Positions 1 through 32,000 of a stretch of 32,000 bases of DNA are shown here, in pieces. The notes beneath the pieces are model-generated. The model was not told where the DNA came from. It did not search any database and worked only from the letters and a program-made list of their open reading frames with translations. Location of the stretch: contig CP064992.1 in the NCBI GenBank assembly GCA_016699935.1, positions 1,140,001 through 1,172,000 of the forward strand, given 5' to 3'. Origin of the DNA: Candidatus Saccharimonadota bacterium (GTDB taxonomy: Bacteria > Patescibacteriota > Saccharimonadia > Saccharimonadales > UBA4665). The number at the start of each line of letters is the position of its first letter. The stretch's first letter is position 1. The position numbers were made by a program, and so were the translations under genes.

Positions 1-587
1 AAGGTATCCTCTAGACCTACCATCTTCCAAATCGCTGCGGAAGACAGCAATTTTGCATCATCAGCTTCCCGTAGAGACCGGACGTCAACACGGGTATCCG
101 GACTATATCGTTCCGACTCTGTTTGTCTTCCGATGATGCCTCTGGATCTCGCGTGCAACAAGCCTCCTACGAGATTTAATCCGACTTCTTGCTCAATGGT
201 GCAGGTACAAGGTGGTTCAGTAGCTCTGTTTACCCTTGAAAATCTATTAAAAATATCACTACCACCCACAACCATTGTTGCAATAACTGGACGACGAGCT
301 CTTTGTGTAAATAGTGCTCGGCTCCCAATATTGCGTTCGGAAATAAGCATACACCCAACTACATCAGAGTCCTTAGGACTTATCTGAGCATTCACCGTAC
401 GCTCCAGGCTGGCCACAATCGCACGACTAGTGGGGAACAATTTTGTTCTTTGTGCAATATCAGCAGCGCCTAGCTGCCCCAAAGCCTCAAGTCCAGTCTC
501 AGCAGGCTGCCAACTAATCCGCAAATCGTAATATGCAGTATCGGTACTGGCATATTCCGCTAAAGTACGATCGAGAGGTCTTCGCAT
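1..587 (-). CDS. hypothetical protein, 3-prime end cut by window edge
   Basis: Manual minus-strand translation from ATG at 587-585 (MRRPLDRTLAEYASTDTAYYDLRISWQPAETGLEALGQ...) stays open for about 195 codons to position 1. It is absent from the ORF track because there is no stop in the window. No family recognised. The + ORF 133..387 lies antisense inside it. Confidence 0.45.
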   Translation of the reverse strand, partial: MRRPLDRTLAEYASTDTAYYDLRISWQPAETGLEALGQLGAADIAQRTKLFPTSRAIVASLERTVNAQISPKDSDVVGCMLISERNIGSRALFTQRARRPVIATMVVGGSDIFNRFSRVNRATEPPCTCTIEQEVGLNLVGGLLHARSRGIIGRQTESERYSPDTRVDVRSLREADDAKLLSSAAIWKMVGLEDT

Positions 588-627
588 ATTGTTATTATAC
601 AATGTTTTTGAACAATAATCTATAGTA

Positions 628-1227
628 CTATTTGAGTGTTGTTTTCGTATTAACCAGCACTTTGTCGACGAGGCCGTAGGTGGCGGCTTCGGGGGCGGTC
701 ATCCAGCGGTCGCGTTCCATGTCTTCGTGGATTTTATCTGATTTCTGACCGGTGTTTTTAGCCATGATTTCTTCTAGCAGTTTCTTGACGCGGAGTGATT
801 CACGGAGGTCGATTTCTTGGTCGGTCACTTTGCCACGCGTGCCAGATGACGGTTGGTGGATCATCACCGTTGCATTGGGCAACAGAAAACGCTTGCCCTT
901 CGTGCCACTGCTTAGGAGAAATGCGGCGGCCGAAGCCTGAACGCCAATACCAAAAGTCTGCACATCATTGGCGATGTACTGCATGGTGTCGTAAATAGCG
1001 AGCGCATCATAGACACTACCCCCTGGACTATTTATGTAGAGAAAAATGTCCTTCTTAGCGTCTTCGGCTTGCAAAAAAAGCAGCTGCGCGACAATGAGAT
1101 TTGCCGTCGTTTCGTTTATTTCGCTGCCGATGAAGATAATTCGGTCTTTGAGCAAGCGACTATAAATATCATAAGCTCGCTCGTAGCGGCCCTCGTTTTC
1201 AATAACAGTAGGAACTAAGACACTCAT
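628..1227 (-). CDS. clpP: ATP-dependent Clp protease proteolytic subunit
   Basis: 199 aa. Aligns by eye with E. coli ClpP through the catalytic Ser region ([34 protein letters not shown], with Ser and His), INSPGGSV, and the Asp region [17 protein letters not shown] Shine-Dalgarno lies upstream of the ATG. Confidence 0.95.
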
Positions 1228-1291
1228 ATTTCACCTCATTTCACCTTGCGACCCCTAAATGATTTCACCTGGGATTAATCGCTACCTGCTC

Positions 1292-1321
1292 AGTATACGC
1301 CAGTTAGCACTCTCAAGTCAA
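1292..1321 (-). promoter_or_regulatory. putative sigma70-type clpP promoter (TTGACT-18-TATACT)
   Basis: Minus strand reads cTTGACTtgagagtgctaactggcgTATACT: -35 at 1321-1316, -10 at 1297-1292. A roughly 60-nt leader with a GAGGTG SD follows before the clpP ATG at 1227. Confidence 0.45.
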
Positions 1322-1330
1322 GAGTGCCAA
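1304..1330. promoter_or_regulatory. CIRCE-like inverted repeat (HrcA operator)
   Basis: TTAGCACTC-tcaagtcaa-GAGTGCCAA matches the CIRCE consensus TTAGCACTC-N9-GAGTGCTAA at 17 of 18 arm positions. It overlaps the -35 box of the putative clpP promoter. Confidence 0.7.
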
Positions 1331-1374
1331 TGTGCTGTCTTGCGAACTTCTTGGCATATGATACGCTTAATACT

Positions 1375-2061
1375 ATGCAACGATTAGTCGGCTATCATCT
1401 GAAAGTCCATCATAAGCCGCGACTCTATGGTTTTATTACCATTGTCATTGCCGTGATTATACTGGCAGGGTATGGGAGCACTCGCTACTACCAGTCACGG
1501 CTTACGAATGATTCCCCGACCATACCTGCTGCGTCAAAGAAACTTGCAGTTTCTGAAGATAGTGTCAAAGAAACAGCTTTACCTGCTTCAGAAGTTCCCG
1601 AATCAATACCCTCCCCGTCATCAACAACCGCAAGAAATCCTCAAACTACCCCACGGCCAGCAAGTTCAGCACCTATTCGCACTCCCGATACCATCCTGGC
1701 TAGCGGCATAAGCTATGCAACTCTCAATCATTCTCAATATTGTGATGGTACCGGAACCGGCACAGTCGAGTATATTACCTCAGTGTCGTTTGGCCTAAAC
1801 GGCATGGCGGCACAATCAACTGAATTAACATATATCATCGAAACCCAAAACGGTACTCACAACGAAATTTCATACCCATTGAAGGTGACCGTCCCTTCGG
1901 GAAGCTACGGTGCGACCGCTACCTCGAGTATGCCCGGGCCAAATGCTCTGTTAGTATTCACATTTTACGAATTTGACAAGCCCGGCGCGATACGGGTTCG
2001 AACGACGACACCATTTGGTTACATTGGATCTTGGCAGCCATTAAACAAAGCGTGCGGTTGA
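1375..2061 (+). CDS. hypothetical membrane-anchored or secreted protein
   Basis: ORF 1324..2061. I prefer the ATG at 1375 (MQRLVGYHLKVHHKPRLYGFITIVIAVIILAGYG...). It has one N-terminal hydrophobic helix, then a Pro/Ser/Thr-rich linker (PSPSSTTARNPQTTPRPASSAPIRTP) and a C-terminal domain of unknown family. Confidence 0.55.
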   Translation: MQRLVGYHLKVHHKPRLYGFITIVIAVIILAGYGSTRYYQSRLTNDSPTIPAASKKLAVSEDSVKETALPASEVPESIPSPSSTTARNPQTTPRPASSAPIRTPDTILASGISYATLNHSQYCDGTGTGTVEYITSVSFGLNGMAAQSTELTYIIETQNGTHNEISYPLKVTVPSGSYGATATSSMPGPNALLVFTFYEFDKPGAIRVRTTTPFGYIGSWQPLNKACG

Positions 2062-2090
2062 TAGCCGAAACGTGAGAAGATTCTGCCCCG

Positions 2091-3369
2091 TTAAGCGGCG
2101 TAGCTGACAAGAACGGCGATGGTTTTTCGGTGAGCATGCGGCTTAAGATGTCTCGTTGGTTCTCGGGCTTTTCGAGTTCAGATAGCATCTGCTGGTCGGT
2201 GTATTGCTTTTGAGCTCAGCCAAACGAGTATCAAACTCTTCCTGCGAAATACGCAAACTTTCTTTATCTGCTACTTCACCCAGTGCGATACCAGTTTTTA
2301 CCCGCAAAGTAGCTTGTTCACGGTGACCTTCACGGTGCTCTTCTTCGGTTTTACCCTCACCCGCTAGGTGTTCCTGCCACGTTTGGCCGCGGTACATAAG
2401 GTTACGTTTTTCTTCCTCGTCCATCCGGTCGATCTCTTGCTCTACAAGCACATCAGGAATCGCCACTTGAACCTTTTGGCCCAGCTGCTCAAGCAAACTA
2501 CTCTCAAGCTGCCGCTGCGCTTGCCGATCTTTCTCGAGTCCAATCTGTTTACGAACATCCTGCCGAAGCTCTGCTGGCGTTTTGAATGGTCCGATTTTGG
2601 CAACAAAGTCGCCGTCTAGCTTCGGCAGCTTTCGCTCCTTCACCGCCTTAACTGTCACCGTGAATTCAACTTTCTTGTTTTGCAACGGAACGGTACCGTA
2701 ATCTTTCGGGAATGTGACGGTAAATGTCTTGCTATCTCCCTCGCTGAGTCCGATGAGCTCAGGCTCAAACCCTGGTATGAATGTATTGCTGCCGATCACC
2801 AAAGGAAAGTCCTCTCCCTTAGCGCCGTCGATCGCCTCTTTTGATTTCGCATCGATACCGGCAAAGTCTATTGTTACCTCATCGCCATTGGCCGCTGCTC
2901 GCTTGACGTCAGTCTTCACCGCGTCACGCGCTAGCAAATCATCAATCACCGCTTCTACGTCCGTATCAGTCACTGTTGCAACTGGTTTTGCAACCTTAAA
3001 CTTCTTATAGTCGGGAAGTTTGACTTCGCCGACCACTGCAACCATGGCGGTCATCTCCAGTGTGGTGAATGGCACAAATTTGGTGAGACTCACCTCTGGC
3101 TGGGCAACTGGGCGGAGTTTTTCCTGTTCTAGCCCGGCGGAGTAGAGGTCGTTAACGACATAGTCGATAACCTTGTTCTGCAAAAGCTGCTGGTCAACGA
3201 CTTTTTCGACCATGGCGGCTGGTGCGTGACCTTTGCGGAATCCGGCAAGCTTGAGTTCTTTGGCCAGCTCAGTCAGGACGGCTTGCTTGGCAGGATCTAG
3301 CTCATCGCTCCCAGCAGTAATTGTTAGTTGTACAGTAGTAGGGTTGAGTTGTTTCTTGGTTATATGCAT
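2091..3369 (-). CDS. tig: trigger factor; two frame breaks near the 3-prime end
   Basis: N-terminus MHITKKQLNPTTVQLTI...LAGFRKGHAP carries the trigger-factor GFRxGxxP signature, followed by a PPIase-like middle and a C-terminal arm. The frame is lost at the T4 run 2208-2211 and at the T5 run 2123-2127. Restoring one base at each gives ...ELKKQYTDQQMLSELEKPENQRDILSRMLTEKTIAVLVSYAA-stop, with the stop at 2091-2093. Confidence 0.9.
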
Positions 3370-3410
3370 AGTTACCTACTTTAACAGATACAGCCTAACA
3401 ATACCAGCCG

Positions 3411-3872
3411 CTAAATCTTGGTGGCCAAAATAGTGAGTACCCCGAAAAACCAGGCAACTTCCACGGCAGCACCCCAAACGCTCTCGTGCTGGATGGCTTG
3501 ATGAAACCGGCGAAAAGCGTTCCATTTGACCTCATTTTTTGTGAGTTTATTGTAGTACAAAAATCTCGGTAAAGAGTACAAATCTGGTGATGCAGCTACA
3601 AAAGCGCAGACAGCAGCCAAAAACCAGGCGTGTGGTTTTGCCAAAAATAGCAATAGCACAATCGCAAAACAACATAGTGCTTCGACAGCTAGCATTACTC
3701 GAAGCCTTTTATCGGGTAGCCATTCGGCATCTGTTTTTCTACCTTTAAATCCAAAGTGCGGGATGGCATCGAGTACAAAATGCGAAACAAACGCCGTCGG
3801 CAGCGCAAGCCATGGGTTGCCAAGGCTGAGGCCGATACATGCACCAGTTAGCGCATGATTGGTTGCGGTCAT
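3411..3872 (-). CDS. small polytopic membrane protein, YdjM/DUF457-like metal-dependent hydrolase family (tentative)
   Basis: 153 aa with several hydrophobic segments. N-terminal [14 protein letters not shown] and HFVLDAIPH resemble the His-containing motifs of DUF457 proteins. Its start overlaps the hisS stop by 4 nt (3869-3872). Confidence 0.55.
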   Translation of the reverse strand: MTATNHALTGACIGLSLGNPWLALPTAFVSHFVLDAIPHFGFKGRKTDAEWLPDKRLRVMLAVEALCCFAIVLLLFLAKPHAWFLAAVCAFVAASPDLYSLPRFLYYNKLTKNEVKWNAFRRFHQAIQHESVWGAAVEVAWFFGVLTILATKI

Positions 3873-5231
3873 TGGTCAAAGTTGTCAACTGAGTCGTCTT
3901 GCTGAAGCTTGCTTGGAATGGCATGCTTCCTGCGACGATCGCAGAGCATTGCGACTATTCGTTCACTGCCGTGCGTTTCCTCAACACCAGTCTCAAGATT
4001 CTTGAGCTTATATCGGTCGTCCGATATTTCTGCGTCACCTATGAAGATAGCGTGGTCAATTCCCTTTTTTACCGCCGTTTTAATTTGTTTTTCTAGTTTA
4101 CGACCAGTCGTGTCAACCGCTATCCGTAAGCCATCTTCGCGAAAGCGTGCCAATACTCCCTGAGCTTTTTCGTACATATCGTCGCCCAGCAGTATGACGT
4201 AGGCATCGGTCTCGGGCGCAAGCTGCGGATAAGCTCATGACCATCTAGGAAATTCTGGAGCGTAACGTCGCCCATACCAAACCCAACCGTCGGAACAGGT
4301 TCGACGCCAAACAAGCCGACCAAACCATCGTAGCGACCGCCACCAAACATACTGCGGTTGTTTTCTGGATGTTCATCGAACACCTCAAACACAATGTCGG
4401 TGTAGTAGTCGAACCCCGCATGAGCGTAATATCAAACTTTACGTTCGTCACTTTCGATTCCGCGAGCAAGTCACTCAACTGTTTTAGCTCAAGCACTGAC
4501 GGCAACACTTCAAAGCCTGCTGGTAAATCATTCAGCATTTTTGTTTTCATCAGCTCTGTTAATTTCTTGAGTACACCGTTTTCTCGTTGGGTCGGCGTGA
4601 GGACAGCATCGGCTTGAGCGTAGAAACTTTCTTCTTCCATTTTGTGCATGCGGTCTATGAGCCGAACAAACATCTCCTGCTGCGTATCGCTGAGCTCGAG
4701 ATAGTCACGAAACAGATAGTTCATGAGCTTGCGGCTATTGACCTTAATTGTGTACATGTGGGTTTTCGCACCATAGCTGCGCATTATTCGGTCAGCCACC
4801 AGGATAATCTCGTGTTCTGCCTCTATACCTTCAACCCCAAATATATCGACATTGAGCTGCCAAAATTCTCGTAGCCGCCCGCGCTGCATCCGCTCGTACC
4901 GCCAAACGTTCGGTATGGAATACCACCTGGCTGGATAGGCAAGCTCTTGGCGACGGCCAGCCACCATCCGGCTAACCGTCGGCGTCATCTCGGTGCGTAT
5001 GGTAACACTCCGACCGCCTCTATCCTGAAATGTGTAGGTTTGCTCGTCGATGATTTCTTGGTTTCCTTTGGCTAAAAACAAGTCCGTCGGCTCGAGTATT
5101 GGTGCGTCGTATTCTTCGTAGCCAAAGCTTTCACAAACTTCACGCATTTTGCCGAACATGTATTTTTGCAGGCGCTTGTCTTCTGGGTAAAAATCCCGCG
5201 CCCCTTTGTAAGGTTGTACTGGTAGTGTCAT
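3869..5231 (-). CDS. hisS: histidine--tRNA ligase; two frame breaks
   Basis: Three ORF fragments (4245..5231, 4120..4392, 3869..4177) join into one class II HisRS: [55 protein letters not shown], then [23 protein letters not shown], then the anticodon-binding domain. Breaks lie near 4412 and near 4227. Fragment frames step 2, 0, 1, as expected for two 1-nt deletions. Confidence 0.9.
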
Positions 5232-5247
5232 ATTGTCTCCATTATAC

Positions 5248-5302
5248 AGAGTTAAGAGTTAAGAGTTAAGAGTTAAGAGTTAAGAGTTAAGAGTTAAGAG
5301 TT
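5248..5302. repeat. perfect 7-bp tandem repeat (GTTAAGA) of about 7.5 copies, between the upstream gene stop and the hisS start
   Basis: Read directly: agaGTTAAGAGTTAAGAGTTAAGAGTTAAGAGTTAAGAGTTAAGAGTTAAGAgtt. On the coding (minus) strand this is (AACTCTT)n ending immediately 5-prime of TATAAT-ggagacaat-ATG of hisS. Confidence 0.95.
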
Positions 5303-5304
5303 TC

Positions 5305-6048
5305 TTAGTTTATACCTAACTCCTCATATACAACCTCGTTAACCCTCGCAGCTAATCTGAAAGTGTTTGTTCCCAGTTTGCGGCGGATAGTAATAGCCTT
5401 CCCCGTGGGCTGAAAGATATCGCAATCAACCCCTGCGCTTCCTGCATCAGAAACGATGTAAGCCGCTAGGCTACCAGAACCGCACGCAGTCTCTCTCACA
5501 AACGAAGAAGTATCTCTAACAAAGACAAAAGGAACAATGCCTTTTGGTGAAGTCCATACAAGTCCGAAAGCAGGAAGGTTATATTGTTTGGCCATTCTTT
5601 CTAATGTTGGTTGAAGTTGAGTCTCTACGGGTCTGTTCTTTGTAACCACAAATCCAATTTGGCCAAGACTAACAATCATATCTTCTGGATCCAGTAGATT
5701 TGTGTCAATAACACTAGGAATATCAAGTTCAATATTTACCTGTCCTTTCATGCAGCGATATTCAACTATAGTTCCAAGCCCCGCGATAATCTTACCGGCT
5801 GGATTCCCGTACTATACGCCGCAGCCAATAATGCATTGAGGCACAGTTCGGCTCCCATCATTTCTAGAGTTGGCACTCCCGACGCTACGGTCTGAACAAA
5901 CCCAACCTGCTCGACTGCATTTCGATATAATAATTGTCTAGCATAATTTGCCTTATCGAGCGTGAAGACAGTCCGTTACTATCGCCGTTCTATTACCGCC
6001 TGCAATATCATAATAGCGGACACTACTCGCATTATTTACTTCACTCAT
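5305..6048 (-). CDS. DapF-fold two-cysteine epimerase/racemase-like protein; at least two frame breaks
   Basis: The C-terminal half (ORF 5305..5751) contains VRETACGSGSLAAY, like the second catalytic Cys motif of diaminopimelate epimerase-type enzymes. Upstream fragments translate to MSEVNNASSVRYYDIAGGNRTAIVTD... and ...EMMGAELCLNALLAAAY (first Cys motif). Start is the ATG at 6048 with a GGAG SD. Breaks lie near 5970-5985 and 5793-5803. Confidence 0.55.
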
Positions 6049-6140
6049 GTTTTTTACTCCTTATTGTTTCACTCATTGTAGATTGTCCGGTTGGACAATC
6101 TATTTTTGGTGCGATAATTATTCTAAATGTTTGCATATAC

Positions 6141-6168
6141 AAAAACGCCGGAGGGATGTCCGGCGTTA
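6141..6168 (-). terminator. rho-independent terminator downstream of the SPFH gene
   Basis: Minus strand reads aacgCCGGAcatcccTCCGGcgtttttgtat: a GC-rich stem (6146-6152 / 6159-6165) followed by a U-run (A5 at 6141-6145 on the + strand). Confidence 0.6.
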
Positions 6169-6285
6169 TTGATTCTGGGTTCTTAAACCAAATTAAACTA
6201 ACCGACAACCTCCGGCGATGTATGCAGATGATGCTGAGTGCTTAGTTTAAACATGATGGTTATTGTACCCTATTTTTGCTGTGAG

Positions 6286-7192
6286 TCAAACTTTTGAGTC
6301 TTTTTGGGTTTTATTTACCTGTTCGGCGGTGATCATGGCGTTACGGATCTGGTCTTGCATGTCTGTCATGCCGCCTGGGCCGTGGGGATGAGGATGGTGC
6401 TGTTTTACCACTGAGACCCAGTTCTTTGATGGTGTCGAAGTACTGTGTCATCATGACCAGATTCATAACGTCTTGACTATTGACACCATTAACGGCGCTA
6501 GAAAAGTTTTCGACTGATTCTTTGAGGCCTTCTATGATGGCTTTTCGCTGATTGGCGATACCCTGGCCTTGGAGTGCTTTGCTTTCGGCTTCACCTTCGG
6601 CAGCCTTGACGACACGTATTTTATCAGCCTCTGCTTGTTGAATGGCTGCTTCGCGCAAGCGCTGAGCGGCATTGATCTCATTCATGCTGATTTTGACTTT
6701 TTCGTCAGGGTTTATGTCTGTCACAAGCGCCTTGATGATGCCGTAGCCAAAGTCATCCATCACAGTGTCGAGCTCGGCTTTCACCGCCGTCGCGATATCG
6801 TCTTTCATTTCAAACAATTGGTCAAGTATCACAGCAGGTACGCGGGCACGGACAGTGTCAAAAACATAGGCTGTAATCTGTTCCTGCGGGTTTTGTAGCT
6901 TGTAAAATGCATCGACTGCTTTTTCGGCCGGCACAAAATACTGCACGCTGACGATGACAAACACGAATACGTTGTCTTTGGTTTTGGTTTCTACCTGAAC
7001 GTCAAGCTGTTGCACGCGCAGGTTCACGCGGCCAGCTATCTGGTCAATGATAGGAATTTTGAAGTTCAAACCAGCTTTCGATGCTTTCTTGAACCGTCCG
7101 AAACGCTCAACAATGGCAATTGTTTGCTGTTTGACAGTAAATAGCCCGGTGGCTAGCAAAATCAACGCTACGACCGCTAATATCCAACCCAT
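6286..7192 (-). CDS. SPFH/band-7 (stomatin/prohibitin-like) membrane protein; two frame breaks near the 3-prime end
   Basis: N-terminal TM helix (GWILAVVALILLATGLF), then IVERFGRFKKASKAGLNFKIPIIDQ and a coiled AAQRLREAAIQQAEADKIRVVKAAEGEAESKALQGQG region typical of SPFH proteins. AAGGAGG SD. The tail is restored by adding one base at T4 6403-6406 and one at G4 6384-6387, giving ...NSTILIPHGPGGMTDMQDQIRNAMITAEQVNKTQKDSKV-stop at 6286-6288. Confidence 0.85.
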
Positions 7193-7251
7193 AAAACCTC
7201 CTTATGTTATAGGTACATTGTAACATTGGTAGGTTTAAAGAAACAGCTCTT

Positions 7252-7722
7252 TCAGCGTGAAGCTCGTGTCCAGCTAGCAATGATAGAAGGGAGCGATATT
7301 GCTAGTACCAGAAATACCCAGCCCGAGACTGTTTGCATGTGGCCATTTGTCGACTGCATCAAACCAAGTAGCCCAAAAAACATGAGTGCAACCATCCAGC
7401 GATATGCCCGTAAAAAAACTCGATTACGGACGGATTTTTCACGTTCATCGAGTCTGATCTCGACTGCCTTGGCCCATAATATCGAGTATTTACCGCCGTA
7501 ATACCCACCAAGGATAAGTGCGCTGGCTCCTGACACTAGCAAAGCCCAGTTTGCCGCTGTTTCGGTGTATATTTTATCGATACCACTAGGCATTCCACTC
7601 GCTTGCTGAGTTGCCGTGAGTGCTACCACGAGCCCTGCAATAATAAACAAAGATACAATTTTTGGGATAAGAAACTCACGATGCTTTTGGAATGCATCAG
7701 TTCTATTTAATTTTCGGTTCAT
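7252..7722 (-). CDS. multi-pass membrane protein, partner of the XRE regulator
   Basis: Part of ORF 7252..7818. The likely start is ATG 7722 (MNRKLNRTDAFQKHREFLIPKIVSLFIIAGLVVAL...), preceded by GGGGGAGG. About four hydrophobic segments. It overlaps the XRE gene end by 20 nt. Confidence 0.6.
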   Translation of the reverse strand: MNRKLNRTDAFQKHREFLIPKIVSLFIIAGLVVALTATQQASGMPSGIDKIYTETAANWALLVSGASALILGGYYGGKYSILWAKAVEIRLDEREKSVRNRVFLRAYRWMVALMFFGLLGLMQSTNGHMQTVSGWVFLVLAISLPSIIASWTRASR

Positions 7723-7945
7723 GTTTAACCTCCCCCAGCATTGGCTGGAATACATTAGTTGAAAATATGTCGTCGATTCGGACATGAAACACGCTTGCGA
7801 TCGCGAAGCCCAGCTCAAGGCTTGGAGAGTAATCTCCCCGCTCTATAAAGCCGATCGTCTGGTAGTTCACGCCTACTTTGTCCGCCAGTTCTTGCCGAGA
7901 CAGACCGTGCATGGTTCGGAGCGTTGCTAAACGATTGTATATCAT
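7703..7945 (-). CDS. XRE/Cro-family helix-turn-helix transcriptional regulator (about 80 aa)
   Basis: MIYNRLATLRTMHGLSRQELADKVGVNYQTIGFIERGDYSPSLELGFAIASVF is the canonical HTH_3 pattern. Start is taken at ATG 7945, because the upstream part of ORF 7703..7984 overlaps the promoter. Confidence 0.85.
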   Translation of the reverse strand: MIYNRLATLRTMHGLSRQELADKVGVNYQTIGFIERGDYSPSLELGFAIASVFHVRIDDIFSTNVFQPMLGEVKHEPKIK

Positions 7946-7955
7946 AACACAACAC

Positions 7956-7984
7956 ATTATTGCGCACCCACAACTTTTTGTCAA
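7956..7984 (-). promoter_or_regulatory. strong sigma70-type promoter (TTGACA-17-AATAAT), near-leaderless for the XRE gene
   Basis: Minus strand reads TTGACAaaaagttgtgggtgcgcAATAATgtgttgtgttATG: -35 at 7984-7979, -10 at 7961-7956. Only 10 nt separate the -10 box from the ATG, and there is no SD. Confidence 0.55.
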
Positions 7985-8202
7985 TACAAATAATGATTCT
8001 TAGGTCGCTCTGTATTTCTTTTTGTGCACTAGCAGCAATTCAGGTTGAACCTTTTGACAGTATAGGTAGTTGACTACTCAGCAGTACGGGTAGTGACCGG
8101 GCAATACAGCTCGTTGAGGCATCTAGAACTTAGTTTGTTCAGCAGTATCAGCTTTAATACATGTTTGCTTTTACTCTCGCTATAAAGAGTTTGAACCTAA
8201 AT

Positions 8203-8637
8203 CTAGTATTCAGGGTCGCCAGAATTACGTAGCTCGTCATCTAAAAGACGATGCATAATTACACCGCCTAGAACCGCTGTTAAATCTCCGTTAGTAATAG
8301 GGTCTACGATTAAAGCGTCAACTGGTCGGTCGTCAATTTCCAAAGGTCCATCTTGTTTACGAATAGCCCTAAGTACTTCTTCCGGCGTAAAGAGTTCGCG
8401 TGGTGATTTAGCAACATTGTAGCCAAGCCCTTTAGGGTCTATGTCAACTTGGTCCCATAGTGCTACAAGTGGGTAATGTCGTACGGAATCACCTTTTAAG
8501 GTGGTAGCGCTAACGCTAGCTTTCTTAACCACTAAAGGGTCTCTAGGAGAACCCGTGACTCCTTTACCTTCAACAAAATAAACTATATCGCCCACATTAA
8601 GTCGGCTTCTATATCCTTCACGTTCCTTCTCTGTCAT
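8203..8637 (-). CDS. hypothetical cytoplasmic protein
   Basis: Part of ORF 8203..8676. The TTG at 8676 is itself the -35 box of a promoter, so I start at ATG 8637 (MTEKEREGYRSRLNVGDIVYFVEGKGV...). No family recognised. Confidence 0.5.
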   Translation of the reverse strand: MTEKEREGYRSRLNVGDIVYFVEGKGVTGSPRDPLVVKKASVSATTLKGDSVRHYPLVALWDQVDIDPKGLGYNVAKSPRELFTPEEVLRAIRKQDGPLEIDDRPVDALIVDPITNGDLTAVLGGVIMHRLLDDELRNSGDPEY

Positions 8638-8646
8638 AATGCCTAT

Positions 8647-8676
8647 AATATACCACTCTTTGAATATATATGTCAA
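8647..8676 (-). promoter_or_regulatory. sigma70-type promoter (TTGACA-18-TATATT), near-leaderless
   Basis: Minus strand reads TTGACAtatatattcaaagagtggTATATTataggcattATG. Nine nt separate the -10 box from the ATG at 8637, and there is no SD. Confidence 0.5.
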
Positions 8677-8689
8677 TAGCTTCGTGCTG

Positions 8690-9286
8690 AGCCGTTATTA
8701 ACCTCACATACATTTTGTTCGTACCATCACTATTCAATATGCTTATCTGGCGTTACCGCATAACTGCTTGAACGTCGCCAACGTACACTCTACTTTCAAT
8801 AAGATTTGGAAGTTAATTTACCAGTCCGCTCTTATTAATTCTTGTCATTAGATGCGTAATATTTCCACCGTTCACGCATATAACGTCACTTTCCATGAGC
8901 CTTTGCAGCCACACTCCTCTTGGAACAGATGCTATGTCTATGATAACCAGCTGCGCAACACTCTCTTCTTTCAGCCGGATCATTTCCGCAATAGCCAGCC
9001 TTTATCCCCCGGCTCCAGATTCAATGCCGTTGGTATGAATGCGACATTTGTTGTGTATGGAATATGCATGATGCTAGAGGTACACTCGTACAGCATTGCC
9101 GCTTTCACCGGCTCATGACTATTACCCAATGCCTCACAAAGAAACCACGACTGACCCAAAATATTGAGCCGCGAGGCATGCTTGCTAGAACAGTTGAGCT
9201 GACCTTCATGGATGCATTGGCTGGATGGTACAAAAACATGGTAAATGGCTCAAGGTACGTAATACAGCCACTAAAAATATGCTCAT
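8690..9286 (-). pseudogene. peptidase S51 (dipeptidase E-like) gene, fragmented by at least four frame breaks; ends approximate
   Basis: Three-frame minus-strand translation gives consecutive pieces: ...NVAFIPTALNLEPGD, then RLAIAEMIRLKEESVAQLVIIDIASVPRGVWLQRLMESDVICVNGGNITHLMTRINKSGLVN, then LPNLIESRVYVG, then SSSYAVTPD. These match the S51 pattern (IAFIPTA..., I.V.GGNT..L......GL, VY.G.SAG). No ORF on this strand longer than 60 aa survives. It may be error-laden rather than dead. Confidence 0.5.
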
Positions 9287-9623
9287 GAGCGTACCAGGCG
9301 GGCGTATTTTTAGCCTGTGTAGAAACTTGCCGTAATTATTCACCTACCAAGCCGATTATATACAGGAAAGTGGCATCATAGCTGCAAACACTATGAGCCA
9401 ATTATACGATAGATTGGAGCCTGGAAAGACAAGCACATAGCGCATAGCGACTGCTCTAGAAAGCGTACTATTACAATCTTACGCTGTTTGTTCTCTGGAA
9501 GAACAGATTAGAAAAAGCCAGATTTTGATCTTAATCCCTATCATCAAATGAGCCACGATTAGGCTGTTGGTCGTGGCAAGTGATGGATTGTTGTGAATAT
9601 TCAGTATAGTTTCTGGAAGCGCC

Positions 9624-11180
9624 CTACTTCATGCGGTCGGGGTTATTAACGGCTGTTGTCCACTTTTGCACCTGTTTGTATTTTGGTAAAGTACTGTTGA
9701 GCTTGGCTATCTGACTCTTGAAGTCAGTACTACAGCCCTTGTCAACATAAAGCGTAGCTGTGATGACGTTATTATGATCGAATACCTTCGCTCTTGTGAC
9801 GCCTGGGATGGCAACGAGCAGTGTTTCTAGTTCATCGGGTGATACATTTTCGCCGTTGGAGGCGACGATCAGTAGTTTTTTGCGACCGATTACAAATAGA
9901 TTGTTTTTATCATCCTTATAGCCTATATCACCAGTATGGAAGTAACCTTCGGCGTCAAACGCCCGAGCATTAGCCACAGGATTATTGTAGTACCCTTTAC
10001 TGACGTTACCACCCTTCACCAGAATCTCACCGTGGCCGTCCTTGTCTACATCTGCAAATTTAACAGATATGTTTTCAAAGATGGTACCAACCGAATCAAT
10101 GACCTTGCTGTGTGGATACTCGACTGCGATCAAGGATGTTGTTTCAGACATTCCGTAACCCTCGATCACCGTCATGCCAACATCTTTGAAGAACCGTTTT
10201 ATCTTTGGGTCAAAGCGAGCGCCTCCACAATACATATAGCGGATATCTCCACCAAATACGTCGTGGAGTTTACGGAATAGATGCCTACGAATGTCTATTC
10301 CTATCGCGCCTAGCGCGTTGGCGAGCTTCATGCCTCTCTCAATTTTGGCCATAGTTGGCGCATCAATGGCTGAGTAAAAACGCTCATATACCAGTGGTAC
10401 CCCACAGAATATCGTTGGTCTAATGAGCTTCATCTCATCGACTATCTTGGCTGTATCAGAGCAAATATACAACTGACACCCCATATAAAATGAGTACATA
10501 AAGATGCTTACGCCAGCATACACATGGTGTAGCGGCAAAAACAGATAGTAGATGTCGTGCTCATTTGTTGGCGTACGTTGATATAGGTAGTCTCCGCATG
10601 CCAGCATGTTGTCGAGGGATAGTGTGACGGCTTTTGGGATAGAGGTTGAACCAGACGTAAAAACTATTTTGCAGATATCAGCACTCTGCTTAATGGAGTT
10701 GTCGAGATAGGAAGCATCCTGATCGAGTATCTTTCGTCCCTGCTGTAGCAAAGTATCAAAATCATTCTCTATGCACAGGTATGTGATATCAGGATAATCG
10801 GTTCGGAGCTTTTCCAGCATGCCCGACCTGTTGGACGAATAAATAATAACTTTGGCCTCAGCCGATTGTTGCGCAGCAAGTAAGTCATATGTCAGCCAAT
10901 CTTTGTTTGCGCCGATACTAATTCCGACGTATGCCATAACTGCCATGTCAGCTACCATCCACTCGTAGGAGTTATCGGCAAACAACATAACATTATCACC
11001 TTTGTGATTGTCTTTGATCAGGCTGGCTGCAAGCGCTCGAGCGTCATCGATAAAATCCCAAAAAGATTTACTGGCAAACTCATCGCCATTTTTCGACCAG
11101 ATATACGGTCTATCTCTCCACTTGGCATAATGAGTGTGCAATAATTCATCAATAGTCTGTGGTTTTGGCAGCTTAACCAT
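9624..11180 (-). CDS. AMP-dependent acyl-CoA/acyl-AMP ligase (long-chain fatty-acid ligase-like)
   Basis: Adenylate-forming core motifs are present: IVFTSGSTSIPKAV, EGYGMSETT, YFHTGDIGYKDDKNNLFVIGRKK. Start is taken at ATG 11180 (MVKLPKPQTIDELL), with an AGGAG SD, 1 nt after the upstream stop. The frame is intact. Confidence 0.85.
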   Translation of the reverse strand: MVKLPKPQTIDELLHTHYAKWRDRPYIWSKNGDEFASKSFWDFIDDARALAASLIKDNHKGDNVMLFADNSYEWMVADMAVMAYVGISIGANKDWLTYDLLAAQQSAEAKVIIYSSNRSGMLEKLRTDYPDITYLCIENDFDTLLQQGRKILDQDASYLDNSIKQSADICKIVFTSGSTSIPKAVTLSLDNMLACGDYLYQRTPTNEHDIYYLFLPLHHVYAGVSIFMYSFYMGCQLYICSDTAKIVDEMKLIRPTIFCGVPLVYERFYSAIDAPTMAKIERGMKLANALGAIGIDIRRHLFRKLHDVFGGDIRYMYCGGARFDPKIKRFFKDVGMTVIEGYGMSETTSLIAVEYPHSKVIDSVGTIFENISVKFADVDKDGHGEILVKGGNVSKGYYNNPVANARAFDAEGYFHTGDIGYKDDKNNLFVIGRKKLLIVASNGENVSPDELETLLVAIPGVTRAKVFDHNNVITATLYVDKGCSTDFKSQIAKLNSTLPKYKQVQKWTTAVNNPDRMK

Positions 11181-11181
11181 G

Positions 11182-12255
11182 TTACTGTATCTCCTTTTCA
11201 AGTAGTACGTAGTGGTATTGGTCGGCAATGTTGGTTTTCCCATATTCCTCTGTCACCTTGCCCTCAATAATCAATGCGCCAACGCATGACGCTAGTTTCA
11301 TAAACACCCGGGTAACGGCGGCGCGAGTAATGGCCCGGCCTAATCCGTGCCCCTGGTGTGCTTTGCGTACACCCAAGTACAGCATGATGTACCGTTTGCT
11401 TCGTATTTTCTTAAGCAGAATCCTCAGCTTGGTGAGCGGTGTAATCTTGCCATATAACAGATTGCCATAATCGGGTAACCCGACAAAAAACCCGACTGGT
11501 TGGCCGCCGTGGTATGCAATCTTAACCAGCGAATAGTCTAAGATGTAGCGATAGCTGTCAAAGTGTTTTCGGAAGTCTTCTTTGCTGACGTGCTTGAAGA
11601 TTGGGAAGTCGCTATAAAGCTCCATGAGCATGTCATAAATATAACCGAGTGTGACGTCGAACTCTTCTGGCTTGGGGCTAACAATCTTATAGCCTTCGCG
11701 TTTCGAGCTTGCATAGTCGCGGTTGAAATTAGCGGCTTCTTTGAGATTAATGCGATTCTTATAGATATTTGATACATACTTTTGTGAAACCCTATACCCA
11801 CTATCCAGGAAAAGATTTAGATAATATGATTTATTATACGGTTCGCCAATGTAGGGAGCGGCATCAAAATGGTCGGTCTTGAGACGGTATCTTATCCAAA
11901 AACTAGCATCAACCGGACCGGTAATCATACGCTTGTCCTGCATGGCAGCGTACGAATGGATTACTGCAAAGAGTGCTCTTGAGCAACTGACGTCATCTAT
12001 ACTCTCAAAGAAACCGATATAGGCAGCCGGGTCACCATCGTAGATTGTCAATGCAGCACGCGCGACAGGTGTTCCGTCCTGATACACCACAAAGCCTGTT
12101 AACTGAAAGTAGTCACTCAGTGGATGCTGTGCCAATAATAGCTGACGCTCTTCCTTTTCGTTCTGGATGCAGTCCCTTTTGCCATAGAGTTTTTTCGGAA
12201 CCGACAAGAAGTCTTCTGTATGCTGGCTCGTGCCACATTCAGTTACCGTGTACAT
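11182..12255 (-). CDS. two-domain GNAT-like acyltransferase family protein
   Basis: 357 aa. The C-terminal half carries the acetyl/acyl-CoA-binding motif A-like LGVRKAHQGHGLGRAI. The overall layout resembles the roughly 370-aa uncharacterised GNAT family proteins of Firmicutes and other bacteria (from memory). The ATG overlaps the upstream TAA by 1 nt. The frame is intact. Confidence 0.6.
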   Translation of the reverse strand: MYTVTECGTSQHTEDFLSVPKKLYGKRDCIQNEKEERQLLLAQHPLSDYFQLTGFVVYQDGTPVARAALTIYDGDPAAYIGFFESIDDVSCSRALFAVIHSYAAMQDKRMITGPVDASFWIRYRLKTDHFDAAPYIGEPYNKSYYLNLFLDSGYRVSQKYVSNIYKNRINLKEAANFNRDYASSKREGYKIVSPKPEEFDVTLGYIYDMLMELYSDFPIFKHVSKEDFRKHFDSYRYILDYSLVKIAYHGGQPVGFFVGLPDYGNLLYGKITPLTKLRILLKKIRSKRYIMLYLGVRKAHQGHGLGRAITRAAVTRVFMKLASCVGALIIEGKVTEEYGKTNIADQYHYVLLEKEIQ

Positions 12256-14798
12256 TATATAACCTCCACCGTTCCCTTTGTTCCGTCAATCCGCACACGA
12301 TCACCTGTCTTGAGCTTCTGTGTTGCTCCACGTACGCCAACCACTGACGGCACGCCAAGCTCGCGAGAAATGATTGCTGTGTGTGATAGGAGCGAACCTT
12401 TTTCGGCGATAACACCTTTTACAGTAGTCAGCAAAAATACCCAACCTGGATCCGTGGTGCGAGTAACCACTATCTTGCCTGTAGTATTAACCGCATCTTT
12501 TGGACTATATACAACAACTACCTCGGCCTCTGCTCTACCTGCGGAAGATCCTATGCCCGATAAGTTTGAGGAAAGCTGGTCATAATGAGCCGTAACGTGC
12601 TGCGGCTGCTTGTCGAATACGTCCTGCGCAAAGACAAGTCTCGAGTATGCCGGTAGGCCGGAGTATGCTGCATAGTCATTTTTTCGCTGCTGTATTGTAG
12701 CCAGAAAGTTTACTTTCGAGTCACGAACGCATTGCTCCAATTCATCGAAGTACAAATAGAAAACGTCACTGGCTGAGCCTAGTTGCCCTGCTTGTTGAAG
12801 CGTATCGGCAATCGACAGTACCACTGTTCGAACCATGCCGTAAATACGGCTACGATCTAGGCGAGAAGTTTCGCGGTTCCGTACGCCGACAATCATATGC
12901 TGACGGTAGAAACGAAGTAGTACCTGGTTTGGCCACGAATACTTGTCGATGCGTTTCTGAAAATCGGTCTCAGCTGGTTGTCGTTCCAGCGCGGCGATTA
13001 TCTCCGCTAGCGCCAGAGGATCACTCGCGTATGTAATGATCTGCTGCATCAGGAGGTGGGGCGAGCTACGAAACGTTTTGCTTTCAAGTTTGAGCTCCTC
13101 AAGTGAACGATCACCGTAAGTTTGCGTGTAGCTCCAAAATTTATCGGCAAATTCTGAATGGTGTTCTTCCAGAAGTGCACGTACGGCCTTGTCATCGGCT
13201 AAGCACATGAGATCATCGAGTATATTATGCTCTACAACATACTCTGCCAAAGTAGCGAGCTCCCGAACGGGCTGCATGCTTTCGATATCAGCGATACCAG
13301 AAAGCGATTTCTTTGTGGTTGTAGATGCGCCAAGCCGCTCAAGCTTGCGCTTCAGCAGGCTTGTAAAGACAAACGCGTACACATCATTGGATAGTGTAAG
13401 ATCCCAATTCTTTAGGATACTATTCGTTACCGAGTGGTAGAGCGTCATTTTTTGTTTAGGTGTAAGATCAGACCGGTAATGATCCCAAAAGTGGGACTCT
13501 GCCCGAAGAAAATCTGCATGAAGTACTCGCATTTTACGAGGAAGTGTCATGGTAAGCAATATCGACCGGAGTACTATCGCTAGGTCGCGTAGCGGATTCC
13601 AACGTTTTCTGTAAACGTCTGCTATGATGTGCTGCCGGTGGCTAACTCCCATCATTTCTTGCCATATAGGTATAATCCGACCGCTCAGGGGCAAAAACTG
13701 CATTAGCGTATACCAGTTACTAATTCTGTAGTAGACTCGTCCGTTTACGCTAGTAACCATGTGCTGCAATAGCGGCTCGTACTGTGTAATCAATTTCTTG
13801 CTGCCCGTCCCTCGCTGCAACAGTCCCCGAAATACATGGTAGTACGCTTGTTGTATGAAACTGACCGTCAACGGCAAGGTTATGCCTGGATAGCTTTCTA
13901 CAATATTGCTGTTGTCCAGTATTGTCGGCTCAGTATCATCGATAGTGGTAATTTTGCGCACCTGGAGAACGTAGACCCGTTCACTCTTAATCGCAAATTC
14001 GATGTCTATATAGGTACCGAAATGTTCTACCAGTTGTCCGCAAAGTGCAATCAGCTCTGTGACGTGTGTTTCCCCAAGGAGAGGCGCACCCGGTTGTCGT
14101 TCATGATAGTAGGCAGCATCAGTTACGTTGTAATAGTATGATGTTGTCGCAACCTTATCTCCAACAATGTGATCACCAGTTCCCTTGCCCACGGTTATGA
14201 CTGTCTCATTCAGCAACCCTTGTGGATTTGCGCTAAACATAACGCCCGATACGTCTGCCTCAATCATCTCCTGAATGATAACGCACATACTCAGTTCAGT
14301 TGGTGGCACCGATGTGTTGCAGCAGTACTTCAAGACGCTCGGAGCGTAGAGCGATTGCCAGCAATCCACAATCCGCTTGATAACCTTTTCGCGCGGGACA
14401 CGCAGAAATGTCTCGAATTGCCCTGCAAATGAAGCTGCCGCTGAGTCTTCAACCGACGCTGACGACCGAACTGAGAAGACGGTTCCATGAGCAAACTGAT
14501 CATCCAAAGCTTGCTCGATTGCTCGCCGTGCCTGATCATCAATTTCTATTTTGGCGATACTAGCGCTTAACTGCTTGCTCGCACCAATAATGTTAGTTTC
14601 ATTGTTGCCCGTAATGGCTCGTAATGCGGCCGTAACTTCTGTATCGTACTTCGATAAACATGCAGCTAGCAGATCTGGAGATACACATATAAAGTGCGGA
14701 ACAGCATACCCTTTTTTTTGTAGTGCAAATAAGTTGGTAGCTTTGGTGCCGATATTTACATTGCCCGAAGCGTTACCGTTAATGATGAGCGGTGACAT
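12255..14798 (-). CDS. PEP-utilising dikinase-type protein, fused (ATP-grasp PPDK_N + central helical domain + swivel His domain); rifampicin-phosphotransferase/PpsA-like architecture
   Basis: 847 aa. N-terminus: GTKATNLFALQKKGYAVPHF, FSVRSSASVEDSAAASFAGQFETFLRV, VIIQEMIEADVSGVMFSANP, DIEFAIKSERVYVLQVRKIT. C-terminus: TDPGWVFLLTTVKGVIAEKGSLLSHTAIISRELGVPSVVGV (phospho-His motif). The frame is intact. Confidence 0.85.
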   Translation of the reverse strand: MSPLIINGNASGNVNIGTKATNLFALQKKGYAVPHFICVSPDLLAACLSKYDTEVTAALRAITGNNETNIIGASKQLSASIAKIEIDDQARRAIEQALDDQFAHGTVFSVRSSASVEDSAAASFAGQFETFLRVPREKVIKRIVDCWQSLYAPSVLKYCCNTSVPPTELSMCVIIQEMIEADVSGVMFSANPQGLLNETVITVGKGTGDHIVGDKVATTSYYYNVTDAAYYHERQPGAPLLGETHVTELIALCGQLVEHFGTYIDIEFAIKSERVYVLQVRKITTIDDTEPTILDNSNIVESYPGITLPLTVSFIQQAYYHVFRGLLQRGTGSKKLITQYEPLLQHMVTSVNGRVYYRISNWYTLMQFLPLSGRIIPIWQEMMGVSHRQHIIADVYRKRWNPLRDLAIVLRSILLTMTLPRKMRVLHADFLRAESHFWDHYRSDLTPKQKMTLYHSVTNSILKNWDLTLSNDVYAFVFTSLLKRKLERLGASTTTKKSLSGIADIESMQPVRELATLAEYVVEHNILDDLMCLADDKAVRALLEEHHSEFADKFWSYTQTYGDRSLEELKLESKTFRSSPHLLMQQIITYASDPLALAEIIAALERQPAETDFQKRIDKYSWPNQVLLRFYRQHMIVGVRNRETSRLDRSRIYGMVRTVVLSIADTLQQAGQLGSASDVFYLYFDELEQCVRDSKVNFLATIQQRKNDYAAYSGLPAYSRLVFAQDVFDKQPQHVTAHYDQLSSNLSGIGSSAGRAEAEVVVVYSPKDAVNTTGKIVVTRTTDPGWVFLLTTVKGVIAEKGSLLSHTAIISRELGVPSVVGVRGATQKLKTGDRVRIDGTKGTVEVI

Positions 14799-14801
14799 CG
14801 T

Positions 14802-15703
14802 TTACTGTCCCTGTCCACGTACTATGAGGAGTATCTCTGTAGCGATTAGTACTGCCTGCACCAGATATATATAGATACGCGCAACCTTGCCATATGAGAA
14901 ACGCACTGGGTTACTCATGTACACCAAGCTAGCCCACACAACTCCCACATAGACCAGCGCGAGTAGCCCAACTGCAACCGTAGAGAGTGGATAGACAACA
15001 ATCCCCAACGACACAAGCTGAGCGAGTAACACCACAAGCACTGTTATTACTGCCGGTTTATTGCCAAGTATTTTGGAGTACGTTGTGTACTGATTCTCAT
15101 CTTGAGGTGCTTTGATTTTGCGGCTAATTTCCCAGGCTAACGCTGGGAAATATAGTGAGCTGGCAATCAGTATGGTTGTCCAAGTAAAGACGGGCAGATG
15201 ATATGCAATACACGTAAACGAAATAATATAGAACACTAGTATGAACTGCACAGGGTTATGTGTCGCAAGTGCCAATAGTAGATTTGGCTGTATATACCGT
15301 TTGGCAAAAACCATACCGACATGAGCGCCGCATATGCCAGCAGCACAGCAAAATAGATAGTGTTATTCATGAACACCAAGTTCAGCACAACAATTATAGA
15401 AAGACTGGTTGCGAAGAGAGTAATAAGATCACGCTTTTTGACTCTGCCAGACGGCAGCGGACGATGTGGGAAGTTTATCTTATCAGTTTCGGCATCCTTA
15501 AATTCATCGGCAATTCTTAGCGATAGCAAAAATACAAACACGGTCAGGCTACCGATAATCTTGCGTAATCCAACAGTAATGGTGCCGACATGGCTAGTAA
15601 GCAGCACCAGATAATACACAACAAAGAAGAGCCCACCGCTGACAATGAGCCGGGAAACCGGCGGATACATTTCATGCAGATAAACACTAAGTCGTTTGAA
15701 CAT
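14802..15703 (-). CDS. UbiA-superfamily prenyltransferase; one frame break
   Basis: ORFs 15236..15748 and 14802..15314 join at the A5 run 15306-15310 (...AALMSVWFFAKRYIQPNLLLALATHNPVQF...). First Asp-rich motif: RIADEFKDAETDKINFPHRPLPSGRV, compared with NDxxDxxxD...RPxPSG of DGGGP synthase/UbiA enzymes. About eight TM segments. Start is ATG 15703, with a GGAGGA SD. Confidence 0.8.
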
Positions 15704-16643
15704 GCACAGCTCCTCCAATTGTTTCGCCCATATGTACTTTTGTTTCAACTCCCTTACGAGACTGCACTAGTATATCCTCATCAATATATATTGCGCCTTT
15801 TTGGAAGAACAAAATAATCGTTGATCCGCCAAGGCCAAAGTAACCTTTCTCCTCACCTTTCTGAAAAACGTTGAGTGCATGGTTATTGATTTTGCCTACA
15901 AGCAAGGCACCTACCTCCATCGCTACTACATCACCGAAATGGTCTGTGCGCGTCAGTGTGTACTCACGGTAGTTTTCAGTAAAAACCTTGTGATGCTTAG
16001 CGCTGATTGGCTGTACGGTGTGCAGTCGCCCATTGATTGTCCGGTGAGAAATAATATGCCCGTCATCGATAAAACAATAGCGGTGGCAATCCCCCATTGC
16101 GAGCCGGAATACCAAACAAGTACCCCCATGATATTGCTGAGCCAGTGCACTATCACACAGTATCTCAACGAGCGTATAGTCACGGTGTTTCACGCGTATT
16201 GTGTTGTTATCATGAAGAATATATGTCATCACTTGCGCATCAGCTGGTGATATTAACGTATTCACGCCAATCGCAATCGGGCGTTTGTGCGGGTCAAGTT
16301 TTCTTTCAAAGAAATCATTGAATGATCTGTACGGCGTGCTTACGTAATCTGCCTGGTCAATGCCGTACTGGTCAATAAAGGGTTGGATCTTGCGCCGTGA
16401 GCGGGGCTAGCATTAAACCAAGCATTCAGTTGTGAATACCAGCACCGAGAAAAAATAAGCCATAACAGCAACCTGCCGGGAACGGTTTCATACAAAAACT
16501 TGAGCTGTTTCTCGCCGTATTGATCTACGCTACAGGCGGCCTGTTTTGTCGGTCATAGACGGTAACGCTCATCGGGTTCCCAGTAACAGCACTACGGGTG
16601 TCAGCACTATAGCCAACAGTACGAGTACTATATAACCAAACAT
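15687..16643 (-). CDS. psd: phosphatidylserine decarboxylase proenzyme; three frame breaks in the 5-prime third
   Basis: ORF 15687..16265 contains the self-cleavage region FGLGGSTIILFF (LGST type). The same frame continues upstream as SRRKIQPFIDQYGIDQADYVSTPYRSFNDFFERKLDPHKRPI. Further upstream pieces read MFGYIVLVLLAIVLTPVVLLLGTR / SVTVYDRQNRPPVA / VDQYGEKQLKFLYETVPGRLLLWLIFSR. Breaks lie near 16570, 16530 and 16408. Start is ATG 16643. Confidence 0.8.
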
Positions 16644-17189
16644 CGTTGGTTTTTAAAGCGTATATTTGCAATAAACAGCAGCGCCAAACAGGCAACCAGT
16701 CCTGCGCTTACGACACCCGCACGTGCAGGACTCATCTGAACGGTCGCAATATACACCAACGGGAAAATAAGCGCCGCAGCGGTAACCGGGAAGCCAGTAT
16801 ATGCTTGGCGTGGCCGCGACCGGTCGCTATATTGAACAGACCAAGTCGCGTAATACCGGCTAATACAAGTGCAATATAGGCGGCTACATCATACCAAGCT
16901 GTGTAGCCAAGTGCCGCGAAGAGTATAACCGGCAGCAGGCAGAACGAAATAATATCAGCCAGTGAGTCTACCTGAACACCGAAAGCTTTTCATCCTCGGT
17001 TCGCTTGCAATGGCGCGCAACCGTACCATCAAATATGTCGCAAATCCCGGCAATCATCAGACAAACGAAACCGTAACTTACCTTGCCCCTCAGTGCAAAG
17101 ATCATTCCCGCTACCGCTGTAGCCACACCAAGATACGTCACAAGAAGCGAACGGTTGTATATGCCGATGAACGGTTGCTTTGTGCGTCA
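16628..17189 (-). CDS. pssA: CDP-alcohol phosphatidyltransferase, phosphatidylserine-synthase-like; three frame breaks
   Basis: Reconstructed minus-strand translation gives ...QPFIGIYNRSLLVTYLGVATAVAGMIFAL...LMIAGICDIFDGTVARHCKRTEDEKLFGVQVDSLADIISF, i.e. the D-x2-D-G-x2-A-R...G-x3-D-x3-D motif. Breaks lie near 17175, 16983 and 16798. The ATG at 17189 overlaps the upstream stop (ATGA). The raw track shows only spurious + ORFs here. Confidence 0.75.
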
Positions 17190-17585
17190 TGCTTTCGTCT
17201 CCACAATAGTTATGTGTCCGGTCGCTCCATCAATCTCAATAGTACTGCCATCTTGGATGGTGGTGGTTGCGTTTGGGACGCACACAACGCAAGGGATACC
17301 GTACTCTCGTGATACAATCGCTGCATGGCACAGAATGCCACCATATTCAGTCACTACCCCTTTGATAATCGCGAACTTGCTTGTCCAGCCGGTGTCAGTA
17401 AATTTTGTTACCAAAATATCATTCGGTTGCAATCGTCCAATATCCTCTAGCCCGTCGATAACACGTGCCGTACCAGAGATGATCCCCGTATTGCAGCCGA
17501 CGCCGTTCAGATCACCTACCTTGAGTTTTGATTTTTGTGGATGACTAGTTTTGAAAACGGAACCAATGGCATTTTGGGTTGTCAT
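17187..17585 (-). CDS. stand-alone PEP-utilising enzyme mobile (swivel phospho-histidine) domain protein
   Basis: 132 aa: GVGCNTGIISGTARVI...ILVTKFTDTGWTSKFAIIKGVVTEYGGILCHAAIVSREYGIPCVVCV, the canonical PEP-utilizers motif with the His. It is paralogous to the C-terminus of the 847-aa protein. Confidence 0.85.
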   Translation of the reverse strand: MTTQNAIGSVFKTSHPQKSKLKVGDLNGVGCNTGIISGTARVIDGLEDIGRLQPNDILVTKFTDTGWTSKFAIIKGVVTEYGGILCHAAIVSREYGIPCVVCVPNATTTIQDGSTIEIDGATGHITIVETKA

Positions 17586-17624
17586 AATTCTTAAACGAGT
17601 TATAGTACAACCGGTTTTTCTGGA

Positions 17625-19704
17625 TTATAGGTGTAAGTCGGCTGTAGTCTTTTGCTTGTCGACAAAATCGCAGATGTCATCAATCTTCAGGTAGAAGATG
17701 TCGTTGACTTCATGAAGCACACCAGCATCTACGTACATTTGGGCAAGTTTAAGCGTATACATGCGAATGATGTAATACATTCTGGTAGAAGTGTCGCGTA
17801 ATTCTTCACGCCACCAGAGAAGTGAGCGTATATCCTCGATGCTCCTCACGAGGGTTTTGTATTTTCTGGATGATACTTTGGCCTGTAGCGCAATGAGTTC
17901 TTTTTGGTATGACTGCTTTTGCTTGGCCTCTGGGTCGGTATCAATCACTGATGGGCCAAGCACAATGGCGTCCTTAACCATCTGGATAATCCGCTCGGTA
18001 TCTTCAAAGTAACACTGATGTGTTATGTCAAGCTCTTTATCCGAGTGATAGCCGTATGTCTCAACGTACACGCGGACATCATTCAGGAAGTGTTGCGTAC
18101 CGCCCTGGTCATAGCATGTTTTGATAGCTTTGGCCGATGTGTTGCGCCAATAATCGCTGCTCGCAGTGTTAGCGGTAATCTTGCGGCCCAGGGCCCACAT
18201 ATCCCGCGCTGGTAAAACATGTGAAATATTATCAAGCCCGCCAAGCAGGGTGAGGTATTCAGCATAACTGACGTGTTTTAGCAATTTATCCTTAAACAGC
18301 GTTTGGCGAATGGTATTGATAAAAATCTGCCAAAAGTACGTGCCCTCGGTCTGCAAGTAATCTTTACGAATAAGTGTCCGCCAAAGTCCTTGCAACTCAT
18401 CCAGGGTATATTGCTTGGACCACCTGTCACGATAGTCTCGATAGCTCTGTAGTACTGCTGCTCTGTGGGCCTCGACTGTCGCCTTCTGCTGCTTGTAAAT
18501 GCGAAGCTGGGGGCCAACCATGAGGAGCACATTCCTAAGCGAGCGAAGGATAAGCCTGTTACCTTGCCTTTGCCCTTGTAAGTACTGGTAATACCCAGCT
18601 CGTCATCGAACTCCTTTCAATATATCCTGGTACTTTAGCCATTGCCTCTTTACGACACTTGCATTCCAATACGGCCGGCCGTAAAACATATTGCCTAGCT
18701 TGCGCATCTCTGATGATTTCATGATTTTCGACTGAGTCAAAACTTGTAGAGCATTGTTTCCCAGATGAACTCATACAGGCTCCACATATACGGCGTGCAT
18801 ACAGTTGCCGATACGCCGCCGTCCTTGAAGTCAGCCATCGTCCACTGGTCGAGTATTTCACCATACAGAATCCTGGTGATAGCCCGCGCCTGCAAGATAA
18901 AAAGCTCGTCATTACGCACTGCAAATTCGATGTCGACAGGATAGCCAAAAAGGCTTGCAGCTTCAGCGCAGTATCCACGATGGTCTGTTGCATAGCAGGA
19001 GGAATGACTGGACTATCTGGGCGCTCTACGTATACACCATCGTACCAGTTGTAGACGTAGCGCTCCGCTGCAACCTTGCCAGTTACCAGGTTCTCGCCGA
19101 GGCCTTTGGTAGCCTCAACGATTATCTCTTTGTCTACACCTGTAACGGGATTTACGGTGAAGATGACGCCGCTGGCGTTGGCGGGCACCATTTCCTGCAC
19201 AATGACAGCCATCTGAAGATTCTGCACGTCTAGATTATTATCTATCATGTACGAGAGTACCGTTTCATCAAACATGGACTGATAGCAGGCAATGATCTTC
19301 TGGCATATGTCATCAATGCCATGTACGTTCAGAAACGTCTTATACTGCCCGGCAAATGATAATTCAGGTAGATCTTCCTTGAGCCCGCTACTTCTAACTG
19401 CATACAAGACGCCTTGTTTGAGATGTTTCTCGATGTCATGCCGTAGGCTATCCATGATTGTGCATGTGCCAATAAGCGATGTTAGGCGATCACTGACATC
19501 ACAAACCGTTCCTTTGGTTATCTGCGCACAGAGTTTCGCTACTTTTTTGGATGTATCGTTGTCAGCAATAATGCTCTGCATGGTTCTGCTATCAAGAATA
19601 AAGCCGTCCGGGACATTGAACCCCTCATGCTTCATTCGTGACAAGAAAAGCGCTTTATTGCCAATTGTGCGCTCTCCTCCCTGACCACCGATTGTTGTAA
19701 GCAT
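17625..19704 (-). CDS. PEP-utilising dikinase-type protein lacking the swivel domain (ATP-grasp PPDK_N + central helical domain); five clustered frame breaks
   Basis: ORF 18559..19704 contains GNKALFLSRMKHEGFNVPDGF, YAVRSSGLKEDLPELSFAGQYKTFLNV and VIVQEMVPANASGVIFTVNP. It continues through fragments FFGYPVDIEFAVRNDELFILQARAITR... / LTQSKIMKSSEMRKLGNMFYGRPYWNASVV / KEAMAKVPGYIE / FDDELGITSTYKGKGKVTGL into ORF 17625..18530, the central domain, which is similar to the middle of the 847-aa paralogue. Breaks lie at about 18949, 18740, 18650, 18616 and 18537. Confidence 0.75.
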
Positions 19705-19706
19705 GT

Positions 19707-20299
19707 TTATACGTTCTTCTTAAGCTTCACTGCATACAATAATACATTAGTAACGATGTGCGTTGTACCCCCAATCGTCACATATGCCAGGTAGAACCAG
19801 ATCGTCATCGGATAGAAAAAGCTTACCACTAGCACGCAGCCAAAAAGTGAATCGACTTGGTCGAGCACTAGAAATGGAATACCCCTAATGCCTCTTGGTG
19901 TCTTGCCTGATCTAATCCCTAGTCTCCGCTTCATGTAGCTATTCGGCAATTCAAACAATACGTATGCGAAACCGACGATACAGCCTACTAACAGATTGAA
20001 CACGACAGTATTGGCGTGGGTGTGGTATAGAAAGTTATGGGCAGATACTGAGGGAATGAGGCTGCAAATAAAGCCCCAGATGACGGTAATTAGCCCCGTT
20101 AGGACTACCATCCCCAGAACCCTTTCCATGTTTTATTGTCACCAAATAAACGCCGATTGTCTGAAAGCAGTCGCTTGCCATCCATAGAATGTTTCATACC
20201 ATTCAAGAATGTCGATTTGACAAAGACCATATTCAACACACCAGCCAGAATAACTGGCAATAGCGTCACATACATTCCCAGGACGAGGGTTAACTGCAT
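19707..20299 (-). CDS. CarS-like (CDP-archaeol synthase / DUF46 family) CTP-dependent membrane transferase; one frame break
   Basis: ORFs 20105..20299 and 19707..20129 join at the C4 run 20112-20115. The motifs MDGKRLLSDNRRLFGDNKTWKGFWG and PNSYMKRRLGIRSGKTPRGIRGIPFLVLDQVDSLFG match my memory of the CarS family consensus (P.D.G...DG.R..G..KTW.G and SF.KRR.G...G...P..DQ.D). About five TM segments. It is the first gene of the operon, with an AGGAAGG SD and a TATAAT at 20323-20318. Confidence 0.7.
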
Positions 20300-20746
20300 C
20301 TACCTTCCTTTTTCTCGATTATACATCAAAATACGTCGATGATGGCGGGTGATCTGCAGAGAATCAATACGAACCCATCTCATATCTTTCTCTGAAGTTC
20401 AAGGGTAAAAACTGGCGAGAAAGATAGCAGAACTGTGCAACAAGGCGTAACCATTGATACGCCGCGAAGCAAAGGACTGGTAGCTTTCCGTCAGTTTTGG
20501 TCGCAGAACAGAGATAAAATATGAAATGGGTTCTACGTCAGTATTGTATGATCCACCGCCAACTGTTCGATAGAAATCTTCGATATGCCAACAGTCTTGA
20601 CTTACGTAAAATACTTTGTGGAACACCTCAAAGATCTATTCGTTGACCACTGTAATCCCATCATGCAGGCACACGTTTTTTGGCGTCATTTTCGATCAGA
20701 CGCCAAACTACGCAGAAATAGCCTGTGTAACCGCCGAACTATCAAA

Positions 20747-20790
20747 ATCCCAGGAGTGAACGAGCTTTGTAAGCTCGCAGATCCTGGGAT
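20747..20790 (-). terminator. long imperfect hairpin with U-tract (possible terminator)
   Basis: ATCCCAGGA (20747-20755) pairs with TCCTGGGAT (20782-20790), with an inner CGAGC/GCTCG stem. On the minus strand it is followed by ttttgatagtt. It sits 9 nt after the tRNA 3-prime-end fragment. Confidence 0.4.
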
Positions 20791-20798
20791 TGTTGATT

Positions 20799-20817
20799 TG
20801 GTGCGCGAGAGAGGACT
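20799..20817 (-). repeat. 19-nt exact copy of the tRNA-Leu 3-prime end (T-loop end + acceptor + CCA)
   Basis: tggtgcgcgagagaggact is identical to 20996-21014, the 3-prime end of the intact tRNA-Leu 197 bp upstream on the same strand. The upstream part does not fold as a tRNA. Confidence 0.85.
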
Positions 20818-20960
20818 AGCGCACTCGGTTTGCGCTGCAAAGCCGGGTACTTCTCCGCTACGGCGTGCTCGGTGCAAGCACCTGTGCGCGTCCTCGCTCC
20901 GCGACCTCCCGTTCGCTAAGCTCACTCACGAGGTTCTGCGTCCTCTTACGCTTTCAGACC

Positions 20961-20992
20961 AAAACAAAACCGGTCATAGAGACCGGCTCTTG
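20961..20992 (-). terminator. rho-independent terminator immediately after tRNA-Leu
   Basis: Minus strand reads aaaacaagaGCCGGTCtctatGACCGGTtttgttttgg: stem 20970-20975 / 20981-20986 (extendable with G-U pairs), followed by a U-rich tract. Confidence 0.6.
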
Positions 20993-20995
20993 TTT

Positions 20996-21079
20996 TGGTG
21001 CGCGAGAGAGGACTTGAACCTCCATGCCTTTCGGCACCAGCTCCTAAAACTGGCGTGTCTACCATTCCACCACTCGCGC
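20996..21079 (-). tRNA. tRNA-Leu (anticodon UAG), type II with long variable arm, CCA encoded
   Basis: Minus strand reads GCGCGAG-TG-GTGGAATGGTAGACAC-G-CCAGT-TTTAGGA-GCTGG-TGCCGAAAGGCAT-GGAGG-TTCAAGT-CCTCT-CTCGCGC-A-CCA. Folded by hand: 7-bp acceptor stem, anticodon loop TT-TAG-GA, variable stem-loop, and a T arm with TTCAAGT. Confidence 0.9.
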
Positions 21080-21203
21080 ATATAACCAAAAAGGTTCAAG
21101 AATTATTATATCGGACTTGGTCGTTCCGCGACCCCGCAACTTCATCTTTGAAAACAAGTTTTCAAGAGAAGATTGCCTTGCGAACCGCCACAGGCGGCTC
21201 TCA

Positions 21204-21265
21204 CCTCCATGCCTTTTAAGCACCAGCTCCTAAAACTGGCGTGTCTACCATTCCACCACTCGCGC
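21204..21265 (-). pseudogene. truncated upstream paralogue of tRNA-Leu(UAG): 5-prime two-thirds only
   Basis: 62 nt match positions 1 to about 62 of the intact tRNA, differing only in the variable loop (ttaaaa versus cgaaa). After GGCATGGAGG the sequence diverges (tgagagccgcctgtggcgg...), with no T-loop or acceptor 3-prime strand. Both copies have TATAATAAT at the same offset (21102-21110 and 21288-21296, 23 nt from the 5-prime end). Confidence 0.75.
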
Positions 21266-21406
21266 ATTCAATATAATAGTGGTACGTATTATTATAGCGA
21301 ACTTTTTATATTTTGCACGACACCTTAACTGCTTGCAACTCCAAATAAACCATTAAAATAAATGCGCATTTACGGGCGAGAATTATTTTGATACTATTCT
21401 GGAAAT

Positions 21407-22159
21407 ATGGCAGAAGAAATCGTTGTAGTTAAATTTGGCTCAGAGCTTATAACTGACCAGAATGGGCTAAATCCTGAGGCGATACAAGGCTATGTAAATG
21501 GCTTATGCAAGTACCACGAAGGTGCAAGTCTAGTTGTTATAACCTCTGGTGCGGTTGCGACCGGTCGACACATTTTGTCGGAAAATGGCAAGGATAATAC
21601 TAAATTCAGCGATCAGCAGCGAGCACAACTTGGAGGCAGCGTAGTTTTTACGGCTTGGCAGTCCGCCTTCGAACGTGCTGGTCATATGGCAGGTGGTTTG
21701 CTGATCACCCATCATGACCTAACGCTTTCTGCTGAAAGTAATAGTTTGCGTAATTTGCTACAAAGAAATATAAGTAGTGGCATTATTTCAGTGATTAATG
21801 CCAACGACGCGCTGAATTTAGCAGAGCTACTACAGCTTCCAGCAGGTGCTGATAATGACGCTCTAGCCTCACACATAGCTCGGTTTATGCATGCGACCAG
21901 ACTGAGACTGTTTACACTAGGTGGAGGTATTGTTGATGATACCGACCAGTTAGTTGAGCTGGTAACTGAGCAAAATATCGGCTCTGTGACAGATATGGTC
22001 AGCCAGAGAAAACCGGGCAATGGCCGAGGTGGCATACAAAACAAATTAGCATCTGCTTGGGATTATGTGATTCATACGAAAGGAATCGCTGAAATTTCGA
22101 AGCCAGACAAACTGATGGGTGGGAATACTCAAACCGTTTTACGCTCAATAGCTTGTTAG
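21407..22159 (+). CDS. proB: amino-acid-kinase family protein, glutamate 5-kinase-like (no PUA domain)
   Basis: 250 aa. It aligns by eye with E. coli ProB: VVVKFGSELIT (VVKLGTSVLT), VVITSGAVATGR (VIVTSGAIAAGR), ISVINANDAL (VPVINENDAV), AGADNDALASHIA (VGDNDNLSALAA), GRGGIQNKLASA (GTGGMSTKLQAA). No proA is adjacent. Confidence 0.7.
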   Translation: MAEEIVVVKFGSELITDQNGLNPEAIQGYVNGLCKYHEGASLVVITSGAVATGRHILSENGKDNTKFSDQQRAQLGGSVVFTAWQSAFERAGHMAGGLLITHHDLTLSAESNSLRNLLQRNISSGIISVINANDALNLAELLQLPAGADNDALASHIARFMHATRLRLFTLGGGIVDDTDQLVELVTEQNIGSVTDMVSQRKPGNGRGGIQNKLASAWDYVIHTKGIAEISKPDKLMGGNTQTVLRSIAC

Positions 22160-22160
22160 C

Positions 22161-22691
22161 TTAGTTTTTGCGGTAAAAAACCAGCTGAATATCACCGAGT
22201 GGTTTGTGAGCAACAACTTCAGCTGTGGCAAATTCACGTACCTTTTCTTTTCCGGGCCAAGACAGTACATAAATACCGCCTGGCTTGACATGCTGCAAAA
22301 GTCGCTCGAGGACATTTGGGCGGATGTCATCATAGGGTGGATCGGCTACTACAATGTCAAACTGACGGTTTTGGTTGTTACGCGACCAACCGCTGATGTT
22401 TTTACGCAACACCTGCACATATTCTTCTAGGCCTAGAGCCTTTACATTGGCAGAAATTGTCTTTACGGCTTCAATATCTACCTCTATGGCTAGAGCGCTT
22501 GCCGCGCCCCGACTCATCGCTTCTACCGCAATTGCACCACTACCTGAGTAGGCGTCTAAAAACGTTAGCCCTTCCACGTCTCCAAGCGCGTTAAATATAG
22601 CACCACGGGCTTTTTCGCTCATAGGGTGCGTGCGATGCCCAAGAGGGCTCTCGAACATACGCCCGCCAAGTTGTCCTGCGATGACCCTCAT
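22161..22691 (-). CDS. rsmD: 16S rRNA (guanine966-N2)-methyltransferase
   Basis: 176 aa: MRVIAGQLGGRMFESPLGHRTHPMSEKARGAIFNAL, LDAYSGSGAIAVEAMSRGA, FDIVVADPPYD (the DPPY motif). This is the typical RsmD length and order. Confidence 0.9.
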   Translation of the reverse strand: MRVIAGQLGGRMFESPLGHRTHPMSEKARGAIFNALGDVEGLTFLDAYSGSGAIAVEAMSRGAASALAIEVDIEAVKTISANVKALGLEEYVQVLRKNISGWSRNNQNRQFDIVVADPPYDDIRPNVLERLLQHVKPGGIYVLSWPGKEKVREFATAEVVAHKPLGDIQLVFYRKN

Positions 22692-23472
22692 GGGCCTTCC
22701 TTTTGGGCGTCAGTGAGCGCACAGTGCCATACAAACGCTACTGTCAGGACAATATCGGGTATCAGATCACGTCTGACTTGATTCCCTAGCTTAGGAAGCC
22801 AGCCGTGCCGATAAAACTGCTCATAGTAACGCCCCGCTGCTATCTTTTTCGCCTGGGATTTAAAAATAACAGATACGGCTTACTCCCCGTTAGCGTTGAA
22901 TAGGATTGCGGTAAACCAAGCTTACGGTACCGCATAGGCAAAACCAGCAATGCTATACCCGCCTCAAAGGCAATATGCGTCGCAAGCAGACCTTTATCTC
23001 CCCACATGCTCCAATTGTTATGCATTTTTTCGCGCACAGTGTCACCGGGCATCATAAGCTTTTCTTTCGGGGTACGCCGTGTTTCGATCCCCTGTCCTTT
23101 CCGAAGCCGCTTCAGCTCCTGTTCATAGGGGTAGTGGTGCGCTGGAGTTAAGCCATCTACGACAGCATGGGCTAACCACGCTGCCTCAAAACTTGCTCGC
23201 GTATCGTTACCGGAGCTAATTGCCGCCACAAGTTGATTGTAGTGAGCCGCTATAATATCGAGGAGTTTTGTGTCAGCGGGATCATATGGATCATAGTAGT
23301 GCCACGGTTCATCTTGGGCTGGCGTCTTGCGCTTGATAGCATCAGGGCCATTTGAACCCTCAAAAGTGAGTATCTGTCTCACGCGCGGAAAACGTTTCAG
23401 TGCCACCTCGGTTTCTGTGCCGCGCAAGTGCTGCCAGGCGAGGCGGTTGATTTTTGGTGCGCCCCGAACCAT
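22688..23472 (-). CDS. conserved hypothetical protein (His-rich); one frame break near the 3-prime end
   Basis: ORF 22840..23472 plus a shifted tail (...VSVIFKSQAKKIAAGRYYEQFYRHGWLPKLGNQVRRDLIPDIVLTVAFVWHCALTDAQKEGP-stop) whose TGA overlaps the rsmD ATG (ATGA at 22688-22691). The break lies near 22860-22870. It contains AWLAHAVVDGLTPAHHYPYE, so it could be a metal-binding hydrolase, but no family is securely recognised. Confidence 0.5.
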
Positions 23473-23634
23473 CGATCGAGGTTACGAAGCTGGTGGAACG
23501 TTGATCCTGAATACATTACCGGACTCTGGCCTTTGCTACAGCGTGAATCATAAAGAATGAATCATGCAGCCTTAAACTAAAAAGAGATTTTTCGGTGTAT
23601 TCATAATTATTGATTCACTTTATCGTAATTGGAT

Positions 23635-25675
23635 TTAATTTAAGTTTGTAACCCGGCGCAGTTTATCAACTCGCATGGAAAGCTCGTTGTATTGTAACAA
23701 ATTTTCACCACTCTCTATGAACGCCTGAGCCGCTTTTCGCGCTTCAGCAATCAACGTGGTATCTGACAGCTTCACAACACGCAGGTCAAGAGCGCCGTGT
23801 TGCATGGCGCCGTAGATTGCCCCGGGACCCCGGAGCTCCAGGTCTAGTTCGGCCAAGCGGAAGCCATCATTACTCGATTCTATAGCGCGAAGACGCTTTG
23901 ATGGCGCATTCGTGTCGCTAAGCAGGAGGAAGCAGTGAGACTGCTGGCTACCGCGACCGACTCGCCCACGAAGCTGATGAAGCTGCGCTAAGCCAAACCT
24001 TTCTGCCGATTCAATGACCATAATCGTTGCGTTTGGCACATCTACCCCGACCTCAATAACGGTAGTAGCAACGAGCACTTCCAATTCGTGGCGAATGAAT
24101 GCTTGCATGACGGCTTCTTTTTCGCTCGGCTTCATCTTGCCGTGAAGCAATCCAACCCGACAACCCTTCAGCTGTTTTTTCTGAAGTTCTGCAAAGACAG
24201 TTTCGACGGCAGCTCCCTTTGACTCTTGAATCATGTCTCTTGACTCTATCAACGGGCAGACCACAAAGGCTTGTCGCCCAGCCGCGATTTCACCGCGGAG
24301 GCTTTCGTACAATCTGTCACGGTTCACCGGGGAGACCAGCGTGGTTTCTATTGGCAATCGCCCAGCTGGCTTTTCTTTCAGTATAGAAATGTCGAGCTCG
24401 CCGTACAGCGTCAGCGCCAGGCTACGTGGAATTGGTGTGGCCGTGAGCGAGAGGACGTGTGGCATATGACCTGCTTTAGCCATAAGCGCCTTGCGCTGTT
24501 CCACGCCAAATCGATGTTGCTCATCGACGATGATAAGCCCTAACCGCTGCATGTCGACTTTCTCTTGAAACAGGGCATGCGTACTGACCATAATCTGGGC
24601 GCCGCCCTGTGCAATTTCCGCGTGTGCCTGTGCCTTCAATTTTGGCGTCATACTGCCCACCAGAAGGTGCGGGCGTAACCCAAAGGTCTTCAGCATGGGA
24701 TACAGCGTTGCAGCATGCTGCATCGCCAGCAACTCGGTTGGTGCCATAAACGCCACCTGGAAGCCCTCCTTGGCCGCCATGAGTGCCGCCATCGCCGCAA
24801 CGACCGTTTTACCCGAACCGACATCACCTTCTACGAGCCGATTCATTGGGTAATGATGTTCCATATCCTGATATGCCTGCCAAAACGGCACGGCGTTGGT
24901 CGTCGGTTAGCGTAAAGGGCAGCTTGGACACAAACCGTTTAGCTAGCTCAGCGTTGAAAGGTATGGACAGTGCATTTTCTCGCATACTTTCTTGTTTGTT
25001 CAGCAAACTCGCGAGACTGAGCTCAAACACTTCTTCAAACCCCAATCGCCGCCGAGCTAACGCTAGCTGTTCGGAAGTTTGCGGAAAGTGCATTGCTTCG
25101 ATGGCTTCCGCCCGAGAGAGTAAAGTCGCCTCAGTTACTATCCACCCGGGAAGTGTTTCGGGCAGTGTCCGAAGTGTCGGGACGCAGGCAGCAATCAGCT
25201 TCCGGAGCTGATTCGTCGAGACAAGCTTTGACTGCCGATAGACTGGCACAATCCGTGCCGTGTTGACCGGGAAGTCTTTCACCTGTTCAGCGCTGGGGTT
25301 CATGATCTGAAAGCGTTGATGACTCAGTTCGTACAATCCGCTCACATAGTACTCGTGTCCAGGCTTCAGAGCGGCCGCTCGGTAGGGCTGGTTAAACCAC
25401 ACAGCCCGCACGCTGCCAGTTTCATCTGAAAACACCGCCTCGGTGATGTGCATGCCCCGGCGCACATAGCGCCCAGTGGCTTGCTTCACGGTTGCTTTTA
25501 CGGTCACGGCTCCTGGTCGCAAATCTTTAACCATCAATACTTCCGAATAATCCTCATAGCGCATCGGCAAGTAATCCACTAAATCAAAAACCGTGTTGAT
25601 ACCAAGGCTCTTGATGCCTTTTGCTATGGCTGGCCCGACACCATTTACGGTCTCAACACTGTCTGATAGTTTCAC
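23635..25675 (-). CDS. recG: ATP-dependent DNA helicase RecG; one frame break
   Basis: ORF 24824..25675 is the wedge/OB N-terminus with a GTG start. ORF 23635..24891 is the helicase core: GDVGSGKT (Walker A), DEQHRFG, SLTATPIPRSL, VIESAERFGLAQLHQLRGRVGRG. The two join near 24885-24895 (LPFTLTDDQRRA / WQAYQDMEHHYPMNRLVEGDVGSGKT). Confidence 0.9.
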
Positions 25676-25690
25676 TCTTCTATGGTACCA

Positions 25691-26563
25691 CTAGCGTGGG
25701 CGAGTGAGAGCAGTTTTGTGGGCGGCAAGCTCGGTGTGATCGTCAAGCGCGGGGAGTTCGACGTCATCATAGCGGCGAGAAAGGGCGAGATGAAGGAGCT
25801 CATCGGCAAAGACGGGGTTTTTGACGAGGACGGGACCGTGGCTGTAGGTACCAAAGACGTTGCGCACGCGGCAACCTTCGGTTTTGTCTCGGCCGTTATT
25901 GCCATCTCCTTTGGTGACCCTACCAAGAGCGAGGCTACCATCGTCCAAGGTACTAATACCGCTATGGTTTTCGTAGCCGACTACTTCACCGAAAGGCGTG
26001 TCGTACGTGGTGTTACCTATCATGCGCACGTCGCCGCCAACCGTTTCAAGCGGCAGTATACCGATGCCTTTGATTTCCTGACCCTCATGCGTCACAAAGC
26101 GGCGCCCAAACAACTGGTACATGCCGCATATCATAAGCATGACGACATCGTCTTCGGCCATCTTTGTCAGCTGGGCTGCCTTGGCCTGCAGATCATCCTG
26201 GATTTTGCCCTGCCCTGCATCTTGCCCACCCCCGCCGATAATGATGTCGGTTTCATCTGGGATGGTATCTCCAACACCGACCAGTTTTACTTGGACTTCA
26301 ATACCGCGCCACTCCGCCCGCCTCTGGAGTACGAGCCGGTTCCCCGTGTCGCCGTAAATGTTCATTTCCTTGGGGTACAGATGCACAATAGTCAGGGATT
26401 TAGTGGCTGGACGCTGGAAGTTGGACGTTAGGGGTGTGTCATCCTGAGCGAAGCGTAGCGAAGTCGAAGGATCTCTTTGTTTCCTAGAAGATTCTTCACT
26501 TTCGTTCAGAATGACACTCTGTAAACTTTGCTCTTTGCTCTTTGCCCTTTGCCCTTTTTTCAT
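25691..26563 (-). CDS. gatD: lipid II isoglutaminyl synthase glutaminase subunit GatD (CobQ-type amidotransferase), with a repeat-encoded N-terminal extension
   Basis: The core LTIVHLYPKEMNIYGDTGNRLVLQRRAEWRGIEV...ICGMYQLFG...GYENHSG...GTYSHGP aligns by eye with S. aureus GatD, including the catalytic Cys in ICG and His in HGP. The only in-frame start upstream of the conserved first strand is ATG 26563, which overlaps the murT stop (ATGA). This adds about 55 aa encoded by repeats. Confidence 0.85.
   Translation of the reverse strand: MKKGQRAKSKEQSLQSVILNESEESSRKQRDPSTSLRFAQDDTPLTSNFQRPATKSLTIVHLYPKEMNIYGDTGNRLVLQRRAEWRGIEVQVKLVGVGDTIPDETDIIIGGGGQDAGQGKIQDDLQAKAAQLTKMAEDDVVMLMICGMYQLFGRRFVTHEGQEIKGIGILPLETVGGDVRMIGNTTYDTPFGEVVGYENHSGISTLDDGSLALGRVTKGDGNNGRDKTEGCRVRNVFGTYSHGPVLVKNPVFADELLHLALSRRYDDVELPALDDHTELAAHKTALTRPR
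26436..26517. repeat. 82-bp imperfect palindromic repeat element inside the gatD 5-prime region
   Basis: The left arm is gtgtcatcctgagcgaagcgtagcgaagtcgaaggatc. The reverse complement of the right arm is gtgtcattctgaacgaaagtgaagaatc. On the gatD strand it translates as ...SVILNESEESSRKQRDPSTSLRFAQDDT.... Confidence 0.8.
26526..26560. repeat. 7-bp tandem repeat (CTTTGCY), four copies plus a degenerate fifth, at the gatD start
   Basis: Read directly: ctttgct ctttgct ctttgcc ctttgcc ctttttt. On the coding strand it gives MKKGQRAKSKEQS. Confidence 0.85.
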
Positions 26564-27837
26564 GCTTCGTCTCCCAGGCCCGAGTAAATGCCCAAGTACA
26601 CACTACGAATCTTCAACATTGCAGTGTAGGTACAGAATAAAATAGCTTCACCGCCGTCGGTCGCTGCGCGTTCGTTGAGGGCGGTCACGTATTCACCGAG
26701 ATCCTCGTACGCTGCAACTGTTTTCACTCCGTCATATTTAAGCCGATTTGCCATGTCTGCCGCGCGGACGCCACCACACAACACTGGACGCTGCAAGGAC
26801 TCAAACGATACATCCCATAACCAGGATACATCACGGCCATCTGGGTAATCATCGTTAATGGCAATCCCAATCGTTGTATACGACTTCAGATCGAGCATAC
26901 GGAGCGCCTGCGTAAACCCCCCAGGGTTTTTGACGAGCTGAAGGGTGAGCTTACCGCCGCCAGGTACATCAATAACTTCACCGCGACCGAAAGCCGGCTC
27001 AACGGTGAGAATCGCCTCGGCTAGCTTAGTTGTATCAGGCGCAGGCACCACCTGGTACAGCACTGTGAGCGCCGCCGTGAGGTTAAGAGCGTTATGTCCC
27101 CCCTGCAGCTGGTAGCGGTAGCGGTGAGGCGTACCGTGGATACTTACAGATACCGACGCCTCATCATAACCAGTGAGCAGCACGTCTGGCTCGCCGCCAA
27201 GGGCATAGGTGACCGTTTCAGCGTGGTAGAGCTGGTCATCAGTTAGAAACTCTGCCTGCAAATCTGCGCTATGGGCATACCACACTGTTTTCACATCGTC
27301 ACCCACCAAAATTGTACTAACGCGCTCGTCGTTAGCGCTCAGGACAACATATTCTGTAGCTGAACGCGCAAGGGTTTCTAGGAGTTTCAGGGTCGTATCG
27401 ATTTCGCCAAACCGATCCATTTGATCACGCATGATATTGAGCACCAGCACGCCACGCGGGCGGACAACCTTAGCAAAATGCACCGCATGAGCTTCGTCTT
27501 GCTCAAAGACCGCAATATCGTATGCTAGCTTCCCATTCCAGCCTGCTTTATCTACCACTGCGCTGATGATACCCCGCACGAAGTTGCTGCCTGTTGGATT
27601 GGTCAGCACGCGGAGCCCTGCGCCTCAAGCAGCTTGCTAATGATTTTGGTGGTCGTTGTTTTGCCATTGGTGCCAGAGACGACAATGACCCCTGCGGCAG
27701 CTGCGCCAGCATATCAGGCAAAAAAGGTGCGGGCTAACCTTTTCAACAATCCGACCAGGCAACGCCGAACCCGTCCGGCCAAATGCCCGCAAGCCTTTGA
27801 GTGTCACTTTTCCAACCGAGAGACCAAGAAAATGCAT
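26560..27837 (-). CDS. murT: lipid II isoglutaminyl synthase ligase subunit MurT (Mur ligase family); three frame breaks in the 5-prime part
   Basis: ORF 26560..27609 aligns by eye with S. aureus MurT (FRDQMDRFGEID, GGHNALNLTAA, VKNPGGF, NDDYPDGRDVSWLWD, GGVRAADMANRL). The N-terminus is reconstructed as MHFLGLSVGKVTLKGLRAFGRTGSALPGRIVEKV... / DMLAQLPQG / VIVVSGTNGKTTTTKIISKLLEAQG / LRVLTNPTGSNF. Breaks lie near 27735, 27705 and 27615. TATAAT sits 8 nt upstream of the ATG at 27837. Confidence 0.85.
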
Positions 27838-27916
27838 ACGAAAGTATTATAGATTATTGGCTTAATATTGCCGAATTATGGCGCGTCAGCTGGCAGAATA
27901 GATTGGGCGAATGCAA

Positions 27917-28985
27917 TCATTTTTCTGCATTTTCAATCTGTCGTGCTCTTGCCGTAGCGATGTGTGGAGGCATATGCCTTAAAGCCAAACCCATCACGAT
28001 GTTGCCTGGTGCACTCTCAAAATCGACCATTTGTTGCTCTCCCGGCAACACCCAGGGCATATCAGCAACTAAACCAGCGAGTTCACCTCTGAGCATCAGG
28101 CCAGGAGAATGTTGTAAAATACTGGGGTCACGTTTTGATTTTATACGGGTCCAGAGGTTCGGGTCTCTTGCAAGCGCTTCCATCACATCTTGTTGCCCTG
28201 TAGGAATTTCTGAATAGGGGTACCATGCACCGTAACGTGGATTCGTAACTGTTACACTATTTGTCTTATTGTAAGAAAAGAAGGTAGTACCCAGATATGC
28301 GACTTGTGCATATACAGCATGATAAGCAAGTCGTTTTATGTCTTCTTGGCTGAGGGTAATGCCTTAATACTGTCAGGATCATTGGGCCTATCTAAGCCCT
28401 GAGCAAGTAAAAACCCTATTATCGTTGGCTCTTGCAGCCGCTGAGTAGGCTTAGGTTGTGTCGGGAAAACGCTATAGCTATTGGCTCCCGAATTCATTCT
28501 ATCAAATGCATGTAGCCATGGGCGCGCAATATCATGAACCGCCTGCACAGATGTAGGTGTGTGGGGAGAAGGGATCCCTGTTTGTTTTGATTGTATAATT
28601 TCTTCAAGGACCAGGCGAGGTAAGATTGCATCTACGGGACGCGGTACGTCGAAATGGTATGACACTACTGGTGCGGAATGACTTTTAAGTGCCAAATCAA
28701 TCGTGTCAATCGCTGGGTACTACTTGGCACGGGCGCTGCTTCACTAAACACAACTGCCTGCCCTAGTAAATATACTGCAAGCTTACTACCGTTCCATCCA
28801 CTTGAACCTGCCAAGCGTTCAACCTCAACCCAAGCCCTTAATAATTCTAACGGAGGCTCACCCTGACGAGCTAATACACTATGGGCTTCCTCAACAGCAC
28901 GATCCATCCAGTGTTCACGCAAATCATCCAGATCTTGGCCCGGATAGCCACTACCGGAGAAATCTACCTCTATACCTACTCCCAT
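27917..28985 (-). CDS. hypothetical protein (about 355 aa); two frame breaks
   Basis: Three consecutive minus-strand ORFs in frames 2, 0, 1 (28665..28985, 28336..28695, 27917..28186) join cleanly. The first join is at a C-run near 28715 (VPSSTP/AIDTIDLALKSHS). The second is near 28345 (DPDSIKG/ITLSQEDIKRLAYH). No family recognised. Confidence 0.45.
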
Positions 28986-29026
28986 GTCAGCAATTCTACC
29001 CTATAGTTGCTACAATGAAAACATTT

Positions 29027-30269
29027 TTATAGTATTTCGACGAGGGCGGAGTCGCGGTAGGCTTTGCCGCGGCGTAAGAGGAGGCGGCCATTCTGAAACA
29101 ACCCGGGATTGAAGTTTTCATCTGTTGTTTTCACCCCATTTATAGAAACGGCATTTCCTTAAGCAGGCGACGAGCCTCGCCATTGCTGCTCGCAAGACCA
29201 GCACTGACGAGTGCGGCTAACACAGAACCATCAGTACTTGATTGCACACAAAGGAATTTCTGCCCGCAGGGCAACCACCGTTGTTCGTCGGCCTCACCGA
29301 CGGAGGCGTCACCCACCAGGCATGAGGTGACTTTTTGGGCTGTCAAGAGCGCTTCGTCGCCGTGAACCAGCCGTGTGACTTCTTCGGCTAGTCGAGTTTG
29401 GGCGTAGCGAGCGCCGGGATTCTCGCGCTGTTTTGCCATGATGACTTCTACTTCTTCTCGGCTGAGTAGTGTGAATACCTTCAGATAATCTTCGGCGCCA
29501 AGATCGTCACAGTTAATCCAGAACTGGTAAAAGGCCGTTGGTGTGGTTTTGGCTGGGTCAAGCCAGACGGCGCCGCCCTCGCTTTTGCCAAACTTCACGC
29601 CCGTAGATTTATTTACGATTAACGGTGCCGTCAAATGTGGGCTTCACCACCCGCCACACGGCGGATGAGTTCTACACCGGCAATGCAGTTGCCCCATTGG
29701 TCGAGCCAGCCACCTGAAGCGTTGCGCCCATTTCCCGGTAGAGGTGCAAGAAATCATAGCCTTGGATGAGTGCGTAGCTGAATTCGGCGTAGGATATACC
29801 ACTACCGTCATCGCCAAGACGCTCTTGGACAAACTCACGGCCAAGCATCTGACGTACCGGCACATGTTTGCCGACGTCACGCAGGAAATCAAGGTAACCC
29901 ATACCCTTGAACCAATCGTAGTTGTCAACAATTTCAAAGTCGTGCCCCGCAGAAGATTTTACGATACTGCTCAGATATACCACGCTTGTTGCGTTCGATA
30001 TCTTCAACCGATAAGAGGTCACGTTCCTGTTTTTACCGTCTGGGTCACCTATCATCCCTGTCGCGCCGCCCACAAGCAATATGGCCTTGTGGCCGTGGTC
30101 TATGAAGTGGCGGATCATCATAGCGACAGCAAAATTCCCCACCGTCATACTGTCGGCGCTGGGGTCAACCCCAATAAAACGTGATAGGATCTCCGTTTAA
30201 AACTGATGTGTCTTTGTAAGTAGTCTGGTTGGTAAAACCGCGCCAGGTTAGTTTGTCTGATAATGTCAT
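29027..30269 (-). CDS. tyrS: tyrosine--tRNA ligase; four frame breaks
   Basis: Reconstructed sequence: MTLSDKLTWRGFTNQTTYKD...ITF-IGVDPSADSMTVGNFAVAMMIRHF (HIGH-region equivalent), LLVGGATGMIGDPDGK, LQVAGSDQWGNCIAGVELIRR, LIVNKSTGVKFGKSEGGAVWLD (KMSKS-type KFGKS), and a C-terminal S4-like tail ...KENAVSINGVKTTDENF...RRGKAYRDSALVEIL-stop at 29027. Breaks lie near 30165, 29702, 29632 and 29155. Confidence 0.9.
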
Positions 30270-30295
30270 GGTGGTAGTATACAGATTTACGCTAT

Positions 30296-30375
30296 GAGAG
30301 TTAAGGGCTGTCAGATTAGAAATAAGAGTGGTGAGATAAGAGATAAGAATAGTGAGCGGAAAGTGAAAATGATGT
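30296..30375. repeat. degenerate purine-rich heptad-periodic tract related to the hisS-upstream repeat
   Basis: gagttaa gggctgt cagatta gaaataa gagtggt gagataa gagataa gaatagt gagcgga aagtgaa aatgatg. The first unit, AGAGTTAAG, is the unit of the 5248-5302 array, and its complement supplies the TTAACT -35 box for tyrS. Confidence 0.5.
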
Positions 30376-30521
30376 TAATTAGATATGAATAGCAATTTTC
30401 CCTTACTCTCTTATGTAGAATTCTGAATTCCTTTACCTAATTCCTAGATTTTGCTTGTGCTACAACGACCATATTTTGCTATACTGGTGTGCAGTATATA
30501 AGTGGAGAAACGCGTAGTTAC

Positions 30522-32000
30522 ATGAAACAGCTTGAATCGAACCGTCCGCGGCGTTCTAAAGCCAAATCGAACACATTTGTGACGCGCAGCGGCAAAACTA
30601 TTAAGGTCAACCGTTCTCTCAATGAACGCCTAAAAGCCGGCCGAGAGGCCAAAGCACGCCGGAAAGCTGCATATTTGAGCAGCCTGCCTTCGCAGCCATG
30701 GAAACGACTTCTCTACCGAATGAGTCCGAAGCGCCTTGCACGGTACTGGTTTAGTCGCGAGGAGCACTGATGGCTCTGAAAATTACTGGCATAAGCTTTG
30801 TCGTCGGTTTCTTGCTATTAGTGGGCGTTTTTGCCTACTTCCGAAAAGACCTGCCGAAAATTAATGATGTCAACGGCAGTAATTTCGGGGGCAGTATCAC
30901 CTACTACGACAGAACTGGTACGGTCCTACTCTACCAAGACTACAATGCAAAAAAACGCGTACCAGTTAAGGATGACCAGATAGCAGAAGTGATGAAGCAG
31001 GCAACTCTATCCATAGAGGACCGAAACTTTTTCAAGCACGGCGCTTTTGACACGAAAGGTATCATGCGAGCCACCGTGAATGAAGTCAAGGGAGGTGGTA
31101 GCGGCCGCCAAGGTGGATCGACTATCACTCAGCAACTTGTGAAGCTCAGCGAAGGCTGGCAAAATGAGCGAACTGTAAGCCGTAAGATAAAAGAGCTCAT
31201 CCTTGCTGTCGAACTCGAACGAGAATACAGTAAAGATGAAATTTTGACTGGCTATTTGAACATGGCACCGTACGGCAATGTAAATTCCGGTGTCGAGACA
31301 GCAGCTCAGGACTACTTTGGCGTGAGTGCAAAAGACCTCAGCCTTGCTCAGGCTGCCATGCTGGCTGCAATCCCCAAGGCTCCGGGTTCTCTTTCGCCTT
31401 TTAGTAGTCAGAGTTTAACAAAAGTCTTGGTACAAATTACTTCGATAGGGAGTGGCTCATTGACCGGCAACACTACATACTCAACATCATGAAAGATGAA
31501 AAATACATTACAGCAGAGCAACGAGACACTGCCAAGAAAGTCGATATACTTGCCCAAGTAAAACCACGCCAAGATAAATATGTAAATATCAAGGCACCCT
31601 ACTTCGTCAAAGCCGCCAAAGACGAGCTCTACAAGGCATTCCCAAAAGCAGTCGTCGATAACGGCGGCTGGAAAGTCATCACCACCGTAGATATGGACTT
31701 ACAGGCTTTAGCTGAAAAGTCTATGGCCGACGGACGAGCACAGATGACACGACAACGCGCTGATGTCGGTGCGTTTGTTGCAGAAGACAATGAAACTGGG
31801 CAGATTGTTGCACTTGTTGGCGGCTGGGGGCTAGACACGCCTGGTTACGGCGAAAATAACTATGCTAACCAAATGTATATATCGCCGGGTTCAAGCATAA
31901 AACCGTATAATTACCTGACGTTCATAGATAACAATAAAAAGGTCGGCGCCGGTAGTGTCCTGTATGACACGCAGGGCCCGATTGCGCAGTACACCTGTAC
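30522..32000 (+). CDS. class A penicillin-binding protein (GT51 transglycosylase + transpeptidase), 3-prime end beyond window; two frame breaks
   Basis: ORF 30489..30770 is a basic cytoplasmic tail (KQLESNRPRRSKAKS...KRLARYWFSRE). It joins near 30760 to ORF 30770..31492, which has a TM helix and the GT51 motifs EDRNFFKHGAFD, GGSTITQQLVK and RKIKELILAVELE. That joins near 31410 to an unlisted open frame running to 32000 (...NIMKDEKYITAEQRD...VGGWGLDTPGYGENNYANQMYISPGSSIKP, an SxxK motif). I prefer the ATG at 30522 because of GGAG at 30504 and TATACT at 30480-30485. Confidence 0.85.

Follow-up and report, generated by a model that had tools for sequence, protein, structure and literature searches.

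An eight-gene operon joining lipid head-group enzymes to two dikinases on a Saccharibacteria genomic island: a candidate pathway to a specialised membrane lipid

We analysed a window of 32,000 nucleotides from a 1.23-Mb Candidatus Saccharibacteria genome (MAG). The genes of a coding block at 9624-20299 all read from the minus strand, and this co-directional run, noted in the first-pass annotation, was seen again in the ORF coordinates. In transcription order the block encodes a CarS-like enzyme, a dikinase (DK1), a PssA-like transferase, a phosphatidylserine-decarboxylase family protein (Psd), a UbiA-like protein, a second dikinase (DK2), a tandem-GNAT acyltransferase and an acyl ligase; three of the eight products are polytopic membrane enzymes of lipid pathways. 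The Pfam families predicted at first pass were all present (CarS-like, PPDK_N, PEP-utilizers, CDP-OH_P_transf, PS_Dcarbxylase, UbiA, Acetyltransf_1 and AMP-binding). The count of nine genes had to be reduced to eight, as the ORFs read as "ATP-grasp plus central" and "swivel-His" are one dikinase gene. The 39-nt in-frame gap between them (17625/17585) was rejected as a gene boundary, because it lies inside DK1 and was made by two compensating single-base errors.

The other junctions largely agree with those listed earlier. ORF coordinates give a 2-nt gap between CarS and DK1, an ATGA overlap between DK1 and PssA, a 17-nt overlap between Psd and UbiA (UbiA start at 15703), a 3-nt gap between UbiA and DK2, a 1-nt overlap between DK2 and GNAT, and a 1-nt gap between GNAT and ligase (ligase start at 11180). 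Besides the 39-nt gap, only the 16-nt PssA/Psd overlap fell away: in the corrected sequence it is an ATGA overlap at 16572-16569 that places the Psd start ATG on the PssA stop. Reading the sequence ahead of the first gene, we found both elements that had been reported there, a TATAAT at 20323-20318 and a Shine-Dalgarno sequence, AAGGAAGG, directly ahead of the ATG at 20299. A generic promoter scan did not list this TATAAT site, for which an acceptable -35 is missing, and promoter-like sites across the region were no commoner than in shuffles.

Five of the genes (CarS, DK1, PssA, Psd and UbiA) are broken by about 15 single-base indels, 14 of which are a missing base, mostly in homopolymer runs. 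After correction no in-frame stop is left inside these ORFs, and their products are 43-58% identical to the homologues at the related locus L033, compared with 49-57% for the intact proteins. Once the sequence is corrected, the catalytic motifs are also intact, namely the swivel His of both dikinases, the CDP-alcohol motif, Psd SPAD/DCHR/GGST, the first Asp motif of UbiA and the CarS blocks. The last three genes (DK2, GNAT and ligase) are free of indels, against the roughly 15 in the upstream half; TyrRS has a similar local density. Housekeeping coding sequences in the window contain 23 frameshifts in 12.6 kb (among them TyrRS 9, MurT 3, HisRS 2). As the same errors also disrupt essential housekeeping genes throughout the window, we conclude that the indels of the operon are assembly artefacts and not decay.

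The first gene (19707-20299) encodes a CarS-like CTP-dependent membrane enzyme, matched by PF01864 on both of its fragments. One G is missing from a G-run at about 20112, and inserting it restores an ORF of 197 aa with 58% identity to the L033 homologue. The family profile matched the Aeropyrum CarS structure (5GUF) with an E-value of 8.7e-9, and the GDxKTxxG, SFxKRR and DQxD blocks are kept; CTP_transf_1 is also matched weakly by CarS-like homologues. The gene for the PssA-like CDP-alcohol phosphatidyltransferase (16569-17190; about 207 aa, about four single-base indels) was recognised by PF01066 on the fragment at 16968-17141, and its corrected ORF contains the D-x2-DG-x2-AR...G-x3-D-x3-D motif. 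The top NCBIfam match of the protein was archaetidylserine synthase, under the cut-off, and the L033 homologue matches M. jannaschii PssA (7B1K/7POW, E 1e-7). Psd (15687-16572; about 294 aa, two single-base indels near the 5' end) matches PF02666 at E 2e-45; a 192-aa fragment scored 204.6 bits against NF001941, and SPAD, DCHR and LGGST (self-cleavage) motifs were read in the translation. In the NCBIfam search, none of the operon proteins reached the equivalog cut-offs of CarS, PssA, archaetidylserine synthase, Psd or DGGGPS. All eight family assignments hold; because these cut-offs were missed, orthology to the characterised enzymes is not established.

Both dikinases have the RPH architecture. 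DK1 (17187-19704; about 838 aa, about seven single-base indels) comprises an ATP-grasp domain (PPDK_N, 18559-19704), a central helical domain and a swivel-His domain (PEP-utilizers, 17187-17585), with the His motif GGILCHAAIVSREYGIP found in translation. A frameshift-aware alignment to the L033 DK1 gave 49% identity over 840 columns with zero stops, and in all relatives DK1 is a single ORF of 834-843 aa with PPDK_N, Rph_4th and PEP-utilizers. DK2 (12255-14798) is an intact protein of 847 aa with PPDK_N and PEP-utilizers; its top PDB match is the Listeria rifampicin phosphotransferase (5FBS, E 5e-48), and it scores 832.7 bits against NF004882, for which the cut-off is 850 and the L003 homologue reaches 929.7. 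DK2 adjoins the UbiA-like gene in 26 of 26 genome loci, and the L007 and L027 loci have DK2 without a second dikinase. Against the RPH cut-off of 999 the two dikinases score 236-312 bits, and against the PigC/RedH cut-offs of 1300-1350 they score 218-289. The earlier concern that they might be ordinary PpsA or RPH orthologues can be set aside, as scores are far under both curated cut-offs and the PEP-utilizers_C barrel is absent.

The UbiA-superfamily membrane prenyltransferase-like protein (14802-15703, about 300 aa) matches PF01040 with 32.1 bits on a fragment, one T being missing from a T-run at about 15309. Its intact L003 homologue scores 37.6 bits against PF01040 and 446 against NF010118/PRK13592 (cut-off 443). 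M. jannaschii DGGGP synthase (6M31) is the only PDB sequence match with E < 0.01. In the family alignment the first Asp motif is invariant and the canonical second Asp-rich motif is replaced. Because this second motif is missing, the protein may not be a conventional prenyl-diphosphate transferase. The last two genes are intact. The tandem-GNAT acyltransferase (11182-12255; 357 aa, identical to QQS18411.1) matches PF00583 weakly in its C-terminal half; its AF2 model has a pLDDT of 92, and the top Foldseek matches of this predicted structure are the tandem GNATs 2WPW, 7Q3A, 5KF1 and MshD (2C27). The family comprises 257 representative clusters at E<=1e-30 and includes a natural fusion of GNAT to an AMP-binding domain (P0171). 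The acyl-AMP/CoA ligase of the ANL family (9624-11180; about 518 aa from the second ATG) matches PF00501 at E 6e-55. Its top NCBIfam matches are long-chain fatty-acid-CoA ligase subfamilies, all under the cut-off, and its alignment to the L033 ligase begins at 11180.

The operon lies within an island at 7986-20959, as shown by blastn against a syntenic sister Saccharibacteria genome (L035). The flanks align (window 7812-7985 to L035 9386-9559; window 20960-21091 to L035 9728-9862), and between them 12,974 bp (about 13 kb) stand in place of about 168-169 bp. Besides the operon, the island contains an ORF at 8203-8676 and, at about 8700-9400, a degraded stretch that weakly matches Peptidase_S51. 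A minus-strand tRNA-Leu (20996-21079, ARAGORN and Rfam) marks the border. Its 3' end with adjoining bases has a 25-nt near-identical copy (19 nt exact) at 20793-20817, and its 5' part has a 63-nt copy at about 21203-21265; an exact 19-mer search at this repeat gave two matches with zero expected. The syntenic sister genome lacks the cluster, which is therefore a horizontally acquired accessory island of one Saccharibacteria lineage rather than a hallmark of genome reduction. The suggestion that a reduced genome uses these genes to scavenge lipids is not supported: the genome is small, but the cluster is native to free-living Clostridia and Vagococcus and missing from the sister.

The full order of all eight genes was found in about 15 loci, including those of the cultured Pseudobacteroides cellulosolvens, Clostridium felsineum, Butyrivibrio and Vagococcus. 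Two more loci have this long form without DK1, and about 16 have a short form consisting of UbiA, DK2, ligase and GNAT, which occurs in many Lachnospiraceae; the loci belong to Clostridia, Vagococcus and unknown bacteria. Thus, gene order is kept in relatives, as had been proposed, and at least 15 loci link the CarS-like gene to dikinases. With more than 30 independent loci showing the same order, the arrangement is far beyond chance. UbiA and DK2 are the invariant core of the family, with ligase and GNAT as usual companions and CarS-DK1-PssA-Psd as an optional head-group add-on, which reverses the earlier view of UbiA, ligase and GNAT as "side" steps. In one relative, the gene immediately upstream of the CarS-like gene is geranylgeranyl-reductase-like. 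No GGGPS, G1P dehydrogenase or polyprenyl synthase gene was linked in any locus examined, and, as stated at first pass, plsX/Y/C, cdsA, GGGPS and G1P dehydrogenase were missing among the window ORFs tested.

We consider it somewhat probable that the eight genes form a single operon making a specialised membrane lipid, that it lies on a horizontally acquired island, and that long-read assembly accounts for its apparent fragmentation. Enzymes of the RPH family use a phospho-His to transfer phosphate to the hydroxyls of hydrophobic substrates, CarS uses a lipid phosphate monoester plus CTP, and Psd enzymes act on phosphoserine diesters. A route from lipid alcohol through phosphate, CDP-lipid and P-Ser to P-Etn is a reasonable inference. 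The UbiA-like enzyme, for which archaeal DGGGP synthase is the nearest relative with a solved structure, would supply a prenyl-bearing lipid; an RPH-type dikinase would convert a lipid hydroxyl to a phosphate monoester (ATP to AMP + Pi); the CarS-like enzyme would join this monoester with CTP to give a CDP-lipid; the PssA-like transferase would swap CMP for serine; and Psd would decarboxylate the serine head group to phosphoethanolamine. The product would most likely be an isoprenoid-bearing phosphoserine, then phosphoethanolamine, membrane lipid. The acyl-CoA ligase and tandem GNAT may form one functional unit that acylates the amine of the head group or of an amino-alcohol precursor. GNAT and ligase are also present in the short form, which has no PssA/Psd, so they cannot everywhere serve to N-acylate the Psd product. 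The roles of DK1 and DK2 cannot be separated. A literature search found neither the cluster nor such a pathway described, in keeping with the first-pass remark that no characterised pathway uses dikinases in phospholipid head-group assembly.

The cluster has four enzyme families in common with the archaeal archaetidylethanolamine route (DGGGP synthase, CarS, archaetidylserine synthase and archaetidylserine decarboxylase). By sequence, the nearest solved structures come from archaea (6M31, 5GUF and 7B1K), and the top NCBIfam matches of the CarS-like and PssA-like proteins are likewise archaeal enzymes, with all scores far under the equivalog cut-offs. In contrast to that route, the cluster has no linked GGGPS or G1P dehydrogenase, its UbiA has the second Asp-rich motif replaced, its Psd is of the clostridial PRK00723 type, its hosts are bacterial, and its two dikinases, tandem GNAT and ligase are without archaeal counterpart. 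The bacterial CdsA-PssA-Psd route to phosphatidylethanolamine follows the same logic of CTP activation of a lipid phosphate, serine exchange and decarboxylation, and shares the Psd and CDP-alcohol transferase families. However, a CarS-like enzyme replaces CdsA, the lipid phosphate apparently does not come from PlsX/Y/C, and the cluster is accessory, not housekeeping, being absent in the sister genome and an extra set in Clostridia. The dikinases share the ATP-grasp, Rph_4th/central and swivel-His architecture with RPH and its superfamily (PigC/RedH), and the catalytic His motif is conserved; they differ in being far under those cut-offs and in lying within a lipid operon. Archaeal ether-lipid genes also occur in FCB-group bacteria, whose genomes have GGGPS and DGGGPS and no CarS (Villanueva et al. 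2020, PMC7852524). Like the cluster hosts, they are bacteria with homologues of archaeal isoprenoid-lipid enzymes, but the cluster has CarS-like and DGGGPS-like genes, no GGGPS, and dikinases in addition.

The short form stands alone in many gut Lachnospiraceae, and this, with the accessory nature of the cluster, would also suit a low-abundance bioactive signalling lipid or natural product rather than a bulk membrane lipid. Here ligase and tandem GNAT would produce an N-acylated amino alcohol or amino acid, DK2 would phosphorylate and the UbiA-like protein prenylate it, and the long form would add P-Ser/P-Etn. In fold, the tandem GNAT is similar to N-acyltransferases of biosynthesis (clavulanate CBG protein, MshD and histidine N-acyltransferase), and the natural-product condensing enzymes PigC and RedH belong to the same dikinase superfamily. 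We nevertheless regard this explanation as unlikely: CarS, PssA and Psd are the classic membrane-phospholipid head-group route, and no other tailoring or export genes were consistently linked in the relatives' loci.

The weak CTP_transf_1 matches and the presence of two phosphorylating enzymes raise another possibility, that the CarS-like protein is a CTP-dependent prenol kinase and a dikinase adds the second phosphate, the prenyl diphosphate going to the UbiA-like enzyme while PssA/Psd make PE in parallel. The related cytidylyltransferase family includes CTP-dependent kinases of dolichol and phytol, the plant VTE5/VTE6/VTE2 route is a precedent, and such salvage would suit a Saccharibacterium if it is without isoprenoid precursor synthesis. 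We find it unlikely, and slightly more so than a signalling lipid, as the three CarS signature blocks are kept and the CDP-alcohol transferase of the same operon needs a CDP-activated substrate, as from a cytidylyltransferase. Moreover, the strict coupling of DK2 to UbiA is seen in Clostridia, and these bacteria can be expected to produce prenyl diphosphates themselves.

A BlaI/BlaR1-like regulator pair adjoins the cluster in 8 of 26 loci, long and short forms alike. With rifampicin phosphotransferase as the closest solved relative of DK2, this could indicate envelope-stress or xenobiotic resistance under BlaR1/BlaI-type control, in which RPH-like kinases and GNAT inactivate antibiotics and the lipid genes remodel the membrane. 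Such a role seems improbable, since envelope-stress regulation also fits a membrane lipid, the dikinases score far from the RPH cut-off, PADLOC gave zero matches, and drug-modifying enzymes would not be expected to be strictly co-linear with three enzymes of membrane lipids. Finally, the confinement of the indels to the first five genes and the degraded Peptidase_S51-like stretch downstream could mean that the frameshifts are real and the island a non-functional relic eroding since transfer, but this is very improbable, as errors of this kind, mostly single-base deletions at homopolymers, are about as frequent in essential genes of the window, and the corrected proteins retain every catalytic motif and resemble their relatives to a normal degree.

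The minus strand between 9624 and 20299 reads as uninterrupted coding sequence, and Pfam backed every family assignment that a first-pass annotation had made from sequence alone. The operon opens with a CarS-like gene split over two ORFs (20105-20299 and 19707-20129), followed by a first dikinase, DK1, with a PPDK_N domain at 18559-19704 and a PEP-utilizers domain at 17187-17585. Next come a PssA-like gene, matched by CDP-OH_P_transf as a 57-aa fragment (16968-17141), Psd (PS_Dcarbxylase, 15687-16265) and a UbiA-like gene (15236-15748). A second dikinase, DK2, is an intact 847-aa ORF with PPDK_N and PEP-utilizers domains (12255-14798), and the operon ends with a weakly matched GNAT gene (11182-12255) and an AMP-binding acyl ligase gene (9624-11243). 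The proposal of a nine-gene operon held for the continuous block on one strand but not for the count, which is eight because DK1 is one gene: its ATP-grasp, central and swivel parts form a single 834-843-aa gene in every relative. The 39-nt in-frame gap that had been read as a junction is bounded by a base lost near 17629-17654 and one gained near 17571-17575. The remaining junctions are as first described, namely a 2-nt gap (CarS/DK1), an ATGA overlap (DK1/PssA), a 17-nt overlap (Psd/UbiA), a 3-nt gap (UbiA/DK2), a 1-nt overlap (DK2/GNAT) and a 1-nt gap (GNAT/ligase), except that the 16-nt overlap of PssA and Psd becomes an ATGA overlap after correction. The TATAAT at 20323-20318 and the AAGGAAGG Shine-Dalgarno ahead of the ATG at 20299, both noted earlier, can be read in the sequence. 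This TATAAT was absent from the output of a generic promoter scan, and promoter-like sites in the operon region showed no enrichment relative to shuffles.

Three of the genes encode relatives of head-group enzymes. The CarS-like fragment in the window scored 35.3 bits against PF01864 (gathering score 22), and the intact homologue from L003, one of the loci compared, scored 61.2; the L003 homologue missed the cut-off of the CarS equivalog NF003114 (74.1 against 148 bits). The CarS-like family profile matched Aeropyrum CarS (5GUF, E 8.7e-9), and the GDxKTxxG, SFxKRR and DQxD blocks align with 5GUF, their residues being invariant in the family alignment (A3). In the PssA-like protein, the corrected ORF carries CDIFDGTVAR...FGVQVDSLAD, that is, the motif D-x2-D-G-x2-A-R...G-x3-D-x3-D. 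The protein matches PssA of M. jannaschii, relative to which the motif spacer is 3-4 residues longer, and the L003 homologue fell below the equivalog cut-offs for PssA (60.9 against 107 bits) and archaetidylserine synthase (69.9 against 240 bits). Psd matched PF02666 with an E value of 2e-45, and its translation contains SPAD, DCHR and LGGST, which hold the G-S-T self-cleavage site and the Asp/His/Ser triad motifs. The Psd equivalog cut-off (NF001941, 371 bits) was missed by both the L003 homologue (283) and the window fragment (205).

The UbiA-like protein lies close to the boundary of its Pfam family: against the PF01040 cut-off of 34.2 bits the L003 homologue scored above (37.6) and the window fragment just below (32.1). 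The first Asp-rich motif, (N/D)DxxDxxxD, is present as RIAD(D/E)FKDxExD, invariant in 21 sequences. The second Asp-rich motif, DxxxD, is missing from the family and is replaced by an invariant W-E-x-x-R-K-x-x-A-P-x-D-E (residues 180-192 of the corrected window protein in family alignment A2; window ~15130-15170), so that D..D...D of DGGGP synthase (DGGGPS) aligns with K..A...D. Judged from this alignment, the putative UbiA subfamily departs clearly from characterised UbiA enzymes at the second metal-binding motif. The closest solved structure by sequence was M. jannaschii DGGGP synthase, the sole PDB match with an E value below 0.01, and the protein scored 20.4 bits against the DGGGP synthase equivalog NF009522 (cut-off 353). 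The family does reach the unnamed model NF010118/PRK13592, with 446 bits against a cut-off of 443.

Both dikinases carry PPDK_N, Rph_4th and swivel-His domains by Pfam, and the catalytic histidine lies inside ...LSHTAIISRELGVP in DK2 and ...LCHAAIVSREYGIP in DK1. The best solved relative of DK2 is the rifampicin phosphotransferase (RPH) of Listeria (5FBS, E 5e-48). The first-pass annotation had asked whether the dikinases fall among PpsA or RPH orthologues, and our scores place them in neither group. The RPH equivalog NF041857 (cut-off 999) gave 236 bits for the window DK2, and 210 and 312 bits for the L003 DK2 and DK1; PpsA TIGR01418 (cut-off 739.75) gave 178-267 bits, and no DK1 or DK2 has the PEP-utilizers_C/PEP-pyruvate TIM barrel. 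DK2 is a member of the unnamed NCBIfam family NF004882 (cut-off 850), with 929.7 bits for L003 and 832.7 for the window. The dikinases thus have the architecture of RPH and, probably, its phospho-His chemistry. A search of a plasmid collection returned distant dikinase homologues only.

The AF2 model of the GNAT protein (pLDDT 92) contains two GNAT folds, and Foldseek matched it to tandem GNATs with an E value of 1e-14, the nearest folds being the clavulanate CBG protein, MAB_4324, a clostridial glucosamine N-acetyltransferase and mycothiol synthase. The acyl-CoA motif HQGHGLGRA lies in the C-terminal half, with G295, G304 and G306 invariant. A search of 1.84 billion representatives placed 257 representative clusters in the family at E<=1e-30. 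The neighbouring ligase scored 187 bits against PF00501 and reached no specific subfamily cut-off; it is predicted to be a generic fatty-acyl-type ANL enzyme. A homologous 831-aa protein, P0171, is a natural fusion of a tandem GNAT (1-354) and an AMP-binding ligase domain (380-711), which argues that GNAT and ligase form one functional step.

A scan for DK2 in one genome per species yielded 26 loci, almost all in Clostridia, with one short contig labelled Candidatus Nomurabacteria. The hosts include Pseudobacteroides cellulosolvens, Acetivibrio, Saccharofermentans, Butyrivibrio sp. XPD2006, [Clostridium] symbiosum, Acetatifactor and many Lachnospiraceae; further loci, from Clostridium felsineum, Vagococcus sp. 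BWB3-3 and several metagenomic contigs, came from looking up GNAT homologues, and a metagenome scan gave two distant loci only. We scored gene content by tblastn with proteins of the window and of L033, its closest relative, as queries. The gene order, whose conservation the first-pass annotation had put up for checking, recurs as CarS-DK1-PssA-Psd-UbiA-DK2-GNAT, with or without the ligase, in about 15 loci, co-linear and on a single strand. Two further loci, L007 and L027, carry this set without DK1, and one, L001, has no Psd. A short form, mostly UbiA-DK2-ligase-GNAT, is present at about 16 loci; L034 is without the ligase, and the Acetatifactor loci (L011, L021, L022 and L025) have UbiA-DK2 only. 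UbiA adjoins DK2 in 26 of 26 genome loci. The window proteins share at most 50-58% identity with their closest relatives. No further consistently linked gene family was found at the loci examined. In L029 a geranylgeranyl-reductase-family gene (504-1829) lies directly upstream of the CarS-like gene and scores 124 bits, under the cut-off, against the DGGGPL reductase model, and a radical-SAM gene (11101-11985) follows GNAT where the ligase would be. L030 duplicates this sequence from another sample, and no other organism among the loci examined has the reductase-like neighbour; coming from one organism, it lends weak support.

Psd enzymes act on phosphoserine diesters, and RPH-family enzymes phosphorylate hydroxyls on hydrophobic molecules. 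A mechanism of the RPH type would move the beta-phosphate of ATP to the substrate and set free AMP + Pi. The presence of three polytopic lipid-pathway membrane enzymes, translationally coupled and accompanied by soluble activating enzymes, argues for a membrane-lipid pathway. In the pathway that we propose, the UbiA-like enzyme would install a prenyl group on the lipid, as affinities to archaeal enzymes suggest, and a dikinase, given the known substrates of RPH enzymes, would naturally supply the lipid phosphate. The CarS-like protein would most probably convert lipid phosphate and CTP to a CDP-lipid. From this the PssA-like enzyme, because Psd requires a phosphoserine diester, would most probably make the lipid-phosphoserine on which Psd would then work. 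The ligase and tandem GNAT would place an acyl group onto an amine. Since UbiA-DK2, with or without ligase-GNAT, is found without head-group genes, we regard it as the core module and CarS-DK1-PssA-Psd as an extension; for the same reason the Psd product cannot be the universal substrate of GNAT. An order that uses every gene in both forms, although speculative, is ligase, GNAT, DK2, UbiA, (DK1), CarS, PssA, Psd.

It is possible, though we consider it less likely than not, that the operon encodes a third bacterial route to CDP-activated membrane lipids, in which an RPH-type phospho-His dikinase phosphorylates an isoprenoid-bearing lipid alcohol directly and a CarS homologue activates it, leading to serine and ethanolamine lipids that are also acylated. 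The phosphate would then not be inherited from glycerol phosphate, and the UbiA-like enzyme, with Arg-Lys at its second metal-binding motif, would take a non-canonical donor or acceptor. Such an archaeal-like head-group pathway would belong natively to Clostridia, with enough mobility to have reached a Saccharibacterium. Rivals to the membrane-lipid pathway proposed above are that the product is a low-abundance signalling or natural-product lipid, or that the genes serve prenol salvage with the CarS-like protein as a CTP-dependent kinase. The proposed pathway would follow the same logic as the classical route to PE or archaetidylethanolamine, with CTP activation, serine transfer and decarboxylation. 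What is not known from that route is the coupling to phospho-His dikinases, a CarS homologue inside an operon for bacterial lipids, a UbiA subfamily of this atypical kind, and the attached tandem-GNAT/ligase unit. Villanueva et al. describe bacteria with GGGPS and DGGGPS and explicitly no CarS (PMC7852524). In agreement with the first-pass annotation, a full-text literature search, with subscription journals mostly outside its coverage, found no described pathway of this kind.

If the proposed pathway holds, RPH-like "PEP synthase" paralogues, of which Firmicutes have many, mostly without an assigned role, would gain a physiological role in lipid metabolism, and bacterial use of a CarS-type enzyme would bear on the bacterial/archaeal lipid divide. 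Organisms that are in culture and tractable carry the cluster, including Clostridium felsineum, Pseudobacteroides cellulosolvens, Butyrivibrio and Vagococcus, and it is common in gut Lachnospiraceae, which makes its function directly testable; the pathway could yield a new class of microbiome lipid. Intact clusters lie at 3.70-3.72 Mb of CP096980.1 in C. felsineum and at 3.70-3.72 Mb of NZ_LGTC01000001.1 in P. cellulosolvens. The natural variants L001, L007, L027 and L011/L021/L022/L025 offer ready-made "knock-outs" for comparative lipidomics.

The cluster could alternatively confer resistance to drugs or envelope stress, as RPH ancestry might lead one to expect. A pair consisting of a BlaI/CopY-type repressor and a BlaR1-type sensor adjoins the cluster at 8 of 26 loci, in long and short forms (L008 3670-7573, L010 1837-4205 and L012 3872-8454; also L018, L019, L021 and L025), and also speaks for resistance. 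The low scores against RPH and the lack of PADLOC matches weaken this reading. For the lipid pathway, the same neighbours suggest that the cluster is controlled by an envelope signal.

Five of the window genes are interrupted by single-base indels, which we placed by frameshift-aware dynamic-programming alignment to the intact L033 proteins: one in CarS, seven in DK1, four in PssA, two in Psd and one in UbiA. A base is missing in 14 of the 15, and the majority fall at homopolymer runs (for example GGGG at ~20112, and TTTTT at ~15309 and ~18955). After correction, zero in-frame stops are left inside the ORFs, and the corrected proteins are 43-58% identical to those of L033, a range shared by DK2, GNAT and the ligase, which are intact (49-57%). 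As a control, we compared housekeeping genes of the window with intact orthologues from the sister genome and found 23 frameshifts in 12.6 kb of coding sequence, including nine in tyrosyl-tRNA synthetase (28943-30359), three in MurT (26506-27927), two in HisRS (3785-5321) and two in trigger factor. These too were mainly missing bases, often at homopolymers, across the window. A whole set of essential genes cannot consist of pseudogenes, so the indels stem from the assembly; on this control we rejected pseudogenisation of the operon, and it contradicts the reading as a decaying relic. We conclude that gene models from this assembly need indel correction. The GNAT protein matches QQS18411.1 from Candidatus Saccharibacteria bacterium at 100% identity, and we take accessions of the QQS series to be from long-read activated-sludge MAGs. 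Indel density was uneven, with none in the last three genes (9624-14798, 5.2 kb) and about 15 in the first five (14802-20299, 5.5 kb), which may reflect local polishing coverage.

The first-pass annotation had read the cluster as lipid salvage by a reduced genome, and Patescibacteria without fatty-acid synthesis may recycle other bacteria's lipids (PMC12455944). As the reason for the cluster's existence, salvage is not supported, because free-living Firmicutes carry the cluster natively and a sister Saccharibacterium lacks it; the host-dependent recipient may or may not use it on scavenged lipids. The sister genome (L035, GCA_964427315.1) has a neighbouring protein of 84% identity and flanks of 65-88% nucleotide identity. 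It is syntenic on both sides, sharing ClpP, trigger factor, HisRS, Band_7, an HTH gene and tRNA-Leu, and further AA_kinase, RsmD, RecG, GatD, MurT, TyrRS and a PBP. The lipid cluster was not found in this syntenic region, where blastn placed window 7986-20959 (12,974 bp) in place of 168 bp of the sister genome. A more distant relative with different synteny likewise had no cluster near the gene compared. The island adjoins the 3' side of tRNA-Leu (20996-21079). A 25-nt near-copy of the tRNA 3' end, together with the bases that follow it, lies at 20793-20817; 24 of the 25 positions are identical, and an exact 19-mer forms the core (two matches against zero expected). At ~21203-21265 the 5' part of the tRNA is copied over 63 nt, set apart from the tRNA by 111 bp of unrelated sequence (21092-21202). 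These partial copies point to repeated recombination at this tRNA. We identified no integrase gene, nor a distal att repeat for the island, and the G+C content of the island (46%) gives no useful difference from the flanks (47-50%). Most simply, the island was gained by horizontal transfer, the alternative being loss in the sister lineage; on the simplest reading, a Saccharibacterium acquired a whole lipid operon at a tRNA locus.

The island also contains a 157-aa ORF on the minus strand (8203-8676) that matched nothing in Pfam, NCBIfam or PADLOC. A by-eye reading of 8680-9620 as a metallophosphoesterase was dropped when the sole Pfam match there proved to be a weak one to Peptidase_S51 (22.7 bits; ~8700-9400, minus strand, no open frame), and this stretch may be another frameshifted or degraded gene. 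The neighbouring kinase-like gene is IPL68_07580 of Candidatus Saccharibacteria bacterium. The AA_kinase gene beside the island, considered as an isopentenyl-phosphate kinase, proved ProB-like instead. The 250-aa protein encoded at 21407-22159 (plus strand) has a ProB-like amino-acid-kinase domain without a PUA domain, and about 30 relatives in a 5.8-billion-protein search, mostly on small contigs.

Follow-up and report, generated by a model that had tools for sequence, protein, structure and literature searches.

A bacterial CarS-family gene in a conserved operon with an interchangeable kinase slot

Results

The carS-like gene on the minus strand at 19707..20299 of the window (the 32,000-nucleotide stretch of a Candidatus Saccharimonadota genome analysed here) belongs to a conserved eight-gene operon made up of a kinase, carS, pssA, psd, a UbiA-like gene, a further dikinase gene (dikinase 2), a GNAT gene and an acyl-CoA ligase gene. 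The kinase slot of this operon is filled by three unrelated enzymes: an RPH-like dikinase, DgkA or a phytol-kinase-like protein. In the window the order is carS, dikinase 1, pssA, psd, ubiA-like, dikinase 2, GNAT and acyl-CoA ligase, with neighbouring genes touching or overlapping at their junctions. A bacterial CarS homologue would be unsurprising on its own, NCBI already so naming bacterial proteins and half of the relatives searched carrying one; the locus is of value for the conservation of its operon and for the exchange of kinases in one slot, both overlooked by the original prediction.

All eight genes lie on the minus strand. Dikinase 1 (17187..19704), which has the RPH/PigC architecture of PPDK_N, substrate and His swivel domains, carries two frameshifts and occupies the putative lipid-kinase slot; it is followed by a frameshifted pssA-like CDP-alcohol phosphatidyltransferase gene (16569..17190, start approximate) and by the phosphatidylserine decarboxylase gene psd (15687..16572), which has the GGST self-cleavage motif and one frameshift. 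Three core genes come next: a UbiA-like membrane transferase gene of the NCBIfam PRK13592 type (14802..15703; one frameshift, Asp-rich motif kept), dikinase 2 (12255..14798), an intact RPH-like protein of 847 aa with the conserved swivel-domain His whose gene nearly always adjoins the UbiA-like gene, and an intact 357-aa tandem GNAT acyltransferase (11182..12255) distantly related to bacterial ceramide synthase/YghO-type proteins. An intact gene for an AMP-binding acyl-CoA (or acyl-ACP) ligase (9624..11180), a frequent but optional member, ends the operon. The original prediction had placed carS directly upstream of pssA and psd and two genes away from ubiA, but the 2.5-kb RPH-like dikinase gene (19704-17187) intervenes and the UbiA-like gene is four genes downstream. 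A promoter scan returned matches at chance level.

The carS-like gene runs from an ATG at 20299 to a stop at 19707 and, read through, encodes a predicted five-helix membrane CTP transferase of 197 aa; a one-nucleotide deletion in a G4 run (20112..20115, minus strand) splits it, leaving the first 62 codons, which end in GDNKTWKGFW, in one frame and the remainder in another. Both signature motifs on which the original prediction drew are present, but they are divided between the two frames, DGKR..FGDNKTWKGFW in one and SYMKRRLGI..LDQVDS in the other. A metagenome contig with 90% DNA identity to the window (L020) has G5 at this position and encodes an intact 197-aa protein (P0001), the two copies differing synonymously in 47 codons and non-synonymously in 14. 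Frameshifts affect five of the eight operon genes in this assembly, and essential genes are fragmented genome-wide (RpoC, EF-G, DnaE, SecA and DnaK). Given the intact 90%-identical contig, the predominance of synonymous changes and the broken essential genes, an error of sequencing or assembly is the most likely cause of the break; carS is a real gene. Frequent housekeeping frameshifts make gene calls from this assembly unreliable. Within the window, frameshifts are also seen in hisS and recG (2143-5231 and 23635-27609).

Operon partners are found at 81 of 82 CarS-anchored loci, and conserved operons of this kind occur in Clostridia, Streptococcus and some Saccharimonadales; cultured carriers include Streptococcus cristatus, S. 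moroccensis, Pseudobacteroides cellulosolvens and Clostridium lacusfryxellense. The single orphan operon-type CarS gene lies in Anaeromicropila (L082 9977-10573), beside a transporter-like gene and a sigma factor gene and with no lipid genes nearby. At the 72 loci that could be scored for the kinase, dikinase 1 alone, after carS, occurs in 39 and dgkA alone, before carS, in 33, with none having both and none neither. We considered and rejected treating this split as 72 independent observations: the dgkA operons form a single clade on the CarS tree, so the split represents few events. Judging from these trees (a quick tree and a FastTree tree, both without archaeal sequences and with moderate support), the kinase swaps would number about three.

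DgkA–CarS fusions, found before pssA/psd-like genes, form a clade separate from the dgkA operons, and a phytol/dolichol-kinase-like domain is fused to CarS in P0061 and P0063, fusions of this kind again preceding pssA–psd. The nearest sister, P0009 from a Candidatus Saccharimonadales bacterium, has a phytol-kinase-like gene beside carS and no dikinase 1 before pssA, and in three rearranged loci (L130, L134 and L167) carS and a dikinase gene have relocated together. That three unrelated alcohol kinases occupy one slot is the strongest argument for dikinase 1 being a lipid kinase. CarS–PlsC fusions also exist, and one of them (L208 982-8205) is convergent with UbiA, ferritin-like, dikinase, CDP-alcohol transferase, GNAT and phytol-kinase-like genes.

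The UbiA–dikinase 2–GNAT core, with or without the ligase, also stands without carS, the kinase, pssA and psd, at about ten UbiA-anchored loci. It is accompanied by a soluble cytidylyltransferase and a CDP-alcohol transferase in four genomes of the window's order (L113-L116, from G126, G163, G255 and G132), loci that often add a PlsC-like acyltransferase, a second UbiA, methyltransferases and a conserved 216-aa membrane protein. In Brevibacillus and Roseinatronobacter the core is found with DUF3419, which we take to be BtaA-like, and a phytol-kinase-like gene, without CarS; this variant (L118 10512-21900 and L119 523-8507) encodes a 439-aa phytol-kinase-like protein, a GNAT and an AMP-binding enzyme, and the Brevibacillus laterosporus locus further contains genes for an HMG-CoA reductase homologue and for a P450. 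By established chemistry, the head-group kits paired with the core modify the free hydroxyl of a neutral lipid.

Profile and fold comparisons converge on the CarS family. Both halves of the window's carS match PF01864 in a profile search (17.2 bits, E 0.005, and 35.3 bits, E 1.5e-8), and P0001 scores 54.4 bits against a gathering cut-off of 22 with no PF01148 match; PF01864 is matched by all six homologues, four of which also match PF01148 weakly; cross-matches to PF01148 cover only the C-terminal part of that profile. The sole PDB sequence match of the CarS-like protein is 5GUF, Aeropyrum pernix CarS (E 1.6e-9). An AlphaFold model of P0001 (pLDDT 83.7) again retrieves 5GUF in Foldseek, at E 2e-4 the only match below 0.001, and superposes on it with Z 14.0 and rmsd 2.5 over 151 aligned residues, whereas the next-best match has Z 7.3 and the CdsA structure 4Q2E has Z 6.6. 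The protein lacks the hallmarks of CdsA (about 260 aa, nine helices and the CDS signature), having 197 aa, five long helices and no such signature. Nor is it similar in sequence to the phytol/dolichol-kinase-like domain, the CarS profile finding no match on three phytol-kinase-like proteins and their profile matching no operon CarS gene.

Invariant positions in the carS product are D40, K56-T57, E117, S121, K124-R125-R126, D147-Q148-x-D150 and H181; K56, T57, S121, K124, R125, D147 and D150, covering the acidic dyad and the basic CTP loop, are kept in all 84 operon-type sequences. The metal and CTP roles of these motif residues are presumed from alignment to 5GUF and from reviews. The first acidic residue is Glu (E117) in 84 of 84 operon-type sequences and Asp100 in 5GUF, a replacement by which activity or metal use may differ from that of Aeropyrum CarS. 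The archaeal equivalog NF003114 is not reached (71.1 bits against a cut-off of 148). Because the 5GUF-like fold and motifs are kept, the Glu is invariant and the NF003114 score falls below its cut-off, the carS product represents, as judged from sequence and modelled fold, a bacterial subfamily of its own within the CarS family. The PF01864 match, the 5GUF fold and the retained motifs thus uphold the CarS-family membership originally proposed, and family, fold and motifs support its predicted role as a CDP-alcohol synthase.

The genome that contains the window is a single contig of 1.23 Mb, estimated to be 91% complete, and its bearer is probably a host-dependent bacterium. The Saccharimonadales origin of the sister protein P0009, taken with the gene content, suggests that the window comes from that group as well. 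Searches of this 91%-complete, frameshift-rich assembly found no CdsA, PlsC, PlsY or ketoacyl synthase/fatty acid synthase, and no GGGP synthase/PcrB (PF01884), polyprenyl/prenyl-diphosphate synthase (PF00348) or UppS; as frameshifts lower search sensitivity, these lipid genes are to be read as not found rather than as proven absent. No CDP-alcohol transferase and no CarS match of the genome was found outside the operon, and this small genome yielded no other phospholipid pathway. One apparent match to Spt was set aside, as it reads as Kbl beside threonine dehydrogenase-like genes. Among 30 operon carriers, none exceeded the NF047600 cut-off for Spt, 25 had no match at E 1e-40, and PF01884 (GGGP synthase) gave short partial matches only.

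A full CdsA gene is present elsewhere in the genome of 29 of 30 Bacillota carriers, and this coexistence suggests that the CarS substrate is one handled poorly by CdsA. In the window's own order, 60 relatives searched yielded a full CdsA in one and CarS-like genes in 30. To describe the gene as standing where cdsA would be expected, as was done originally, is therefore misleading on both counts. The CarS-like genes of these 30 relatives are of a different, stand-alone subfamily (L002-L004, L007, L214-L216), usually in a kit with CDP-alcohol transferase-like and PHP-type genes, and this three-gene kit could replace cdsA–pgsA–pgp.

Homologues of dikinase 2 reach E 1e-30 in only four of 300 other genomes of the order, at 27-30% identity, and the closest operons are mostly in Bacillota (42-57% identity); this rarity in its own order and the Bacillota affinity of its relatives suggest that the operon was acquired horizontally. 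Slight further support comes from a 21-bp exact copy of a tRNA-Leu 3' end (20797..20817, minus strand), an att-like scar about 200 bp downstream of the tRNA-Leu(tag) gene itself (20996..21079, minus strand), which lies upstream of the operon; the copy is also present in L020. There is no partner copy downstream of the operon, and no integrase was seen nearby. We do not call the region a genomic island, given the single tRNA-end copy, the lack of a nearby integrase and a GC content of 46% versus 48%.

The core proteins offer further clues to chemistry. A fold search with the operon GNAT returned the tandem GNAT fold only; no solved structure matched it in sequence, and for the UbiA-like protein none did so better than E 0.13. 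The operon GNAT is homologous over its full length to GNATs of clusters with Spt and CerR, comparison proteins assigned by context rather than by experiment: over 315 columns (hhalign 98.4%, E 5e-15, about 21% identity) it aligns with a GNAT of Roseomonas, in whose cluster Spt-like and CerR-like genes stand together with those for a lipid kinase and an acyl-AMP ligase. This kinship points to N-acylation of a lipid amine, and the Asp-rich motif kept in the UbiA-like protein points to a diphosphate donor. On a Streptomyces linear plasmid (L120 6760-11286), Spt-like, GNAT, CerR-like and condensation-domain genes stand in a row as a candidate sphingolipid cluster.

Discussion

The carS product is most likely a Mg-dependent, membrane-embedded CTP:lipid-phosphate cytidylyltransferase, a role to which the observed family, fold, motifs and linkage point and whose substrates we infer. 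We consider it probable that the phosphate which this enzyme cytidylylates is that of a non-standard lipid, produced by the core of its own operon, after which PssA and Psd would provide an ethanolamine head. The acyl-CoA ligase and GNAT would introduce a fatty acyl group, probably in amide linkage, and dikinase 2 and the UbiA-like enzyme would use a diphosphate-activated donor to add a second chain, probably through an ether or prenyl link; ether, amide and ester backbones are all candidates. The slot kinase, dikinase 1 here and DgkA or a phytol-kinase-like enzyme elsewhere, would supply the phosphomonoester, CarS would form the CDP-lipid, and PssA would then install a serine head, which Psd would turn into ethanolamine. 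The order that we favour, with a confidence a little short of even, has the slot kinase act on the finished neutral lipid, just before CarS. In this genome, given that no synthesis genes were found, the chains would be scavenged from the host or the environment. A more ambitious reading, which we advance tentatively, is that the operon makes a phosphoethanolamine lipid resembling ceramide, with an amide and an ether or prenyl link, by a new route that requires neither glycerol-phosphate acyltransferases nor CdsA or Spt, and in which RPH-like dikinases would be both a new class of lipid kinase and the makers of the UbiA donor, and the bacterial CarS subfamily would activate the product. We found no biochemistry for any operon member and no description of this operon or pathway in the literature, our search being thin in subscription papers.

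CarS would have the same job whichever step the kinase takes, and a somewhat doubtful variant of this proposal puts the kinase first, to phosphorylate a scavenged prenol such as phytol or farnesol: dikinase 2 would then add a second phosphate, UbiA would transfer the chain to a phosphorylated backbone, the GNAT would acylate it and CarS would act directly. Such salvage would suit DgkA of Bacillota and the phytol/dolichol kinases, which act on prenols, and UbiA, whose chemistry prefers allylic diphosphates; it also fits the failure to match a prenyl-diphosphate synthase in this genome, by which the UbiA donor must be either salvaged or made by the operon. We keep an early-acting kinase as an option mainly because the CarS-free DUF3419 variant carries a phytol-kinase-like gene, once together with the HMG-CoA reductase homologue. 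Yet where carS is fused, relocated or lost the kinase goes with it, while UbiA and dikinase 2 persist without them, unless a housekeeping kinase elsewhere serves those loci. DgkA is also the classical diacylglycerol kinase, and the kinase, CarS, PssA and Psd might simply turn diacylglycerol, whether it comes from recycling, scavenging or the core itself, into phosphatidylethanolamine, with CarS as a small CdsA isoenzyme. The CarS–PlsC fusions would suit such ordinary ester lipids, as would the DgkA–CarS fusions ahead of pssA/psd-like genes and the different CarS subfamily that in relatives adjoins a CDP-alcohol transferase and a PHP-type gene. We nevertheless regard this as unlikely: carriers already own CdsA, the linkage to UbiA, dikinase 2 and GNAT is nearly absolute, and characterised archaeal CarS, which prefers DGGGP to phosphatidic acid and does not complement an E. 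coli cdsA mutant, discriminates against the substrate required (PMC9385802, PMC4244643).

Two further readings have little in their favour. That the CarS-like protein is itself a CTP-dependent kinase of prenols (an option originally raised) or of prenyl phosphates, supplying the UbiA donor, might be suggested by its membership of the superfamily that includes CTP-dependent lipid kinases and by its coupling in the operon to an alcohol kinase and UbiA. We judge it very improbable, as the protein keeps CarS/CdsA-type cytidylyltransferase motifs and the 5GUF fold, its profile misses the phytol-kinase-like proteins, relatives have a distinct phytol-kinase-like domain fused to CarS or next to it, PssA requires a CDP-lipid, and some UbiA operons have no CarS. 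A true CDP-archaeol synthase serving an archaeal-type diether lipid in a bacterium, the lipid-divide setting in which the gene was first placed, is scarcely credible. Aeropyrum CarS is the closest solved structure, UbiA-family and serine-synthase genes are nearby and NCBI labels a sister protein 'CDP-archaeol synthase', but the NF003114 score is less than half its cut-off (71 versus 148 bits), the operon always brings acyl-transfer genes, and the archaeol reading is unlikely because neither a GGGP synthase/PcrB nor a polyprenyl or prenyl-diphosphate synthase was found here, the 30 carriers giving only the short partial GGGP synthase matches. Of published work on the divide, Coleman 2019 leaves CarS unmentioned, and Villanueva 2020 notes on CarS only its absence from Cloacimonetes.

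Returning to a cytidylyltransferase acting on a lipid of its own operon, the present analysis contributes the observations that three kinds of kinase replace one another in the slot, that the core is separable from the head-group kits, that CarS coexists with CdsA, and that the GNAT links the operon to ceramide synthase. The genes concerned are usually annotated misleadingly, as PEP synthase or CDP-archaeol synthase, and the swaps predict testable functions: the dikinase would phosphorylate a lipid, and CarS would act on some lipid other than archaeol or phosphatidic acid. A bacterial PF01864 protein together with UbiA should not be taken as evidence for archaeal lipids. The operon bears on the membrane-lipid supply of Patescibacteria without fatty acid synthesis and, if the ceramide-like route is true, gut Clostridia and oral streptococci would contain an unrecognised lipid class and a Saccharimonadales bacterium would complete its own phospholipid from scavenged chains.

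Among known systems, the operon CarS resembles archaeal CarS (Aeropyrum pernix 5GUF and Archaeoglobus fulgidus; PF01864, NF003114) in size, in its five-helix fold and in having the GDxKT loop and the SxxKRR and DQxD motifs, and like it stands before serine synthase and decarboxylase steps. It differs in its low identity (20-24%) and sub-cut-off equivalog score, in an invariant ELPNS where archaeal CarS has DMAGS, and in being accompanied by no GGGP synthase but always by a lipid kinase, for which the archaeal pathway has no need. With CdsA/YnbB (PF01148; Thermotoga 4Q2E) it has the catalytic domain and presumably the reaction in common; by contrast, it has no N-terminal or dimerisation domain, lacks the KDx5PGHGGx2DRxD signature (PMC7018664), and coexists with a full CdsA in 29 of 30 carriers. 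The stand-alone CarS of the same order is likewise a bacterial PF01864 protein, yet it forms a separate clade at 25-33% identity, keeps Asp in GDxxES, has other neighbours and was not found in the genome studied here. The operon dikinases share domain order and the swivel-domain His with rifampin phosphotransferase and PigC (5FBS, 5HV1-3) but fall far below the cut-offs of those families, and the replacement of dikinase 1 by DgkA or phytol-kinase-like genes suggests a lipid-alcohol substrate. Finally, the alignment of the operon GNAT with a GNAT from an Spt/CerR cluster recalls the bacterial sphingolipid pathway of Spt, bCerS and CerR (PMC11087976), whereas the operon has neither Spt nor CerR and contains, in their place, UbiA and a dikinase.
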